Below the pieces are notes generated by a model. That model saw only the letters and a list, made by a program, of their open reading frames with translations, searched no databases and had not been told where the DNA came from. The position numbers and the translations under genes were made by a program. From Shigella phage PSD9, in the sequence record MZ561532: 64,000 bases of DNA, one strand, 5' to 3'. Each line of letters opens with the position of its first letter. Position 1 is the stretch's first letter. Positions 1-64,000 of the stretch are shown one piece after another.

Positions 1-200
1 GTGTATTTATCACTCAATTTCTCAAAGAAATATTTGTCACGACGTTTTTGGTAAGCCGTATCAGAGATTCGCATGACCCAGTTGTATTTGATAACGTCGT
101 ATTTGGCATTGAAGTGATGTTTGAGCATTAAGTATAGTGAATATACGCTCTTACCATTCACCATACGGTTATTGTTTGGTGGCATGCGAATCTTAATCAT
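1..200 (-). CDS. 59: Helicase loading protein gp59, N-terminal part (gene continues beyond window start)
   Basis: Minus-strand ORF from ATG at 200..198 running off the window; translation MIKIRMPPNNNRMVNGKSVYSLYLMLKHHFNAKYDVIKYNWVMRISDTAYQKRRDKYFFEKLSDKY matches recalled T4 gp59 N-terminus; ATGA overlap with upstream gene stop; synteny 59-33-dsbA-rnh. Confidence 0.7.
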   Translation of the reverse strand, partial: MIKIRMPPNNNRMVNGKSVYSLYLMLKHHFNAKYDVIKYNWVMRISDTAYQKRRDKYFFEKLSDKY

Positions 201-499
201 AACAAGAAATCCAGAGTATTAGTTTTTTGCGTTCGGGCCATTGAAGGTCGAAGCAAGTTATCATCAATGGCTTCGTTCATAATTTTATCAATAATTCCTG
301 CAGGCAAATAACGAGCAAAGTTACCTTCAGGGATGCTATTCTCTTCCAACCATGCGGTAGCCGCTTCGAGGTAACTACAACCTTCAGCTTCAACAAAGGC
401 CTCAATATCAAGGCCATTCTGTTGTTTGTTTACGAGCACATGGACAGGTTCGGAAGCGGTATTAACCGCTCCATCAAAATCATTCAAAGATTGTGTCAT
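197..499 (-). CDS. 33: Late transcription co-activator gp33-like protein (assigned by position)
   Basis: 100-aa acidic ORF between dsbA and 59 as in T4; sequence identity to T4 gp33 not verifiable from memory. Confidence 0.5.
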   Translation of the reverse strand: MTQSLNDFDGAVNTASEPVHVLVNKQQNGLDIEAFVEAEGCSYLEAATAWLEENSIPEGNFARYLPAGIIDKIMNEAIDDNLLRPSMARTQKTNTLDFLL

Positions 500-749
500 A
501 CAGTTCTACCACTTCAGTTTTTTCGTCTTCGAAACGTTCACGAGTGCCTTTATGGTACAGTGAGAACAGCTGGTTAAACATTTTACCGTCTACACCAAGT
601 TCAGTCTTAGCACGGTCTTTGATATCTTTAATTTCGTCGCCATAAGCTTCCATTTTTAATTTAGTATCGGAAGCAGACTTAATCAGTTGTGCCAATGTGT
701 TACCATGTTCTTCTTGATTGAATTCAACTTTCACTTTTTCTTTAGCCAT
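480..749 (-). CDS. dsbA: dsDNA-binding protein DsbA (late transcription enhancer)
   Basis: Track ORF 480..758 begins at GTG; ATG at 749 gives MAKEKVKVEFNQEEHG...ELGVDGKMFNQLFSLYHK...EVVELYDTIFE, closely matching recalled T4 DsbA (89 aa). Confidence 0.8.
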   Translation of the reverse strand: MAKEKVKVEFNQEEHGNTLAQLIKSASDTKLKMEAYGDEIKDIKDRAKTELGVDGKMFNQLFSLYHKGTRERFEDEKTEVVELYDTIFE

Positions 750-759
750 TATATTCACC

Positions 760-1707
760 TTAATAAAAATCAGCTACTGTAGCGGTTAGTTTAGACAAAC
801 CAGATTTAACGAAATAAGGATAGACTTTAGATTTCGAAGGTTTGTTATACGTATTATATCTTTCAGTAATTAAAGCAACAATATCATCTGGAATAAAGTC
901 CATATCAATTAAGATTTGGTTTTCACAGAAACGTTCATATTGTTCTTCAGTAAGAAGTGTTTTAATTATATCATGGTCGTAATAATTCAGAGCAATCGCT
1001 TCAAGTTCCTTGGCACGAGTGCTAGGAGTACGTTCGCCTTCAACCATCGTCAACCAGTAATCACCACGAACTTTAATACTCGCGACGTTATCCTTGCGGT
1101 CGCCTTTAACAACCTTAGTTACACAATCTAATAATGAATCGCCAGATTTTGTTTTGACGAATTTTTTCTGCATTGGAGACCATTGTTTTACCCCAGGGAA
1201 TTTATGGAGTTGAGTAAAGTCGCCATCCGAAGAACCAATCATAACTGGATGGCCTAAAGCCGTGAGGATTCGGGTTAAAACAGCAATATGGTCATCGGCC
1301 TCGACAGTATCGATATTCATAACAATATAAGGCATGTTTTGTTCCAGTTCATCAACAATAATATGCATTGCTGTGAATAAACCTTCCCAATCAAATAATG
1401 ATTCTTCACGAGCCTTAGCACGGTTTTTCTTATAATAAGGTGAATAGCGACGACGCCAATAACCTGATTTAGAGTTGTCAACACAAATAACCAGTTGGCT
1501 GTAACCTTGTTTTTTAAAGTCTTTAATATTTTTCTTAATTGAATTCAGCACGAGGTGCCGAAGCATTGCTGTAGTTACTTTAGGAAATCCAGCATTCTCA
1601 CCAAACTCTTGGAAAGCTGCAGCCATAATGATTTGGCTGAAATCTAGGAGTAAAAATCCATCTTTTTGTTGGTCTTCTTCGGGAAGTAAAAAATCTAAAT
1701 CGTTCAT
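760..1707 (-). CDS. rnh: RNase H / 5'-3' flap exonuclease
   Basis: Track ORF 760..1740; start moved to ATG 1707 (MNDLDFLL...) matching T4 RNase H N-terminus; conserved LLLDFSQI and ICVDNSKSGYWRR...YYKKNR motifs. Confidence 0.85.
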   Translation of the reverse strand: MNDLDFLLPEEDQQKDGFLLLDFSQIIMAAAFQEFGENAGFPKVTTAMLRHLVLNSIKKNIKDFKKQGYSQLVICVDNSKSGYWRRRYSPYYKKNRAKAREESLFDWEGLFTAMHIIVDELEQNMPYIVMNIDTVEADDHIAVLTRILTALGHPVMIGSSDGDFTQLHKFPGVKQWSPMQKKFVKTKSGDSLLDCVTKVVKGDRKDNVASIKVRGDYWLTMVEGERTPSTRAKELEAIALNYYDHDIIKTLLTEEQYERFCENQILIDMDFIPDDIVALITERYNTYNKPSKSKVYPYFVKSGLSKLTATVADFY

Positions 1708-1738
1708 ATGAACCTCTGTCCAATTAGTGTAGAGGTTC

Positions 1739-1767
1739 ATTATATCACGACCCTAGAAGAAGTAAAC
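1739..1767 (-). promoter_or_regulatory. Early promoter (T4-type, GTTTAC -35 / TATAAT -10) for rnh
   Basis: Minus strand reads GTTTAC-N17-TATAAT; plus gtaaac 1762..1767 and attata 1739..1744; upstream of rnh ATG at 1707. Confidence 0.55.
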
Positions 1768-1774
1768 ACTTTGC

Positions 1775-1782
1775 TATAAATA
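1775..1782 (+). promoter_or_regulatory. Late promoter TATAAATA for gene 34
   Basis: Exact TATAAATA 33 nt upstream of the gene 34 ATG (1815); T4 late promoter consensus recognised by gp55. Confidence 0.6.
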
Positions 1783-1814
1783 GTTCTATACCCTGAAAAC
1801 GAAAAGGAAATAAA

Positions 1815-4800
1815 ATGGCCGATATTTTAAAACCTGCCTTCCGTGCTACATCCGGACTCGATGCTGCAGGCGAGAAAGTTATCAATGTTGCCAAAGCCGA
1901 TTACAATGTATTAGACGACGGCGTCAACGTTGAATTCTTTATAGATGAGAACACCATCCAGGCGTACGACGAGACGCGCGGATATAAGAAAGGGTTTGCC
2001 GTAATCCATGACCAACGTATCTGGGTTGCTCAACGTGATATCGATGCTCCAGCAGGAACCTTTGTACCGGGTTATTGGACTGCAACTCGTACTGACCCTA
2101 AATGGATTACCGTAGCATCTCCTACACGCCAGCTGGCTTCCGGTGAATATATTGCTGTGGATTCTGCTGCTAGCTTTACTACATTTACCCTGCCTCCGAA
2201 CCCTACTGATGGTGATACCATCGTAATCAAGGATATTGGTGGCCGTGTAGGTTATAATGAAATTAAGCTCCAGTCTAGTTCTGCTCCAGGTGGTGGTAAT
2301 CAGAAAATTGTCCGTTTCGGTAACCAGTTCACTGAGACCTTAATTACGAAGCCTTTTTCCTATAATATGATTATCTTTGCCAACCGTTTATGGCATTTCT
2401 GGGAAGCAGCTAATGAAGAACGTGGTATTCGTGTAGAACCGAACACTGCCCAGTTCCAATCACAAGCGGGTGATAACGTTTTACGTCGTTATACTTCAGG
2501 TGCAGTAATTAAGTTTACTCTTCCTAAGTATGCGAACCAAGGTGATATTATTAAAACCGTTGATATCGATGGTTTAGGAAGTAAATTCCACTTAATCGTT
2601 GAAACATTTGATGCGTCATCTTCATTAGGTAAGCCTGGCCAGCATAGCATGGAATTCCGTACTTCAGGTGATGGATTCTTTGTTTATAACTCTACCGAAA
2701 AATTATGGTATGTTTGGGACGGCGACCGACAAACTCGTTTACGTGTAATTCGTGACGATGTTGAACTCTTGGCTAACGAAAGTGTTATTGTTTTTGGTCC
2801 TAATAACACGACACCCCAGACAATTAATATCACATTACCTACCGGTGTGGCCCAGGGTGATGTCGTTAAGATTGCTCTGAACTATCTCCGTAAAGCTCAG
2901 ACGGTAAATATTAAGGCTGCCGTAGGAGATAAGATTGCTTCATCCGTCCAGTTGCTTCAATTCCCTAAACGTTCAGAATATCCACCAGAAACCGAATGGG
3001 TATTGAATGACGTACTGACCTTTAATGGCAATATAAGTTATACTCCGGTTATTGAACTGAGTTATATCGAAGACACCACTACAGGTGGCAAATATTGGGT
3101 TGTTGCTCAGAACGTTCCTACTATAGAACGTGTGGATTCTAAAGATGATTTAACTCGTGCTCGTCTCGGTGTTATTGCCCTTGCGTCGCAGACTCAGGCA
3201 AACGTTGACCATGAAAATAACCCTGAGAAAGAACTTGCAATTACTCCACAGACTTTAGCTAATCGTGTAGCGACTGAATCTCGTCGTGGTATTGCTCGTA
3301 TTGCTACTACTGCTCAGGTGAACCAGGACACAACCTTCGCATTCCAGGACGATTTGATTATTTCTCCTAAGAAATTAAACGAACGTACTGCAACCGAAAC
3401 TCGCCGTGGTGTTGCTGAAATTGCTACGCAAGTTGAAACTAACACGGGTACAGATGATACTACAATCATCACTCCTAAGAAGCTACAAGCGCGCCAGGGT
3501 TCGGAAAGTCTTTCAGGTATTGTAACATATACCTCTACTGTAGGAACCGCTCCTGCGACTGCTAGGGACACCGTAGGTACTAACGTTTATAATAAGAACG
3601 TAGGCAATTTGGTTATTTCTCCTAAAGCTCTTGACCAGTATAAAGCTACCCAAGTTCAACAGGGTACGGTATATCTTTCTAACCAATCTGAAGTTAACGC
3701 AGGCCAATCGGCAAGTGGATTTGCCAACAGTGCTGTTTCTCCGGAAACATTACATGCTCGTGTGGCTCTTGATACTCGTACAGGGTTAATTGAAATTGCT
3801 ACGCAACAGGAAACTGATACTGGAACAGATTATACTCGTGCGGTAACACCTAAGACGTTAAATGATAGGAAAGCTACGGAAGGATTGACTGGTATTGCTA
3901 GAATTGCAACACAGGTAGAATTTGATGCAGGTACGTTAGATAATGTTATTTCAACTCCGTTGAAAATTAAAACAAGATTTAATGATACTGCTAGAACTTC
4001 TGTCTCAGCAGCCAGTGGTTTGGTTGAATCAGGAACCTTATGGAACCATTATACACTAGATATTAGAGAAGCAAATGAGACACAACGTGGTACTGCTCGC
4101 CTGGCAACCCAGACCGAAGTCAACGTTGGTACTGATGACAAAACCATCATCACTCCTTTGAAATTACACTCTAAAAAATCTACTGAAAGTTCTGAAGGTA
4201 TTATTCGTGTTGCAACCAATACCGAAACAACCGCAGGAACTTCTAAAGTTTTGGCTGTAAGCCCTTCTGGTTTAAAATATGTAGTACAGACCGAAACTAC
4301 TTGGGAAGCTACTGCACTTCGTCGTGGATTTGTTAAACTAACCGAAGGTGCTTTAACCCATTCAGGAAATAAAGTTACTGGTTCTGGTGTTAAATTTAAC
4401 TCAGGTACAGGCCTTTACGAGAACGATGATACTGTTCTGAATGCAGCGAACTATCCTAAAACAGGTTATGCTGTTTCATCTTACGAGATGAATAAAACTT
4501 TACAGAACTTTTTACCTATAAATGCTACGGCTGTGAACTCCGAGAAATTGGATGGCCTAGATTCACTTCAGTTCATTCGTAGAGACGTTGACCAAACGGT
4601 TAATGGTTCTTTAACGTTGACAAAACAATTGAACCTGGCAGCTCCTCTAGTGTCTTCTAGTACTGCTAATATTACCGGCAATACTATTTTAGGTTCTCTG
4701 GAAGTAACCGGAAATTCTACTTTTAAAAATGATGTATCTGTTAGCTCAGGTAAATCTATTAAATTTGTAGGCCCTCAGTCAGGCGCTGGTACTTGGAACT

Positions 4801-5864
4801 CTCAAGGTGATACTTTAGCTCCGATTTTTGCCGAGATAAATTCGACCCCAGATGCCAAGTTCCATCCTATTGTTAAACAACGTTTAGGGCAAGGTACGTT
4901 CTCTTTAGGCACTGTAAATGATGGAACTCGTGATTTTAAAATACATTATCTTCCATCGCCGGGTTCTTTAGAATCTTTCTACTGGACCTTTAATACGACT
5001 GGTGACTTTGCTGTTAATAGTGGTTCCATTAGTATTTCTAAGAATGCTAATATCACAGGTATAACCACTTCTAACGGTGTTTCTACAACTACATTAAATG
5101 CTTCTGCTCTGTCTTCATTACAAAACGTAACTACTTCAGGTACTATCGTTTCCACCGGACAGGTATCGGCAAATAATGGTTTGGTTGCTCAAAAATACGT
5201 CCGCTCTGTTGGTGTTAAACCTACATTAGCATCGCAGGCCCCTACTGCAGAAACAGTTGGCTTCTGGTCTGTCGATATCAATGATTCGGCTACATTTAAC
5301 CTATTCCCAGGTTATTGGACGATGAAAACTAAACGTCAGGTTAATATTGATACGGTCCAAACTAAACCTGCCGGTGTTTCTGATGAGATATGGAATGCTT
5401 CTGGTTGGTTGACGGAAACGGGTGCATTTAGTTCTCCGGCTATTCGTTATCGTAACGAAGACGGTAGTTTTGGTGACGAAGTTCTCAGTACGACGGGTCA
5501 GAAATTACGTGGTACTTGGTTTGATTATTCTGTTCGTGATAAGGAAGTTAAATATCCTGGTACGTTAACTCAGTTTGGTAATACATTGGATTCATGTTAT
5601 CAGGATTGGGTGTGCTATCCTACAGGACTGAATGGTGGTACTATTCGTTATACACGTACCTGGCAGAAAAATAAAAACGCATGGACTACGTTCTCTATGG
5701 TCTATACGGCAGATAACCCTCCTTCTGCGGAAGAGGTTGGTGCATTGCCTGCTGATAACGCCACAATGGGTAACATTACAATCCTTGATTGGTTACGTAT
5801 TGGTAACGTTCGTATTATTCCTGACCCGGTCACTAAATCCGTTAAGTTTGAGTGGATTGAATAA
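1815..5864 (+). CDS. 34: Long tail fibre proximal subunit gp34
   Basis: 1349-aa ORF; extensive match to recalled T4 gp34 (N-terminus MADILKPAFRATSGLDAAGEKVINVA, repeated ...TETRRGIA(R/E)IAT... motifs, C-terminus GNVRIIPDPVTKSVKFEWIE). Confidence 0.95.
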   Translation: MADILKPAFRATSGLDAAGEKVINVAKADYNVLDDGVNVEFFIDENTIQAYDETRGYKKGFAVIHDQRIWVAQRDIDAPAGTFVPGYWTATRTDPKWITVASPTRQLASGEYIAVDSAASFTTFTLPPNPTDGDTIVIKDIGGRVGYNEIKLQSSSAPGGGNQKIVRFGNQFTETLITKPFSYNMIIFANRLWHFWEAANEERGIRVEPNTAQFQSQAGDNVLRRYTSGAVIKFTLPKYANQGDIIKTVDIDGLGSKFHLIVETFDASSSLGKPGQHSMEFRTSGDGFFVYNSTEKLWYVWDGDRQTRLRVIRDDVELLANESVIVFGPNNTTPQTINITLPTGVAQGDVVKIALNYLRKAQTVNIKAAVGDKIASSVQLLQFPKRSEYPPETEWVLNDVLTFNGNISYTPVIELSYIEDTTTGGKYWVVAQNVPTIERVDSKDDLTRARLGVIALASQTQANVDHENNPEKELAITPQTLANRVATESRRGIARIATTAQVNQDTTFAFQDDLIISPKKLNERTATETRRGVAEIATQVETNTGTDDTTIITPKKLQARQGSESLSGIVTYTSTVGTAPATARDTVGTNVYNKNVGNLVISPKALDQYKATQVQQGTVYLSNQSEVNAGQSASGFANSAVSPETLHARVALDTRTGLIEIATQQETDTGTDYTRAVTPKTLNDRKATEGLTGIARIATQVEFDAGTLDNVISTPLKIKTRFNDTARTSVSAASGLVESGTLWNHYTLDIREANETQRGTARLATQTEVNVGTDDKTIITPLKLHSKKSTESSEGIIRVATNTETTAGTSKVLAVSPSGLKYVVQTETTWEATALRRGFVKLTEGALTHSGNKVTGSGVKFNSGTGLYENDDTVLNAANYPKTGYAVSSYEMNKTLQNFLPINATAVNSEKLDGLDSLQFIRRDVDQTVNGSLTLTKQLNLAAPLVSSSTANITGNTILGSLEVTGNSTFKNDVSVSSGKSIKFVGPQSGAGTWNSQGDTLAPIFAEINSTPDAKFHPIVKQRLGQGTFSLGTVNDGTRDFKIHYLPSPGSLESFYWTFNTTGDFAVNSGSISISKNANITGITTSNGVSTTTLNASALSSLQNVTTSGTIVSTGQVSANNGLVAQKYVRSVGVKPTLASQAPTAETVGFWSVDINDSATFNLFPGYWTMKTKRQVNIDTVQTKPAGVSDEIWNASGWLTETGAFSSPAIRYRNEDGSFGDEVLSTTGQKLRGTWFDYSVRDKEVKYPGTLTQFGNTLDSCYQDWVCYPTGLNGGTIRYTRTWQKNKNAWTTFSMVYTADNPPSAEEVGALPADNATMGNITILDWLRIGNVRIIPDPVTKSVKFEWIE

Positions 5865-5872
5865 GAGGTATT

Positions 5873-6994
5873 ATGGAAAGATTTATGGCAGAATTTGGAC
5901 AAGGATATGTCCAGGTTCCTACATTATCTGAAAACAATGCTGTAAGGTATAAACTTAGTATAGCGGGTAGTTGTACTAAGTCTACCACAAAAGCATATGT
6001 TAAATTTCAAGATGGGAACTTCGGTTCCCAGAATTTTCAAAATGGATTAAACCTTATAGAAATTGATGTTAGTGCTGAACCTAAAATAGTGGCTAACAAA
6101 ACTTATAGTTTTACAAAAGATTTTGATGTTATTTCTGAAGCTTTTATAACGTATATAAATTCTATACCGGCCAATAGAATAGTTTGTTTAGTATCTTCTG
6201 GTAGATTAAATGCTTCACAAAAACTTATTGATTGGTTCCGTGCAGCAGGAAGTACCGCATTCCCGACTAAATGGTTAATAGACCGGTTTGAGCCATCTTA
6301 TTCTGCATTTTATGTTTCAGGAAGGAATGCCATAGTAATGGAACATGTGCTTTATAATGATGGGGTATTGGTCGAAGATGTTTCTACCCCATTAGAAGTG
6401 GTATTTGATGATATCAGCGACGTTGGTGGTACAGGATATCCTGTCAGAATTGTTGAAGACGAAAGCACTTATCTAAGCAATGATGGAGATGAAATTAAGC
6501 GATTTCCTACCGAATCTCCTACCACCCCATTAACAGATTATAATATGAAACCAGGTGAATTCTTTTACCTTAAGTTTCAATTAATGCGCGACCAAGCTTT
6601 AAAAGACGTAGGGACTTCTCAGATGTCTGTTAGATTTTTTAATGCCTCAGGTGCTTTAACTGGGACAGTTAATATGGACGTTCCTTCCAACGTTCCTGCT
6701 GGCGCATGGATGACATTTGAACGGGTAGTAATGGTTCCTGAAGGTACTACAGACTTTACTCTTTATGCCAGAAAAACAGCTTCGGCTGGCCAAGGCGGAG
6801 TTCGAAATGTTATGTTCGGTGAGATATCTGAATCAGAACCTCAGCCAAAACCTGCTGAATTTGGTGTTAACGGTATTCGTATGAACTTTGGTACGGAAAC
6901 TAAAAATATGGGTACTACCATAGCCCAGCTATATGATAAAACAGGCACTAAACCTGGTCAGGTTTGGGTCGCTGAATTTAGAGAAAAATATTAA
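5873..6994 (+). CDS. 35: Long tail fibre hinge connector gp35
   Basis: 373-aa ORF directly after gene 34 (T4 gp35 about 372 aa); synteny. Confidence 0.8.
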   Translation: MERFMAEFGQGYVQVPTLSENNAVRYKLSIAGSCTKSTTKAYVKFQDGNFGSQNFQNGLNLIEIDVSAEPKIVANKTYSFTKDFDVISEAFITYINSIPANRIVCLVSSGRLNASQKLIDWFRAAGSTAFPTKWLIDRFEPSYSAFYVSGRNAIVMEHVLYNDGVLVEDVSTPLEVVFDDISDVGGTGYPVRIVEDESTYLSNDGDEIKRFPTESPTTPLTDYNMKPGEFFYLKFQLMRDQALKDVGTSQMSVRFFNASGALTGTVNMDVPSNVPAGAWMTFERVVMVPEGTTDFTLYARKTASAGQGGVRNVMFGEISESEPQPKPAEFGVNGIRMNFGTETKNMGTTIAQLYDKTGTKPGQVWVAEFREKY

Positions 6995-7015
6995 GGAACC
7001 TTCGGGTTCCTTTTT
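6995..7015 (+). terminator. Intrinsic terminator, GGAACC-UUCG-GGUUCC hairpin plus U-tract
   Basis: ggaaccttcgggttcc followed by ttttt immediately after the gene 35 stop codon. Confidence 0.6.
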
Positions 7016-7028
7016 CGTTTTCTACGGC

Positions 7029-7036
7029 CATAAATA
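7029..7036 (+). promoter_or_regulatory. Late promoter-like element (cATAAATA) for gene 36
   Basis: Near-consensus TATAAATA 34 nt upstream of the gene 36 ATG, directly after the terminator. Confidence 0.4.
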
Positions 7037-7069
7037 TATAAAAGGCTATAACTCCCAAAGGAAACTCAA

Positions 7070-7717
7070 ATGGCAGATTTAAAATTAGGTTCTACAGCAG
7101 GAGGTTCAGTATTATGGCACCAAGGTAATTTTCCCTTAACGCCTGTATCAAATGACCTTCTTTACAAAACATATAAAGTTTATACCGAATATAATAAACC
7201 GCAAGCCACTGATAACGACTTTGTTTCAAAAGCAAATGGTGGTAATTATAAGAATAACGTGTATTTTGAAAAAGGGCTGACCTTTAATGATACTAATGGA
7301 TACGGTATTAAATTAGGAACAAGAACTGGTGGAGCACCGTTCACGGCTTCTTTCCGTATTAAAGGCGCTTTTGGATATGAAACGGAAGATGGTACTCCGT
7401 TCATGATATTCAACCCAAGTACAGTAGTAGGTGCTAAACGCCTCACAGTAATGGGTGATTCATTATTCAGACAAGTATATGACGAATCAGGTCGTGTATT
7501 CAGTCCAGGCAACACCCCTACTAAAGCTCAAGTAGGATTATCGTTAGTAGATAACGCAAAACAGGTCCAAATAAATAATACTAACATGCAAACAATGACC
7601 GGAGTACTTGCTGCTCCTAACTTTATTTCGCTGAATCCGGCCTCTGACGCAGGACACGTTCCTCGTTTTGACCAGATTGTTATTAAAGATTCTATTCAAG
7701 ATTTTGGTTATTATTAA
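7070..7717 (+). CDS. 36: Long tail fibre hinge protein gp36
   Basis: 215-aa ORF between gp35 and gp37 (T4 gp36 about 221 aa); synteny. Confidence 0.8.
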   Translation: MADLKLGSTAGGSVLWHQGNFPLTPVSNDLLYKTYKVYTEYNKPQATDNDFVSKANGGNYKNNVYFEKGLTFNDTNGYGIKLGTRTGGAPFTASFRIKGAFGYETEDGTPFMIFNPSTVVGAKRLTVMGDSLFRQVYDESGRVFSPGNTPTKAQVGLSLVDNAKQVQINNTNMQTMTGVLAAPNFISLNPASDAGHVPRFDQIVIKDSIQDFGYY

Positions 7718-7725
7718 GAGGCATT

Positions 7726-10700
7726 ATGGCTACTTTAAAGCAAATCCAATTTAAAAGAAGTAAAGTAGCCGGTGTACGTCCGACACCGGCCCAGTTGGCT
7801 GAAGGTGAACTGGCTATTAACTTAAAGGACCGATTACTTTTTACTAAAGACGATACTGGAGCGATTATCGACCTTGGCTTTGCTAAAGGTGGTAATATTG
7901 ACGGTAATGTTATTCATAACGGTAACTACAACCAGACTGGCGATTACACCCTAAATGGTACCTTTACCCAAACAGGTGATTTTAATTTAACCGGTATTGC
8001 TCGTGTAACTCGTGACATTATTGCCGCTGGCCAGATAATGACCGAAGGTGGCGAGCTTATTTCTAAGAGTGCATCGACGTCCCATTTGAGATTTTTTGAC
8101 GGCGCATCCCGCGAACGTGGCATTATCTTTTCGCCAAATAATGCTGGAGCGACCACTCAGGTAGTTAATATTCGCGTACAAGATTATGCGACAAGTGGCG
8201 AAAGCACTTATGCATTTTCAGGCAATGGACAATTTACTTCACCTGAAGTATCAGCATTGAAATCTATTTCGTCTCCACAAATTCTGACCGATAAAGTTAT
8301 TACAAACGGGAAGAAGACAGGCGATTATGATATCTATTCATTGGCAAATAATAATTCTAACACAGATAAAAATAATTTACGCGTTGTGCGTACTGATCCA
8401 GCGGCCGCAATGCTCCATGAAATTTGTGAAAATAACGGTATCAGTTGGTATTCCGGTTCAACCCCTACTGATTATATGATATCTTTTGCTTATTCCGGTG
8501 GTTTTCAAGCTGGACATTCGATTGCAGTAGGTATGGAATCAGGGCCTATGACCTATTCAACCTTAGGTAAAGGTTCTATTGTTTTAGGTGATAATGACAC
8601 TGGGCTAAAATGGCATCAGGATGGATATTATTTCAGCGTTAATAACGGCACAAGAACTTTCCTGTACGGCCCTGCAGAAACCACCAGTCTTAGAAAAATG
8701 GTTATGGGTTATTCTGTAAACGGTACCGATTTAACTACTCCTCCAACTGAAAACTATGCTTTGGCTACTGTTGTTACTTACCATGATAATAACGCATTTG
8801 GTGATGGTCAAACTCTTTTAGGTTATTACCAAGGTGGCAATTATCACCACTATTTCCGCGGTAAAGGTACTACAAACGTTAACACCGCTGGTGGTTTGTT
8901 AGTTACTCCTGGTAATATTGATGTTGTTGGTGGTTCTGTTAATATCGATGGTCGTAATAATGCTTCTACGCTGATGTTTAGAGGTAACACGACCGGAAGT
9001 AGTTCAGTTGATAATATGACTATCGCCGTTTGGGGTAATACCTTTACTAATGTTGATGGCGACCGTAAAAACGTAATGGAAATATCTGATGCCACTAGCT
9101 GGATTCAATATTATCAACGACTGTCTTCAGGTGCTATTCAAAGCCATTTAAATGGAACTTTGGGTGTAAACGAAAGTATAAATGTCGGCCAGGAAGTTAA
9201 CGTCTCCGGCACTATTGCTGGTAATGCGGTCAATGCTCTTAGAATTTGGAACGACGATTACGCCGCTATTTTCCGCCGTTCAGAAAACAGTCTTCATATT
9301 ATTCCTACCGCCTTTGGCGAAGGTAAAACTGGTGATATTGGTCCACTTCGCCCGTTTCGTATGGACCTTGATACAGGTAAAGTAAGTATTCCTAATATGG
9401 ATACTACTAATTTGACTATGAACCCAAATGGCTATATTAAATTTGCTGGTCATGGCTCAGGCGCTGGTGGTTATGATATTCAGTATGCACAAGCAGCTCC
9501 TGTTTTCCAGGAAATCGATGATGATGCTGTAAGTAAATATTATCCTATTGTTAAACAGAAGTTTTTAAACAGTAAAGCTGTTTGGTCTTTAGGTACTGAA
9601 ATTAATTCCGGGGATTTTGTTTTACACCATATGAAAGAAGATGGAACACAATCTCATCTCTCAAGATTTAATGCTGACGGTACAGTTAACTTCCCGGATA
9701 GCGTTAAAGTCGGTGGCGATAAAGCTACTATCGGCAAAGATGGTAACATCTGGTCTGATATCTGGAAAACGTTTACTTCTGCCGGTGACGTAACCAATCT
9801 TCTTGGTGCTGTCTATAGCCGGGTTTCTAAAGAAGGCGATACGTTGACAGGCCGCTTAACTCTTAAAACCAACTCAGACGCCGTTGTTATTGATTATCCA
9901 GCAGATGAAGCAGGTTATGTTAAGGGTAAAAAAGGTGGTGTTAATAACTGGTATGTTGGTAATGGCGGTGCTGATAATAACTTATCGTTTTATAGTTTCC
10001 AAACTAATTCAGGCGTTAATATTCATAATAGTGGAGAAATTGGTTTAGCTCCTCAAGGGTCGGATACTTTTTATTTTAATAGGGACCGACTTTATATAAA
10101 GGGTGCACAATGGACAGCTCATCAATCTGGTGCATGGGGTGACCAATGGGGTTTAGAAGCGCCTGTATTTGTGGATTTTGGCAATGTCAGTAATGACTGT
10201 TATTATCCAATTATCAAAGGAAGATCTGGTATTACTAACGAAGGATACATATCGGGTGTAGATTTTGGTATGCGACGCATTACTAATACCTGGGCACAAG
10301 GTATTATTCGTGTAGGTAACCAGGAAAATGGTCAAGACCCACAAGCTATATATGAATTCCACCATAATGGGGTTTTTTATGCTCCAAGCTTACTTAAGAG
10401 CGGCAGAGTATCGGCCGGTGGTGGTGACCCGGCATGGACTGGGCCATGTATTGTTATTGGTGATAATGATACTGGTTTAGTCCATGGCGGTGATGGTCGT
10501 ATTAACATGGTTGCCAATGGTGTGCATATTGCATCTTGGTCTGACTCTTACCATATCCATGAAGGTCTTTGGGATACCAATGGTGCTTTGTGGACTGAAC
10601 ACGGAAGAGCTATTATTTCTTTTGGCCATTTAGTCCAACAAAACGATAGCTATTCAACATTTGTTCGTGACGTTTATGTTCGTTCTGATATTCGTGTTAA

Positions 10701-11019
10701 AAAAGACCTTGTTAAATTTGAAAATGCTTCACAGACACTTTCAAAAATTAACGGTTACACTTATATGCAGAAACGTGGCCTGGATGAAGAAGGTAATCAG
10801 AAATGGGAACCTAATGCCGGTTTAATTGCTCAAGAAGTTCAAGCTATTTTACCGGAATTAGTTGAAGGTGACCCTGATGGTGAAGCTTTACTTCGTTTGA
10901 ACTATAACGGTGTAATTGGTTTAAATACGGCTGCAATCAATGAGCACACTGCAGAAATAGCAGAATTGAAATCAGAGATTGAAGAACTTAAAGCACTAAT
11001 TAAATCATTGTTAAAATAA
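7726..11019 (+). CDS. 37: Long tail fibre distal subunit gp37 with C-terminal intramolecular chaperone domain
   Basis: N-terminus [36 protein letters not shown] matches T4 gp37; C-terminal about 110 aa carries the S74-type auto-cleaving chaperone signature (SDIRVKK...[15 protein letters not shown]... then a coiled coil). Confidence 0.9.
10684..11016 (+). other. Intramolecular chaperone / auto-proteolytic domain (peptidase S74-like) at the gp37 C-terminus
   Basis: SDIRVKKDL...[17 protein letters not shown]...[18 protein letters not shown]; motif family of endosialidase and T5 pb1 C-terminal chaperones; consistent with reported proteolytic processing of T2 gp37. Confidence 0.6.
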
Positions 11020-11024
11020 TAAGA

Positions 11025-11038
11025 GGGGCTTCGGCCCC
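11025..11038 (+). other. GGGGC-UUCG-GCCCC stem-loop between genes 37 and 38 (no U-tract)
   Basis: Perfect 5-bp stem with UUCG tetraloop 5 nt after the gp37 stop and 12 nt before the gp38 ATG; followed by the SD ggagg rather than a U run. Confidence 0.45.
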
Positions 11039-11050
11039 TTGGAGGTTTAT

Positions 11051-11845
11051 ATGGCAGTAGTAGGACCATGGGTTGGAGGGTCTGCAGTAGCTAATACAGG
11101 ACAAAACTGGATGGGTGGCGCTGCCCAGCGATTGAGAATGGGTATTCCGTTTTGGATGAGTAATATGAACGGTCGGTCTGTTGAAGTAATTCATACTTTA
11201 GGTGGGGACCATAACTTTAATGGGCAATGGTTCCGCGACCGTTGCTTTGAAGCCGGTAGTGCGCCTATTGTGTTTAATCTTACAGGTACATTAGTATCTT
11301 ATACCCGTGATGTTCCATTGTTCTTTATGTATGGGGATACTCCAAACGAATATGTTCAATTGAATATTGGTGGTGGGGTTCATATATGGGGCCGAGGTGG
11401 TCAAGGTGGATGGACCCACTCGGGTGGCGATGGCAACGGCCAATGGGGTGGAACTTGTATTGTAAATGATATTGGCGGTCGTTTAAGAATTAATAATGGT
11501 GGGGTTATCTGTGGCGGTGGCGGTGGCGGTGGCGGCATTGCGTGGCGTCCTTACTCAGGTGCTAACTGGCAAGATATCGGTGGTGGTGGTGGACGTCCAT
11601 TTGGTCCTGATGGCGGTGGTAGATTCTCCGGTGGTGGTGCTTCTTATGAAAGCCCTGGCGGTGGATACGATTTGGATAGAGCCCACTCAGGACATGGCGG
11701 TGATGCTGGTGCCTCAGGCCAGAACGCATGGTCTTATGGTGGTAAAGTTCTTAAAGTTGGGGCTGGGGGCGGCGCAGGAGCTGCTGTTGCTGGAAGTTCT
11801 CCTACTTGGCATAATACAGGTGTTATCTACGGTTCCTGGCTATAG
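11051..11845 (+). CDS. 38: Tail fibre tip adhesin gp38 (T2-type, glycine-rich motifs)
   Basis: Track ORF starts at TTG 11039; ATG 11051 with SD ggagg gives [21 protein letters not shown]...[23 protein letters not shown]...[18 protein letters not shown]... then poly-Gly segments, matching the recalled T2-type gp38 adhesin architecture. Confidence 0.85.
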
Positions 11846-11856
11846 TGCATAAGCTC

Positions 11857-11864
11857 TATAAATA
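11857..11864 (+). promoter_or_regulatory. Late promoter TATAAATA for holin gene t
   Basis: Exact TATAAATA 19 nt upstream of ATG 11883, followed by SD aaaggag. Confidence 0.6.
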
Positions 11865-11882
11865 TCTTTAAAGGAGAAAAGT

Positions 11883-12536
11883 ATGGAACCAAAAGTAGGA
11901 TTTTCATTATCAGACCTACTTTTTGGACTTCTTGATAGAATTTTTAAAGATACTTCTTCCGGGAAAGTAGTTTTTTCCCGGGTCCTAGTCGTGATATTAT
12001 TGTTCTTTATGGCATTGGTTTGGTATAAAGGCGAGTATATTCTAAACTTTTATAAAGAGACTACTTATGCCTCTTATACTGAAATGATTAGACAAGACCA
12101 GGACAATAGATTTAAAATTGCGGCTATCGAGCAGCTCCGAATAGTGCATTCTTCTTCAGGCGCAGACTTCACAGCAATATATTCTTTTAGACCAACCAAC
12201 ATGAATTATTTTGTGGATATGGTGGCTTACGAGGGTAAATTACCGGAAACGGTAGACGCAAAAAACACGGGAGGGTTTCCAATTGACAAAACGTCAGTAG
12301 AATATATGGCGGGAGTTAACGGGAACTATTTTGAATCAAGTACCGAAACTGTATTCCTTCCTACAAAGAAGAAAACACAATTCACGTATATGTTTTCATG
12401 CCCGTTTTTTAATTTGGATAACGTCTACGCCGGCTCGATATCGTTGTACTGGTATGATATCAAACCGGATTTAGGATTTCCTAGACTTTCGTCTATGTGC
12501 GGTCAGGCTGGGAGGACATTAGGTCGAACACGTTAG
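11883..12536 (+). CDS. t: Holin T
   Basis: 217-aa ORF; strong match to recalled T4 holin T (SLSDLLFGLLDRIFKD, single N-terminal TMD, VDMVAYEGKLPETV, C-terminus CGQAGRTLGR). Confidence 0.9.
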   Translation: MEPKVGFSLSDLLFGLLDRIFKDTSSGKVVFSRVLVVILLFFMALVWYKGEYILNFYKETTYASYTEMIRQDQDNRFKIAAIEQLRIVHSSSGADFTAIYSFRPTNMNYFVDMVAYEGKLPETVDAKNTGGFPIDKTSVEYMAGVNGNYFESSTETVFLPTKKKTQFTYMFSCPFFNLDNVYAGSISLYWYDIKPDLGFPRLSSMCGQAGRTLGRTR

Positions 12537-12808
12537 AAATTGGAGGTATACATCATTAAGTAACGGTGTATATCTTCATACCCTTCATTAAATTGCTCAA
12601 TAAGAGTGTCACGTTCATCTTCAGTTAATGACTTAAATAATTTGTTATAAGACAAACCGTTAAGTTCCTTTCCGTGTTCATTACGAATACCTAACTCATT
12701 CAAAAAGGCAATAAACTCATCACGACGTTGCATGATGTCTTCACAATCCGTTTTAATCAAAATGGAAACAATAGTAGCAATTTCGGAAACAATTTCAATT
12801 TTAGTCAT
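12533..12808 (-). CDS. asiA: Anti-sigma70 factor AsiA
   Basis: 91-aa ORF; IATIVSILIK...FIAFLNELGI...LIEQFNEGYEDIHRYLMMYT matches recalled T4 AsiA. Confidence 0.85.
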   Translation of the reverse strand: MTKIEIVSEIATIVSILIKTDCEDIMQRRDEFIAFLNELGIRNEHGKELNGLSYNKLFKSLTEDERDTLIEQFNEGYEDIHRYLMMYTSNF

Positions 12809-12838
12809 AATATTCTCTTCAATTCAGTACGTCATTAT

Positions 12839-12878
12839 CTGATAGGGCTATACTAACATATCCTTAGGGATTGTAAAC
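12839..12878 (-). promoter_or_regulatory. Early promoter with downstream conserved box, upstream of asiA
   Basis: Minus strand GTTTAC-N17-TAGTAT-AGCCCTATCAG; about 40 nt upstream of the asiA ATG (12808). Confidence 0.5.
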
Positions 12879-13022
12879 ATGTTTTTCGTTCTTTTTAACA
12901 TATTCCTGATACATCTCTTCTATTGGTTCCTGGAACTTAAAATCAGCTCCCAGGAATTCCTCAAAGCACTCCTGCTCACGTGTACGCATGCCTGTTACGG
13001 TATTCTCTAAGTTATGACTCAT
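12864..13022 (-). CDS. Small hypothetical protein (52 aa, below the ORF-track cutoff)
   Basis: ATG at 13022 preceded by AAGGG/AAAGG; translation MSHNLENTVTGMRTREQECFEEFLGADFKFQEPIEEMYQEYVKKNEKHVYNP; ends inside the asiA promoter. Confidence 0.25.
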   Translation of the reverse strand: MSHNLENTVTGMRTREQECFEEFLGADFKFQEPIEEMYQEYVKKNEKHVYNP

Positions 13023-13111
13023 AGCCTTTACCCTTATGTTTCTGTTTACGTTTAGACTCTTTAAGGTTTTTCTTTTTGTCCTTGTGGACCGAAGCCTTAT
13101 TGAAATCGTGC

Positions 13112-13393
13112 TTAGCTACCAGATTGTTCACGTAATTTCCTTAATTGATATTCAAGAGAGCTGATAATTTCTTTATTAGTTGCAATATACATATCACGTA
13201 GGAACGGCTTCAACCCTTCCATATTACCATGGATTGTCTTAGAACTAATATTCTTTATATATTCGTGGTCTAAGGCATCCCAAGCCGGTTGGTTGACATA
13301 AGTTCCCCAGTTGTCTTCCACCATGACATTAAGACGTTTAACATGATTAATATGGGCTTCGATTGCATCAATCTGGAGTTGTTTAAGATTCAT
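13112..13393 (-). CDS. Hypothetical protein (93 aa) in the asiA-motA interval, where T4 carries arn
   Basis: Track ORF; co-oriented and tightly packed; no motif recognised. Confidence 0.45.
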   Translation of the reverse strand: MNLKQLQIDAIEAHINHVKRLNVMVEDNWGTYVNQPAWDALDHEYIKNISSKTIHGNMEGLKPFLRDMYIATNKEIISSLEYQLRKLREQSGS

Positions 13394-13881
13394 TAGTAAA
13401 GGTCCTCAGAGTAAAGTTCTTTTTCACTGCCACCACGTTCAATACGAACTTGATTAGCATAAGTCGCAATAATCATTGCTTCTTCGCGAGTCCAATAGTT
13501 TGAATATTGGTCAATAAATCCTTGGTCATCACCACAAACATGGTCTGATACAAGTTTATCACTTACCTGGTCGAGAACTTCAGCCATATCTTTAGAATAA
13601 TGACGAGCACCAGGAATAACCAGAGTCCCACCGTCTTTTAACTTAAAGCGGTTGGCAGCACACACAATCCTGCGCTGATATTTTTCATTGTTGTTCCAAT
13701 AGGCAATCTGCCAACATATTTCAGGAACCTCTTCTAAAACATCCTCTTCTGTATATTCGGTGTAATCACCATATGCCCGTAATTTAGCTGCTAGACTTTC
13801 AGGCGTCTCACGAGAAAGAGCTTTATCTAATAAAGCCATACGGTCTTTAAAGGATAATGCTTTACCTTTTAATAGATTCAT
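13393..13881 (-). CDS. Hypothetical protein (162 aa)
   Basis: Track ORF; start overlaps the upstream stop (translational coupling). Confidence 0.5.
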
Positions 13882-14225
13882 TTGAAAATCACCTTATGGC
13901 CGTTATCTTTAGCAAATTCTTGAATTTTGGTGGCAGTTTCAATTAAATCACCTTTATAATAGGATGATAATTTAATATTAACTGTTTGGCCCTCGCCATA
14001 CGAAGTTATATTTACCTTTTCAATAAAAATAATCTCAAGAAATCGTAATAACTGCATACCAAATTCAAGATAAACGTTATCAATCTGGAGATCGAGTTGG
14101 TAAATTTTCTTAATACCGCTTACCAAAGCTACACGCTCGTCCCAATCATTACGTTGTTCTTCAATCAATTTAAGGGAATGACCTTCACCGTCCCAGTTAA
14201 GTTCCATCGGAATCATTTGAACCAT
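13878..14225 (-). CDS. Hypothetical protein (115 aa)
   Basis: Track ORF; ATGA-type overlap with neighbour. Confidence 0.5.
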
Positions 14226-14542
14226 CCTTTAATACGCTGCCATAAAGATTTCTGTTGAGCTTTATTAACACCAATTGAACGGATAACCGGTTGTGATTCT
14301 TGGTATTCTTTGTAGTCCGCTTTATAGACTTCATAAGCCGCTGGGACAAAGGTGCTGATTGCCGCCATAAAGTTTTTGCGAATTCCCATAGAAGCTTCAG
14401 AACCACCACGGATGATTAAGTATTTACCTGCTTTAATCTTAACAATAGTGCCGAGATAAGCACCGTGGTACCAAATGTCCCAACCTTCTTGAGTAGGTTC
14501 TGCACAACGACGAAGTTCATTAACAATATTAAGCTTGTTCAT
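14213..14542 (-). CDS. Hypothetical protein (109 aa)
   Basis: Track ORF; tightly packed downstream of motA. Confidence 0.5.
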   Translation of the reverse strand: MNKLNIVNELRRCAEPTQEGWDIWYHGAYLGTIVKIKAGKYLIIRGGSEASMGIRKNFMAAISTFVPAAYEVYKADYKEYQESQPVIRSIGVNKAQQKSLWQRIKGWFK

Positions 14543-14560
14543 AATAATTTCCTCAGTCAG

Positions 14561-15193
14561 TTAAATTGCGTTGGTTACGGTTTTGATAACTTCAGATGAT
14601 ACGTTTTGGAAGTCGATATAAGTATTCTTACCACCAGTCTTAATCTTAACATCAAGATTCAAGGAAGTAAACACTTGTTTTTCTTTATCAGTCATATTAT
14701 AACCGAAGATGCGCATCATTCCGTCACGACGGACTTCAATTTGACGAATACCATTGGTACGTTTAGCGAATCGAACTTCAAGGTTGCTACGGTTTTCAGC
14801 AATTTCACGAATCTCGATACGGTCTTCTAATAAAGCTTTAACTTCATCAGCCAGTGTTACCATTTCAGGAGTAACACCACGTGAACTACGCGTTTTACGT
14901 TTTTCCAACATCTCTGGAGCATTTTCAGAAGCGAACAAGTCAGCAGCTTTTTGAACTAGGTCCATTGCTTCACCCGTAGCCACTAAACCATCACCGGATT
15001 TTTCGATGAATCCTTTCTTAATCAATACACCGATGTTAGAGTTAACTACCGCAGCACTAAATTGCTCACTCAGGGCTTCACGGACTTCGCCTGAAGTGAT
15101 GAAGTTATGCTTGATGATATGTACTAAGATCGAAGCAGTTTTTTCATTCAGGACGTCTTCAGAAGCTTTGATGATATAAGTAATTTTAGACAT
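14561..15193 (-). CDS. motA: Middle transcription activator MotA
   Basis: Track ORF starts at GTG 15211; ATG 15193 gives MSKITYIIKASEDVLNEKTASILVHI...NSNIGVLIKKGFIEKSGDGL, matching recalled T4 MotA. Confidence 0.85.
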   Translation of the reverse strand: MSKITYIIKASEDVLNEKTASILVHIIKHNFITSGEVREALSEQFSAAVVNSNIGVLIKKGFIEKSGDGLVATGEAMDLVQKAADLFASENAPEMLEKRKTRSSRGVTPEMVTLADEVKALLEDRIEIREIAENRSNLEVRFAKRTNGIRQIEVRRDGMMRIFGYNMTDKEKQVFTSLNLDVKIKTGGKNTYIDFQNVSSEVIKTVTNAI

Positions 15194-15220
15194 TTTGTAT
15201 CTCCATTTCACTCTGTTGTT

Positions 15221-15260
15221 TTGATAGGTCTATAGTATCATGTTTAAAGCAGATGTAAAC
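15221..15260 (-). promoter_or_regulatory. Early promoter with conserved box, upstream of motA
   Basis: Minus strand GTTTAC-N17-TACTAT-AGACCTATCAA. Confidence 0.55.
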
Positions 15261-15278
15261 TCTTTTTGCACTAAACCC

Positions 15279-15300
15279 AAAAAAGGAACCCGAAGGTTCC
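15279..15300 (-). terminator. Intrinsic terminator, GGAACC-UUCG-GGUUCC hairpin plus U6
   Basis: ggaacccgaaggttcc preceded on the plus strand by aaaaaa; on the minus transcript the hairpin follows the small ORF stop and is followed by UUUUUU. Confidence 0.6.
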
Positions 15301-15405
15301 TTACTTTTTAAAGTTGGCTGCTATTAAACCTATAGCTAAGCCTGTTGCCAGGCCTAGGATAACAGCAAAGATACAGAGTAACAAGAACTCGACTCCAAGG
15401 CTCAT
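15301..15405 (-). CDS. Small hydrophobic peptide (34 aa, single predicted TM helix)
   Basis: ATG 15405 overlaps the gp52 stop (ATGA); translation MSLGVEFLLLCIFAVILGLATGLAIGLIAANFKK; stop abuts the terminator hairpin. Confidence 0.35.
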   Translation of the reverse strand: MSLGVEFLLLCIFAVILGLATGLAIGLIAANFKK

Positions 15406-16781
15406 AGAGCCTCCAAATCTTTAACATACTCAGTTACAACATCAGTGGTTTTCCAATATTGATGCTCTTCTTTCTTAGCCTTGGCTTCCAAAGCCAGTTT
15501 CTTGGCTTCATCAGAAGTGATATGGAAAATGTTCATGGCCACTAGTTTATCAGCGTATTCGCCATAGACTTTATTACTAGCCAATTCTTCGGTTAAAACC
15601 TTGCGAGTCTTACCTTGGATAACCACTACACCATCAATAACATCTTTGATGAATGTGGCTTTAGCTAATGCCAGTTTGAAAGCTTCTTCGGTTTCGATGA
15701 TTTTACCATCAATACGTTTCTGTACAAAGGTCTTACGGACCTCAACGAAATCACGAATCAGTTCAACTGCATCTTCGTAAACCTTAAGTTTACCTTTCTC
15801 ATTAATGACGGTCAGGTTTTGTGAACGACGTTCGATTAACCCGAAGTCCTTCATGATTTTTTCATGCTTCTTGTTTTCATCAGTAGGCAATTCGTATTCT
15901 TTACGAATCTTAACCTTGAAGCCAAAACCGTTCTCGTCACAGTCATCATCATATGTGATGTACCCTTTGTCTTCCAGAGGGTCTAATACCTTAGCCACAT
16001 ATGTTTCACGGTCATATTTGTATGGGATTTCCGTGATATGCATTTGGGTTCGAGATGTGAACTTATACGTTCCACGAATCTCATAACTACCAGGTTCAAT
16101 CTCAACAACTTCACCACGGAATTCAGGATAAGCCACTTTGGGTTTGGTTACTCGTTTTTCCTGAAGAACTTGCAGTACAGCTTTCTTAACAGAATCAAAA
16201 CTATGAGGAAGAATATTAGTTGCATAACCAGTTGCAATACCGGAAACGCCATTAAGAAGAACAGTAGGAATAATAGGCAGATAAAAAGCCGGTGGCTTAT
16301 GTTCAACATCCGCATGAACCGGAGCATATTCTGTGTCCTTATAAACTTTTGCAAAGTTACTTCCAATACGAGCAAAAATATAACGAGAGGCTGCAGCCTT
16401 TTGAACCAATCGAGAACCGAAGTTACCTTGACCGTCTAACAATGGATAGTTGTTGTTCCATGTGTTAGCCATCAAAGCCCCTGCTTCCTGAGCAGAACCT
16501 TCACCGTGGTGATATCCGAGGTCGGCTACACCACCAGCGATAGAAGCCAGTTTGTGGAATTTTTCTTTATTACCACGAGCCATATCAAGACAACGAGCCA
16601 CTACAAAACGTTGTACAGGTTTAAAGCCATCAATCATATTTGGAATGGCTCGGTTTTCGACAGTATACATTGCATAAGCCAATGCTTCGTTGTCGATAAT
16701 ACTTTTTAAGTCACGACGAGTAAAAGTATCATCGTAAACATCTAAAGCCTGTTTAAAAAGGGTATCAATTACATCAGCCAT
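15402..16781 (-). CDS. 52: DNA topoisomerase II medium subunit gp52
   Basis: 459-aa ORF; GyrA-like N-terminal motifs (AMYTVENRAIPNMIDGFKPVQRF...) match recalled T4 gp52. Confidence 0.9.
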   Translation of the reverse strand: MADVIDTLFKQALDVYDDTFTRRDLKSIIDNEALAYAMYTVENRAIPNMIDGFKPVQRFVVARCLDMARGNKEKFHKLASIAGGVADLGYHHGEGSAQEAGALMANTWNNNYPLLDGQGNFGSRLVQKAAASRYIFARIGSNFAKVYKDTEYAPVHADVEHKPPAFYLPIIPTVLLNGVSGIATGYATNILPHSFDSVKKAVLQVLQEKRVTKPKVAYPEFRGEVVEIEPGSYEIRGTYKFTSRTQMHITEIPYKYDRETYVAKVLDPLEDKGYITYDDDCDENGFGFKVKIRKEYELPTDENKKHEKIMKDFGLIERRSQNLTVINEKGKLKVYEDAVELIRDFVEVRKTFVQKRIDGKIIETEEAFKLALAKATFIKDVIDGVVVIQGKTRKVLTEELASNKVYGEYADKLVAMNIFHITSDEAKKLALEAKAKKEEHQYWKTTDVVTEYVKDLEAL

Positions 16782-16785
16782 AATT

Positions 16786-16926
16786 TTACCATACTAGTGA
16801 ATGAATAGCCATAATAACATCGGAAATAAAAAGCACAACTTGGATAAGTCCGAACATTACTCCGTAATACAGCGCTACTAATAATGCAGCAAGGGCTAAA
16901 GAGTAGCCCAAGATTTTATTAATCAT
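16786..16926 (-). CDS. Small membrane protein (about 46 aa; start uncertain)
   Basis: Track ORF 16786..16974; internal ATG at 16926 (MINKILGYSLALAALLVALYYGVMFGLIQVVLF...) overlaps the stop of the upstream small ORF; two predicted TM segments; locus corresponds to the ac/stp region of T4. Confidence 0.35.
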   Translation of the reverse strand: MINKILGYSLALAALLVALYYGVMFGLIQVVLFISDVIMAIHSLVW

Positions 16927-17080
16927 TTTTAATCGTCTTAAGTAAACCGACAAAAGTAGAAAGAACCCAACCAATAAGCAGAAAACTTAAGAATATCGGA
17001 CCAGGGGCCCACACACCTAAAAAGAAGCAAACTGAACAGACTATAGCCATAATAAGTTCAATAAAAACTAGGATAACCAT
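16919..17080 (-). CDS. Small membrane protein (53 aa, below the ORF-track cutoff)
   Basis: ATG 17080 with SD GAGGA; translation MVILVFIELIMAIVCSVCFFLGVWAPGPIFLSFLLIGWVLSTFVGLLKTIKND. Confidence 0.35.
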   Translation of the reverse strand: MVILVFIELIMAIVCSVCFFLGVWAPGPIFLSFLLIGWVLSTFVGLLKTIKND

Positions 17081-17167
17081 ATTTTCCTCATTAGCGTCCG
17101 AAGACGCCTTTAGTTTTAAGATTGTTACTATAGAACTGCATCACATGCTCGTTATGGAAATTACTCA

Positions 17168-17617
17168 TTAGTAAGCCTGCAGGATGAATTTAAAGTTATC
17201 AGCCAACATACGGTTCATTTCTTCCAGTGTCTGGAGGTCGGAACTATGATTACGAGTGAAAGCCATTGCAATTTGACCCTTACCAAAACCTGTAGTCAGG
17301 GGTTTCATCTTAGAAGCCGGTACATAAAGAACTTCATACACAACACCGTTCACTGCCATAGTGCGAGCTGATTGAGAACGTTTCTTACGAATGTTAGCCA
17401 CGATACCGTCGAGCCCTTGGGCCGAACGTTGATTACCGACATAAAAACGAGCCGCTACGACACGAGAATCAGCGCCGCCTTTAACAAAGAAGTAGAAGCC
17501 TGGCTGAGCAGAGATTTCTTTAGAAGGTTTACCATTTTGGTATTCACCGTTCTTAACATAAGCAACAGTAGTAGCACCAGCAGACAGAACGTTACGGCGA
17601 GTCATATAAGTATTCAT
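17168..17617 (-). CDS. ndd: Nucleoid disruption protein Ndd
   Basis: 149-aa ORF; [10 protein letters not shown]...[15 protein letters not shown]...[30 protein letters not shown] closely matches recalled T4 Ndd. Confidence 0.85.
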
Positions 17618-17666
17618 ATCAATTTCCTCAGTAGATTAATGTTTTGTTATCCGGTCAACGAGAACC

Positions 17667-17695
17667 ATTATAACATGATTCTCGAGGTTGTAAAC
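17667..17695 (-). promoter_or_regulatory. Early promoter (GTTTAC-N17-TATAAT) upstream of ndd
   Basis: Plus gtaaac 17690..17695 and attata 17667..17672. Confidence 0.55.
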
Positions 17696-18063
17696 TATTT
17701 TTGTAGCTGTTCTAAAATAAATCCGCTGGTGTAAAGGCTTGCATTATACAGGCGGTCAAGAGACAACGAATCCAATCCATAAGCTTCGCGAATTGCATTG
17801 ATAACACTTTCATAACTTGTATAATAAACGTCACGATAATCGCGGTCCATAGTCATGCGGAACTTAATAAATTTGTAGAAACCAGTTTCAGGGTCCTGAT
17901 AGAATGCAAATTCTGCAGACGCTAAATTTTTAAGGTTAACAGCTTTTGAGTCACCCGAATAACTTAAATCAAATGTTTCTGACATGCTAATCTGTTTAAA
18001 GAACATAATGTTGCGATTACCAAAAAATAATTTAGACATAATATTTTCCTTATTCAGCGTCAA
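17695..18063 (-). CDS. Hypothetical protein (122 aa; start uncertain)
   Basis: Track ORF; co-oriented early-region gene. Confidence 0.45.
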   Translation of the reverse strand: MTLNKENIMSKLFFGNRNIMFFKQISMSETFDLSYSGDSKAVNLKNLASAEFAFYQDPETGFYKFIKFRMTMDRDYRDVYYTSYESVINAIREAYGLDSLSLDRLYNASLYTSGFILEQLQK

Positions 18064-18262
18064 CAGAAATAGCCATCAGTTCATCAACAGTAAGGCATTG
18101 CACACTAGGGCCTACACAAAAACGCTTAGTTGAATCATAAAGGTCTGTAGCATTAACAGGTTGTAATTCAGTCCCAACTTGCAAAGGAGAAATACGAATT
18201 AATTGTTGACCGTTATGTAATACAAAGCTCTCACCAACTGCAACATCTTTAAAAAGTTTCAT
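18050..18262 (-). CDS. Hypothetical protein (about 70 aa)
   Basis: Track ORF 18050..18304 starts at TTG; ATG 18262 (MKLFKDVAVGESF...) preceded by SD gaggaaaat. Confidence 0.5.
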   Translation of the reverse strand: MKLFKDVAVGESFVLHNGQQLIRISPLQVGTELQPVNATDLYDSTKRFCVGPSVQCLTVDELMAISVDAE

Positions 18263-18272
18263 AATATTTTCC

Positions 18273-18383
18273 TCAGAAGTTAAAGAATACACGTACATGG
18301 TCAATCATAAAAACGATTGGGAAAATGCTCAATACCAAAAATAACACAAACATGTTCCAAATTGCTTTAAGTAAGTTTTTCAT
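18273..18383 (-). CDS. Small hydrophobic peptide (36 aa)
   Basis: ATG 18383 with SD GGAG; translation MKNLLKAIWNMFVLFLVLSIFPIVFMIDHVRVFFNF; directly downstream of an early promoter. Confidence 0.3.
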   Translation of the reverse strand: MKNLLKAIWNMFVLFLVLSIFPIVFMIDHVRVFFNF

Positions 18384-18398
18384 AATCATCTCCATTAG

Positions 18399-18438
18399 TT
18401 GATAGGTCTATAATATCATGATTAATGGAGATGTATAC
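18399..18438 (-). promoter_or_regulatory. Early promoter with conserved box (variant -35 GTATAC)
   Basis: Minus strand GTATAC-N17-TATTAT-AGACCTATCAA. Confidence 0.45.
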
Positions 18439-18528
18439 TGATTTATGCCAATTTCCACAACAATAAACTAAAACATACGCAAATCACTGGGATACAGGCC
18501 ATCCAAATAAGGCACCACATTTTGCTAC

Positions 18529-18795
18529 TCAAAACACCACCTCTTTTATCTCAATTAATCCCCTGTGCAATGCAGTACGAAGGTCATAAAGAATATCTAT
18601 GCCGTCAACATTATCCAGTTTTCCATCAATAAGCTTTTCTAAATCTTCCTTGGATGCGATTAAGGGGCGGAGAAATTTACATTCAGAAAGAGATAACTCT
18701 GTAGTAACATCATCACCTTCACCTGATGCATCATACATAGCGGCAACAACCATACCTGTAACTTTGTGTTTAGCGTAATATAATTTGATATCCAT
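18529..18795 (-). CDS. Hypothetical protein (88 aa)
   Basis: Track ORF 18529..18855 starts at GTG inside the promoter; ATG 18795 (MDIKLYYAKHKV...) preceded by SD gaggagaacaaa. Confidence 0.5.
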   Translation of the reverse strand: MDIKLYYAKHKVTGMVVAAMYDASGEGDDVTTELSLSECKFLRPLIASKEDLEKLIDGKLDNVDGIDILYDLRTALHRGLIEIKEVVF

Positions 18796-18812
18796 TTTGT
18801 TCTCCTCATTAG

Positions 18813-18853
18813 TTGATAGGAAGATAGTAACACCATCCATGGCGTATGTAAAC
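18813..18853 (-). promoter_or_regulatory. Early promoter with conserved box
   Basis: Minus strand GTTTAC-N18-TACTAT-CTTCCTATCAA. Confidence 0.5.
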
Positions 18854-18868
18854 ACCTATTTTAAAAAA

Positions 18869-19450
18869 TTATAAGGCGAGATACCAGCCGTTGTAATTGC
18901 TCTTACGGACTAGCTTTGTGATGGCTTCTCTGTCACCAGAGAACTTAGGAGTGAACAGGACATCGCCTGCCTCATTTACCGAAGTGTCGAATATAATTAT
19001 ACAATCTGCAACTTTATGATTCAAGAGCGGGCCCAGGTTAATCCCTGTTCCATAAGGGAAGTCACCGGAGTATCCTGTAGTGCAGGAAATCCACTTAGAA
19101 TCCGACTGATGGGTCTTGACCTCTACGCGTAGTCCACAGTACATAGGATGAGCTAAAACATCCCATGCATAGGTATAAGGGTCGTCATGGTCTTCCAGAC
19201 CACTGTTAACATATCCTTTCAACCAATCAGCAACCATGTACTCGGCATACGTTGCAATGACACACCGAGTCAATACTTCTTTCTTATCTTGGGACGGGTC
19301 TTGGCTTAAGGAATACAATACGGTATCCTTAATCTTGACCTTCATTTCGCCTGTTAAATCAGATGTCTTCAGGGTAAATGTCGGCATCGCTGCCAATCGG
19401 AGTAGTCCCGGGTTCGTCTTCACCATAAATGCCTCGAATATGAAGTTCAC
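18869..19450 (-). CDS. Hypothetical protein at the position of T4 denB (endonuclease IV); identity unverified, start uncertain
   Basis: 193-aa track ORF between ndd-side genes and rIIB; assignment by synteny only. Confidence 0.4.
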   Translation of the reverse strand: MNFIFEAFMVKTNPGLLRLAAMPTFTLKTSDLTGEMKVKIKDTVLYSLSQDPSQDKKEVLTRCVIATYAEYMVADWLKGYVNSGLEDHDDPYTYAWDVLAHPMYCGLRVEVKTHQSDSKWISCTTGYSGDFPYGTGINLGPLLNHKVADCIIIFDTSVNEAGDVLFTPKFSGDREAITKLVRKSNYNGWYLAL

Positions 19451-19658
19451 CGTAATAAATTCGGTCGTCGGGTTCTAAAGTATCAGAATCTGCTAAAGGA
19501 AATTCGCCTTCGACCACCTCATCGCATTCTAGAAAAGCGTAATGAACATCACCCGGGTGTTTAACGAGCTTAGCACAATAAACAGTACCTGCTTTATGGA
19601 ATCCACGCAAATTAGAAATCTTGATACCACGTTCACCGACATTCAGGTAATTAATCAT
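19359..19658 (-). CDS. Hypothetical protein (about 99 aa)
   Basis: Track ORF 19359..19667 starts at GTG; ATG 19658 directly follows the upstream gene stop. Confidence 0.45.
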   Translation of the reverse strand: MINYLNVGERGIKISNLRGFHKAGTVYCAKLVKHPGDVHYAFLECDEVVEGEFPLADSDTLEPDDRIYYGELHIRGIYGEDEPGTTPIGSDADIYPEDI

Positions 19659-19659
19659 T

Positions 19660-19857
19660 TTACTCACCGAAATAAGAAATACGAACCTCTAAACAATGAG
19701 CATAAGCGCCCATCGCATCCAGTTGTGCAATCAGTAACCCTTGTTGACGGATATCAAGAGTTTCAAAAACACCACCTTCAATAAAGGTTTCTAGTGCGTT
19801 AATTTTAAGAACCAACTGGTCGTATTCTTCAACTACACGTGCTTGGTAACCTAACAT
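19660..19857 (-). CDS. Hypothetical protein (65 aa)
   Basis: Track ORF; SD gagga then ATG immediately downstream of the stem-loop at 19870..19885. Confidence 0.5.
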   Translation of the reverse strand: MLGYQARVVEEYDQLVLKINALETFIEGGVFETLDIRQQGLLIAQLDAMGAYAHCLEVRISYFGE

Positions 19858-19869
19858 AATTCCTCATTA

Positions 19870-19885
19870 GGAGGCCGAAGCCTCC
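19870..19885 (-). other. GGAGGC-UUCG-GCCUCC stem-loop between rIIB and the downstream gene (no U-tract)
   Basis: Perfect 6-bp stem with UUCG loop; followed on the minus strand by an SD and start codon rather than a U run. Confidence 0.45.
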
Positions 19886-19894
19886 ATTATTGAT

Positions 19895-20863
19895 TTAGTA
19901 TTTGTATTCGTTTGCGAACTGTTCGGTGACGTCTTCTAGAACTTCATAATAACATACACGCATTTTAGCATCACCGTAATCGACCGGAATACTAACAACA
20001 TCACGTGGGTTAACTTTACATGAAACCACTTTACAGCTTGAGTTACCAAAATGACCGATATAACTACGAGAGCAAACGTGCAGACCACTTGAACAGGTTA
20101 CTTCATCATCGTCATTTACACGAGAACGAGGCATTTTAACCGGTTTGCCTGGTGAGTTATCAAACGTACCGGTACGGCAGTCGGTGTAATCGGAGTTAAC
20201 CACCTTCCACGTAATAAAGTGACCATCTTCAGTAATTTTGATGTCGTTTGCCACCAAGAAGTCGAACAAACGTTGTACAGCTTTTTCGCTTGGGTTTTCT
20301 AACAGGTTCTCAAGGAACGGCAGGTAGAATTCAAAGTCTTCACCATTTTCCATTGAAGTAATAATACGGTCAATCAATCCTGAACGCAATTCAATGCCTT
20401 GGTAAACCAGACGTCCACCTTCAATACGAACGTTACCTTTGACGAAGGCCTTAACGGCTTCTTTAATGGAAATCAGTTTAATCGCGTCATCGAAACGAGA
20501 TTCTTTAAGAGCCTGTACGATGGCATCAAAATGTTTGTTCTTATTAGTGGTGTTCCATACTGTACGACCTTCAGTGATGGATACGAATTTAGAACTCGCG
20601 TTCCAGATAATTTCAGGGCGAGAGCCGCCAATAGTAACTTCAACGGGAACTTCACGAGGCTCGTTAGGAACTGTTACTTTGATATTTCCGGTAATAACTA
20701 CCTGGGCCCGTCCAGCTCCTTTAGCATTTTTCAGGACTTTACGGATTGTATCAACTGATACACTGTACCAGTCAGCCAACTCATTCTGAGTATAATTACC
20801 AGAAATATATAACTTAACGATTTCAACTTGCTCAGCGGAGGTCAAACACTTAATATTGTACAT
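19895..20863 (-). CDS. rIIB: rIIB protein
   Basis: 322-aa ORF; N-terminus MYNIKCLTSAEQVEIVKLYISGNYTQNELADW and C-terminal region (KMPRSRVNDDDEVTCSSGLHVCSRSYIGHFG...YEVLEDVTEQF) match recalled T4 rIIB. Confidence 0.9.
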   Translation of the reverse strand: MYNIKCLTSAEQVEIVKLYISGNYTQNELADWYSVSVDTIRKVLKNAKGAGRAQVVITGNIKVTVPNEPREVPVEVTIGGSRPEIIWNASSKFVSITEGRTVWNTTNKNKHFDAIVQALKESRFDDAIKLISIKEAVKAFVKGNVRIEGGRLVYQGIELRSGLIDRIITSMENGEDFEFYLPFLENLLENPSEKAVQRLFDFLVANDIKITEDGHFITWKVVNSDYTDCRTGTFDNSPGKPVKMPRSRVNDDDEVTCSSGLHVCSRSYIGHFGNSSCKVVSCKVNPRDVVSIPVDYGDAKMRVCYYEVLEDVTEQFANEYKY

Positions 20864-20877
20864 AATATTTCCTTAGA

Positions 20878-23088
20878 TTAAGCCGCTTCCACGGCTTTCA
20901 TGAATTTAACAATTTGAGCTACAGAAGCCTCGGTAATGGATGTTCCACGACGATACATGTAGTCCGAAACTAAATGGTAATCAGATTCAAACTGTACAGT
21001 CATTTTATCATTGTTGCTTGAAGCATTATCAGTCAACTTAAAAAAAGTATTGTTACAAATTTTCTTGATAACGGAAAGCTTATCATCAGTGATATAACCA
21101 TGGAAATTCATATAACGGAATATATCATAGAAATTACTCAGACGAGTATATGCTTCAGTTACCGGCTTATCACTGAAATACTTGGTCATGAAATTAAGCT
21201 GAGGGAACTTAGCAATGATTTCAAGGTAATACCGAGCTCGAGTATTGCTACCAAGGTAGTCATCAACATCTACCGCGTCTAAGGCTTCAGCATAGGCTTC
21301 TAATGTAGCTTCCATCAAGCATTCGCACTGGCCTAACTTTTTAATCTTTTTGGCAATCTGAGGGCGAATGATATGGAATTCGGTAGCACCAATCAAATTA
21401 GCCATACGACACATGGTAGTGGTATTGATGTCAAAGATACCATAAGCTTCATCCATTCCCATGATATCAGAACGACTGCCAAACAGAACATAACCTGTAA
21501 TTTCTTCTGCTTCGGCAGCAGTCAAATACATGGTCTCTTGTTGCCAGCGCCCGTCTTTAATGAACCAACGATAAGCACTCGGTGTTTTAGGACGCGGTTC
21601 TGATGAACGGACAGTAACCGGAATCCATGGCTTAACAATTTTATTCAGTTCAGAGACTTTATAAAAATGAATTGTGTCACCTTTAAAAAGTTCTTTAACC
21701 TTTTCAAGTTGTTGCATTTGCAACATTGAATTTGGGTCGACAAAAATAAGGTCAGTTCCGTATTTAGGAATATTGTTCTCTTTAACAATTTTCTTAGCCG
21801 AAGCACTGTTGTCCATTGCCAGAGCCCAAAGACCTCGAACTAATGGCACACGACCTTTTTCATCATCATAAACAACATGGATTTCTTTCTTATTAATGCC
21901 TAATAAATTACTAAGTCCTGCTACCGAAGAAGTATTACCACTTGACTTAATTCGTTTCAAACGTGGGTCTGAAACGACTTCGTAAACCACACCTAAATTA
22001 ATAAGGTCGTTTTGAAGGGTATAACGCTGGTATAATTTCTCATATGTCAATTTTTCTGTAGTAAACAGGCTAGTTCCACCTTTTTTGGTAAGATAGTCAC
22101 GAGCACTGTAACCAAGGTTAGAAAGGTCACGATAAACATGGCGTGGATTATCAGATTCAACCCATTCCTGTGTATCGTTTTTAAAGACCACTGCATCCAG
22201 TGCTTCGATACGGGTTGCAATATTTTCCATCGTACGTTTATCAAGAGACAACACTTCACGAGAAGGAGCAATATCCAGTGAACCCATAGGGAACTTAATA
22301 TAAACTACATCATGGCGAGTACGCATCCACGTGCCTTTATTATAGGCGGAATCCAATGGATAAACAATACCACCATAAACTGCATAAAGTCCTGAACGTT
22401 CGAAGCTGCCATAATTTGTAGTGGTTACAGGATGGTAATCGTCAAATTCAGGGAAATAATCAACTTCAACACCGTCTACATCACCAAGACCAATGAAAGG
22501 CCGCATGATATAACGAACTTCAGTTTCAAACTTACGGAAATCTTCTTCATCAACAGGAACCGTGATTTCGATACCTGTTTTATCACCTGGCTGCATAGGT
22601 TCTACGAAAGTAGGTTTAATCTGCGGGCCATCACCATCCATATATGCTACATAACCGCGAACTTCGCCATTGTGCCATGAGGTAATATTAAACGTTTCGG
22701 TATAACTGAACGGAGATTTTGAACCAAGGCCAAAGCCGCCGATGAAATCGTTAGAAGCGGTTTTGGACGACGCGAAATAAGAGTTATACAAACCTGTTTC
22801 GTTTTCATCACCACGAATTTGGAAATCACTCATACCCGGCCCGAAGTCACGGCATACAAAGCGAGGGTCCAGTTTACCAGGAACCTGTACTTTCCAACGT
22901 TCTTTATTACCATTTAGAATATGGGCATCAATCATGTTAGTAATCAGTTCACGAACTACGGCACGTACTTTATTACTATAAAGGTCTGATGACAAAATTT
23001 TAAAGACCTTAGGCGATGCCTGAATAGTAAAGCCTGTGGACTTAGCACCATTACCAATGATTTGTTCTTTTTCGGTTTCAATAATCAT
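20878..23088 (-). CDS. rIIA: rIIA protein
   Basis: 736-aa ORF; N-terminal ATPase-like region (MIIETEKEQIIGNGAKSTGFTIQASPKVFKILSSDLYSNKVRAVVRELITNMIDAH) as in T4 rIIA. Confidence 0.9.
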   Translation of the reverse strand: MIIETEKEQIIGNGAKSTGFTIQASPKVFKILSSDLYSNKVRAVVRELITNMIDAHILNGNKERWKVQVPGKLDPRFVCRDFGPGMSDFQIRGDENETGLYNSYFASSKTASNDFIGGFGLGSKSPFSYTETFNITSWHNGEVRGYVAYMDGDGPQIKPTFVEPMQPGDKTGIEITVPVDEEDFRKFETEVRYIMRPFIGLGDVDGVEVDYFPEFDDYHPVTTTNYGSFERSGLYAVYGGIVYPLDSAYNKGTWMRTRHDVVYIKFPMGSLDIAPSREVLSLDKRTMENIATRIEALDAVVFKNDTQEWVESDNPRHVYRDLSNLGYSARDYLTKKGGTSLFTTEKLTYEKLYQRYTLQNDLINLGVVYEVVSDPRLKRIKSSGNTSSVAGLSNLLGINKKEIHVVYDDEKGRVPLVRGLWALAMDNSASAKKIVKENNIPKYGTDLIFVDPNSMLQMQQLEKVKELFKGDTIHFYKVSELNKIVKPWIPVTVRSSEPRPKTPSAYRWFIKDGRWQQETMYLTAAEAEEITGYVLFGSRSDIMGMDEAYGIFDINTTTMCRMANLIGATEFHIIRPQIAKKIKKLGQCECLMEATLEAYAEALDAVDVDDYLGSNTRARYYLEIIAKFPQLNFMTKYFSDKPVTEAYTRLSNFYDIFRYMNFHGYITDDKLSVIKKICNNTFFKLTDNASSNNDKMTVQFESDYHLVSDYMYRRGTSITEASVAQIVKFMKAVEAA

Positions 23089-23095
23089 ATTTTTC

Positions 23096-23299
23096 TCAAT
23101 TCAGGTTACGTTTAAAAATGTCTGCCACTTCAAGGAGCTCGTCCTTAGTAGCGATGTCGTTGAGTATTTTATATCTGATTTCTTTAAAGCGTTCTTTAAA
23201 ATCCTCAGCCGCATTGATATCAAAAAATCGTTGGATTAACCGGAATTCTTTATGGACAGCTTTATCGAACAAATCAATATTCACTTTAAAGTTTGTCAT
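23096..23299 (-). CDS. Hypothetical protein (67 aa)
   Basis: Track ORF immediately upstream of rIIA. Confidence 0.5.
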   Translation of the reverse strand: MTNFKVNIDLFDKAVHKEFRLIQRFFDINAAEDFKERFKEIRYKILNDIATKDELLEVADIFKRNLN

Positions 23300-23609
23300 T
23301 TTTAACTACCTCATGTTGAACATATTCTCTGGTAGAACCTAGTTCAGCCAGAATTCTTCTCATAGAACCCATTGTACTTTTGTGCTCTCTGTGGCGATAC
23401 ATTATCTCTAAAACCTTTTCCTGGACCACAGGAGAGAGCGCCTGGTTATCTTTAATCTTTAAGGCAATAGATTTTACAGCCTTAAGGTATTCAAGTCCCT
23501 TACCGCTTGTAGTCACTACTCCTTCATCTTTACAGTTACGAATGGCCGTTTCCATAAAGGATAAAGCTAGATTGTCAGTGTTCACTATACTGTTATCTTG
23601 CATAATCAT
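23286..23609 (-). CDS. Hypothetical protein (about 107 aa; start uncertain)
   Basis: Track ORF 23286..23642 starts at GTG; ATG 23609 (MIMQDNSIVN...) preceded by SD GAGGTGA. Confidence 0.45.
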   Translation of the reverse strand: MIMQDNSIVNTDNLALSFMETAIRNCKDEGVVTTSGKGLEYLKAVKSIALKIKDNQALSPVVQEKVLEIMYRHREHKSTMGSMRRILAELGSTREYVQHEVVKNDKL

Positions 23610-23660
23610 ATTCTCACCTCTAGATAATCCTATCATAACCACAGGTCTTTGTAAACCCCG

Positions 23661-23678
23661 AAAAGGGCCCGAAGGCCC
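23661..23678 (-). terminator. Intrinsic terminator GGGCC-UUCG-GGCCC plus U4
   Basis: gggcccgaaggccc preceded by aaaa on the plus strand; on the minus transcript it follows the small ORF stop. Confidence 0.55.
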
Positions 23679-23686
23679 TTATTAGT

Positions 23687-23848
23687 TTAGTTACTTGAAT
23701 CGACCTTATAGACTTGTCCGCGGGTTTGGTAAACTTCGCCGTCCCATGTCTCGACTGTAATAGTCACGTATTCTGCAAACTGAGGTCTAGTATCAGTCCA
23801 GATATAACCGTATTCACCGGTGACGAGCGTAACCCAGTACTTTCTCAT
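23687..23848 (-). CDS. Small hypothetical protein (53 aa, below the ORF-track cutoff)
   Basis: ATG 23848 with strong SD AAAGGAG; translation MRKYWVTLVTGEYGYIWTDTRPQFAEYVTITVETWDGEVYQTRGQVYKVDSSN; frame cross-checked against the overlapping plus-strand track ORF. Confidence 0.4.
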   Translation of the reverse strand: MRKYWVTLVTGEYGYIWTDTRPQFAEYVTITVETWDGEVYQTRGQVYKVDSSN

Positions 23849-23892
23849 AAAGTCTCCTTTTGTATGGCACCAATTAGTACCATACGTATTTA

Positions 23893-25710
23893 TTACGACA
23901 TCCAGGCCTTACGGAGTTGTGGGTCATTACCAAGGAGCATTTCGAACTGTTCTTTCCAATCTTCAGGTAATTGAACCACATCAAATTTAGGGTCTTGAAT
24001 CATTCGACGGTATTCAGCTTTCTCAAGAGAACCTAGTCCTTTGATATACCGAATAGAATGTTTTGGTAGAGAGTCCTTAGCTTTGGTATAACTAGGAACA
24101 TCATAGAACCATTCTTGTTCTTTACCAACCTGGGCAATAATTACAGGTGTTTTACAGAAACGTACTCGGCCTTGTTCGAACAATTCAGGCCATTGGCTAA
24201 AGAAGGCTAGCAATGATGGATAAATCGAGCCAGTACCATCCACATCGGCATCAGTCATAATAGCAATATTACGATAGTTAGTTTTCTCTGCAGGTTCACC
24301 AATAACCAATCCAGTGATTGCACAGATATCAAATAGTTCTTTGTTCTTCATGATATCTGTTGCTGTCATTCCCCAGGTATTCATAACCTTACCACGTAAT
24401 GGGTAACCGCCTTGAAGGTCTTTATTACGGACTTCAATGAAAGGACCCATAGCGGAATCACCTTCGGTTAGGAACAGGGTTGTATCAGCATCTTTGCCGT
24501 ATAGGTTAGCTTTAATATGCTTATGGACCTTGGCTTTAGAAGCTTTCTTAGCGGCTTTAGTTTCGGCAGCCTTTTCAGCTGCCAATTTACGTGCTAAAGC
24601 AGCTTCAACGATAGGCATAATCAACCCATCAACTTTAAGAATGGCTTGAGCAATTTTCTTAGCATCAATTTGGATATGATTGCGAATCTCACCAAAAGGA
24701 GAGGTCAAACGTTCTTTAGTCTGTGAATCAAAACGCATGTTGCTCATATCACGAATGAACATCACCATCGTAAGGCATTCTTTAACACGAGCTTTAGTTA
24801 CTTCAATTCCACGGTATTTCTTTTTAATGCCTGGCAGAAGGTGTTCACAAATATCATCGAATACACATTCAACGTGGTGGCCACCATTCTTGGTGTGGAT
24901 ATTGTTTACATAAGTCAGTTGACGGAATCCATCCGGAGAAGGAGTAAATGCCATCGAAACATTATCGGTTTCTTGGATTACAAAGTCTTCACCAAATTGC
25001 TTAGCATACTTTTTAAAGTTGCCATCTACTTTTTTACCATTAAAAGTAAATTGAATATCAGGATAAACTACGGCCAGAGTTTGCAATCGGTCTAATGTAA
25101 TATCCAGATAAATTTGTGACAGGCTATTTTCTTCGAAATGATTAAAGTCTGGGGTGAATATAACCGAAGTACCCTTACCTTTAGATTTCTTAGTAGACCA
25201 ACCTTTGTTTTCCATTCCGTTTGAACAGTTAACAGTAATCTCATTCTCACCATCAGAGGTGATGCCTGTGAACAAAACAGAGAAGATATTAGTTAAACTA
25301 CTACCGACACCATTCATGCCGCCTGTCTTACGCTCAGCGTCATCTCCAAAGTTACCACCTGCCTTTGGAATAGTCCATGCAGCTACAGGACCTGGAATCT
25401 GTTCACCATTTTGGTCGGTGACCATTGCTTGTGGAATACCACGACCATTATCAGAAACTGAAACCTGGTTATTCTTAATTTGAACATCAATTTTATTTGC
25501 GAATTTAAAATTGGTACGAATAGCTTCATCGACAGAGTTATCAATGATTTCGTCAATTAATTTAACCAGTCCAGGAACATAGTTTACCTGTGTAAAATTG
25601 CCAAACAGGAATCGACCGTGAGCTTCATTAGCACTGGAGCCAATATACATCCCACTACGTTTTTTGATATGTTCAATGTCGGACAGTACTTTAATTTCAT
25701 TCTTAATCAT
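23893..25710 (-). CDS. 39: DNA topoisomerase II large (ATPase) subunit, genes 39 and 60 fused
   Basis: 605-aa continuous ORF; GyrB-like N-terminus (MIKNEIKVLSDIEHIKKRSGMYIGS...); longer than T4 gp39, consistent with a C-terminal gp60-equivalent segment and no separate gene 60. Confidence 0.9.
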   Translation of the reverse strand: MIKNEIKVLSDIEHIKKRSGMYIGSSANEAHGRFLFGNFTQVNYVPGLVKLIDEIIDNSVDEAIRTNFKFANKIDVQIKNNQVSVSDNGRGIPQAMVTDQNGEQIPGPVAAWTIPKAGGNFGDDAERKTGGMNGVGSSLTNIFSVLFTGITSDGENEITVNCSNGMENKGWSTKKSKGKGTSVIFTPDFNHFEENSLSQIYLDITLDRLQTLAVVYPDIQFTFNGKKVDGNFKKYAKQFGEDFVIQETDNVSMAFTPSPDGFRQLTYVNNIHTKNGGHHVECVFDDICEHLLPGIKKKYRGIEVTKARVKECLTMVMFIRDMSNMRFDSQTKERLTSPFGEIRNHIQIDAKKIAQAILKVDGLIMPIVEAALARKLAAEKAAETKAAKKASKAKVHKHIKANLYGKDADTTLFLTEGDSAMGPFIEVRNKDLQGGYPLRGKVMNTWGMTATDIMKNKELFDICAITGLVIGEPAEKTNYRNIAIMTDADVDGTGSIYPSLLAFFSQWPELFEQGRVRFCKTPVIIAQVGKEQEWFYDVPSYTKAKDSLPKHSIRYIKGLGSLEKAEYRRMIQDPKFDVVQLPEDWKEQFEMLLGNDPQLRKAWMS

Positions 25711-25734
25711 GTTATTTCCTCATGTAGTAGGAGA

Positions 25735-25759
25735 ATATTATCCCATTTCACTTAAAGCA
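25735..25759 (-). promoter_or_regulatory. Candidate MotA-dependent middle promoter for gene 39
   Basis: Minus strand aTGCTTTA (MotA-box consensus) then 12 nt then TAATAT, 25 nt upstream of the gene 39 ATG. Confidence 0.4.
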
Positions 25760-25777
25760 TAAAAGGGCCGAAGCCCT
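25760..25777 (-). terminator. Intrinsic terminator GGGC-UUCG-GCCC plus U4
   Basis: gggccgaagccc immediately 3' of the lipoprotein stop on the minus strand, followed by UUUU. Confidence 0.5.
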
Positions 25778-26037
25778 TAATCAAATCGAATGGTCGACTT
25801 TTTAAAGAATAACCCAGAACAAACGGTTCCTTCAACCCTTTTACCCGTCGGACCGACAGCAATAAAGCCTGTACGTTGGAAATCATCTTCAGAGCAGCCA
25901 AATAGGTTGTATCCTGTGATTTGAATTTGTTCGTAGCCATTTGCATCCAATACACGGGTAGCATTATCGGCATCAGTACAACCAACCAACGAAACGGCTA
26001 GTACAAGAGCTGCAATAGAACGATTAATATATTTCAT
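25777..26037 (-). CDS. Predicted lipoprotein (86 aa)
   Basis: Signal peptide with lipobox MKYINRSIAALVLAVSLVGC; ends at the terminator hairpin. Confidence 0.6.
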   Translation of the reverse strand: MKYINRSIAALVLAVSLVGCTDADNATRVLDANGYEQIQITGYNLFGCSEDDFQRTGFIAVGPTGKRVEGTVCSGLFFKKSTIRFD

Positions 26038-26043
26038 AATTTC

Positions 26044-26220
26044 TCACTTAGTCAGCAGGTCGTAAAAACCGCCATTAACATGTTTAGGAGCCGAGACTAA
26101 CCGAACAGCCAGCCGATGGCAATCAGGGCAAACATCATTATCTCTTTCAGAGATTTTCTTGATTTTTTCGTATTCTTTTGCACAGTCTTCAGATTGGCAT
26201 TTGTAATCATAAAGTGGCAT
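26044..26220 (-). CDS. Small zinc-ribbon protein (58 aa, FmdB-like CxxC...CxxC; below the ORF-track cutoff)
   Basis: ATG 26220 with SD AAGGA; translation MPLYDYKCQSEDCAKEYEKIKKISERDNDVCPDCHRLAVRLVSAPKHVNGGFYDLLTK. Confidence 0.45.
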   Translation of the reverse strand: MPLYDYKCQSEDCAKEYEKIKKISERDNDVCPDCHRLAVRLVSAPKHVNGGFYDLLTK

Positions 26221-26221
26221 A

Positions 26222-26617
26222 TTATTCCTTAAAGTGGGCTTTCAACATCTGGTAAACGGTCCAGGCTTCAGAATTATTAGAGATAGTGATTTTAGTCAAA
26301 GGGAAATCACTTGGTTCGGACGGTTCATCACTATCATCGTAGTCATAATCACGGTCTTCGTCGCACTCAACTTCAACCATTTCGGTAAAAAATTTCCTCT
26401 CACTAGCGTATATAACCATATCTTTATTATCGCCGTAAACCAGGTCGAAGTTGATTACACATCCATTTGAAATTTTAACCGGGGAAAAACCTTCACCTTC
26501 AATAATAACATCGGCTACAATATTATTGATATCTCTACGACGGAATTCAGCTTCTGCCGCATCATCTTTAAAATAATACCATTTACCTTTTTCAAATTCA
26601 AGTTCTTGATTAAGCAT
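26222..26617 (-). CDS. Hypothetical acidic protein (about 131 aa; start uncertain)
   Basis: Track ORF 26222..26710; start placed at ATG 26617 to minimise overlap with the upstream gene. Confidence 0.45.
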   Translation of the reverse strand: MLNQELEFEKGKWYYFKDDAAEAEFRRRDINNIVADVIIEGEGFSPVKISNGCVINFDLVYGDNKDMVIYASERKFFTEMVEVECDEDRDYDYDDSDEPSEPSDFPLTKITISNNSEAWTVYQMLKAHFKE

Positions 26618-26828
26618 TATAAGTTTCCTTCCAGAAGTCGGTGCCTTCAGCAGTGATTTCACGGAACACCGCATAGATAGGGTTTTCATCACCTTGGTTT
26701 TCGTATACATAAACCGACGATAAATGAGAAAACGTATCAGAATGTTCCTTTTGAACCACGATTAAATCAGGGTTGAACAGAACATCTTCAAATTCTTCAC
26801 GAGTCGAGTTCACAGTAACTTTAGCCAT
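26610..26828 (-). CDS. Hypothetical protein (72 aa)
   Basis: Track ORF; ATG 26828 downstream of an early promoter. Confidence 0.5.
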   Translation of the reverse strand: MAKVTVNSTREEFEDVLFNPDLIVVQKEHSDTFSHLSSVYVYENQGDENPIYAVFREITAEGTDFWKETYNA

Positions 26829-26847
26829 TTTATTTTCCTCTCATTTG

Positions 26848-26888
26848 TTGATAGGGTAATAGTATCACACTACTACCCTGTTGTATAC
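26848..26888 (-). promoter_or_regulatory. Early promoter with conserved box (variant -35 GTATAC)
   Basis: Minus strand GTATAC-N18-TACTAT-TACCCTATCAA. Confidence 0.45.
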
Positions 26889-26900
26889 TGTTTTTAAACT

Positions 26901-27452
26901 TTATGCAAAATGAATATCAGCGTACTCAACAATAAAACTTTCAGGAACTACTTTAAAGGTGCCAAGGAACACGATGTTATACAGCTTACCACCTTCTTCA
27001 ACCCATTGGTCTGTGATGTAACCGGACATACTAGTGGTTTCATAAGTCGGACCGTACTTGCACTTGTATTCAAACGGTTTAGGTGAAACGAAAAAGACAC
27101 CTTTACCTAATTTCCATTTGAAATCAACACCAACATGAGATTGGTCAATAGTTTCAACGTCTTGAGCTACTACGCCACGGATATCATTGCTTTCACACAC
27201 ATACCCATCATGGGATTCAACTTCTTCAACTACAGGAGCGATGTATCCGGTAAATTCAGTCGATTCCAAGAATTTAGGATGCACATAGGCAAATTCGGTT
27301 TCGGTATGGCCATTTTTAGGAATGATACGCACTTTAACTTCTTTAATTCCACCTACTAAATTAGTACGAATACCTGCAACTTCAACAAAACGACCCGCGG
27401 CTTTTGAGCGAGATTCTTTGGATACACGAACAATTTCACCGATAGTAATCAT
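26901..27452 (-). CDS. Hypothetical protein, paralog A of a tandem pair (183 aa)
   Basis: C-terminal about 45 aa (ITDQWVEEGGKLYNIVFLGTFKVVPESF) is clearly related to the C-terminus of the adjacent ORF 27526..28074. Confidence 0.55.
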   Translation of the reverse strand: MITIGEIVRVSKESRSKAAGRFVEVAGIRTNLVGGIKEVKVRIIPKNGHTETEFAYVHPKFLESTEFTGYIAPVVEEVESHDGYVCESNDIRGVVAQDVETIDQSHVGVDFKWKLGKGVFFVSPKPFEYKCKYGPTYETTSMSGYITDQWVEEGGKLYNIVFLGTFKVVPESFIVEYADIHFA

Positions 27453-27494
27453 AATTTTTCTCTCTTGGTTAAAGGTTTATTCTCCATGAGAGCC

Positions 27495-27523
27495 ATTATA
27501 ACATGGCCCTCGATAAAGTAAAC
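27495..27523 (-). promoter_or_regulatory. Early promoter (GTTTAC-N17-TATAAT)
   Basis: Plus gtaaac 27518..27523 and attata 27495..27500. Confidence 0.5.
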
Positions 27524-27525
27524 TA

Positions 27526-28074
27526 TTAATTCAATACATTAACCACTGCACTACGAGGTACTACACTAAAATCACCAGCATGTACAACGTTCAACAGCTC
27601 AACCCCATCTTCAACCCATTGGTCTGTTACCCATCCACAGATAGGATTATCAAAAGGACGACGGATAGACACAGCACGAGTTAGAAGGTCGGTAGGGCCT
27701 TGTTCTTCAACTTCTTGGAACAGGATGAACTCTGCTTCATAAACCAGGGTTTGCTCAATTTTGTTATTGTCTAAACGACGGCCGTGGAGAATATAGGCTT
27801 TAGAGAACCACTCACTTTTGGCAAATTCTTCAACAATAAATTCGCCTTCGCCAAAAACATCAGTCAGGGTTTTATGGCCGGAAATCAAGGCCTTAGTTTT
27901 AATTTCAGGTTCAACCAGTTTGTAGGTTTTGCCGATTTCGATAGTCTGAGTAGTCATAGTAGGTTCCTTAATTTCCAGTGGTTTAACAGGGCATACATAA
28001 GTGCTTAAAACATCAAAATCAATCAGTTTAGCTGCAGGATTTGGTGTATATTCAGGGTTATAATTAAATTTCAT
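27526..28074 (-). CDS. Hypothetical protein, paralog B of a tandem pair (182 aa)
   Basis: C-terminus VTDQWVEDGVELLNVVHAGDFSVVPRSA shares a domain with ORF 26901..27452. Confidence 0.55.
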   Translation of the reverse strand: MKFNYNPEYTPNPAAKLIDFDVLSTYVCPVKPLEIKEPTMTTQTIEIGKTYKLVEPEIKTKALISGHKTLTDVFGEGEFIVEEFAKSEWFSKAYILHGRRLDNNKIEQTLVYEAEFILFQEVEEQGPTDLLTRAVSIRRPFDNPICGWVTDQWVEDGVELLNVVHAGDFSVVPRSAVVNVLN

Positions 28075-28580
28075 AATTTTCTCATTTCAATAAAATCTAC
28101 GAGTTCGGCATAGGATTTGCGGAACATTAATTGTCGGCCACCGATGACAACCTCATCTTCTGGTATTTCGTAAACAGCAAGATAGAATCCTTTAGAAGAT
28201 AATTCTTCACGCTCTTCACGAGTGAACCAGCGCATCATATCATACTCGCTGGCAAAAGCAAAATGGTAAAGATTAACAAACCAACCTGGAATATAATCAT
28301 CACAGCCTTCATAATCAGGCTGGTCCCACTTAGTTCGAATGGTTTTATTAGAATTTTCCACCAACAACTTGTCTTGACCTGGTAGCGGAATATTTTTATT
28401 ATTGGTATGGTGGTGTCTAAAATTAGGTTTGTCGAAACCTACTTCTAATAACCAACCTTCGCTCCATTCATCAAACGAGCCTCTATACGGTGTTAATTGG
28501 CGGCACTGTTGGTGAGTGATTGCTATAACATCGCTGTTATCTAAGATACTGAACGATGACTCCACTCGATAAATTTTCAT
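28071..28580 (-). CDS. Hypothetical protein (about 169 aa)
   Basis: Track ORF 28071..28622; ATG 28580 (MKIYRVESS...) with SD gaggagaacaaa. Confidence 0.5.
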   Translation of the reverse strand: MKIYRVESSFSILDNSDVIAITHQQCRQLTPYRGSFDEWSEGWLLEVGFDKPNFRHHHTNNKNIPLPGQDKLLVENSNKTIRTKWDQPDYEGCDDYIPGWFVNLYHFAFASEYDMMRWFTREEREELSSKGFYLAVYEIPEDEVVIGGRQLMFRKSYAELVDFIEMRKL

Positions 28581-28596
28581 TTTGTTCTCCTCATGT

Positions 28597-28636
28597 TGAT
28601 AGGGTAGATAATAACATGTCATGAGGAGAAGTAAAC
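28597..28636 (-). promoter_or_regulatory. Early promoter with conserved box
   Basis: Minus strand GTTTAC-N17-TATTAT-CTACCCTATCAA. Confidence 0.5.
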
Positions 28637-28640
28637 ACTT

Positions 28641-29315
28641 TTATCTATTTTTTATACTTAATGGGTCCGGATTCTCAGGGACATCTTCCAGGCCTAAGGC
28701 ATAACGTTGGGCATATTTCAGCATCAAGATATCCTTAGCACAGTCATGGATGGAGTCATGAGCAACAAAGCCATTCAATGTTCCGTTAGGCAGAGGACAC
28801 ATGCTCAATCCACGAGTTAGTGAATATGCTTCAATAGCTGTACGGATGTCACGTTGGTTCCAGAATTTAACCGGTTCTAATTTACTGGTATCGATTTCAT
28901 TCTCAGGAACCCCTTCAGAACGATAAGCATCACGAATAAGGTCGACTAAGATAGGAAAGTCAAAGGACATTCCACGACACCACATCTGGGATTTCCATTG
29001 GTCTACTTCGTTTTTACGGCAGTATTCCAGGAAATTACCGAGACCAATAGAAGTGGACACATCAATTTCAGATGGAGCCAGGTTTTTACGCGCTTCAGGC
29101 CCTTGCTCTTTCCACCACTGCAACGTGCTTTTAGAAAACAGTCGTTTATCACGTTGAGAAGCGAGGTCAAATTTAATACGAAGGCCTCGTTGAGTAAGCT
29201 CTTCAAACGTTTCTACAACCTCTGGATTAGGGTCGTAAGCAATTACGGCTAGGTCGATAACCGCTGCATTTTGAGTAGTGGCAAAGGTTTCAAAGTCAAT
29301 AATTATATCTTTCAT
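28641..29315 (-). CDS. dexA: Exonuclease A (DexA, DnaQ-like 3'-5' exonuclease)
   Basis: 224-aa ORF; N-terminal IIDFETF...AVIDLAVIAYDPNPEVVETFEEL resembles recalled T4 DexA; position next to dda. Confidence 0.75.
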   Translation of the reverse strand: MKDIIIDFETFATTQNAAVIDLAVIAYDPNPEVVETFEELTQRGLRIKFDLASQRDKRLFSKSTLQWWKEQGPEARKNLAPSEIDVSTSIGLGNFLEYCRKNEVDQWKSQMWCRGMSFDFPILVDLIRDAYRSEGVPENEIDTSKLEPVKFWNQRDIRTAIEAYSLTRGLSMCPLPNGTLNGFVAHDSIHDCAKDILMLKYAQRYALGLEDVPENPDPLSIKNR

Positions 29316-29602
29316 TTAACGTACCTCATAAGGTCTCGGATTTGACCGACGGTGTAGTCTTCAATATAAACTGAAGAGATATTGTCGTCCAATAGACGCT
29401 GTACAGCAATAAAATCACTCTCAATCTCTTTAAGAGAGTTCAGGACAGTATGGGCCTTTTGCCTAATGCTGATATTATTTTGGTTGACTTTAATAATATG
29501 TTCGGTTTCAAATTTCAACTTATAAAATTGGTCTTTAGTTACTTTAATCATATTTTCCTCAAACGTAGTAGGCGTCAGTACGAGCACGAGTAATACTAAC
29601 AT
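29312..29602 (-). CDS. Hypothetical protein (96 aa)
   Basis: Track ORF; overlaps the dexA start. Confidence 0.5.
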   Translation of the reverse strand: MLVLLVLVLTPTTFEENMIKVTKDQFYKLKFETEHIIKVNQNNISIRQKAHTVLNSLKEIESDFIAVQRLLDDNISSVYIEDYTVGQIRDLMRYVK

Positions 29603-30890
29603 AAGCCAGCTGTGAAGCTAAATTCGCATCAGCCATATGCATGCATGGAGTATAGATGAAACTGTTTTGGACTGTAAGTCCTTGGGATTTATGAACAGTG
29701 CTCACAGGAAGAGCTCGAACCTTACTGAACATTCGCTTGGCTTTCCAGAAATCAGCCCACTTAGGTTTCTTACCACTACCACGCATGGCTTTGTATTCAG
29801 TAGCAACCTTAGCCAAGAAATAATGGAACTTCTCGACTGAAGCCTCGTCAATAACCTTTAAATGCTCTACGTAATACTCATCGTCTTCATCGATAGATTC
29901 TACTTGCAGGTCCCAGTAATTAATCATTTGTCGAGTGCCTACATCCTTGGCAGACAAGAACAATGAGGTGTGGTTCACATCCAGAATACGAACCATTTGT
30001 CCATTATTAAAAATGGTTTCAGAGAATTTCTTACCATCGTATTCAAGTTCCTTCATAAAAGGCTCTTGCATCACTAGGATTTCGCCCTTGATATAAGGTG
30101 CATCGGTTTCATAAAGCTTTTTACGAATAATGCTATTCAGCTTTTCAACCGATTTATTGGTATAAGCAAACATCCTATTCTCAAACAGGGCATCAGCATC
30201 TTTTACAATGGAAAAATAATTCATCATAAAATCTTTTAATGCTGTTTGGGATTTAAAACCATGGACACCATGTCCTTCGAATACACAATCTCTAAACCAC
30301 CCACCATTACGGATTTCAGTAGCCACCTCAATGATAGGAGCATTACTACGCATCACTTCAGTCAAATGTAATTGTTTGATTTTTGGATGTGTAAAGAATG
30401 GAGACAACTGAGGGCTACCATCACTTCCAGGTTCCACTGGCTGTAGCTGAGCTCTGTCGCCAATCCCTAATACAGTACACCATGGTGGCACGGAGGATTC
30501 AATAATCTTAAACAGCTTACCGTCAATCATCGAGCCTTCATCAACAACTAGCACATTACATTTACTCAAATCAGGAGCTTCGCGTTGTTCAAAGATGTCC
30601 TGGTCTTCGTATGTAGTAGGGTTAATTTTTAGAATTCTGTGGATTGTTGATGCTTCTTGACCTGCGAGTTTCGACAACACCTTTTTGGCCGCATGGGTGG
30701 GTGCAGTCAAAATAACTCCGAGTTCACCATTCTTGACTAGATGGTCAAGAATAAATTTGGTAAGGGTTGTTTTACCTGTACCGGCAGGACCGTTCAATGT
30801 AATCCATTCGCCCTTACGTCGTTTAATAGCTTCAATGATTTCTTTAAAAGCCGTCCTCTGGCCGATGTTCAAGTCTTCAAATGTAATCAT
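29559..30890 (-). CDS. dda: DNA helicase Dda (SF1)
   Basis: 443-aa ORF; Walker A NGPAGTGKTT and extensive match to recalled T4 Dda (ILTAPTHAAKKVLSKL..., C-terminus ITRARTDAYYV). Confidence 0.9.
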   Translation of the reverse strand: MITFEDLNIGQRTAFKEIIEAIKRRKGEWITLNGPAGTGKTTLTKFILDHLVKNGELGVILTAPTHAAKKVLSKLAGQEASTIHRILKINPTTYEDQDIFEQREAPDLSKCNVLVVDEGSMIDGKLFKIIESSVPPWCTVLGIGDRAQLQPVEPGSDGSPQLSPFFTHPKIKQLHLTEVMRSNAPIIEVATEIRNGGWFRDCVFEGHGVHGFKSQTALKDFMMNYFSIVKDADALFENRMFAYTNKSVEKLNSIIRKKLYETDAPYIKGEILVMQEPFMKELEYDGKKFSETIFNNGQMVRILDVNHTSLFLSAKDVGTRQMINYWDLQVESIDEDDEYYVEHLKVIDEASVEKFHYFLAKVATEYKAMRGSGKKPKWADFWKAKRMFSKVRALPVSTVHKSQGLTVQNSFIYTPCMHMADANLASQLAYVSITRARTDAYYV

Positions 30891-31186
30891 GCCAATTTTA
30901 CTCGCTTAACATATAAAGTGTCTAAAACCAATTTAAGTTCTCGAGCCCGTTCTTCAGTAGGATATACGGTTTTTGTTTCCCTCTTATCAAACCACCATTT
31001 TCTAGGCGTGTACACTGTTTCAATGCGTCCCTTACTTAAATATTGTTTTGTAGTGTATGAATACCCAGCACATTCGAAATCAGCAGCGGCTTTTGTGGAA
31101 TATAAGGTCACCTTTCCTTCATATTCCAATGGAATTTCATACCCATCTTTGTCCTTGTGAACTAATACGTATGCATAGTACATCAC
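30887..31186 (-). CDS. Hypothetical protein (99 aa)
   Basis: Track ORF; ATGA overlap with the dda start. Confidence 0.5.
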   Translation of the reverse strand: MMYYAYVLVHKDKDGYEIPLEYEGKVTLYSTKAAADFECAGYSYTTKQYLSKGRIETVYTPRKWWFDKRETKTVYPTEERARELKLVLDTLYVKRVKLA

Positions 31187-31187
31187 G

Positions 31188-31922
31188 TTAACCTCTAATC
31201 AGTGAAAAAATTGAAGCATTCAGTGGAAGACCTTTTTTCAACTTCATTTTGTCAATAAAAGAAAGGTGTTCTAAACGCTCCAGACCTTGAATAATTTTAT
31301 CATACATATCGTAACGCGTTTCTGCTTCAGACAATTTAAACTTGACACGCCAATCAGGCCCACCAATTAAAGATTTAAGACCCTTTTCCATAGTACCGAT
31401 TGAAGCGTTAGAACCATGGATACGGGCCTTAACCGCGATGACAGAAGGGGTGTTATCAGTGGCTCCTGATTTAATAAGGTCCTTAAGACGTTTTTCACGC
31501 TTTTTAAGACCTCTTTGGGTATCTTTAATATTTTTAACTATTTTACGAATTTTATAATAATTATCGGGAGTAACTTTAAAACTATTAGGCATTTTAGAAC
31601 CACCTGAAATACGGGTCGCCAAACGGGTCTGGGCCCGCTTCAATTCATCTAGAGACAAATCGGCACGTAAGCTATTGTACTTGACTTTAACTGGGATTAC
31701 ATTACCTTCGATATAACCAATATCATTGTTAAAACGTTCAAATGAAATCTTATCACTAACTGAATTCTCATCAAAGCGCTCGCCTGAATAAGCACACACT
31801 TTTTGTTCGAGAAGTCTACGAACATAATTACTAGACAGATTGAAGTCCTTACCACGTTTATAAGCAGAAGCTTTGGTATGTTTGCGGCGGTTGTAAACCT
31901 TTAATTCAAATTCAGGGGTCAT
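31188..31922 (-). CDS. Hypothetical basic protein (244 aa) at the position of T4 srd
   Basis: Track ORF between dda and the modA/modB pair; identity to Srd unverified. Confidence 0.45.
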   Translation of the reverse strand: MTPEFELKVYNRRKHTKASAYKRGKDFNLSSNYVRRLLEQKVCAYSGERFDENSVSDKISFERFNNDIGYIEGNVIPVKVKYNSLRADLSLDELKRAQTRLATRISGGSKMPNSFKVTPDNYYKIRKIVKNIKDTQRGLKKREKRLKDLIKSGATDNTPSVIAVKARIHGSNASIGTMEKGLKSLIGGPDWRVKFKLSEAETRYDMYDKIIQGLERLEHLSFIDKMKLKKGLPLNASIFSLIRG

Positions 31923-31951
31923 GATATTTTTCTCATCTTACGGACGATTAG

Positions 31952-31991
31952 CTGATAGGTCTATAGTATCATGTTGCTCGGTAAAGTAAAC
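31952..31991 (-). promoter_or_regulatory. Early promoter with conserved box
   Basis: Minus strand GTTTAC-N17-TACTAT-AGACCTATCAG. Confidence 0.5.
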
Positions 31992-32060
31992 ACTTTTTTG
32001 CTTTAAATTTTCGACGGTATAATGAATCAAGGACTTTGCCTTTCAATTAAACCGGGTGGT

Positions 32061-32675
32061 TCAGTAAGAAAGAACGGAAAGATTCCAAATGGTGTAATTA
32101 TTCCATTTAGGATTTCTCTCAATAGAGTCTACGCGCAGCGTAGTTCCCGCAGGGAACATCATCTCATCTTCATCATTTATTAATTGTAAGTTTGCTACAC
32201 GGGTAGATTCAGGAAATGCGCCAGGGAACTCTTCAGGGGGTGCAGCACATAACATTTTAAAGATTTCTTCCTGATAATTGTACACAAACGGTGCATCATT
32301 AATACAAAAGATATTAAATGTGCCGTAGAAGTTATAAGATGCGAAGTTACGAGCTACATTGAAATCTTTTGAGAAGCTCATTACTCGGTCGAATTCAATT
32401 ACGGCACCTACACACATTGTGGACTCTAGATACTTCATAGTCTTTTTAGATATGCCGCGATAGAGCTTATCAGGCACTACAGAAGTCAGGTTCTTACGGA
32501 TGATTTTGTTCAGAGTTTCCTGGATAGTATCTGGTTTATTTTCCATACACTGCCAGAGCGTGCTCTGTTCTAAATCAGAATACACCTCATCAATTTCTAT
32601 CTGAGTATTCTCACGGAAATCATCGCATTTGGCATTGTTGATAAATTCTGCTAATTTATGGCTTGGATATAACAT
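32061..32675 (-). CDS. modB: ADP-ribosyltransferase ModB-like
   Basis: 204-aa ORF with an R-S-EXE toxin-type triad (LYRGIS, MSFSKD, DEDEMMF); paralogous to the upstream ORF; position as T4 modB. Confidence 0.65.
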   Translation of the reverse strand: MLYPSHKLAEFINNAKCDDFRENTQIEIDEVYSDLEQSTLWQCMENKPDTIQETLNKIIRKNLTSVVPDKLYRGISKKTMKYLESTMCVGAVIEFDRVMSFSKDFNVARNFASYNFYGTFNIFCINDAPFVYNYQEEIFKMLCAAPPEEFPGAFPESTRVANLQLINDEDEMMFPAGTTLRVDSIERNPKWNNYTIWNLSVLSY

Positions 32676-32689
32676 ATTATTCTCCTCAG

Positions 32690-32730
32690 TTGATAGAAAG
32701 ATAGTACCACAAGCTTCCTTGCCTGTAAAC
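32690..32730 (-). promoter_or_regulatory. Early promoter with conserved box, upstream of modB
   Basis: Minus strand GTTTAC-N18-TACTAT-CTTTCTATCAA. Confidence 0.5.
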
Positions 32731-33299
32731 TAAAAATCCAACATTTTTAAATGAATTGTTTTGTACTCGATTTCGTACGGGTCCCTTTTGACGGTTTCGA
32801 TTTCAACAATCTCAAATCTTGATAGGCTGGAGACCATGAACTCACATTCAGTTTCAACCATATCATAGAGGTCAATACGGGTTTCATCTATTTCAAGCTC
32901 ATCCACATTCCCTGCAAGAACAAGGTCGATAGCATGATTGTAGTAGTCGAAAATGAACGGTGCATTCCTGAGACTTAAAATGGTTTTGGTTCCATATTCC
33001 CATGCCCCTGCGAATTGACGAGCCTGAGAGTATTGTGTACTAAAAGAAGTAACTCGACCAGGAGACCATTGACAACCTACTGAAAGGAGCTCTAATTGCT
33101 CAAGTTCTCTGGTGGTAATCCCACGATACAACTCTACTGGAACCGCTGAAGTAACATGCTTGCGAACCAGTTTGTCAAGGTCGTAATGGAAGTTAGGGTC
33201 TTTTTTAGCATCCAGACATTTTTCTAAAAGATTCTGTTCGTGTTTTGAGAATTTGGAATTGATTCGGTCTTGATAAAGACATTTTTGTTCGATGTTCAT
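32730..33299 (-). CDS. modA: ADP-ribosyltransferase ModA-like
   Basis: 189-aa ORF with an R-S-EXE triad (LYRGIT, TSFSTQ, ECEFMV); position as T4 modA. Confidence 0.65.
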   Translation of the reverse strand: MNIEQKCLYQDRINSKFSKHEQNLLEKCLDAKKDPNFHYDLDKLVRKHVTSAVPVELYRGITTRELEQLELLSVGCQWSPGRVTSFSTQYSQARQFAGAWEYGTKTILSLRNAPFIFDYYNHAIDLVLAGNVDELEIDETRIDLYDMVETECEFMVSSLSRFEIVEIETVKRDPYEIEYKTIHLKMLDF

Positions 33300-33323
33300 A
33301 TGACCTCCGGTGATTTAGAGGTC

Positions 33324-33353
33324 ATTATAACATGAAGGGAGGAGGTGTAAAAC
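33324..33353 (-). promoter_or_regulatory. Early promoter (GTTTTAC / TATAAT) upstream of modA
   Basis: Plus attata 33324..33329 and gtaaaac 33347..33353. Confidence 0.45.
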
Positions 33354-33354
33354 T

Positions 33355-33543
33355 TTATTTTACCCAAGGGGCCCAGGGTGGAGGGTCTAAGTAATAAGAA
33401 GCAAGGTCGCTAAGAGCATCTTTAGGCAACTTAAAACCGTGCTTCTGTATAATCATATCAAGTTCATTGACAAGGTCAACAGGCGGCTCCTGAGTTGTTT
33501 CAGGCTCAGGGTCCGGAATGACAAACATATCAAATAAGTCCAT
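33355..33543 (-). CDS. Hypothetical protein (62 aa)
   Basis: Track ORF. Confidence 0.45.
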   Translation of the reverse strand: MDLFDMFVIPDPEPETTQEPPVDLVNELDMIIQKHGFKLPKDALSDLASYYLDPPPWAPWVK

Positions 33544-34031
33544 TAGTAACCACCGATAGGACCGTACTCGTACATACGAGCTCGTACCTTAGCATCACGA
33601 ATAGCGTCTTCAGTCATGGTAAAGCGCAATCCAATATCAAAGTGCTTCCAAATCTGACGTTCAACTTCAATAAGGTCTTCGGTAGCGGAAATAAGATAAG
33701 TACGACCTTTAAGACGTTCGTTGGACATTCTATCGGTATCTTTATAGAAAATGTCCATTGTTCCTTCGCCATACGGGTCCGGATGGCGATAACCCTTGAT
33801 ATGTAATGCTTCAGCCAGGCTAAAAGGACAATCTTCAGCAACATCAACATTTTTGTTATGGTAAGCCTTCATCATAATATTTTCTGGAAGCTTAATATCT
33901 TTTAATCGTGTTTCTAACTGGGTTATAGAATTCGTACCATTGTCGACAAAGATAAGACACACTGTAGCATCATAAGGACGTGTCTGTCCAGATGAATCAC
34001 GTACATGGAATTCTAGTTCATAAACTTTCAT
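33543..34031 (-). CDS. Hypothetical protein (162 aa)
   Basis: Track ORF. Confidence 0.5.
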
Positions 34032-34181
34032 TATGATTTCCTCTTCTTAGTTTACCTACTAAAGGACCATCCGGAATTTTATTTTCTTGGATGTATTTCT
34101 CGTTTTCTTCCATCATTTTACTACCAATTTTAAGAAGCAAATCCAGTGCCTCTTTAGCTTGTTTTTCGGCCTCTTCAGTAG

Positions 34182-34382
34182 TCATGATTTATCCCCATAG
34201 ATGTCACGCATAATTCTAAGAGCTTCGCGTTCTAATTTCTTTTCGCGTTCTTCACGGATACCTTTAAGAATCCATTCTTCGGACTCGCGTTTCATTTCTG
34301 CATTAGCTTGGTCCAACCACCCGTCATCAAGATAATCACCAGGACGGTCCAGCCAATCTTTAAGCCATGATAAAGGTTTCAT
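34182..34382 (-). CDS. Hypothetical protein (66 aa)
   Basis: Track ORF. Confidence 0.45.
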
Positions 34383-34705
34383 TAATCACACGAGCCGGAC
34401 GATGAGTCACAGCTTCCTGAGTCATAAGACGAATAAGAAGAATCACCAGTCCAAGAACTGACAGCAGCCGCAACCATAATAGGAGTACTATCAATATGGC
34501 TTGTGCGACGAGCTTCTAAATGTTCTTTAAACTTTTTAGAATTCAAAGGAAGGGCACCCGGGCCTACATTACCGGCTTTTTCAGGTTGACGGATAACTTC
34601 TTCCATCATACCATCGCCCACATAAACATATTCCTTCAGACCTGAGATAGGAACCACCCCTTCACCAGGTTTGGTCTTGAAAAAATTCTTAAGCCAACGA
34701 ATCAT
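34382..34705 (-). CDS. Hypothetical protein (107 aa)
   Basis: Track ORF; ATGA overlaps with both neighbours. Confidence 0.5.
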   Translation of the reverse strand: MIRWLKNFFKTKPGEGVVPISGLKEYVYVGDGMMEEVIRQPEKAGNVGPGALPLNSKKFKEHLEARRTSHIDSTPIMVAAAVSSWTGDSSYSSYDSGSCDSSSGSCD

Positions 34706-34947
34706 AGGAAACCTCGTTTAAATTCAACTTTATCGATATCATCAGTCTCGTGACGGATTTCGGCATTAAATTCGATAGAACCGTCTTCATGCATCATAAA
34801 TGAATGGACAATAACTTCGGTATACCAAGGAGTATAAAAGTACTTTTTCAATACATGATTAGCGATAATTTCATCCAAAGTTTTATTTGGTTTAATCCAA
34901 CGATTTAACATAGTGTTCTCCTCTATAAGATAAGACCATCTTAACAC
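34702..34947 (-). CDS. Hypothetical protein (81 aa; start uncertain)
   Basis: Track ORF. Confidence 0.45.
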   Translation of the reverse strand: MLRWSYLIEENTMLNRWIKPNKTLDEIIANHVLKKYFYTPWYTEVIVHSFMMHEDGSIEFNAEIRHETDDIDKVEFKRGFL

Positions 34948-34977
34948 GGCCTTCCTAGAAAGTAAACCCTTAAAACC

Positions 34978-35000
34978 AAAAAAAGGAACCCGAAGGTTCC
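34978..35000 (-). terminator. Intrinsic terminator GGAACC-UUCG-GGUUCC plus U7, after soc
   Basis: ggaacccgaaggttcc immediately 3' of the soc stop on the minus strand, followed by a U run. Confidence 0.6.
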
Positions 35001-35006
35001 TTATAA

Positions 35007-35240
35007 TTAAACTACTGGGGTCGGCGTGAACATTGCTGCGTTCTTAGTTCGCCAATCGGCTGCATCAGTCACTACAGTAGTATAGGCTGCAACGGCCGAA
35101 GGGAAAGTCTGATAATGAGAGTCTGCAATACGGTGCTCGTTTGAATAAATCTCAAACGGGACCGAAACCTCAGTACCTTTAACTTCTTTACCTTCACCAG
35201 CTGGATGTGTAAAGGTTTTGATATTAACGAAACCACCCAT
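35007..35240 (-). CDS. soc: Small outer capsid protein Soc
   Basis: 77-aa ORF; GFVNIKTF...KEVKGTEVSVPFEIYSNEHRIADSHYQTFPSAVAAYTTV matches recalled T4 Soc; has its own late promoter and terminator. Confidence 0.8.
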   Translation of the reverse strand: MGGFVNIKTFTHPAGEGKEVKGTEVSVPFEIYSNEHRIADSHYQTFPSAVAAYTTVVTDAADWRTKNAAMFTPTPVV

Positions 35241-35271
35241 AATTAACTCCTTTGTTGTTTAATTACAGGTG

Positions 35272-35279
35272 TATTTATA
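35272..35279 (-). promoter_or_regulatory. Late promoter TATAAATA for soc
   Basis: Minus-strand TATAAATA 32 nt upstream of the soc ATG. Confidence 0.55.
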
Positions 35280-35281
35280 AC

Positions 35282-35803
35282 TTAATAACCTCGGTCCTGG
35301 CGAGCAAAGTTCTCGGCATTTTTCAGGTAATACAATTTAAAGATTTCTTCAGCAGTCAGACCAAGACCCTGGAACATATTCAGAACGAAATGGAGAATAT
35401 CAATCATTTCAAATTTAATTTCGAGCTGGTCTTCAGGAGACAAATCGTTAATCAAGGTTTCACGACGTTCAGCATGTTGAGCTTTCCAAGGCTTCCATAC
35501 TGCTGATGCATCTTTTTCACCATTGCTCATACCGCCAAGAGAAGTCAGAAGTTCACGGAATTCATCATCAATATAATCTTTCTGATTACGCAGCCAATCA
35601 ACAACTTCACCTGCAGTAGCCAAATCATCAGGATGACGGTTATATTCAGGTTTATCTTTAGATAAACGAACCTGTAATGATTTCTGCATATCAAGCATAA
35701 CCTGCAGAGGGTCTTTATCTTCATGAATCAGAGCATTAAAATAAGCTTCCTCAGCTTTATCAACACCATCAATCAGGTTTGCGCATTCGTTAAAGTGTGC
35801 CAT
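35282..35803 (-). CDS. 56: dCTP pyrophosphatase (dCTPase/dUTPase) gp56
   Basis: 173-aa ORF; MAHFNECANLIDGVDKA...DPLQVMLDMQ...DDEFRELLTSLG...IFKLYYLKNAENFARQDRGY closely matches recalled T4 gp56. Confidence 0.9.
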   Translation of the reverse strand: MAHFNECANLIDGVDKAEEAYFNALIHEDKDPLQVMLDMQKSLQVRLSKDKPEYNRHPDDLATAGEVVDWLRNQKDYIDDEFRELLTSLGGMSNGEKDASAVWKPWKAQHAERRETLINDLSPEDQLEIKFEMIDILHFVLNMFQGLGLTAEEIFKLYYLKNAENFARQDRGY

Positions 35804-35867
35804 TATATTTTTCCTTTTTCAATTCATTAATAAGTTAGATAATTATAACATTAAAATTTGTAAGCAA

Positions 35868-36236
35868 TTAGGAAGACCAGCCGGTAAATTTACGTTGTCC
35901 TGAATCCCAGTGAACACCTACGTCAGGAGAATACCTATAATTAAAATCACCGTAGGATTCCGAAATTTCTAAAATATATCTTACAAAATATTCACAAAGC
36001 TCATTAGACCATGAATCAGAATACACCACGAAGTGGAAAGATGATTGGTCCTCATCATCGACATCAATCCATACCCGTTTTAATTTACCTTCCGGCGAAT
36101 CATAAACACCTGAAATATATTCACCTTTAACCGAAAGGCTTCCTTCTTCAAAAGCAGTATTCAAAACAAGCCCTAATTCTCCAGGGCTAGATTCTTCTAC
36201 CCAATCATCATGGGTATTCAATAAAATCTTAATCAT
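35868..36236 (-). CDS. Hypothetical strongly acidic protein (122 aa)
   Basis: Track ORF; 23 D/E versus 9 K/R residues. Confidence 0.5.
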   Translation of the reverse strand: MIKILLNTHDDWVEESSPGELGLVLNTAFEEGSLSVKGEYISGVYDSPEGKLKRVWIDVDDEDQSSFHFVVYSDSWSNELCEYFVRYILEISESYGDFNYRYSPDVGVHWDSGQRKFTGWSS

Positions 36237-36245
36237 AATATTTCC

Positions 36246-36728
36246 TTAAAAATCAAATATGTCTAATAACGAATTAGTGGTATTAATATGAACTACTGGG
36301 GCTACATAATCATCCATCCATTCGGGATATCTGCGCCCTTCAGATCGGTCATTAGGGTCTAATGTATTTGCATATGCAAAGTTATATGAAATTATATCTC
36401 GATGTTCTTTAGTGTCACCGACAATATTTAAGATACGTTGGCATAAAAAATCATAGTTATCTTTCATATACTCAATACAATACATATCCTTTAAAGCTTG
36501 GGTTGGCGATACTCCTATTTCCAATTTCTTACGGATAACGGCTTCAACAAGATTACCATCTCCTGCTGAAGGTTCAAAGAATGTATTACCGGCCTTAAAG
36601 GATTCTTCACCACAAAGCTTTAAAAGAATTTTTGTACAGTACTCATTAGTGAATACCTCGTCAGTAGATTGTTGACGCTCACGAGATATTTCACCGTTTT
36701 TTCTTGAATTATCAATTGCTAATTTCAT
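36246..36728 (-). CDS. Hypothetical protein with SAM-binding-like motif (FFEPSAGDGNLV), about 160 aa
   Basis: Track ORF 36246..36731; ATG 36728 lies inside the 3' end of the upstream 499-aa ORF (17-nt overlap); motif resembles MTase motif I. Confidence 0.45.
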   Translation of the reverse strand: MKLAIDNSRKNGEISRERQQSTDEVFTNEYCTKILLKLCGEESFKAGNTFFEPSAGDGNLVEAVIRKKLEIGVSPTQALKDMYCIEYMKDNYDFLCQRILNIVGDTKEHRDIISYNFAYANTLDPNDRSEGRRYPEWMDDYVAPVVHINTTNSLLDIFDF

Positions 36729-38211
36729 CAAGACTTACCCCATTCACAACATTTTCTGCATACTGCCATTCTAAATCGGTAATGTTGAAGCGTTCTTGAA
36801 TCATTTCACGGGTCCACTTCTTGGTAAAATCAACTACAGGAGCGTTTTGAACCATTTTTTTACCGCCGGTACCACCGCCAAGTCCTAAAAAATATTGACA
36901 TGCTACTTTAATAGGGGCGTATGAATAAAATTCAATAGCATTTTCGGCTTCTTCAAAAGTATCAAAAGAGGCCCAAGCCTGTAAAGGTGGCTTTTCTTTT
37001 GTAATACGGGTTTTGGTGTTTGTCATAGCACTATAAAATAACTTGCCCATAATAATTTCAGAATTATCAGATGTAGTTGATGAAGGACCCAATTTCCTAA
37101 TAAAGTTCACATAGTATTCTTTTTCTACACCTTCATAATTATTAAGTTTTTCTTTAGTTCGGGTTTTATCTGCTATAGATTTTGCACTTTTATTATTCAA
37201 AATAATAGAAACAAAATCGTCATTATTATAATTATATTTAGCTTTTGTTCTTCCATTAATTAGGGTAAATCCTTGGGTTTCATTTTTAGAAAATTTTGAT
37301 ATCGCCAAAGCTGTTGTCGGTGAAGCAGAAAAGTACTTATTACCGCCATTGCAATCTATAATAGCATAATTTAGCCTTTTTTTAGCTTCAGGCCTGTGAG
37401 ATATAACTCCCATTGAATATAAAAAAGATGCTGGGGTGATAGATATTACATTATCTGCACATTCCAAGGCTTTATCTAAAAATTTCACATCACTCGTAAA
37501 TGGAGGATTCATGATAACTGTATTAAATTTCATTTTCTTAGGGGCCTTAATGAATTCAAATCCAGAGAAACATCCGAAAGTATCAAATACATATCGAGCT
37601 TTATCTGAATCAGTTGAAATGAATAAGATATCGGAAGTATCGTATCCGATAAGAGATAATAATGAAACAATTTCAAGGGATTCAATAACACAAATACGCT
37701 GAGACCAACCCATTGAATATGCAACCATTATATCACTCATTTCAATAAGCGTTTTTGCTGCTTCAAAAGTCATTACATTAGAGGTTTCCGCTGTTTGGGT
37801 GAATTTACCATCCATGGAGTGGATATAACGGTCATAATGGATTTTGGTATCAGGTTCAGATAAATCAAATTTAACAAAGCAGCGTTTTTCTTCAGAAAGA
37901 CCACGGACGCGGTTTGTTATAGAATCCCAATACTCATCAATGTAAATACCTTCAAGAGAAAAAGCTTCATGCTCATTAAGATTTGATTTAATAATTTCAA
38001 TCATGTCTGAAGGCTTAAGGCCTGATTCAAGAAGCTCTTGGATTTTAGCCAATTTTTCAGCATTACCTTGAGGGTCGGCCTTATTGAATTTTTTAGCTTC
38101 TTCAAAATGTTGCTCAGGCCGAGCACTTACACCTTTACCAAAGTAGAAAGGTTTTTTGTCTTGGTCTACTAAGCGATATACCTGATAAATTGTTTCCTGA
38201 TTGTAAGCCAT
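36712..38211 (-). CDS. GIY-YIG nuclease-like domain fused to an amino-methyltransferase-like domain (NPPF motif), 499 aa
   Basis: N-terminus IYQVYRLVDQDKKPFYFGKGVSARPEQHF resembles the GIY-YIG signature (UvrC/I-TevI type); central FNTVIMNPPF resembles MTase motif IV; occupies the 56-61 interval where T4 has dam. Confidence 0.55.
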   Translation of the reverse strand: MAYNQETIYQVYRLVDQDKKPFYFGKGVSARPEQHFEEAKKFNKADPQGNAEKLAKIQELLESGLKPSDMIEIIKSNLNEHEAFSLEGIYIDEYWDSITNRVRGLSEEKRCFVKFDLSEPDTKIHYDRYIHSMDGKFTQTAETSNVMTFEAAKTLIEMSDIMVAYSMGWSQRICVIESLEIVSLLSLIGYDTSDILFISTDSDKARYVFDTFGCFSGFEFIKAPKKMKFNTVIMNPPFTSDVKFLDKALECADNVISITPASFLYSMGVISHRPEAKKRLNYAIIDCNGGNKYFSASPTTALAISKFSKNETQGFTLINGRTKAKYNYNNDDFVSIILNNKSAKSIADKTRTKEKLNNYEGVEKEYYVNFIRKLGPSSTTSDNSEIIMGKLFYSAMTNTKTRITKEKPPLQAWASFDTFEEAENAIEFYSYAPIKVACQYFLGLGGGTGGKKMVQNAPVVDFTKKWTREMIQERFNITDLEWQYAENVVNGVSLDEISN

Positions 38212-38228
38212 TTTTGTATCTCCAGTAG

Positions 38229-38268
38229 TTGATATGTCTATAGTATCATATCTAGCAGGGATGTAAAC
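38229..38268 (-). promoter_or_regulatory. Early promoter with conserved box, upstream of the 499-aa ORF
   Basis: Minus strand GTTTAC-N17-TACTAT-AGACATATCAA. Confidence 0.5.
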
Positions 38269-38275
38269 TGATTTT

Positions 38276-38283
38276 TATAAATA
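38276..38283 (+). promoter_or_regulatory. Late promoter TATAAATA on the plus strand
   Basis: Exact TATAAATA 21 nt upstream of the plus-strand ATG 38305, followed by SD aggagga. Confidence 0.5.
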
Positions 38284-38304
38284 ATAATTTAACAGGAGGA
38301 TAAC

Positions 38305-38505
38305 ATGGGCAGTATTTTTTACCAAATCTGGAAATTGGCTGAAAAGAAAGACAAGAAAATGATGTTAGGTTTTCTTGCACTAGATGTGTTCCTTTGGAAT
38401 CTTCTGGTAGTCCCTGTAGCCGCCAGCCAAGGGATAATTTTACCAGCGGTTACAATGGAGCACGTGTTAAGCATAATTGGATTCTTTAGCGGAATTCCTG
38501 CCTAA
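38305..38505 (+). CDS. Small membrane protein (66 aa), late-promoter driven, opposite strand to neighbours
   Basis: ATG with strong SD aggagga; hydrophobic segments (LGFLALDVFLWNLLVVPVAA, LSIIGFFSGIPA); TATAAATA upstream. Confidence 0.5.
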   Translation: MGSIFYQIWKLAEKKDKKMMLGFLALDVFLWNLLVVPVAASQGIILPAVTMEHVLSIIGFFSGIPA

Positions 38506-39530
38506 ATCTTGGAATATTTTGAAAGTCTCATTTTTGCCATTAAACCTTGGGCTATATTAGCTTTCATATATGCCAGTACATCATTTATATCAGCTTTATC
38601 TTTCATAATCATATCATTTATATCTTTAGAAGGCCATGGAGCCTTGTCCCAGAATAGAACCCTTTCGCCAGCATCAACTAATCGTTGCATACGCTTAATT
38701 GTGTCAGGATGGCGGGGTTCATTGTCCATTACCCAGGCACGAGTTTCTTTACACGGAACCATAGCCAAGTCCAACGACCCGCCAGTAATTGCTATTGCAT
38801 TCGGTACGAATAATGAATCGATAGGACCTTCCATTACCCACACCAACTGACGTTCGTCGACAGTATCCATTCCATATATTTTTGTAGCTTGGTCATGAGC
38901 TTTTATTGTAATATATTTTTGTGGAGCATCTTTACGTAAGGCTCGACCCTGAAAACTTTCAATTTGTTTATTCTTATTGAAAATTGGAATAACCAAACGA
39001 GGCTCAGGCATTTCTTTAGAATAGGTCCCTGGATTGACAGAGTTCACCAATGCCGGCCATTCTTTAGTAAACCATAAGCGATTCCATTTGTTTTCAGGAA
39101 TGCAACGTAGTGTTACATATTTGATAATAGGATGGTCCTTTGGCATTCTATCCAGACGTTCACAGAAATTAAGCTTTTCGATGACAGGCATCTTGGCTTT
39201 AATCTTTTCTGATATCTCCACCTTAGGTGCAGCTTGTCTCCCGAACGATTGCTCTTTATGTTTCTCAAGAATATATTCTCGATATAAATCAGGCTCATAT
39301 TCGTATAGATACTTCTTAATTCCTGCTGAATAGTCACAGTTAAAACAGTGCAGCATTACGGAGCCGTCATTGGCCGGATAGGCCCAAAAACGAGCTTTGT
39401 TCTCATCTTTTAGGGAGTCGCCACATACACGACAACGACAGTTTAATTTAAAATCACTACCAGTTACTTGTCTGAATTTAGGTTGATAATTCAAGGCACG
39501 TACAGCAAATTCTCTATCGACATATGACAT
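38502..39530 (-). CDS. 61: DNA primase gp61
   Basis: 342-aa ORF, same length as T4 gp61; zinc-binding CRCRVCGD...CFNC motif; position next to gene 41. Confidence 0.85.
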   Translation of the reverse strand: MSYVDREFAVRALNYQPKFRQVTGSDFKLNCRCRVCGDSLKDENKARFWAYPANDGSVMLHCFNCDYSAGIKKYLYEYEPDLYREYILEKHKEQSFGRQAAPKVEISEKIKAKMPVIEKLNFCERLDRMPKDHPIIKYVTLRCIPENKWNRLWFTKEWPALVNSVNPGTYSKEMPEPRLVIPIFNKNKQIESFQGRALRKDAPQKYITIKAHDQATKIYGMDTVDERQLVWVMEGPIDSLFVPNAIAITGGSLDLAMVPCKETRAWVMDNEPRHPDTIKRMQRLVDAGERVLFWDKAPWPSKDINDMIMKDKADINDVLAYMKANIAQGLMAKMRLSKYSKI

Positions 39531-39746
39531 TATTTTTCCTTGGGCTCTAAATTAATAGAGCCATTATATCATTCGTTTTCGGATTTTTCTTTACGCTTTT
39601 TAGATGGGATTTGTTCAGGCCCTTTGTTGACGACCGCGCCTGAGGTAGTTCCGGAGGCAATATTAGATGGGTTACCACCTGCATCGCCTGCGACCATATC
39701 TTCGTTCATAACTTCTTTAAAAGATTTCATAGGCTCCTGGCCTTAT

Positions 39747-39938
39747 TTATATTACGAAAATAGCTTTATCACCATTCGCATCAGTGACTTCATAGGTATC
39801 TTCATGATACAGTGGGATAATCCAAGTCACACCATCACCGGCAATAATATGGATAGCTTCTTGGTCCTTTGATACGATTTCATACTCTTCGAATAATTCG
39901 AATACAGAAATCTTAGAGCCCGTACACATTGCACTCAT
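39747..39938 (-). CDS. Hypothetical protein (about 63 aa; start uncertain)
   Basis: Track ORF 39747..39956. Confidence 0.4.
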   Translation of the reverse strand: MSAMCTGSKISVFELFEEYEIVSKDQEAIHIIAGDGVTWIIPLYHEDTYEVTDANGDKAIFVI

Positions 39939-40134
39939 ATTGTTCCCTTCTCTCAATCAGTTGGCGATGGGCCTTTTTAAGTTTACGAAGCTGGCGCTTA
40001 GTTGGCCGTGCAACATAAGCTTGAGTAGTTACTCGACCAAAAACACCGTACTTAGGTGAAGGAGAATCGATAAAGACTTCCCACTGACAAGAGTAACTAT
40101 ACACCGCTTTAGAGAATTGAGTTAAGACAAACAT
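39913..40134 (-). CDS. Small basic protein (73 aa), paralog of ORF 40922..41161
   Basis: Shared C-terminal motif ...(V)ARPTKRQLRKLKK... versus ...VKPTKRQIRQTKRK... Confidence 0.45.
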   Translation of the reverse strand: MFVLTQFSKAVYSYSCQWEVFIDSPSPKYGVFGRVTTQAYVARPTKRQLRKLKKAHRQLIERREQYECNVYGL

Positions 40135-40135
40135 A

Positions 40136-40576
40136 TTAACCTCGATTCATAAAGGCATTAAAAATCTGGTCATCTATTGAATAAACCGGAGCTTCCAGAA
40201 TTTTCAACAGACTGTTTTTGATATACTTGCTAGGGATGTCCATATTAACGCGGTCGTTCAATTCGTTGTCTGGGAGGATGTCTTTAAATTCGAATCCATC
40301 AAACTCAACCTTGTCAGGAATACCTTCAGCGAAAAAATAAACCAATTGGTGCATTGTATTGCACGAAAATAATTTAGACCTCACCGCGATAAGTTCTTGC
40401 CAATGGTTTAATTCTCTGTTAAGAAGTTTATGAGCCATTGTAATTCGATCATCGCTATCAACAAGAAAATAACCCAGGTATTGGTGGTCGTCGCTCCAAA
40501 ACATCCTGTATGCTTGTGCATTTGGATTTTTACAACGAAGTTTTTTGATAACTAAATTTCTGTTAATCTTATTCAC
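40136..40576 (-). CDS. Hypothetical protein (146 aa)
   Basis: Track ORF. Confidence 0.5.
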   Translation of the reverse strand: MNKINRNLVIKKLRCKNPNAQAYRMFWSDDHQYLGYFLVDSDDRITMAHKLLNRELNHWQELIAVRSKLFSCNTMHQLVYFFAEGIPDKVEFDGFEFKDILPDNELNDRVNMDIPSKYIKNSLLKILEAPVYSIDDQIFNAFMNRG

Positions 40577-40862
40577 CTGTCACCTCTTTAACGATATTTT
40601 TGTTATCGAAATTGGCATCACAATACAAATTCCAGTTATATTGCATAACACCACCTGAAGCTAATTGGTCTGACACTTCTTTAGCCATGTCAGGACGGTC
40701 GCGTTTAGTGATGTTCATGATATCAGCATAAATCTGATGCTCAACCGCTTCTTGATCGGCAGTCATAGACCATTCACAAAGGTCTTTATCCAATCCAGCC
40801 GTAACTGGAGCCGTGCCACATGACGCTACTGTAAGGATTGCTGCGATTAATAACTTTTTCAT
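40569..40862 (-). CDS. Predicted lipoprotein (about 97 aa)
   Basis: Track ORF 40569..40892; ATG 40862 gives MKKLLIAAILTVASCG (signal peptide plus lipobox); directly downstream of an early promoter. Confidence 0.55.
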   Translation of the reverse strand: MKKLLIAAILTVASCGTAPVTAGLDKDLCEWSMTADQEAVEHQIYADIMNITKRDRPDMAKEVSDQLASGGVMQYNWNLYCDANFDNKNIVKEVTGE

Positions 40863-40879
40863 AATGTTCTCCTCGGTAG

Positions 40880-40920
40880 TTGATAGGTCCATAGTATCAC
40901 TACCATAGACCGTTGTAAAC
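40880..40920 (-). promoter_or_regulatory. Early promoter with conserved box
   Basis: Minus strand GTTTAC-N18-TACTAT-GGACCTATCAA. Confidence 0.5.
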
Positions 40921-40921
40921 T

Positions 40922-41161
40922 TTATTTTAATGAATCTTCCAAAGAAATTTTACGGAATTTACGTTTTGTCTGACGAATCTGACGCTTAGTGGGCTTCACA
41001 GGAAATTCGAAGAACTCTACGTATTCTTGTTCATAATCGTTGTGGCCCACTGAAAGAACTAGTTCCCAGTTGTTTACGGTACGTTGGATAAACATATTAT
41101 GCTTACCGAAAGATTTATTCCAAAAAGAGCTAGGAGTTGGTTTCATTAGTACGATATTCAT
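40922..41161 (-). CDS. Small basic protein (79 aa), paralog of ORF 39913..40134
   Basis: Track ORF; shared PTKRQ(I/L)R motif. Confidence 0.45.
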   Translation of the reverse strand: MNIVLMKPTPSSFWNKSFGKHNMFIQRTVNNWELVLSVGHNDYEQEYVEFFEFPVKPTKRQIRQTKRKFRKISLEDSLK

Positions 41162-41302
41162 TTATTCCTCGCCTTCATGTTTATGAGCAATTTCTTCGAA
41201 TTCGCTGTCACAGTCTAAACAGGTTGCGTTGTCCCAAGCATCAAATACCGCCTGGTCTTCACAGACCGAACAACCACATACTACACATTCAAATTCTTCC
41301 AT
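41162..41302 (-). CDS. Small zinc-ribbon protein (46 aa, below the ORF-track cutoff)
   Basis: ATG 41302 abuts the upstream stop, and its stop abuts the downstream ATG; translation MEEFECVVCGCSVCEDQAVFDAWDNATCLDCDSEFEEIAHKHEGEE. Confidence 0.45.
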   Translation of the reverse strand: MEEFECVVCGCSVCEDQAVFDAWDNATCLDCDSEFEEIAHKHEGEE

Positions 41303-41497
41303 TTAGATTTCCTCAATGCGAGCATCATGTTCATAAACTTCTACGTCGTCGACATAGGCCTTGACTAGAATACTATTGACTTCAGCGAATTGGGTAGCCA
41401 CCCACACAATATCGTTTTCACGCACTGAAGCTTCTTTGGTAGCGGTATCACCGTTGGCGAAATGGCCGACAAATTTTACTTTAATTGATTCAGACAT
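41303..41497 (-). CDS. Hypothetical protein (64 aa)
   Basis: Track ORF. Confidence 0.5.
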   Translation of the reverse strand: MSESIKVKFVGHFANGDTATKEASVRENDIVWVATQFAEVNSILVKAYVDDVEVYEHDARIEEI

Positions 41498-41815
41498 TTA
41501 GATTTCCTCACAGAAGGCCCATTCAGCATGATAAACCGTAGCGCCTTTAGTATCATTTAAACAAACCACATCCACCGGAGCAATTACACGATAAAGACGA
41601 GGTTCTCCTCCCACTGAACGAGCTGCACGTCCAGCATAAATCTTAGCCAAACCGATATCTTCAGTAAAGAACACACGATTTAGGTTTTTCTTACGACCGG
41701 TTTCAGACAGAACTCCTGTTTCCTCAGGAGGACAAAGCATATTACCGATATTAGCGACACTACAACTTCCATGGTAATACACTTTATATTCTGCTTTACA
41801 GTCGATGGTTTTCAT
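41498..41815 (-). CDS. Hypothetical protein (about 105 aa)
   Basis: Track ORF 41498..41827 starts at TTG; ATG 41815 (MKTIDCKAEYKV...) downstream of an early promoter. Confidence 0.5.
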   Translation of the reverse strand: MKTIDCKAEYKVYYHGSCSVANIGNMLCPPEETGVLSETGRKKNLNRVFFTEDIGLAKIYAGRAARSVGGEPRLYRVIAPVDVVCLNDTKGATVYHAEWAFCEEI

Positions 41816-41828
41816 TTTGTTCTCCAAG

Positions 41829-41868
41829 TTGATAGGTCTATAGTATCACGCCTACAGGAGATGTAAAC
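41829..41868 (-). promoter_or_regulatory. Early promoter with conserved box
   Basis: Minus strand GTTTAC-N17-TACTAT-AGACCTATCAA. Confidence 0.5.
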
Positions 41869-41878
41869 CCTTAAAAAC

Positions 41879-41898
41879 AAAAAAGGAGCCGAAGCTCC
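41879..41898 (-). terminator. Intrinsic terminator GGAGC-UUCG-GCUCC plus U6, after gene 41
   Basis: ggagccgaagctcc immediately 3' of the gp41 stop on the minus strand, followed by UUUUUU. Confidence 0.6.
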
Positions 41899-43338
41899 TT
41901 AAAATTTGATAGATGCTGCTAAATCGTCCAAATCACTTCTATTAACACGCGTCTGTCGATTGACCTCGGCCTGGCGATTCATCTCACCTGTAGCCTCACG
42001 AACAGTGTTCACTGGGCCTGGGTTGGAATCATCTTCAACTTCGTACCAACGTTGATTTCCTTTCTTAACGCCAATCTTAAATTTGTTGTAGTAGCTCTTA
42101 TCGCCATAACGAGATTTAAGCTGCTTAACCATCTGCATACCCATCTGAGCGAACTCTTCTGTCTCGACCACACCCAACATGAAGTCTGCAGTATGTGCAA
42201 TACCAAAGGATTCAGCAATATCGGCCATATCGATTTCGGCTGCAACGTTCGCACCACGAGTAGTCTGGGCTGCAGTCCACAACAGTAATTTCTTCTCTAC
42301 TGCAAGTCCACGTAGTTCTTCAGCAACCATCTTAATCAATCCGTAACTGTTTTCAGAGAAAACTTTCGTACGAGACGATGCACAGATAGCCAAGTAGTCA
42401 ACGATAACGACCTGTGGGACAAAGTTTTGTTTGAGCTTGTATTCGTTTAATAATGCACGGAATGTATCGGCATTAGCACCGCCAGTAGGATACTGTTTAA
42501 TCTTTAAACGACCTAAAGTAGCAGTTGAACGCCATTTATCCATCTTAGCTTTATATTCAGGCCACGAGACGTGACCATCATCGATATCATCCAGCGACAC
42601 GTCCAGAAGGTTGGCATCGATACGCTTAGCACATACTTCCTCTGCCATCTCCATGGAGATATAAAGAACATCGTAACCAGATTGAAGGTAATCAGCAGCC
42701 AATGAACAAAGACCAAGAGACTTACCTACGTTTGTTCCTGCCAACAATACGTTTTCAGTACCAAACTCAGCACCACCCTTGGTAATCTTATTCAGAATAT
42801 TAAGACGGAATGGAACCTTACGTGCTTTATCAGAATAACTTTTGAAACGTTCTTCATAGTCATCCATCCAGTCATGACCTAATTCAGAATCGAAACAAAT
42901 CGATAATGCATCACGCATGATATCCGGAATAGCACCAATACCTGGAAGTTTTCTATTTTGTTGCTCAACCGGAAGGTCGGCATTAGTTTGGATTTCAATG
43001 ATTTTTGAAGTTGCATTATACATCGCTGCTTTCTGAACGTATTTCTCCGTCTCTTTAACCAACCATTCTTGGTCTTCAGGTCCGGCATTCAGCGAACTTA
43101 AAAGCTCTTTAGCGCCTTGGTGTTCAACTTCTGAAAGCGTACTGTTATCTAATGCAATGCTCAATGCGTTCTTAGAAGGCACTGCATTATATTCATTGAC
43201 ATGTTTTTTAATTTCTTTGAAAAGGGTCTTTGCAGGACCCTGGTCAAAATAAGAATCATTCATATAAGGCCAGACCTTAGTGAAATAATCACTATTGCCT
43301 AGCAGTTGAGCCAAAATAGTTTCTACCACTTCCACCAC
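41899..43338 (-). CDS. 41: Replicative DNA helicase gp41 (DnaB-like)
   Basis: 479-aa ORF; Walker A LLAGTNVGKS and RecA-fold motifs; N-terminus resembles recalled T4 gp41; adjacent to primase and gene 40. Confidence 0.9.
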   Translation of the reverse strand: MVEVVETILAQLLGNSDYFTKVWPYMNDSYFDQGPAKTLFKEIKKHVNEYNAVPSKNALSIALDNSTLSEVEHQGAKELLSSLNAGPEDQEWLVKETEKYVQKAAMYNATSKIIEIQTNADLPVEQQNRKLPGIGAIPDIMRDALSICFDSELGHDWMDDYEERFKSYSDKARKVPFRLNILNKITKGGAEFGTENVLLAGTNVGKSLGLCSLAADYLQSGYDVLYISMEMAEEVCAKRIDANLLDVSLDDIDDGHVSWPEYKAKMDKWRSTATLGRLKIKQYPTGGANADTFRALLNEYKLKQNFVPQVVIVDYLAICASSRTKVFSENSYGLIKMVAEELRGLAVEKKLLLWTAAQTTRGANVAAEIDMADIAESFGIAHTADFMLGVVETEEFAQMGMQMVKQLKSRYGDKSYYNKFKIGVKKGNQRWYEVEDDSNPGPVNTVREATGEMNRQAEVNRQTRVNRSDLDDLAASIKF

Positions 43339-43652
43339 CTCTTAGATTTAATTTTATCCAGTTCTTCTTGTATTTGCATTGTAACACATTTTTCTACATG
43401 AAGCGCCAGCTCTTCTTTTCGGTCTTCGGAAGGTGTTCCGAAATCAACCGACACTTTTCCATCTTTCTCAATAACAATATTCATCACATAAACGATGTGA
43501 GCAGTGCCATCGGGTAAAGTAAGCATAATTTCCTGCTTAACCGATCCCATTGACTTACGGATTATATCTAATGATTTCTCATAATAACGAGGGTCACTAG
43601 GACCCTCTTCGGTATCTTTAACGAAATTATCTAAATCAGATAAATCAGTCAT
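43323..43652 (-). CDS. 40: gp40-like protein (assigned by position between uvsX and 41)
   Basis: 109-aa ORF; synteny 41-40-uvsX as in T4; sequence identity unverified. Confidence 0.5.
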   Translation of the reverse strand: MTDLSDLDNFVKDTEEGPSDPRYYEKSLDIIRKSMGSVKQEIMLTLPDGTAHIVYVMNIVIEKDGKVSVDFGTPSEDRKEELALHVEKCVTMQIQEELDKIKSKRWWKW

Positions 43653-44817
43653 CTAAATCCATCTCTTCCAAATCGTTTTCGATATCAGCGGCGCTTTGGG
43701 CATTACCACCTAATTTAACAGCAACGTTCTTAGAGACACGAGAGTTAATAAGGTCGTTCACTGCATCGTCAACTTCTTTAATAGAATTAATTGCACCGAG
43801 CTTATACTTATTCTCGATTGCTTCACGGAACGGGGCATGTTTAAACAGCGGTCCCCAGAACTCGACACAATCGGTAGCTTTAGCACGCCATGCTTTTTCT
43901 TCTTGAACCATTTCGCCTGTGGTTTCGTCAAGGAATGCACGATTATACCAGCCAGCTTTAGGTTTCACGACAAAGCCAATATCAGTAGCCATTTCAAGCA
44001 ATCCACTGAATGGGTCGATACCACCTTCGAAGTTCACTGTAATCGGGAACGTTGATTTCTCTTTAACCGTACGAGATTTCTCGGCCTTCAGTGTGAAGTC
44101 ATAACCAGTGAGCTCAGTACCATCTTTAACCTGACGTTTAGAGATAAAGAACACGGTAGAAGCAGAGTACAGAATACCAGTACCACCACCCATAATCTCT
44201 TTAGGGTACATTCCACCAATTTCCATAGCCGTGTGGTTAATTGCTACACAAGGGATATCTTTGATAGTCAGATAAGGTGTTACGATACGGAACAGAGATT
44301 TCAGTGACTTAGCACGGGTCATATCACCTACAACTTTCTCGTTCAAAGCATCTTCGGTTTCTTTCTTAGAAGCAGTGTTACCAATGGAGTCGATAAAGAT
44401 AATAACCTTTTCGCCACGAGTAATTTCTTCTAACTGGTTGGTCATATCAACTTTAAGCTGTTCGACTGACTGGATTGGTGTATGAACCACACGTTCCAAA
44501 TCAACACCCATCGAACGGAAATAAGATTCTGAAGCACCAAACTCAGAGTCATAGAACAAACAAATTGCGTCTGGATATTTCTTCATATATGCCGCAACCA
44601 TGGTAAGTCCAAACAACGTTTTAAAGTGTTTAGATGGAGCAGCAAAGATTGTCAAACCTGATTGTAAGCCTGCATTCAACGCACCGCCTAATGCAATATT
44701 CAGCATAGGGATACGAGTAGGAACTTCGTCACGACCATTAAACAATTTAGATTTGGTCAGGTCGGCGGTCATTTTAGAAGTAGAAGCTTTAATCAAACGG
44801 GATTTTAAATCAGACAT
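43645..44817 (-). CDS. uvsX: Recombinase UvsX (RecA-like)
   Basis: 390-aa ORF; N-terminus MSDLKSRLIKASTSKMTADL and much of the body match recalled T4 UvsX. Confidence 0.9.
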   Translation of the reverse strand: MSDLKSRLIKASTSKMTADLTKSKLFNGRDEVPTRIPMLNIALGGALNAGLQSGLTIFAAPSKHFKTLFGLTMVAAYMKKYPDAICLFYDSEFGASESYFRSMGVDLERVVHTPIQSVEQLKVDMTNQLEEITRGEKVIIFIDSIGNTASKKETEDALNEKVVGDMTRAKSLKSLFRIVTPYLTIKDIPCVAINHTAMEIGGMYPKEIMGGGTGILYSASTVFFISKRQVKDGTELTGYDFTLKAEKSRTVKEKSTFPITVNFEGGIDPFSGLLEMATDIGFVVKPKAGWYNRAFLDETTGEMVQEEKAWRAKATDCVEFWGPLFKHAPFREAIENKYKLGAINSIKEVDDAVNDLINSRVSKNVAVKLGGNAQSAADIENDLEEMDLDD

Positions 44818-44894
44818 TATATTTTTCCATAGGCATCATTATATTTTACTCACGTTTTAAGATAGGGTAATTATATCACTTCACATTTACAGCG

Positions 44895-45788
44895 TTAAAG
44901 GACCACGTCCTCATAACTTGGCATTTCGTGCTCAGAATGGATGTGGGCACCGAAATAAATGAATTCAGCCAGACCAGGATGAAATACTAAACTGGGATTC
45001 TCATGATAAATGATATGAGGTCTTGATTTCAGAATCTGATAATATTCAACCTTACTCGGTTTGAATTTAATAATCTCTACATCAGGACGATAGTCTTCAC
45101 GCTTAAATGAATCATTCGGATCGGTGATATAAAGGCGAGAACCTTCAGCCGCAGCTTGGTCTACAACTCTTTCGAATTGATAACATTTATCAGAGATACG
45201 GAATGGATGGAAAATACCATCAATTTTAATAGGCGCTAGACCTTCAGAGTAACGCTCAATTACTGCGGGATTAATTACCTTTTGGTCTACAAAAATCTTA
45301 TCAGAGGACGCACCTCGTGACACCAGGACGTCTTTCTGACATTGATTCAAGACTGTAGTATAAATCGAACGTTCAACTGAACCCACGTCGGTATCAATAA
45401 ACTCATCGATGTAATAACGAGGAACTTCAGGGTCCATTGTAATGTTAAAGTTGAATTGTACGGTATGAGCACCATCATAACCTGTGATATCGGTTACCAA
45501 TCCTGAGCAGTCATAGTATTCGATTAACGAATCAACAACGAACTCATTTTCAGACCAAAAATGTTTACGAGTTTCATAAGCATTTTCTTTATACCAAAGA
45601 GGTACAAAATTCAGTTCAGGAAATAATTCAATGCATTCTTTGATATCGCTCGAATTTCTAGGATAAGCCAGATAATCACCTGGGCAAGCACGGTTTAAAT
45701 GGAGTTGAAAATTACCGTCCTTAAGGACGGCATATTCACCTGTTTCGTAACTACGCATACTGAAAATAGGAACGATAAACAAACTCAT
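44895..45788 (-). CDS. Hypothetical protein (297 aa) occupying the T4 beta-glucosyltransferase position; candidate DNA-modification enzyme
   Basis: Lies between uvsX and gene 42 where T4 encodes beta-gt; no similarity to recalled beta-gt; start overlaps the gp42 stop (ATGA coupling). Confidence 0.5.
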   Translation of the reverse strand: MSLFIVPIFSMRSYETGEYAVLKDGNFQLHLNRACPGDYLAYPRNSSDIKECIELFPELNFVPLWYKENAYETRKHFWSENEFVVDSLIEYYDCSGLVTDITGYDGAHTVQFNFNITMDPEVPRYYIDEFIDTDVGSVERSIYTTVLNQCQKDVLVSRGASSDKIFVDQKVINPAVIERYSEGLAPIKIDGIFHPFRISDKCYQFERVVDQAAAEGSRLYITDPNDSFKREDYRPDVEIIKFKPSKVEYYQILKSRPHIIYHENPSLVFHPGLAEFIYFGAHIHSEHEMPSYEDVVL

Positions 45789-46483
45789 TTCAGGAATCCT
45801 CGAACGTAGTCAAAATCACGTTCAAATACGTGTGCACTAACCATAGTATGGGAATACGTACCCAGACCAACACCACACTGTTCAGCAATAAAGGCCATCA
45901 GTTTACCCTGCAGATAGAAATCCAGCTGCATAACAATAGCACAGTTCTGTGAACGCATATGGGTATGTGCATAAAGACGTCCATCACGAATATAATATGT
46001 CACTGAATCAGTACATGGATATTCTAAGGATTCGTCAGAATCAAGGAGGGCTTGGTCTTGTTCTTGGAGAATTTGGAACACAACTCGTCTTGAGTTAGGC
46101 TTCTCTTTAAGCTCTTTAAGTAAGGCTGGGAGTTGGGCCACAATTCTAGGTCCATAGAAAGTGTTGAAGTTTGCAGGCAATACGTCACTTTTCGGCTTAT
46201 CAATGAACTTAGCAACATTAGGGTATTCCTTAAATGCTTCGGCGGCGTCAGTACCACCAGAAATCATAAACTTCCAGAAAGATTCGGCATAATCATAGCT
46301 GATACGATTAATACGAGGGTCGGTGAATTTATAGGTGCTTGCATCCAGTACTTCTACCGAAGCAGAACCAATTTCATAACAACGGCCGATACGAGAATCA
46401 ACTGCAAACTGTGGAGCTTCCAGGATTTCTTCGTTCATTTGCTTAAACGCGTTTTCAAAACTAACAGCGGTAATGTGTTTCAT
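45785..46483 (-). CDS. 42: dCMP hydroxymethylase gp42 (thymidylate-synthase fold)
   Basis: 232-aa ORF; KPNSRRVVF, CTDSVTYYIRDGRLYAHTHMRSQNCAIVM and SAHVFERDF align with recalled T4 gp42 (NPDSRRGIM, CTNTVQYLIRDKKINAVVNMRSNDVVFG, GSLHVYSRHF). Confidence 0.8.
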   Translation of the reverse strand: MKHITAVSFENAFKQMNEEILEAPQFAVDSRIGRCYEIGSASVEVLDASTYKFTDPRINRISYDYAESFWKFMISGGTDAAEAFKEYPNVAKFIDKPKSDVLPANFNTFYGPRIVAQLPALLKELKEKPNSRRVVFQILQEQDQALLDSDESLEYPCTDSVTYYIRDGRLYAHTHMRSQNCAIVMQLDFYLQGKLMAFIAEQCGVGLGTYSHTMVSAHVFERDFDYVRGFLK

Positions 46484-47016
46484 TTATTCACCTTATTTTC
46501 AATATATTCATTCAGACGTTTTAATTCTACCATATCGACGTTAAGCAAGTTATTATGGCCGTCGTGATTTAAGATTTTAAACACGTTTTCAAAACATGTT
46601 TCGTATTGGCGGATAGTTAGGTTGAACTCATCTTTGGTTAATTTAATAAGGTCATCTTCAAAGTCTTTATCCAGTGGATTACGGGTTAAAATAACCTCAA
46701 TAATATTGAATTCAGATTTAAACCTTTTCCAATCTTCCAGTTCTACATAAGGGTCCATTTCACCGCGAAGGAATCCCGAGTAAACAATATTACTTGGATA
46801 ACCACGGTCAAGGATGTAAACGAAATTAGGGTCTAAAAACTTATACAACGTCTCGACTAAAGCCTTGTCATTATCGGTCCCTAATGAAATGCATTTGCCA
46901 TTAATCTTTTTAGGGAAATCAATAAGACGATATTTCTTATCAGATAAAAGTGATTCAATTAAAGTAGACTTCCCGGAATTATCCGGGCCGTCGATAACAA
47001 TGATTTTTGGTTTCAC
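46480..47016 (-). CDS. P-loop nucleotide/nucleoside kinase-like protein (thymidylate-kinase fold)
   Basis: Walker A IVIDGPDNSGKSTL at the N-terminus and a downstream LDRGYPS (DR motif); ATGA coupling to gene 42. Confidence 0.6.
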   Translation of the reverse strand: MKPKIIVIDGPDNSGKSTLIESLLSDKKYRLIDFPKKINGKCISLGTDNDKALVETLYKFLDPNFVYILDRGYPSNIVYSGFLRGEMDPYVELEDWKRFKSEFNIIEVILTRNPLDKDFEDDLIKLTKDEFNLTIRQYETCFENVFKILNHDGHNNLLNVDMVELKRLNEYIENKVNK

Positions 47017-47387
47017 GGATGATATGCCTTATAGGTTTCAAGAGTTCCTTCACGAACCATTTCTTTAAAGTGGTCAGGACGGATTGCTCGGTCATCGATG
47101 ATAAAAGTATAACTCGGCTTATGTGTAAGCAGATTGTGATATTTCAATCCAATCTTTTCAAGGTTCTTAACTAATGCAGGAACTACTTCAACCAAGATTC
47201 GACCCGGGCCGCATGAAGTCATACCACGGGCAGTGAACAAGGTAATCTCGTACCCTTCATCATAAAGCTTATTAATCATGGACACCATTTCGGTGTCCGG
47301 TTTAAAGTTTTCGTAATCACGGTCATCTTGCCAGTGAGTAATGGTATTATCGATATCAAAACACAGATGCATTAAATTTTCTTCCAT
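47013..47387 (-). CDS. HAD-superfamily phosphatase-like protein
   Basis: HAD motif I CFDIDNTIT (DxDxT), motif II LFTARG, motif IV FIIDDRA; ATGA coupling to the kinase gene. Confidence 0.6.
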   Translation of the reverse strand: MEENLMHLCFDIDNTITHWQDDRDYENFKPDTEMVSMINKLYDEGYEITLFTARGMTSCGPGRILVEVVPALVKNLEKIGLKYHNLLTHKPSYTFIIDDRAIRPDHFKEMVREGTLETYKAYHP

Positions 47388-49045
47388 TGTTTGTGGAGTT
47401 CGGTAGAACCTGTAGGTTTATATTTTACACCAGTTTCCTGGTCAAGCAAAACCCACTTATCAGGACAACGAGTGATAATTTGAGCCGTGATAGGGTCGCG
47501 AACTTCATCAACGAATTCACCTGTGATAAGCTTACGCTTACGAGGATGCCGCTTCAGCAGCACACTCAGTTGATATAGCCCATTGTAATAAGCGCCCAGA
47601 GCTTTCAGAGGGTTATTTTTAAAGTAACCTGCCAATGCCATCCAAATAACGGCAATCCAGAGCTTGTGCTTAAATGTACACATCGGAATATCATCTAAAG
47701 GCATAACCTTTTCAATATCAACGAATACACGAGTTCCGTTACGAGTTAAGCCACCCCATAGAGGGTCAGAGTTAAATTTGTCATAACCATCGATAGAATA
47801 AAGCACCTTAGCTTCATCATAAATCGCAGGGCCTTTAGAACTATTACCAAAATAACCACGTGGGTCGATGATTTTAATATTACCTTCGTCCGACAACATA
47901 ATATTACTGTAGTGCGGGTCGCCATGAATAAGTTGGTACGGTTCTTTATGTTCAGACAGAATTTCTAGTGCATGACGAAGAAGTTTTTCAGGGTCGCCTA
48001 CCTTAAAGTCATTGACATGGGTAATGCCCTGTGGAGCAAAGCCTTCAATCAATCCGGCAATAGAAGCATTACGAATAAGGACCTTGTCCAATACTTCTTT
48101 CTTAACATCAGAATACCATTGCTCATCGGACGGATTATCGATAGTCCCACCGAACGAACGTAATGCACTAATAACCTTATAAACCATTAGGACTTTAGTT
48201 TCTTTAGACATAAACCGGTAGGCATCTGCCATGGTTCGACCAAAGATACGTTCCATTTTAATGAATTCGCCTGGAGCAAAGTCTACAATGCTAGGAACGA
48301 ATTCGGAATCAATAGAATTATACCAATTGATTTCTTTAGATTGGATTTCTTTACCCAATTCGTTAGTTGGTACTTTAATAGCTAGATTCTCGGTGAACTC
48401 TAATTTATTAAATTCACGGTTAATTTCAGAATCTTCATGCGCCTTAGCCAGTTTCAGTTTGTCACCAACATCAACTACAAAGTCTAACTTACGTTCAGTC
48501 AAATGGACCATTGAATCCAGGTTGTCAGCAAGGTCTTCACCATAATTAGAACGGTCGAAACCTGTCCAATTAGCCACCTGATACAAGCCAACTACGCCAC
48601 CACCGGTACCAATTTCACGCAAGTACGGTTCTTCAAATGTAAAACGACAGTCAGTCCCATAGGTATAACAGTAGTCGTTATCCCACTCAACTTTATGACC
48701 TTCAGGAATAATATCACACCAGTTAAACAAGACATTGTGCCCAATGATATCTTCGGCAATGCAATCGATAGCATGAGCCGAACCATTGGCAACATCAACG
48801 TTACGAATAGTGAATTTAGGCTTATCACTATTAATCATGTTAATGGATTTAATATAGCCTTTAACGAGGTCGTTAAATTTGCTGTGAATAACCAGAATAA
48901 TTTCATCTGATTGATTACTATACAAATCATACAAATGTTTTAATACAGTATGTTGTTTGTAGTTAACCAGTACCTTCGGGATTTCGTTGGTAATTGGATA
49001 CAACCGTGAGCCAAGACCCGCGCCTAAAATAACAACCTTTTTCAT
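47372..49045 (-). CDS. Bifunctional sugar-1-phosphate nucleotidyltransferase / APH-type anomeric sugar kinase-like protein
   Basis: Track ORF 47372..49075; ATG 49045 with SD GAGGAAC gives MKKVVILGAGLGSRLYPITNEIPKVLV (nucleotidyltransferase G-x-G-x-R-L motif); C-terminal HGDPHYSNIML and IDPRGYFG are kinase catalytic and metal-binding motifs of the aminoglycoside-phosphotransferase fold. Confidence 0.6.
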   Translation of the reverse strand: MKKVVILGAGLGSRLYPITNEIPKVLVNYKQHTVLKHLYDLYSNQSDEIILVIHSKFNDLVKGYIKSINMINSDKPKFTIRNVDVANGSAHAIDCIAEDIIGHNVLFNWCDIIPEGHKVEWDNDYCYTYGTDCRFTFEEPYLREIGTGGGVVGLYQVANWTGFDRSNYGEDLADNLDSMVHLTERKLDFVVDVGDKLKLAKAHEDSEINREFNKLEFTENLAIKVPTNELGKEIQSKEINWYNSIDSEFVPSIVDFAPGEFIKMERIFGRTMADAYRFMSKETKVLMVYKVISALRSFGGTIDNPSDEQWYSDVKKEVLDKVLIRNASIAGLIEGFAPQGITHVNDFKVGDPEKLLRHALEILSEHKEPYQLIHGDPHYSNIMLSDEGNIKIIDPRGYFGNSSKGPAIYDEAKVLYSIDGYDKFNSDPLWGGLTRNGTRVFVDIEKVMPLDDIPMCTFKHKLWIAVIWMALAGYFKNNPLKALGAYYNGLYQLSVLLKRHPRKRKLITGEFVDEVRDPITAQIITRCPDKWVLLDQETGVKYKPTGSTELHKQWKKI

Positions 49046-49105
49046 TATCTGTTCCTCAAGTGAATGTAGGTACATTATACACTATTTTTAATAAATTGGT
49101 ATTGC

Positions 49106-49606
49106 TTAAATCTTATCTTTACCGATTTCAATACACTGTTCTATTGCCGCCGGTACTTTGGTCTTGAGCTTATCGATTTGTTTCTTATAATCACGAGCTT
49201 TACCGAAGCTCTCGGTTTCGAGCATTTCGTAATAACGAGCCTCGTGGATGGAAATCTGTAGATTGATATGGTTTACGCACATCGCATACAGTTTCTGCTT
49301 TTTGTACAAATCATCTTGACGCTTCATTTCTGCCTGGTGTTTGGCTAGTACCGCTTCACGCTTGGACTCTTGTTCACGTTGGAATTCGATTTCTTGTTGA
49401 GCATATTTTGCACAGTTATTACCGCATTGATTATTAGCTCGGGTGTACACAAGTCCAGAACCTGCACGGAATTTCATTTCGCCATCGAATTGTTTCTGTT
49501 CAGCTGCGATACGAGCTTTACCAACTTCATCGGCCGAAACTGTATCACCATATTGGACCGCGCAACCTGATAGGAGCATACTCATTGCGATAATTAACTT
49601 TTTCAT
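49106..49606 (-). CDS. Predicted lipoprotein (166 aa)
   Basis: Signal peptide and lipobox MKKLIIAMSMLLSGC; downstream of the imm-like genes. Confidence 0.55.
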   Translation of the reverse strand: MKKLIIAMSMLLSGCAVQYGDTVSADEVGKARIAAEQKQFDGEMKFRAGSGLVYTRANNQCGNNCAKYAQQEIEFQREQESKREAVLAKHQAEMKRQDDLYKKQKLYAMCVNHINLQISIHEARYYEMLETESFGKARDYKKQIDKLKTKVPAAIEQCIEIGKDKI

Positions 49607-49613
49607 AATATCC

Positions 49614-49751
49614 TCAATTAAAACAGTTATACTTAATTTGTGCTATAAGAATAATCCATCCAATGATGAGTGTCGGAATCATTGGCGGAATTGCCACTGC
49701 CCAATAAACGGTAAAGGCAGCCATTATAAGAAATAAAACAATTATTTTCAT
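49614..49751 (-). CDS. Small membrane peptide (45 aa), imm.1-like by position
   Basis: ATG 49751 overlaps the imm stop (ATGA); translation MKIIVLFLIMAAFTVYWAVAIPPMIPTLIIGWIILIAQIKYNCFN. Confidence 0.35.
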   Translation of the reverse strand: MKIIVLFLIMAAFTVYWAVAIPPMIPTLIIGWIILIAQIKYNCFN

Positions 49752-49984
49752 TGTTTAACAATAATGATTTGTGCGTTTGATTTACGTTCAGCGACGATAG
49801 CCCAGATTAAAGCCACTACCCAACCAATCATCGTCCAGCCTAACAGGAGATTAAGGAAGAAAATTCCTACATTACTACGAGTGCCTCGCAGAAGAGCCAG
49901 AATCCATGGTAAAAAGTAACCGATGAACATAATAACCAGAGAACCGAATCCTAAAACACCAGCACTAACGATTAAAGCTTCCAT
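49748..49984 (-). CDS. imm: Superinfection immunity protein Imm-like (two TM helices)
   Basis: 78-aa membrane ORF immediately downstream of gene 43 as in T4; assignment by position and topology. Confidence 0.55.
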   Translation of the reverse strand: MEALIVSAGVLGFGSLVIMFIGYFLPWILALLRGTRSNVGIFFLNLLLGWTMIGWVVALIWAIVAERKSNAQIIIVKQ

Positions 49985-50002
49985 TGTAATTTCCTCATGT
50001 AG

Positions 50003-50044
50003 TTGATAGGAAGGATACTACCACGTTCCTTGTGGTATGTAAAC
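50003..50044 (-). promoter_or_regulatory. Early promoter with conserved box, upstream of imm
   Basis: Minus strand GTTTAC-N18-TAGTAT-CCTTCCTATCAA. Confidence 0.5.
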
Positions 50045-50046
50045 AC

Positions 50047-52758
50047 TTAAAAGTCGAACATATCAAATAATGTTGCTTTTTTCTCGTAGTCGATTTTAGC
50101 AGACTCAGTAAAACCGGTCAGAGGTTTGATAAAGGTCTTTTGGAACAGTACGTTGTAGTCCATCCAACGGAGGACTTGGTCACGAATCTGAACCGGAAGT
50201 TCAATACCTGACGGCCATGCCATACAAGCTTCACCAAACGGGTTGCCTTCTTTAAGTGGCAGTACATATACCTTTTCACCATCAACGATACGAGGCATAG
50301 TCAAATCACCTGCAGAAGCACGCATGTAAGCTAAGCAACCTTTGATGTGGTATGGACATTTAGAACCCGGGAATCCACCTTCATTATATTTCTCGATGTT
50401 GTTAGCACTGGATACTGCTGCAATGCTTACATAATCGAGTTCGTTAAATTCCTTATTAAACTGTTTGAAATATTCTTGCAAAGATGCCTCGCCTTCCTGA
50501 AGCATACGACGGATACATTCCTTCAGAGCTTTCTGAACTGCTTTAGGTGTACTTGATTTCTGAGTTTCGAGACCCATGATTTTCAAGTGTGGTTCAGCAT
50601 AACGAGTACCTTCCATGTCCCAAACGTTAAGTGCATAACGTTTCTTGCCTGTCCAGAATCCACCAAGGCCTTTAGAACCAAGTGGAGGACCTGCGATAGC
50701 TTCTCGGTCCATGAACATCAAGTGTTGTTTGTTGTTCATGTATTCGCACATCTCACGGAAGCCTGCATCAATAGCTGGTTCCATACGTTCACGTGCAAAT
50801 TTATCTAAGAAGTCGACCCAGTGGTTAGTATCACGGAATTTATCTTCGCCTACTTTATTGATGATTGCATCTGCCTTAACATAAATGGAGTCAGTATCAC
50901 CGTAGAGCACGAACTTCTGGTTTTCAGTCTTACACACACTATTCAGATATTCGTTAACCTTACGTTCAATCCATTGGAGGGCCATTTGACCAAACAATGT
51001 GATTGCAGTTGCGTTCCTGAGGTCATAGTAACGGAACCATACGTTACCAAGTGCACCATAAAGGGAGTTGATAAGCAACTTACGGTTAATCTGAGCAGTG
51101 TTACCTGCAACTTCAGTGAGCTCGGCTTTCTTCAACATTTCTCTTAAAGAAGGCGCTGACAGTGCTTTAATCTGGGCTTTGATTTCGTCAGAGAAGTCAA
51201 AACGATAATCGATATCCAGTGGACTATCAACTGAGAGATTAGGATTTTCCAATGCTTCTTTAATTAACTCGCCATTACGTTGAGCTGCAAGCATGTAACC
51301 TTTATGTTCTTTACGCTGCAAGAATACCTTTGTGATTTCTGTCGGAATCACACCTTCACGGTCTTTATAATACATCATGCCGTTAGGAGAGCAACTGTAG
51401 GTGTCGCTAGGACGCGGAGCTGTTCCGGCAATATATTCATGTATCGGTGCGTTAGCGAATGTCCCTGCGATGGTCTCTGGGCTTATATTCACTTGTCGAA
51501 TGATACTCGGATACAGAGATGTAAGGTCGAAACTCATTACATATTTGTAAGCGTTAGGAATCGGTTCCTTAACGAAAGCACCAGGATAAGGTTGGACCAC
51601 GTGTGAGCGAGCTTGTGGAATTACCTTGCCTTGTTCTTTAAGGCTATTAAAGATAATAGCGTCCCAAGTCTTAATTGGGCTGAACACCGACTGAATCTGC
51701 ATCTTGGCATAATAACCCATGTCCAAACTCAGAAGAATGAACTGACGCTTCATATCAATCTGCACTACACGATATACGTCGATAATGTTATAGGAAATAT
51801 ATCGTTGGTGGTTCGTCTCACGTAACTTAGAGATTGGACCATCATATTTCAACTTACCCACTTTCAATTCATATTCAGAAACATAATCCAGAGAATAAGA
51901 AGGCTGGTTGGTGAAGCTGAATTTTTTATAGAGGTCGATATAATCCAGAACAGAGATACCGAACAATGTAATGATTTCACGAGCACCGTACATGTTCTCA
52001 ATAACTTTAACACGAGTTTTACGATGTGGGCTTAATCGCTTAGCAGTGTTCTCACCGAACAGATTTTTCAGACGGTTATAAACGTACGGTACGTCAAACG
52101 ACTCAACGTTCCATCCAGTCAAAATCACAGGAGTTTTCTGTTGCCAGAAATTCAAGTACTCAAGCATCATTTCTTCTTCAGAATTAAACGGAAGATAAAC
52201 GATTTTGTCAATGATTTCCTGTGGAACTTCGTCACCGCCTTCGTCTTGGAGTTTCTCAGCGATTTTAATCGACCACTCTTCGACAGTACCATAAGGCGAA
52301 ACTAAAAGGTCGAATACATAGAATTTATCGTCAATCGAGTCGTAGTGGGTAATGGCATCGATAGGATGTTTAGCCTGAGCTGGTTCAGGGAATCCATCAG
52401 GAGATGTTACCTCGATGTCGAAGTTAGCAATACGAATCTTAGAAGAATCATATCTGATTTCTTTACGATAGGTATCAGACAAATAGGCTAATTTATAGTC
52501 GTCCATACCCAGGGCTTCGAGACCCATATCGTCCATACGTTTCATCCATTGGGATGCATCACGCATAGAGTCGAATTCTTTCTTAACACAACCCTTACCA
52601 TAGATATCAATGTATTTTACGGCTTGCTCTGGATTAGCATGCATAAACATTGTAGGCTTGTAAGGAACTTCACGACTACGTTCGTTACCATTTTTATCGA
52701 TGTAACGTTCGAGAATATTATCACCGATTTGTTCGACTGTCAAATAGAATTCTTGCAT
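50047..52758 (-). CDS. 43: DNA polymerase gp43 (family B)
   Basis: Track ORF 50047..52818; ATG 52758 gives MQEFYLTVEQIGDNILERYIDKNGNERSREV..., matching the recalled T4 gp43 N-terminus (MKEFY...); exonuclease and polymerase motifs (e.g. YGDTDS) conserved throughout. Confidence 0.95.
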   Translation of the reverse strand: MQEFYLTVEQIGDNILERYIDKNGNERSREVPYKPTMFMHANPEQAVKYIDIYGKGCVKKEFDSMRDASQWMKRMDDMGLEALGMDDYKLAYLSDTYRKEIRYDSSKIRIANFDIEVTSPDGFPEPAQAKHPIDAITHYDSIDDKFYVFDLLVSPYGTVEEWSIKIAEKLQDEGGDEVPQEIIDKIVYLPFNSEEEMMLEYLNFWQQKTPVILTGWNVESFDVPYVYNRLKNLFGENTAKRLSPHRKTRVKVIENMYGAREIITLFGISVLDYIDLYKKFSFTNQPSYSLDYVSEYELKVGKLKYDGPISKLRETNHQRYISYNIIDVYRVVQIDMKRQFILLSLDMGYYAKMQIQSVFSPIKTWDAIIFNSLKEQGKVIPQARSHVVQPYPGAFVKEPIPNAYKYVMSFDLTSLYPSIIRQVNISPETIAGTFANAPIHEYIAGTAPRPSDTYSCSPNGMMYYKDREGVIPTEITKVFLQRKEHKGYMLAAQRNGELIKEALENPNLSVDSPLDIDYRFDFSDEIKAQIKALSAPSLREMLKKAELTEVAGNTAQINRKLLINSLYGALGNVWFRYYDLRNATAITLFGQMALQWIERKVNEYLNSVCKTENQKFVLYGDTDSIYVKADAIINKVGEDKFRDTNHWVDFLDKFARERMEPAIDAGFREMCEYMNNKQHLMFMDREAIAGPPLGSKGLGGFWTGKKRYALNVWDMEGTRYAEPHLKIMGLETQKSSTPKAVQKALKECIRRMLQEGEASLQEYFKQFNKEFNELDYVSIAAVSSANNIEKYNEGGFPGSKCPYHIKGCLAYMRASAGDLTMPRIVDGEKVYVLPLKEGNPFGEACMAWPSGIELPVQIRDQVLRWMDYNVLFQKTFIKPLTGFTESAKIDYEKKATLFDMFDF

Positions 52759-52814
52759 TTCATTTCCTTTATAGACGAGTGATTGTCTTTTGTTTGTTGA
52801 TGAATCATTATACT

Positions 52815-52834
52815 CCAAAAGGGACCGAAGTCCC
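52815..52834 (-). terminator. GGGAC-UUCG-GUCCC hairpin plus U4 between regA-side genes and gene 43
   Basis: gggaccgaagtccc followed on the minus strand by UUUU, then a TATAAT-like hexamer (plus 52807..52812) upstream of the gene 43 leader. Confidence 0.5.
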
Positions 52835-52839
52835 TTTGC

Positions 52840-53055
52840 TTAAATTTCTATTGTAAAACGTTTAATGGATGGATTGCCATATTCGTCTTTAGTTCTAATC
52901 ATAACCTGGAAGACTTGCTGTCCGGGATGTAATAACTTATGGAGGTCCTTTTGAAATTCTATTTGGAGCTCTTCGGAAAGGTCAAAAACAGTTTGAGTTG
53001 GAGAAAGTCCGTATACCTCTTTAAGACGTTCACATGTTTCAATTTCAAGAATCAT
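52840..53055 (-). CDS. Hypothetical protein (about 71 aa; start uncertain)
   Basis: Track ORF 52840..53121; ATG 53055 (MILEIETCERLKEV...) just downstream of the regA stop. Confidence 0.4.
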   Translation of the reverse strand: MILEIETCERLKEVYGLSPTQTVFDLSEELQIEFQKDLHKLLHPGQQVFQVMIRTKDEYGNPSIKRFTIEI

Positions 53056-53056
53056 A

Positions 53057-53419
53057 TTAATTACCAATGGTGTACTTAGACAGTAGTTCCCAGTCATTTT
53101 TCTGCTTAAAGGAAATGACACGGAAGTTATTGGTGATTTCGAACAGTTCAGAGTCGTCTACGATATCAATCAGTCCCCACTCCTTAAGAAGCTGGGCAAT
53201 TGAATCACGACGTTGGTAGTCTTCACCATCGATATCAACTTGGCGGCCATCCATACGCAACATCTCTTTAAAGTGGACGATATAGTATAGCCCTTGCTTT
53301 TGCAGAATGTGGCAGGATTGATATAGTTTCTTTTCTTTATTATTAGCGATACCCATACGAGTTAGGGTCTCTTTCACTTTCAAGAAGTCTTCAGGTTGTT
53401 TCAGAGTAATTTCAATCAT
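53057..53419 (-). CDS. regA: Translational repressor RegA
   Basis: 120-aa ORF; N-terminal 60 residues nearly identical to recalled T4 RegA (MIEITLKQPEDFLKVKETLTRMGIANNKEKKLYQSCHILQK...). Confidence 0.9.
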   Translation of the reverse strand: MIEITLKQPEDFLKVKETLTRMGIANNKEKKLYQSCHILQKQGLYYIVHFKEMLRMDGRQVDIDGEDYQRRDSIAQLLKEWGLIDIVDDSELFEITNNFRVISFKQKNDWELLSKYTIGN

Positions 53420-53425
53420 TTTAAT

Positions 53426-53998
53426 TTACCATTCCAATGCTTTCTTTTTCAAGTCTTTTTGTTCTTTAACATTTTTAGTTACGGATTTCAGGAACTCGTC
53501 AGTAACCAGCCCTTTCATCTTCTTAAGAACCGCTGGAAGATGTCCTTTAATTTTATAAGTCTCGAGATAACGATAAGCGTCATCATTATTAATTGAATGG
53601 TATTTCATCAATAAACGAGTAATAAAAACTACACTAACTTCATCATCATGGGCCTTAGCCCATTTACCAAATCTCTTACCCTTAGGAACTGTGTGTAAAA
53701 GATAGTTGAAATGACTTTGGTCATCAAGTTTCAAACAGTTAACCATTGCAGCTTGCATAATGCAATCCACATGTTGGCTCAAACTATTATCGAGCCAAAA
53801 TTGATTATAGTTTTCCGATTGAGCCAGGTTACGTTGGTTCTTACCATACGTGATATCGTTCATAATAGCGAACAGTTCGTTTTCAGCCTTTTCTTTAAAT
53901 GAATCGGCCAAGGCTTGAATTGCAGCGTCATTACGTGATTTCCAAGCAACTTCATGTTCGTTCAGTTCGACGTCATCATCAAAAAGACTTATAGCCAT
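53426..53998 (-). CDS. 62: Clamp loader small subunit gp62
   Basis: 190-aa ORF between regA and gene 44, overlapping the gene 44 3' end as in T4. Confidence 0.8.
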   Translation of the reverse strand: MAISLFDDDVELNEHEVAWKSRNDAAIQALADSFKEKAENELFAIMNDITYGKNQRNLAQSENYNQFWLDNSLSQHVDCIMQAAMVNCLKLDDQSHFNYLLHTVPKGKRFGKWAKAHDDEVSVVFITRLLMKYHSINNDDAYRYLETYKIKGHLPAVLKKMKGLVTDEFLKSVTKNVKEQKDLKKKALEW

Positions 53999-54948
53999 TG
54001 GAGCTCCAGAGCAAGTTGGATGAACAGATAAGTCATGTGAATTTCTGGGTTAGCCGCAATACCATGGTATTGGTTATTTTCACCGACAATTTCGTACATT
54101 CTAACAATGCTTGGCCCAGGCAATTTACCATAGAGTTCGTTAGCCAGCGACATAATAAAGTTGGAATAATCGTTGACATGACGTGGAGCTAACGCACGGA
54201 GTTCTTTAAAGTTTTTATCTTTAAGTGCAGCCACTACTTCATCAATAGGCGAATTGGTATTCATTACAATACTCAAAATGCCTGTATCGATTTTACCACT
54301 GGATGAGTAACGGTCTAGTTGGTTAACTGTTTTACGGAAGTCAGGAAAGTTTTGTTTAACTAAGGCAGCAATAACTTTAAGGTCTTCGACTTCGATATTT
54401 TCGTTTTTACAGATTGCTACAGCACGATGAATCATTTCTTTCATCATGGATGTTTGGTCGGCCGGAGTGGCTTCACCAAATTTAATAACACGACAACGGG
54501 ATTGAAGTGGGCCGATAATACCATCAATATTGTTTGCTGTAATAATTACAGAACAGTTTGAGGAATAGGCTTCTAAGAACGAACGAAGGTGACGTTGAGC
54601 TTCAGCAACACCGGCGCGGTCGAATTCGTCGATAACAATTACCTTACGCTTACCTTCGATAGATTTAGAAGATGCAAAACGAGTAAGTTCATTACGAACG
54701 AAATCAATACGGCAGTCAGAACCGTTAACAAACAGCATATCTGAATTTGTATCAGCACACAATGCTTTAGCTACGGTAGTTTTACCTGTGCCTGGTGAAG
54801 CAGAGACTAGGATAATGTTAGGGATTAGACCCTTATTAACAATGGCTTGGAGGGTTTCTTTATCATGCGCAGGCAGAATACACTCAGATAAAGTACCTGG
54901 ACGATATTTCTGTTCCCACATGAATTCATTATTGTTTACTGTAAGCAT
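53989..54948 (-). CDS. 44: Clamp loader large subunit gp44 (AAA+)
   Basis: 319-aa ORF (T4 gp44 is 319 aa); Walker A SPGTGKTT and an AAA+ sensor region. Confidence 0.9.
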   Translation of the reverse strand: MLTVNNNEFMWEQKYRPGTLSECILPAHDKETLQAIVNKGLIPNIILVSASPGTGKTTVAKALCADTNSDMLFVNGSDCRIDFVRNELTRFASSKSIEGKRKVIVIDEFDRAGVAEAQRHLRSFLEAYSSNCSVIITANNIDGIIGPLQSRCRVIKFGEATPADQTSMMKEMIHRAVAICKNENIEVEDLKVIAALVKQNFPDFRKTVNQLDRYSSSGKIDTGILSIVMNTNSPIDEVVAALKDKNFKELRALAPRHVNDYSNFIMSLANELYGKLPGPSIVRMYEIVGENNQYHGIAANPEIHMTYLFIQLALELQWL

Positions 54949-55009
54949 ATTAATTTCCTCAGGTTTGTTTTTACATTATACTCCAAGGGAGGAATTTCCT
55001 CCCTATGCT

Positions 55010-55708
55010 TTAGAACGAGTGGCTTGAGCCTGCTTCCATAGCCAATACATAAGAAGCTTGTGAACCTTCAAACTTGGCTGCGAAACGAGCGTCCTGGCCT
55101 TCACCACGGGCCCATAACAATACATGGTAATCGGCAGGCATCATTTTCATATTAGTTTTGTTGATAATGAATTTGAATTCAGGGCCATCATGGTCTGCAA
55201 CCACTAAGGAATACAATGGACGTGCCAGGTCCTTATCATCAACTTGTTTGTAGCCATTGATTACAATTTTACCATTGTCTACAGTAATAGCAAATGTATC
55301 AATACTCAGTCCAGAGGACACACGCATCAACTGTTGGTAATCTTCGGCTTTAAGGTCAAAAATAACTTCAGCCACCGGGAACGGAATAGCTTTGCTTGGG
55401 AATGCAATTGTACTTGGGTCGGCAATAGGCCACTTAATAGTTGAACGTTGGTCTTTAATAATTAGAGTGGTTTGGTCTTCACTTACCGAAACTTCAGCAC
55501 TTTCAGATACCAATGACAGAATACTTAAGAAGCCGTTCAAATCATAGATTGCGGCTTCGATATCAAAGGTATCACTTACAGTAGCTTCACCATAACTTGC
55601 ACCCGTTACTGAACGAGTTAGAATAGTGTTACCAGGCTTAAGCATGATACCTGGGTTAATACTGGAGAAGTTTTTCAGAATGTTCAGAGTTTCTTTAGAG
55701 AATTTCAT
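55010..55708 (-). CDS. 45: Sliding clamp gp45
   Basis: 232-aa ORF; MKFSKETLNILKNFSSINPGIML...IYDLNGFLSILSLV...FKFIINKTNMKMMPADYHVLLWA matches recalled T4 gp45. Confidence 0.9.
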   Translation of the reverse strand: MKFSKETLNILKNFSSINPGIMLKPGNTILTRSVTGASYGEATVSDTFDIEAAIYDLNGFLSILSLVSESAEVSVSEDQTTLIIKDQRSTIKWPIADPSTIAFPSKAIPFPVAEVIFDLKAEDYQQLMRVSSGLSIDTFAITVDNGKIVINGYKQVDDKDLARPLYSLVVADHDGPEFKFIINKTNMKMMPADYHVLLWARGEGQDARFAAKFEGSQASYVLAMEAGSSHSF

Positions 55709-55736
55709 AATGTTTCCTTATCAAGTCAAAAATTAA

Positions 55737-56150
55737 TTAAGCAATAACGATCATTTGTTTACGAATGGATTCAGGCAGAGATTCAATATACTCTGGAATC
55801 TGGGAAGCAACAATAGCACCGGCTTCAAGCAGTTGTTCGTCAAAATCTACGCAATAATCATCTTCGAGACGTTCAGAACCATCACGGTCGATAACCAGTT
55901 TAGCACCTGCGGCCAATGAATCATTATAATGGCGACGCATAATTTCTACCCACTTATCAGATACGTCGTTATCAATGATACCGTAGAGCATGAACTTAGT
56001 TTCTTGTGGAAGAGACTGCAGACGACGTGCAGAGTCGGTATCAATATTCAGTACCCATGATTTACGGATACGGTTTTGATTATGTGGGTTGGAATCAGTA
56101 CGAATGGTTTTAACTTGGATATCTTTAACAGTAATAGCGTTAGCAAACAT
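55737..56150 (-). CDS. rpbA: RNA polymerase-binding protein RpbA-like (assigned by position; start uncertain)
   Basis: Track ORF 55737..56192; ATG 56150 preceded by SD GAGAGAAAA; lies between genes 45 and 46 as in T4. Confidence 0.5.
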   Translation of the reverse strand: MFANAITVKDIQVKTIRTDSNPHNQNRIRKSWVLNIDTDSARRLQSLPQETKFMLYGIIDNDVSDKWVEIMRRHYNDSLAAGAKLVIDRDGSERLEDDYCVDFDEQLLEAGAIVASQIPEYIESLPESIRKQMIVIA

Positions 56151-56210
56151 AATATTTTCTCTCATTTGGTTGGTAGATGTATTATAAATCAATATTTTAA
56201 AGCACTTAAT

Positions 56211-56402
56211 TTAATCAAAGTATTCATAAACGAACCAGGCAGGATTCCTGTTCGACATGATTCTATCATACTCTGACTTAAAAGCATTTCGGAGATAATC
56301 TTCAGTAACAAGATGTTCGTCTCCAGAGAAGTTATTAACTAAAACATACCGCTTTAGTTCAGGAACGGCCAACAAATGCTGGCCTGTTATAAAATCACTC
56401 AT
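56211..56402 (-). CDS. Hypothetical protein (63 aa)
   Basis: Track ORF; ATGA overlap with the gene 46 stop. Confidence 0.5.
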   Translation of the reverse strand: MSDFITGQHLLAVPELKRYVLVNNFSGDEHLVTEDYLRNAFKSEYDRIMSNRNPAWFVYEYFD

Positions 56403-58081
56403 TCCATCACCGTGAATCGTCCAACTTTCTTCATTTGAAGATGTTGGCCATAAGCTTGTGGGTCATGGTCTCGGTGAGAGATAATGAACACGTTCGTATC
56501 CTCAAGGCTATTCAAGATGGTTGCAATGGTCTTAACGCCTTCAGCGTCAGTAGCACTGTCAAATACCTCATCAAGAATTAACGTGCTGATATTAACACCT
56601 GATACCTTAGAAGCAATATCGCGCCATGTAAAAAGTAGTGCGATATCAATACGTGCTTTCTCACCCTGTGAAAATGAAGCATAACTAAAGTCTTCACGTC
56701 CACGTGATTTAATCGTCTCATTGAACTCTTCGTCTAGTGTAAAGACGTAGTCCGCTTCCATAATCTTCAAATAAGAATTTATCTGCTTATTAAAGATAGG
56801 AATGTATTTCTTAATAATGGAACCTTTAATACCGGTATCCTTCAACATTTCTGTTAGAATTCCACGATGATATTTTTCCATTACCAATGTGGATTTGGTA
56901 GAGACGATTTTATCAAGCTCTGCTTGAAGCGCGGCAATCTCTTCGGCATTACTTACGAACTCAGCAGCTGCTTGGTCGATTAATACTTTAACTTTTTTAG
57001 CTTTCTCTACGGCAGTAATGGCTTGTTGCTTATGAGTAGCTATCTGAGATTTAATAGCCAGCGCTTTATTACGTTGTTCGGTTACTTGGTCCTTAATGAG
57101 CTTGAGTTCTTGGTACTGTTCGTTAATCTTATCCAAAGATTTTTGAAGCTCAAAGTTCTTATCCTTAATTTTAGTAAGGATATTTCCATGCTCTTCCAGT
57201 CCTTGCATACATGTAGGACAACTACCACCGGTTTCGTATAATTTCACGACCTTAGTAAAGGTTGCCATATCATTCTTGATTGCAAATCCTTTATTGCTCA
57301 GGTCACTCATAGAGTTGCTAGGGTCATCATCGACGATGACATTGAGTAATTCATCAGTCAGTTTTTCTATATTGCCCTTCGCAGTCCTGGCTTCTTTAAC
57401 TAGCTCGTCATACATTACTTGTAGACGTGCTGCGTTCTCGCCGGATAATTTACGCTGACGTTCTTCGTTGTCATTATAAATTTTAATCTGTTGGGTAATA
57501 GAATCCTGTTTAACGTCGATTACTTGGATTTGGCTATTAGTCTCACGAATCAAAGATTTGTTCAACTTATCCATATCCGCTAATACAGAAACCTCTAAAA
57601 GGTCTTCCACCAGCTTTCGACGCGCTGGGGTTGACAAACCCATGAAAGGGGTATACCCTGCCGTGCCAAGAACGACAATCTGTTTGAAGCTTGCATAGGA
57701 CATTCCGATAAGCTGTTCAAATTCTGCTTGGAAGTCTTTACTGCTGGCAGATTCATCAAGACGTTCACCGCCACAAGAGATTTCAAAAATATTGGGTTTT
57801 TGCCCGCGCTTGATATAGTATTCTTTGCCATCATATTCCATCCACAGTTCGACCAAAAGGTCTTTCTTATTACTTGAGTTAATCAACTGCCCTTTCTTAA
57901 CATCACGAAAAGGCTTACCGAACAGAGCAAATGTAACGGCTTCAAGGAACGTAGATTTACCAGCGCCGTTTTTACCGGTGACTAAGGTCTTTTGGACCTT
58001 ATCAAGTTGGATTGTAATAGGTTGCTGGCCTACCGACATAATATTTTTATACGTTACTTTCTTTAACTTAAAAGTCTTCAT
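56399..58081 (-). CDS. 46: Recombination endonuclease subunit gp46 (SbcC/Rad50-like ATPase)
   Basis: Track ORF 56399..58093; ATG 58081 gives MKTFKLKKVTYKNIMSVGQQP as in T4 gp46; Walker A GKNGAGKST; long coiled-coil middle; C-terminal LILDEVFDS (Walker B/D-loop). Confidence 0.9.
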   Translation of the reverse strand: MKTFKLKKVTYKNIMSVGQQPITIQLDKVQKTLVTGKNGAGKSTFLEAVTFALFGKPFRDVKKGQLINSSNKKDLLVELWMEYDGKEYYIKRGQKPNIFEISCGGERLDESASSKDFQAEFEQLIGMSYASFKQIVVLGTAGYTPFMGLSTPARRKLVEDLLEVSVLADMDKLNKSLIRETNSQIQVIDVKQDSITQQIKIYNDNEERQRKLSGENAARLQVMYDELVKEARTAKGNIEKLTDELLNVIVDDDPSNSMSDLSNKGFAIKNDMATFTKVVKLYETGGSCPTCMQGLEEHGNILTKIKDKNFELQKSLDKINEQYQELKLIKDQVTEQRNKALAIKSQIATHKQQAITAVEKAKKVKVLIDQAAAEFVSNAEEIAALQAELDKIVSTKSTLVMEKYHRGILTEMLKDTGIKGSIIKKYIPIFNKQINSYLKIMEADYVFTLDEEFNETIKSRGREDFSYASFSQGEKARIDIALLFTWRDIASKVSGVNISTLILDEVFDSATDAEGVKTIATILNSLEDTNVFIISHRDHDPQAYGQHLQMKKVGRFTVME

Positions 58082-58331
58082 CGTTATAAGCATCCTTGAT
58101 GCATGATTCGGCCATATGGATTAATGTTTCTGGAGTATCATCTACCATTACATTAAAGCTAAATTCCACAGCCCAATCAGTAGCAACATAAACTTTAATA
58201 AGCTCGTTGGTGTCGCGAGTGCTCACGGCTTCAAACCAGAACTTAATGATATTCGTTTGGTTATCGTCATCAATAACGATGCAGTCGTGTTCTAGTTCAA
58301 GGCCTGATTTTTTGAATTCATCTAAAGTCAT
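58068..58331 (-). CDS. Hypothetical protein (87 aa)
   Basis: Track ORF between genes 47 and 46. Confidence 0.5.
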   Translation of the reverse strand: MTLDEFKKSGLELEHDCIVIDDDNQTNIIKFWFEAVSTRDTNELIKVYVATDWAVEFSFNVMVDDTPETLIHMAESCIKDAYNDEDF

Positions 58332-59350
58332 CGTGTAACCTCATTATAAAGTTGTGCGGCCATAGTCTTAAGGGCTTTAACATCGTCTTCAGTGTGGCCA
58401 TCAGGAAGGGCATCGATATAATCATACATCATATCCAAGAGGGACTTAACTTCATCTTCCTCTTCAGAATCATCGATATCAACACTGTTATCTACCTTAG
58501 ACACAATACGTAAAGAGTGAACAACCTTTTCAAGTTCAGATTCGAACTTGGTAAGCCCGTCATCAATTTTATCGACTATAACACGAACCGCAATATTTGT
58601 AAAATCTTTGTAATCGATAGTCGCATTCGGATAATGAATCTTACGATGCCAACAAGTTTCATTGATGATGAAATCCATTTTATGGGTTTCTGTATCGAAA
58701 ATCCAGAAGCCACGAGGGTCGTTCTCATCACCTGCAGTCAGGGTCCATGGCGTACCAATATACTTGACGTTTGCTGCATCAGAAATGGTGTGGAAGTGAC
58801 CAGACCATACTTGCTTATACTTCTTAAGGAAATCAGGTTCTAAACCATGTGATTTCATTCCTTTATAGAAATAGAAACCATTTAATTCCCAGTGGCCAAT
58901 GCAGAAATCTGCTGTAGTATTTTTGATATGGTCCATGATATCGGTCGTGTTTTCTTCACACATCCATGGAATCAAATCAATTTCGGTGCCATCAAAGTTA
59001 ACAGTAGTAGGTTTCTCGTAAACAGTAAAATTTTCATACTGAGTAAGAAGTTCAGAAACCGCATTAGGAGTTATGCTATTTTTAAACGTTGCATCATGGT
59101 TACCAATTATAACATGGACTTTAATACCTGCATCGCTGATAATTTCCACCAGACCACGATTAAATTCCATACATTTATGGGTGATAGCCTTGCGTACATC
59201 GAACCAATCACCATATTGAATCCATGTATCAATATTGTTTGCTTTAGAATATTCTACAGCCTGTTTAATACCGTTAAGCTGGATTTCCTGAATCCAAGGG
59301 TCATCGGCTTTTACTCCGATATGCAAATCACCTATATTCAAAATTTTCAT
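58328..59350 (-). CDS. 47: Recombination endonuclease subunit gp47 (SbcD/Mre11-like)
   Basis: 340-aa ORF; calcineurin-like phosphoesterase motifs (MKILNIGDLHIG, GNHD, GHWE/GHFH). Confidence 0.9.
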   Translation of the reverse strand: MKILNIGDLHIGVKADDPWIQEIQLNGIKQAVEYSKANNIDTWIQYGDWFDVRKAITHKCMEFNRGLVEIISDAGIKVHVIIGNHDATFKNSITPNAVSELLTQYENFTVYEKPTTVNFDGTEIDLIPWMCEENTTDIMDHIKNTTADFCIGHWELNGFYFYKGMKSHGLEPDFLKKYKQVWSGHFHTISDAANVKYIGTPWTLTAGDENDPRGFWIFDTETHKMDFIINETCWHRKIHYPNATIDYKDFTNIAVRVIVDKIDDGLTKFESELEKVVHSLRIVSKVDNSVDIDDSEEEDEVKSLLDMMYDYIDALPDGHTEDDVKALKTMAAQLYNEVTR

Positions 59351-59404
59351 AATCTACCTTTATAATGTATTTCATAGATTCATTTTATCATCCAAATATA
59401 AAGC

Positions 59405-59424
59405 AAAAAAGGAGCCTAAGCTCC
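59405..59424 (-). terminator. GGAGC-UUAG-GCUCC hairpin plus U6
   Basis: ggagcctaagctcc preceded by aaaaaa on the plus strand; on the minus transcript it overlaps the stop of the small ORF. Confidence 0.5.
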
Positions 59425-59589
59425 TTTACCAACTAATACACCGTACAGAGGTTCGTGATTAGACCTGAACTTGATAGGCTTATAGGTAATAGTACCTTCA
59501 TTTTCTGCTTTAATACGAGCGGCTTCAAATTGAAGTATCATCTCATTTTTGTCAGATTTAATCTTATCAAAATCCATCGAATTCGTCAT
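59416..59589 (-). CDS. Small hypothetical protein (57 aa, below the ORF-track cutoff)
   Basis: ATG 59589 with SD AGAGG; translation MTNSMDFDKIKSDKNEMILQFEAARIKAENEGTITYKPIKFRSNHEPLYGVLVGKGA; stop codon sits inside the terminator loop. Confidence 0.35.
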   Translation of the reverse strand: MTNSMDFDKIKSDKNEMILQFEAARIKAENEGTITYKPIKFRSNHEPLYGVLVGKGA

Positions 59590-59647
59590 TCATACAACCT
59601 CTTAAACTTTTTCGTATTCGTCTTTCATTAGCCGCCTGTCCACGTTA

Positions 59648-59848
59648 TCATCGTTGCCACCATTTCTTAAGTTGATGAGAATCTACCCAAACCTTGGCTA
59701 CGGGCTCAATCCGAAAAATTCCATCGGAATACTGGCCGACCATTTTATATTCGGTTTCGGACTGCTTAATACAGATATTACCGTATGAGCGAAGTCTAAA
59801 GGCGGCTCCAATAAGAAGCCGTTTAAAGGGTTTATTTACTAGGGCCAT
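59648..59848 (-). CDS. Hypothetical protein (66 aa)
   Basis: Track ORF. Confidence 0.45.
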   Translation of the reverse strand: MALVNKPFKRLLIGAAFRLRSYGNICIKQSETEYKMVGQYSDGIFRIEPVAKVWVDSHQLKKWWQR

Positions 59849-60143
59849 TGACGATTTCCCAAATTTGTTTGCGGGTAGATTCCCACATCAATTGAACAAG
59901 TTCATCAGTAACAGGTTGACGGTAAATACCACGTAATTTAATTAAAGCGTACTTATATGCTTCAAAGTTGTTTTCAAGTACAGCGCCTTGGGCATGGAGA
60001 TTTAAACGACGGATTTCACGAGCATTCTTCTTAAGAATCTTAGCCGCTTGAGAATTAGCTTCTTTAATATTGTGCTCTTCTAAACGTTGCTGGGCTTCTT
60101 CAATTTGCTCATCAGTCAATTGAGAAATGTCATGGCTTTGCAT
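59832..60143 (-). CDS. Hypothetical protein (103 aa)
   Basis: Track ORF. Confidence 0.5.
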   Translation of the reverse strand: MQSHDISQLTDEQIEEAQQRLEEHNIKEANSQAAKILKKNAREIRRLNLHAQGAVLENNFEAYKYALIKLRGIYRQPVTDELVQLMWESTRKQIWEIVNGPSK

Positions 60144-60144
60144 A

Positions 60145-60336
60145 TTAATCCTTTGGAGTCAATTCAATAGTGAAGTAGAAATTAGCGTTCTCAACATGAT
60201 AACGGTAATCTACGTTATTGTCAGGAGAAGTGAATTCAATATTCCTGACGTTAAGTGGGTCAATATCAATAGGAAGGCCTTTAACATCCCGTAATATCAA
60301 TTTAATAAAATAAGGGAGTGCTTCGAAGTCTTCCAT
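60145..60336 (-). CDS. Hypothetical protein (start uncertain)
   Basis: Track ORF 60145..60411 would overlap the gene 55 3' end; an internal ATG at 60336 avoids this. Confidence 0.4.
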   Translation of the reverse strand: MEDFEALPYFIKLILRDVKGLPIDIDPLNVRNIEFTSPDNNVDYRYHVENANFYFTIELTPKD

Positions 60337-60358
60337 TCCATCTAAAAGTGGAGTGATA

Positions 60359-60916
60359 TTAATCTGATGTTCCATATAAAAAATCCAGTTCACCGACTTT
60401 AGGTTCGGCACTCTTATCAGACCCTGGTGCTTTAGTTAAAGAGGTTTCATACTGAGTCATTTTGTCGTAGATATCTTGGATAAAGGTTTCATCTGCAATA
60501 CCTACCATGTCGTCATCATTACTGTCATAGACATTATGGACGAAGTAGCTATATTTCTTTGCCATTTCTTTACGTTCTTTTTTGATACGCTGAACGAAGG
60601 CATTAAAACAAGCCATAGTGATATATGCATGTGGGTTGTCGTATTTTGTTTCGTCGAAGTTGTGAAGACCTTTAATCGAAGCTTCGATTCCATCAGCAAT
60701 CATTTCTTGCTTCCAAGATTGGGTATATCCTGAGAAGTTGAAACGTTTACTTAGTCCTTCAGCAATGAGCATAATAGCCAAGCCGATAACGTCGTTCTGG
60801 CGAACTATTTTATTAGGATCGGTATTTTCTCTGAGTTCTGTTTTCCATTGGGTGATAGCTTTCAGAAGCTCCTTATTATTTACATAGTTATTTTTAGTCA
60901 GTTTAATTTCGGTCAT
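60359..60916 (-). CDS. 55: Late-promoter sigma factor gp55
   Basis: 185-aa ORF; [19 protein letters not shown]...[58 protein letters not shown]... nearly identical to recalled T4 gp55. Confidence 0.9.
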
Positions 60917-60982
60917 TGTTACCTCAGATAACTCAAATCATAGGTCTATTATATCATAGTATTTGAAGACCCTTTTAAAGCA

Positions 60983-61246
60983 TCAACGGAGTAAGCAATA
61001 AGCCTGAAATACGGTTTCAAGGATTTGTGTGAACTCGGAATAAGAAATTGTATCAGTACATCCATGTTCAGACATATATCCACAAAATTCTTTAAAAAGA
61101 CCTGGATATTCGCGATGGTTGTATTTGGAAATATGAGACTTCCATACTAAAGAAGTCTCACCACAAACAAACTCAACATCCATACAGTTATCTATTAAGA
61201 AAAATCCGAGACCTTCGTAGGCGAGGGTGGTGGATATGGGTTTCAT
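60983..61246 (-). CDS. Hypothetical protein (87 aa)
   Basis: Track ORF. Confidence 0.5.
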   Translation of the reverse strand: MKPISTTLAYEGLGFFLIDNCMDVEFVCGETSLVWKSHISKYNHREYPGLFKEFCGYMSEHGCTDTISYSEFTQILETVFQAYCLLR

Positions 61247-61509
61247 TGTAGGAATCGAGCTCCTTCCAATGCGTCATCTAGGTTATCGAACTCGTCGACG
61301 TAATCAACACCGCCAACCTCATCTTTTGCATACAGCCAATACTGTTTAAACTCGTATTCAATAATAAAGTGGTCGCCTTCAATTTGAAGAACCCCATCAC
61401 CATTAAATTGAACTGCATAACCTGTAAAGCGGACATCATTCAAGAGTTCTTCTTTCATAGCAATCATTTCCAAGTTTTTATCGTAATTAGAGAGTTTTAT
61501 TTTAATCAT
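61243..61509 (-). CDS. Hypothetical protein (88 aa)
   Basis: Track ORF; ATGA overlaps with neighbours. Confidence 0.5.
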   Translation of the reverse strand: MIKIKLSNYDKNLEMIAMKEELLNDVRFTGYAVQFNGDGVLQIEGDHFIIEYEFKQYWLYAKDEVGGVDYVDEFDNLDDALEGARFLQ

Positions 61510-61835
61510 TTCGCTGCCTTAACAATTTTCAGGTCAACGAATTTTTTCTTACGTTGGTTTTTCATACGACGGATAGTTTTATCAGAGATTTCACCAGGGG
61601 CCCAAGCTTTAGATTCTACACCAAAGGCAGCGACATCGAATTCATCGAGGATATATTGAACCAGAATTTCACGAATACCGTTCTTACCAATTTTCTGGTC
61701 TTTAGAGTGCATGATAGGTAACAGTTCAGCAACCCATTGGTCAAGAACCTGAGGAGTTACAAAACCTGTTTTCATCAGTTCGTTTACTTTATCGAAAGCG
61801 AAAGAGTTCAGTACGTTTTTAATAGCTTGTGACAT
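61506..61835 (-). CDS. Hypothetical protein (about 109 aa)
   Basis: Track ORF 61506..61997; ATG 61835 (MSQAIKNVLN...) preceded by SD gaggaaatt. Confidence 0.45.
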   Translation of the reverse strand: MSQAIKNVLNSFAFDKVNELMKTGFVTPQVLDQWVAELLPIMHSKDQKIGKNGIREILVQYILDEFDVAAFGVESKAWAPGEISDKTIRRMKNQRKKKFVDLKIVKAAK

Positions 61836-61903
61836 AATAATTTCCTCAGTTTTAAAGTTATAATCCGTAGGACCATTATACTCTGGTCCCAAGAGTTTGT
61901 AAA

Positions 61904-62104
61904 CTATTTTTGACTCATTGCACCTTTCCAGCCTTCGTACATAGATGCAGCTGAAATTAATAAAGCGCCTGAACAACTTGAATATTTGTGGTTCCAAAAC
62001 CAGTTCAGAAAAACTTCGTCATCAATACCTTGGGCTATCATATTTTCAAAGAACTGACGACGAGCTTCAGCAATTCGCTGTGATAATTTAGATTCAGGAT
62101 TCAT
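61904..62104 (-). CDS. Hypothetical protein (66 aa)
   Basis: Track ORF. Confidence 0.45.
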   Translation of the reverse strand: MNPESKLSQRIAEARRQFFENMIAQGIDDEVFLNWFWNHKYSSCSGALLISAASMYEGWKGAMSQK

Positions 62105-62236
62105 TTAAATTTTCCAGTTTCCGTGTTTATCAATGAATTTAATCCAGTCATTTACTGACCACGTGGTTGTATCGCCCTTTGGACTAACATTTAAAGTGTA
62201 TAGTCCTTGCTTAAAAAGCATTCGTTTGATATTCAT
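62105..62236 (-). CDS. Small hypothetical protein (about 43 aa)
   Basis: Track ORF 62105..62329; ATG 62236 preceded by SD GAGGAAAAT. Confidence 0.4.
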   Translation of the reverse strand: MNIKRMLFKQGLYTLNVSPKGDTTTWSVNDWIKFIDKHGNWKI

Positions 62237-62243
62237 ATTTTCC

Positions 62244-62537
62244 TCAGCTATAACGATAACATTCGTTTGATTTACGTTTTGCAACTCGATGAGAAGTATT
62301 GTAATCAGGTTCATCGTCATTGTAAACATCTTTTTTCAGCTTTCTCACTTCTTTACGAAGCTGGCGGTTCATTTCGTTCTTAACTTCAGAATCAACACCG
62401 CGCATACGTTTCCACTTGTCGGAACGGAAGATATTTTCTTCAACCAGTTCCTGACTTACTCCGTCCGGTGCTTTACGACGTCCGGAATAATAAAAATCTT
62501 TTACAGACAATTCTTTACGACGAATAGTTTTACCCAT
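62244..62537 (-). CDS. Hypothetical basic protein (97 aa)
   Basis: Track ORF; lysine/arginine-rich. Confidence 0.5.
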   Translation of the reverse strand: MGKTIRRKELSVKDFYYSGRRKAPDGVSQELVEENIFRSDKWKRMRGVDSEVKNEMNRQLRKEVRKLKKDVYNDDEPDYNTSHRVAKRKSNECYRYS

Positions 62538-62539
62538 AG

Positions 62540-62794
62540 TTACCTCAGCAGTTTGTATCCAATAAGATTTTTAATGTATTGGACATCTTTGACATCCAAA
62601 TCTAACTTAATATCTTTCAGACGGTCGCACAGGGTCAAAAAGGTTACATGTTTCCAATTCTTCACTGGGCAACAATAAGTCTTAGGACCATTTGCAATTT
62701 CAATATTCTTATCAGTGACGGTGAGAAAAATCAGGCGCTCATCATCCAGATTAAGGGTAACGATATTTTTCATTGAATGTAATTTCAGACTCAT
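62540..62794 (-). CDS. Hypothetical protein (84 aa)
   Basis: Track ORF. Confidence 0.5.
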   Translation of the reverse strand: MSLKLHSMKNIVTLNLDDERLIFLTVTDKNIEIANGPKTYCCPVKNWKHVTFLTLCDRLKDIKLDLDVKDVQYIKNLIGYKLLR

Positions 62795-62973
62795 GATTTA
62801 ATTTCCTTAGCTACTGAACAAAATAAAGAACGGTCGCACACCATCAATGGAGCATCAGGGTGAGTCAAAGGTTGATACCATACATCGAGATTTGTTACCT
62901 TTGTTACTTGAACAGGGTAGCCATTTACTGAATAATACTGGTCGGCTTTAATTTCTTTATCTTGGATAGTCAT
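62791..62973 (-). CDS. Hypothetical protein (60 aa)
   Basis: Track ORF downstream of an early promoter. Confidence 0.5.
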   Translation of the reverse strand: MTIQDKEIKADQYYSVNGYPVQVTKVTNLDVWYQPLTHPDAPLMVCDRSLFCSVAKEIKS

Positions 62974-62990
62974 AATGTTCTCCTCATGTG

Positions 62991-63031
62991 TTGATAGGAT
63001 AGACTATAACACGTGAGGAGAGGAAGTAAAT
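62991..63031 (-). promoter_or_regulatory. Early promoter with conserved box (variant -35 ATTTAC)
   Basis: Minus strand (GT)ATTTAC-N17-TATAGT-CTATCCTATCAA. Confidence 0.45.
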
Positions 63032-63032
63032 A

Positions 63033-63350
63033 CTAATCTTCAATTAAATCTTGGTCATAACCAAGTTCAATCAAAAGCGATTTGAAGGCAGGAATATTTT
63101 CTATTTTCTTATTATCGACAAATATGACAGGATAGCGTATCGCTAAGCTCTTGAAGCCTGCACGTTTGGCCAATGATACTATAAGAGGCTTGTCGTATAC
63201 TGCGCCTGACGGCGTCTGGTTAATCACAGGATAGAAAGTATGTGGGATAGAAAGGGAATTTAGGAGCGATAGAACAGCAATGCACCCTGGACAGCGCATG
63301 ACTGTCTCAGGGATACCGTAAATCTCAATTTTAGTTAACTTTTGGTCCAC
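63033..63350 (-). CDS. Glutaredoxin/thioredoxin-like protein (CPGC active site)
   Basis: 105-aa ORF; KIEIYGIPETVMRCPGCIAV is a typical redoxin N-terminus with a CxxC motif. Confidence 0.55.
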   Translation of the reverse strand: MDQKLTKIEIYGIPETVMRCPGCIAVLSLLNSLSIPHTFYPVINQTPSGAVYDKPLIVSLAKRAGFKSLAIRYPVIFVDNKKIENIPAFKSLLIELGYDQDLIED

Positions 63351-63627
63351 AGGAAATAACTCCTTGGTAGTCCCAAGTTTTTAGAACTTCGTCTTCATTA
63401 GTTCCGTATGGGACGTAAATCTGGATAAGGAACCCGGTATCATCAAAAGAGAAATAGACAGTAGGTTTAATACCATGAATCTCTGACAGAGCATAGATGT
63501 CCTTGAGGTCGTCTTCCTTACCTTTAAAGAATTCAGGGTTCAGGTCACAGTCATGGAAGTACCAATCATCACCAAACTTGTCCCAAGCGGTCCAATTCAA
63601 AGCTACATATTCTTCAAAACGTTTCAT
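63331..63627 (-). CDS. Hypothetical protein (98 aa)
   Basis: Track ORF. Confidence 0.5.
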   Translation of the reverse strand: MKRFEEYVALNWTAWDKFGDDWYFHDCDLNPEFFKGKEDDLKDIYALSEIHGIKPTVYFSFDDTGFLIQIYVPYGTNEDEVLKTWDYQGVISCGPKVN

Positions 63628-63851
63628 TCTTTCACCTTCATCATTTTTGCAATAACACTATGAACAGCCTGGATTCGTTTGTCGAACTCGGACCCTTCAA
63701 GACCTTTTTCAGTACTCAGAGCACCAATAATCATGAACAGCAATCCAAACGGAATAGCCAGGATTAAAAGGCATACGATAAACAGAACCAATGTTATATT
63801 AGCCAGGATATCAGAAACAGCATTACGAAATTTATTCATTAAAGAACCCAC
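63624..63851 (-). CDS. Hypothetical membrane protein (75 aa)
   Basis: Track ORF; central hydrophobic segment ITLVLFIVCLLILAIPFGLLFMIIGAL. Confidence 0.5.
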   Translation of the reverse strand: MGSLMNKFRNAVSDILANITLVLFIVCLLILAIPFGLLFMIIGALSTEKGLEGSEFDKRIQAVHSVIAKMMKVKE

Positions 63852-64000
63852 ATGTTAGTTACAACAAATAACCATTGAGCAGGATACTCAACACCCATGC
63901 GCCGGATAATATCATTCATAGATTCGGTTAAAGCATAAAATGTGTAGCCATAAAAATTAATCATTTAAGCGATTTCCTCATTAAGATTTCAAATAAGTTA

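Follow-up and report, generated by a model that had tools for sequence, protein, structure and literature searches.

In T4, the gene for alpha-glucosyltransferase (alpha-gt) lies between genes 47 and 55, and the corresponding interval of the DNA analysed here raises the question of why no such gene is found there and which cytosine modification, if any, the phage makes in place of T-even glucosylation. The stretch analysed as a whole, 64 kb in length and referred to below as the window, aligns with Dhakavirus genomes at 97-99% identity, a level that places its source among the Dhakaviruses as a T4-like coliphage of the JS98/Bp7/LHE83 type. The interval is without a glucosyltransferase because the phage belongs to a described group that puts arabinose on 5-hydroxycytosine (5hoC). 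In our reading, which we hold with good confidence, it carries an arabinosyl-5-hydroxycytosine gene set between uvsX and gene 43, approximately 10 kb from the 47-55 interval, does not glucosylate hmC, and probably has mono-arabinosylated DNA.

Both the layout without glucosyltransferase genes and the arabinosyl-5-hydroxycytosine pathway are already published (Petrov 2010; Thomas 2018; Lee et al. NAR 2026). JS98 was counted in 2010 among the phages that have a "gene 42" allele and no glucosyltransferase genes (Petrov et al., PMC2993671), the pathway was solved in 2025-2026 in RB69, DLP3, and HY126, and Dhakaviruses are named among the genera with a conserved 5hodC cluster (Lee et al. NAR 2026, PMC13326640). 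The absence of alpha-gt from this locus thus opens no new question in itself. A literature search returned no chemical analysis of Dhakavirus DNA.

The interval between genes 47 and 55

The interval is bounded on the left by gene 47 (58328-59350), which encodes an SbcD-like recombination nuclease subunit (Pfam Metallophos; PHROG 100, E=8e-134) with 70% identity to T4 gp47 and 71% to RB69 gp47, and on the right by gene 55 (60359-60916), which encodes the late sigma factor (PHROG 234, E=9e-69; 79% identity to its T4 and 81% to its RB69 counterpart), both on the minus strand. The 1008 bases between them (59351-60358) hold four small minus-strand ORFs, which are orthologs of T4 a-gt.2, a-gt.3, a-gt.4, and a-gt.5. 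The a-gt.2 ortholog (59416-59589) encodes 57 aa (Pfam DUF5486, E=2e-19; PHROG 2140, E=1e-31; 57% identity to T4 a-gt.2), and the a-gt.3 ortholog (59648-59848) encodes 66 aa (PHROG 1648, E=3e-29; 46%). These are followed by the a-gt.4 ortholog (59832-60143), with 103 aa (Pfam DUF2654, E=4e-23; PHROG 951, E=1e-39; 41%), and the a-gt.5 ortholog (60145-60375), with 76 aa from its ATG (Pfam DUF5491, E=3e-14; PHROG 1169, E=3e-29; 41%). The last of these, annotated as 231 bp in Bp7, would be 88 aa long if started at an upstream GTG, and its beginning shares bases with the end of gene 55. None of the plus-strand ORFs within the interval exceeds 80 aa, and all lie antisense to the four orthologs. The first-pass annotation had described an interval with no alpha-gt and only four small ORFs of 57 to 103 aa, a description borne out by the ORFs and by their orthology to T4. 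A literature search found no published functions for a-gt.2 to a-gt.5. The name a-gt.2 is also used in the annotations of RB69 and QL01.

Since the T4 order is 47, 47.1, a-gt, mobB, a-gt.2 to a-gt.5, 55, the sole difference from T4 is the slot between 47 and a-gt.2. In the window, the place of 47.1, alpha-gt, and mobB is taken by a 65-bp spacer (59351-59415, minus strand), examined by sequence reading and a terminator scan; the latter located a terminator-like hairpin (59427-59408) that overlaps the a-gt.2 stop codon. The spacer also contains, upstream of gene 47, a candidate MotA-box-like motif (TTTGCTTTA-N11-TAAAAT), a putative promoter proposed by comparison with the T4 middle-promoter consensus. 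The 65 bp resemble none of alpha-gt, 47.1, and mobB and contain no trace of these genes. The RB69 interval is gene-for-gene the same as that of the window, with a-gt.2 to a-gt.5 only. In certain Dhakaviruses, such as QL01 and vB_EcoM_005, an HNH endonuclease is encoded between 47 and a-gt.2.

Absence of the T-even glucosyltransferases

No homolog of either T-even glucosyltransferase occurs in the window or anywhere in the Bp7 genome, which is complete and belongs to a close Dhakavirus relative with 97-99% identity. The earlier statement that both are missing therefore stands: a genuine alpha-gt or beta-gt at another locus would have contradicted it, and neither sequence contains one. In tblastn searches of the 64-kb window, the best match to T4 alpha-gt had E=0.019 (a 36-aa chance match in a phosphatase gene of the HAD type) and none fell in the 47-55 interval, whereas T4 beta-gt gave a best match of E=2.4. 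Remnants of alpha-gt were also sought by tblastn at permissive E-values in the interval and the window, which returned only noise. Across the whole Bp7 genome (tblastn; phmmer --max against 380 ORFs), alpha-gt gave nothing below E=0.07 and beta-gt gave no match.

In the wider collection, alpha-gt had 657 tblastn matches, which fall in other genera; judging from their identity bands, its homologs are restricted to phages of the Tequatrovirus type, to Klebsiella phages (60-80% identity), and to a few other groups, with 10 more records below 60%, Erwinia phage Cronus among them. For beta-gt, no Dhakavirus was present among the 30 of 126 matches listed.

A modification gene cluster between uvsX and gene 43

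The cluster is flanked by uvsX (43645-44817; 90% identity to RB69 UvsX and 67% to T4 UvsX) on the left and by the DNA polymerase gene 43 (50047-52818; 83% to RB69 gp43 and 61% to T4 gp43) on the right, both on the minus strand, as are the cluster genes and gene 56 described below. Between uvsX and a gene of the thymidylate synthase superfamily, at the exact position of beta-gt in T4, lies a gene (44895-45788) for a 297-aa protein with a high-confidence GT-B structure model. The absence of beta-gt had also been asserted in the first-pass annotation; no T4 beta-gt homolog exists there, but the canonical slot is not empty. The 297-aa protein shares position and fold class with T4 beta-gt and does not belong to its family. 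It has no Pfam match, the PDB yielded nothing by either sequence or profile search, and its identification as a GT-B protein came from fold comparison alone. It is the ortholog of RB69 gp46:47 ("arabinosyltransferase 1"; 64-70% identity) and shares 51.5% identity with the only transferase of Shewanella phage Thanatos; as a GT-B-fold ortholog of the RB69 gp46:47/DLP3 gp79 type, it answers to the description of the first DNA arabinosyltransferase. No family member has so far yielded a reconstituted first arabosyl transfer, and individual transferases were inactive on 5hoC DNA (PMC13326640).

The adjacent thymidylate synthase homolog (ThyA homolog; 45785-46483) had been taken for gene 42 in the claim that the hmC genes 42 and 56 are both present. 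Gene 56 (35282-35803), encoding a dCTPase/dUTPase (Pfam dUTPase_2; PHROG 173; 90% identity to RB69 gp56 and 69% to T4 gp56), is indeed present, but the ThyA homolog is of the RB69 gp48 type and not a gp42 ortholog: it is 79% identical to RB69 gp48 versus 25% over 159 aa to T4 gp42, and with core genes nearby at 61-79% identity to T4, an authentic gene 42 should lie far above 25%. Among PDB entries, it matches 9iqu/9iqc at E=6e-126 and T4 dCMP hydroxymethylase (1b49) at E=1e-5. Its Cys157, E154, N181, and D189 align with C146, L143, D169, and N177 of E. coli ThyA, so that D169N, N177D, L143E, and the catalytic Cys, the signature of 5-hydroxy-dCMP synthases, are all present; T4 gp42 keeps Asp at the D169 position, where the ThyA homolog has Asn, which separates it from gp42 orthologs. 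The D169N signature has been defined, and both its predictive value and the activity of RB69 gp48 have been shown experimentally (PMC13326640). The ThyA homolog is therefore a predicted 5-hydroxy-dCMP synthase, expected from its orthologs to hydroxylate dCMP in a flavin-dependent reaction with O2, and the predicted base is most likely 5-hydroxycytosine rather than hmC.

Three further genes complete the set. The first (46480-47016) encodes a P-loop thymidylate-kinase-like nucleotide kinase, the ortholog of RB69 gp45 (37% identity; PHROG 761, thymidylate kinase, E=9e-40). It is followed by the gene for a 124-aa HAD-type sugar-phosphate phosphatase (47013-47387), the ortholog of RB69 gp51 (62% identity; PDB 9iqw, E=3e-53, and 1xpj, E=3e-12), which is an analog of HY126 AfhF and is predicted to convert Araf-1,5-P2 to Araf-1-P, a role drawn from PMC13326640. 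The third (47372-49075) encodes a bifunctional 567-aa protein that joins a nucleotidyltransferase at its N terminus (Pfam NTP_transferase, residues 13-110) to a sugar kinase at its C terminus (Pfam APH, residues 356-427; PHROG 4098, E=6e-269). This protein is the ortholog of RB69 gp52:53 (44% identity to gp53 and 41% to gp52), and an analog of HY126 AfhE, with predicted arabinose 5-phosphate (Ara5P) kinase and UDP-arabinose pyrophosphorylase activities. An AfhE-like kinase/uridylyltransferase and an AfhF-like HAD phosphatase, which together characterize UDP-arabinose synthesis, are thus both encoded here. A 166-aa ORF (49106-49606) was considered as a possible missing pathway enzyme and rejected: it encodes a lipoprotein signal (LLSGC lipobox), has few homologs, and adjoins imm.

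Components of the RB69 system missing from the window and from Bp7

Homologs of RB69 gp3, gp50, and the gp55 isomerase were found neither in the window nor in the whole Bp7 genome (tblastn, phmmer). [quoted passage not shown] As for the second and third arabinosyltransferases (RB69 gp3; DLP3 gp76/gp77), no gp3 homolog occurs in the window or in Bp7, and the slot between rIIA.1 and gene 39, in which RB69 carries gp3, is too small in the window for a gene of this type. The gp3 matches in the collection come either from Mosigvirus, at 95% identity or above, or from Acinetobacter phages, at less than 60%; all 156 E. coli/Shigella-type matches are at least 95% identical and are therefore assigned to Mosigvirus, with no Dhakavirus among them.

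Ten large unassigned Bp7 proteins had no match to glycosyltransferase families in Pfam and PHROGs, and the whole Bp7 annotation was also read; altogether, the Bp7 genome has one detectable transferase-family member and no detectable gp3-type enzyme. When the profile of the 297-aa family was compared by hhalign with all ORFs of at least 200 aa, the positive controls T4 alpha-gt, T4 beta-gt, and RB69 gp3 were not recovered.

Proposed pathway

The enzymatic activities in the following scheme are assigned by orthology. In the proposed pathway, gp56 would yield dCMP and remove dCTP, and the ThyA homolog, the orthologs of which depend on flavin and O2, would hydroxylate dCMP to 5-hydroxy-dCMP. Conversion to the triphosphate would then fall to host NDK and to the phage dNMP kinase, the product of gene 1, which lies outside the window, before incorporation by gp43. 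Arabinose 5-phosphate would probably come from host KdsD/GutQ, since no phage isomerase is found; the ability of these enzymes to supply Ara5P is well established in E. coli. From Ara5P, UDP-arabinofuranose may be formed by the 567-aa kinase/uridylyltransferase together with the 124-aa HAD phosphatase, and the 297-aa GT-B protein encoded in the beta-gt slot would transfer its arabinose to the 5-hydroxyl. Because the second RB69 transferase, gp3, has no ortholog here, the product is probably mono-arabinosylated.

Comparison with known systems

The first-pass annotation had proposed a comparison with RB69-like arabinosylating phages, which proved to be the right lead. RB69 and other Mosigvirus members likewise carry the cluster between uvsX and gene 43, with orthologs of the synthase, the GT-B enzyme, the HAD phosphatase, the kinase/uridylyltransferase, gp45, and gp56 at the identities given above. 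Unlike the window phage, RB69 has the gp55 isomerase, gp50, and gp49, and its kinase gene lies beside uvsX rather than after the synthase gene. RB69 DNA is a mix of mono and di forms, whereas that of the window phage is predicted from gene content to be mono-arabinosylated.

Thanatos resembles the window phage in having a minimal set of one ThyA homolog, one 300-aa GT-B-like protein, and one nucleotidyltransferase/kinase of approximately 560 aa (TH1_060, TH1_062, and TH1_063; PMC12838424), although host and phage lineage differ. In vitro, TH1_063 acted as a UDP-xylose pyrophosphorylase, and the authors of that study regard the sugar as a deoxypentose, possibly xylose (PMC12838424), whereas Lee et al. 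treat Thanatos as mono-arabinosylated (PMC13326640). The glucosyl-hmC system of T4 (gp42, alpha-gt, and beta-gt) differs throughout, since it uses a 5-hydroxymethyl base, folate, and glucose, where a 5-hydroxy base, flavin with O2, and arabinose are predicted for the window phage. In contrast to T4, the window phage must make its own sugar nucleotide, and no homology at the sequence level can be detected between its enzymes and alpha-gt or beta-gt.

Alternative explanations

One alternative is that hmC is made after all, by a gene 42 dCMP hydroxymethylase together with gene 56, and is either unglycosylated or modified by another transferase. We consider this very unlikely: although the ThyA homolog belongs to the T4 gp42 superfamily and carries the dCMP-specifying N177D, it is far closer to a proven 5hodCMP synthase and has Asn at the D169-equivalent position, and next to it lie the gene for a GT-B enzyme and a full complement of UDP-arabinose genes. 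The historical record for hmC, namely the "gene 42" allele of JS98 without glucosyltransferase genes (Petrov et al. 2010, PMC2993671) and the ara-hmC first reported for RB69 (Thomas et al. 2018), is offset by the correction of the RB69 base to arabinosyl-5-hydroxycytosine (PMC13326640; PMC13390438). A second alternative, by which alpha-gt was recently deleted from the 47-55 interval and the interval is the resulting scar, appears highly improbable. The spacer holds no alpha-gt remnant, every Dhakavirus relative examined, like the Mosigvirus RB69, shows the layout without alpha-gt, and alpha-gt homologs are confined to the groups listed above; moreover, an enzyme that makes glucosyl-hmC would be without substrate in a 5hoC phage. 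The plasticity of the slot, which holds 47.1, alpha-gt, and the homing endonuclease gene mobB in T4 and an HNH endonuclease in QL01 and vB_EcoM_005, would suit a deletion, but gain in the T-even line and ancient loss are both compatible with the data.

It is also conceivable, though unlikely, that the DNA carries a glycosylated 5-hydroxycytosine that is not simply mono-arabinosyl, either with more than one sugar (added by the GT-B enzyme or by a cryptic second transferase) or with another pentose such as xylose. The sugar-activating enzymes, as clear orthologs (41-62%) of the RB69/HY126 UDP-arabinose enzymes, argue for arabinose, and the presence of a single detectable transferase-family member, with no gp3 type, in the whole Bp7 genome argues for one sugar, as does the single-transferase phage Thanatos, stated to be mono-arabinosylated (PMC13326640). 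What speaks for a different product is a gene set unlike that of RB69 (no gp55 isomerase, gp50, or gp3, and a relocated kinase gene), the use of xylose-1-phosphate by the Thanatos homolog in vitro (PMC12838424), and the occurrence of other sugars on the same 5hoC base in other phages (PMC13326640).

Implications for Dhakaviruses

With mono-arabinosyl-5-hydroxycytosine as the preferred reading, two annotations of JS98/Bp7-type phages may be corrected: "thymidylate synthase / gene 42" to 5-hydroxy-dCMP synthase, and the "hypothetical protein" beside uvsX to DNA arabinosyltransferase, the latter two activities being predicted from orthologs. Many of these phages are used or proposed for therapy, and the type of cytosine modification determines which restriction, CRISPR, and glycosylase defences are escaped or triggered; a prediction of mono-arabinosyl-5hoC for the genus is therefore useful. 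A further proposition, on which we place about even weight, is that Dhakaviruses represent a natural minimal arabinosyl-5-hydroxycytosine system, with one transferase and no phage isomerase, gp50, or second transferase, in which the DNA would be purely mono-arabinosylated and the sugar would be supplied by KdsD/GutQ of the host KDO pathway. If true, such a minimal system would give these phages a host dependency and a defence-sensitivity profile unlike those of RB69-type phages.

Gene order and the interval between genes 47 and 55

Escherichia phages Bp7 and E33 match the segment at 58000-61200 with 98.9% identity, and the longer segment 40000-64000 shows 97-99% identity to WG01, QL01, E33, and Bp7, all of which are Dhakavirus members of the JS98 group of Tevenvirinae. 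The G+C content of the window is about 39%, and the genes of the region studied lie on the minus strand and follow the T4 order (61, 41, 40, uvsX, ..., 43, regA, 62, 44, 45, 46, 47, ..., 55). Gene 46 is whole (564 aa); its Bp7 counterpart is split by a homing endonuclease. Gene 46.1 (DUF5487), found in T4, RB69, Bp7, and QL01, is missing at the junction of genes 46 and 46.2 (58068-58093), as it also is in vB_EcoM_005, and its absence accounts for a length difference of about 209 bp from Bp7.

Between gene 47 (58328-59350, minus strand) and gene 55 (60359-60916, minus strand), the first-pass annotation had reported only four small ORFs of 57 to 103 aa and no alpha-gt, the T4 alpha-glucosyltransferase gene, and this was borne out. 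All four ORFs lie on the minus strand, match Pfam or PHROG families of T4-like phages, and are orthologs of T4 a-gt.2 (57 aa, 59416-59589; DUF5486; 57% identity), a-gt.3 (66 aa, 59648-59848; phrog_1648; 46%), a-gt.4 (103 aa, 59832-60143; DUF2654; 41%), and a-gt.5 (76 aa with the ATG start, 88 aa with a GTG start further upstream, 60145-60375; DUF5491; 41%). Besides these genes the interval contains no ORF longer than 80 aa, and tblastn with T4 alpha-gt, 47.1, and mobB gave no match in the interval or the window. The T4 interval reads 47, 47.1, a-gt, mobB, a-gt.2-a-gt.5, 55, so the one point of difference is what separates 47 from a-gt.2, in the window a 65-bp spacer. On the minus strand, 59351-59427 holds a strong hairpin terminator (AAAGGAGC-TTAG-GCTCCTTT, then a T-run) that overlaps the a-gt.2 stop codon, and the spacer contains a MotA-box-like element, TTTGCTTTA-N11-TAAAAT, which, judged by the known consensus, resembles a middle promoter that would drive gene 47 under MotA control. 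Together, the two elements suggest a transcription reset ahead of gene 47.

RB69 has an identical four-gene interval, likewise without alpha-gt, and the same four genes without alpha-gt are present in Bp7, QL01, and vB_EcoM_005. The slot between 47 and a-gt.2 is occupied by 47.1, alpha-gt, and mobB in T4 and by an HNH homing endonuclease in QL01 (locus L009, 1547-2164) and vB_EcoM_005 (locus L008, 1348-2103); these differing contents thus mark it as an insertion hot spot, a recurrent insertion site where alpha-gt is one alternative insert among several. Among 50,697 phage records, alpha-gt homologs form three groups by identity: Tequatrovirus (at least 90%), Klebsiella phages (60-80%), and 10 records below 60%. 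Since a-gt.2-a-gt.5 are retained in phages without alpha-gt, they are not tied to glucosylation, and their names denote position only; the literature search found no published function for them.

The modification cluster between uvsX and gene 43

In T4 this locus reads uvsX, segA, b-gt, 42, imm, 43. The corresponding cluster of PSD9, flanked by uvsX (43645-44817) and gene 43 (50047-52818), begins with a 297-aa protein (44895-45788, minus strand) for which neither Pfam nor sequence and profile searches of the PDB gave a match. In RB69 its counterpart is gp46:47, one gene that a sequencing error had broken in two (Lee et al., PMC13326640); the two parts show 70% and 64% identity to the 297-aa protein. 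An AlphaFold2 model of this protein, for which 80 homologs were used, has very high confidence (pLDDT 95.9, pTM 0.90). Given the modelled GT-B fold next to uvsX, the canonical beta-gt position is occupied by a predicted GT-B enzyme without sequence homology to beta-gt; beta-gt is thus absent from its locus, as had been noted, but the slot is filled. The family comprises 354 phage records, of which 49 at least 95% identical are Dhakaviruses (100% in LHE83), while identity is about 67% for Mosigvirus members, 51.5% for Shewanella phage Thanatos-1, and about 49% for phages of Acinetobacter; judged on Bp7 by tblastn and phmmer, it has a single member in the genome.

Published readings of this family disagree. 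Lee et al. 2026 (PMC13326640) describe it as the first DNA arabinosyltransferase, and report that no homolog has yet been made to carry out the first arabinose transfer in vitro. For the 51.5% identical TH1_063 of Thanatos, Brandt et al. 2025 (PMC12838424) measured UDP-xylose pyrophosphorylase activity, with UDP-xylose formed from UTP and xylose-1-phosphate, and call the Thanatos sugar a deoxypentose. Eleven residues are invariant in the family (R74, P195, F196, R197, D200, Y203, T222, P224, N225, K246, and H270) and could steer mutagenesis.

The next gene (45785-46483), taken in the first-pass annotation as gene 42 of an hmC pathway, encodes a 232-aa thymidylate-synthase homolog that is 79% identical to RB69 gp48 over its full length and only 25% identical to T4 gp42 over 159 aa; as a yardstick, five other proteins of the window (gp47, gp55, UvsX, gp56, and gp43) share 61-79% identity with their T4 counterparts. 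PDB matches rank accordingly (9iqu/9iqc, E=6e-126; MilA, E=3e-14; T4 dCMP hydroxymethylase, E=1e-5). The protein was aligned with E. coli ThyA (numbering checked), the td of the phage itself, T4 gp42, and RB69 gp48. The catalytic Cys is retained (C157, corresponding to C146 of ThyA), L143 of ThyA is replaced by Glu, and N177 by Asp, the latter change being the one that confers dCMP specificity. At the D169 position, Asn is found in the 232-aa protein and RB69 gp48, whereas T4 gp42 and true thymidylate synthases have Asp. Experimentally, RB69 gp48 and DLP3 gp80 convert dCMP to 5-hydroxy-dCMP; the D169N signature is stated to be predictive of this conversion, and the genera listed as having the conserved cluster include the Dhakaviruses (Lee et al., PMC13326640). 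The gp48 homology, the D169N signature, and these data identify the gene, at the sequence level, as an ortholog of the 5-hydroxy-dCMP synthases rather than a gene for hmC synthesis, which corrects the premise of the first-pass annotation. The other half of the proposed hmC pair, gene 56 (35282-35803), is indeed present, at 90% identity to RB69 gp56.

Downstream lie a 178-aa P-loop kinase (46480-47016; 37% identical to RB69 gp45), a 124-aa protein (47013-47387; 62% identical to RB69 gp51; PDB 9iqw, E=3e-53), and a 567-aa protein (47372-49075) whose N-terminal domain is a nucleotidyltransferase and whose C-terminal domain is an APH-type kinase; the 567-aa protein is 41-44% identical to RB69 gp52:53 and shares its two-domain architecture. 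The gp51 and gp52:53 homologs correspond to HY126 AfhF, a phosphatase converting Araf-1,5-P2 to Araf-1-P, and AfhE, a bifunctional Ara5P kinase and UDP-arabinose pyrophosphorylase (Lee et al., PMC13326640, citing He et al.).

A 166-aa ORF (49106-49606, minus strand) lies between the 567-aa gene and imm, with small ORFs and imm beyond. It carries an N-terminal lipoprotein signal (MKKLIIAMSMLLSGC) and conserved Cys residues, has only 11 homologs in a 5.8-billion-protein database, and lacks a counterpart in the T4 and RB69 regions compared. The lipoprotein signal, the place next to imm, and the few homologs led us to reject it as a sugar-pathway member; possible alternatives are a membrane protein or one related to superinfection.

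Two overlapping ORFs (36246-38211, minus strand) take the place that dam has in T4, between genes 56 and 61: a 499-aa ORF with an N-terminal GIY-YIG domain, the "MNPPF" adenine-methyltransferase motif IV, and a C-terminus resembling homing endonucleases, followed by a 161-aa ORF with the SAM-binding motif "FFEPSAGDGNL". They look like a methyltransferase split by, or fused to, a homing endonuclease, and tblastn does not match them to T4 Dam; in Bp7 the position holds another homing endonuclease.

Search for further transferases

The search for an alpha-gt or beta-gt homolog elsewhere in the genome, which would have refuted the first-pass reading, came out negative. In the window, tblastn with T4 alpha-gt (best E=0.019), T4 beta-gt (E=2.4), and the second RB69 transferase gp3 (E=3.7) returned chance-level matches only. 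The remainder of the PSD9 genome was assessed through its 97-99% identical relative Bp7, whose complete genome was put together from five loci and searched by tblastn (E<=1) and by phmmer --max on 380 stop-to-stop ORFs of at least 100 aa; no homolog of alpha-gt, beta-gt, or RB69 gp3, gp50, or gp55 was found, and no glycosyltransferase family came to light in the Bp7 annotation or when the ten largest proteins left unassigned there were scanned against Pfam and PHROGs. Sequence methods may overlook highly divergent GT-B proteins, and an hhalign screen for these did not recover its positive controls, so a cryptic second transferase is possible. Two Bp7 proteins outside the window have no assigned function, one of 319 aa (DUF7277 and DUF7275; L007, 4105-5064) and one of 289 aa (DUF7235; L001, 30384-31253); either may be a cryptic transferase.

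Predicted modification

Arabinosyl-5-hydroxycytosine and its gene clusters were established by Lee et al. 2026 (PMC13326640) and, reportedly, by Mahler et al. 2025. Earlier, Petrov et al. 2010 (PMC2993671) noted homologs of genes 42 and 56 without glucosyltransferase genes in RB69 and JS98 and asked about the modification, and Thomas et al. 2018 reported arabinose in RB69 DNA and a homolog of its sugar-activating enzyme in the Dhakavirus IME08. The finding is therefore a published genus-level trait, and both the absence of the glucosyltransferases and the presence of the arabinosyl cluster in Dhakavirus are already known; the first-pass observation is confirmed and its interpretation partly supported. 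The literature search found no chemical analysis of Dhakavirus DNA, and this chemistry, with the consequences of the reduced gene set, is the only undocumented element.

PSD9 shares with RB69 the interval layout and the synthase, transferase, and sugar-activation homologs, but lacks counterparts of gp3, gp49, gp50, and the arabinose-5-phosphate isomerase gp55. E. coli itself produces arabinose 5-phosphate, through KdsD and GutQ, on the way to KDO; if the host enzymes supply it, a phage isomerase would be dispensable. Homologs of gp3 occur in 156 Mosigvirus records (at least 95% identical) and in 56 records below 60%, mostly Acinetobacter phages, and in no Dhakavirus of the phage collection. 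In their proposed scheme, Lee et al. (PMC13326640) assign transfer of the first arabinose to gp46:47 and of the second to gp3, and they report that Thanatos, with one transferase, is mono-arabinosylated. By analogy to this single-transferase phage, PSD9 DNA should carry mono-arabinosyl-5-hydroxycytosine.
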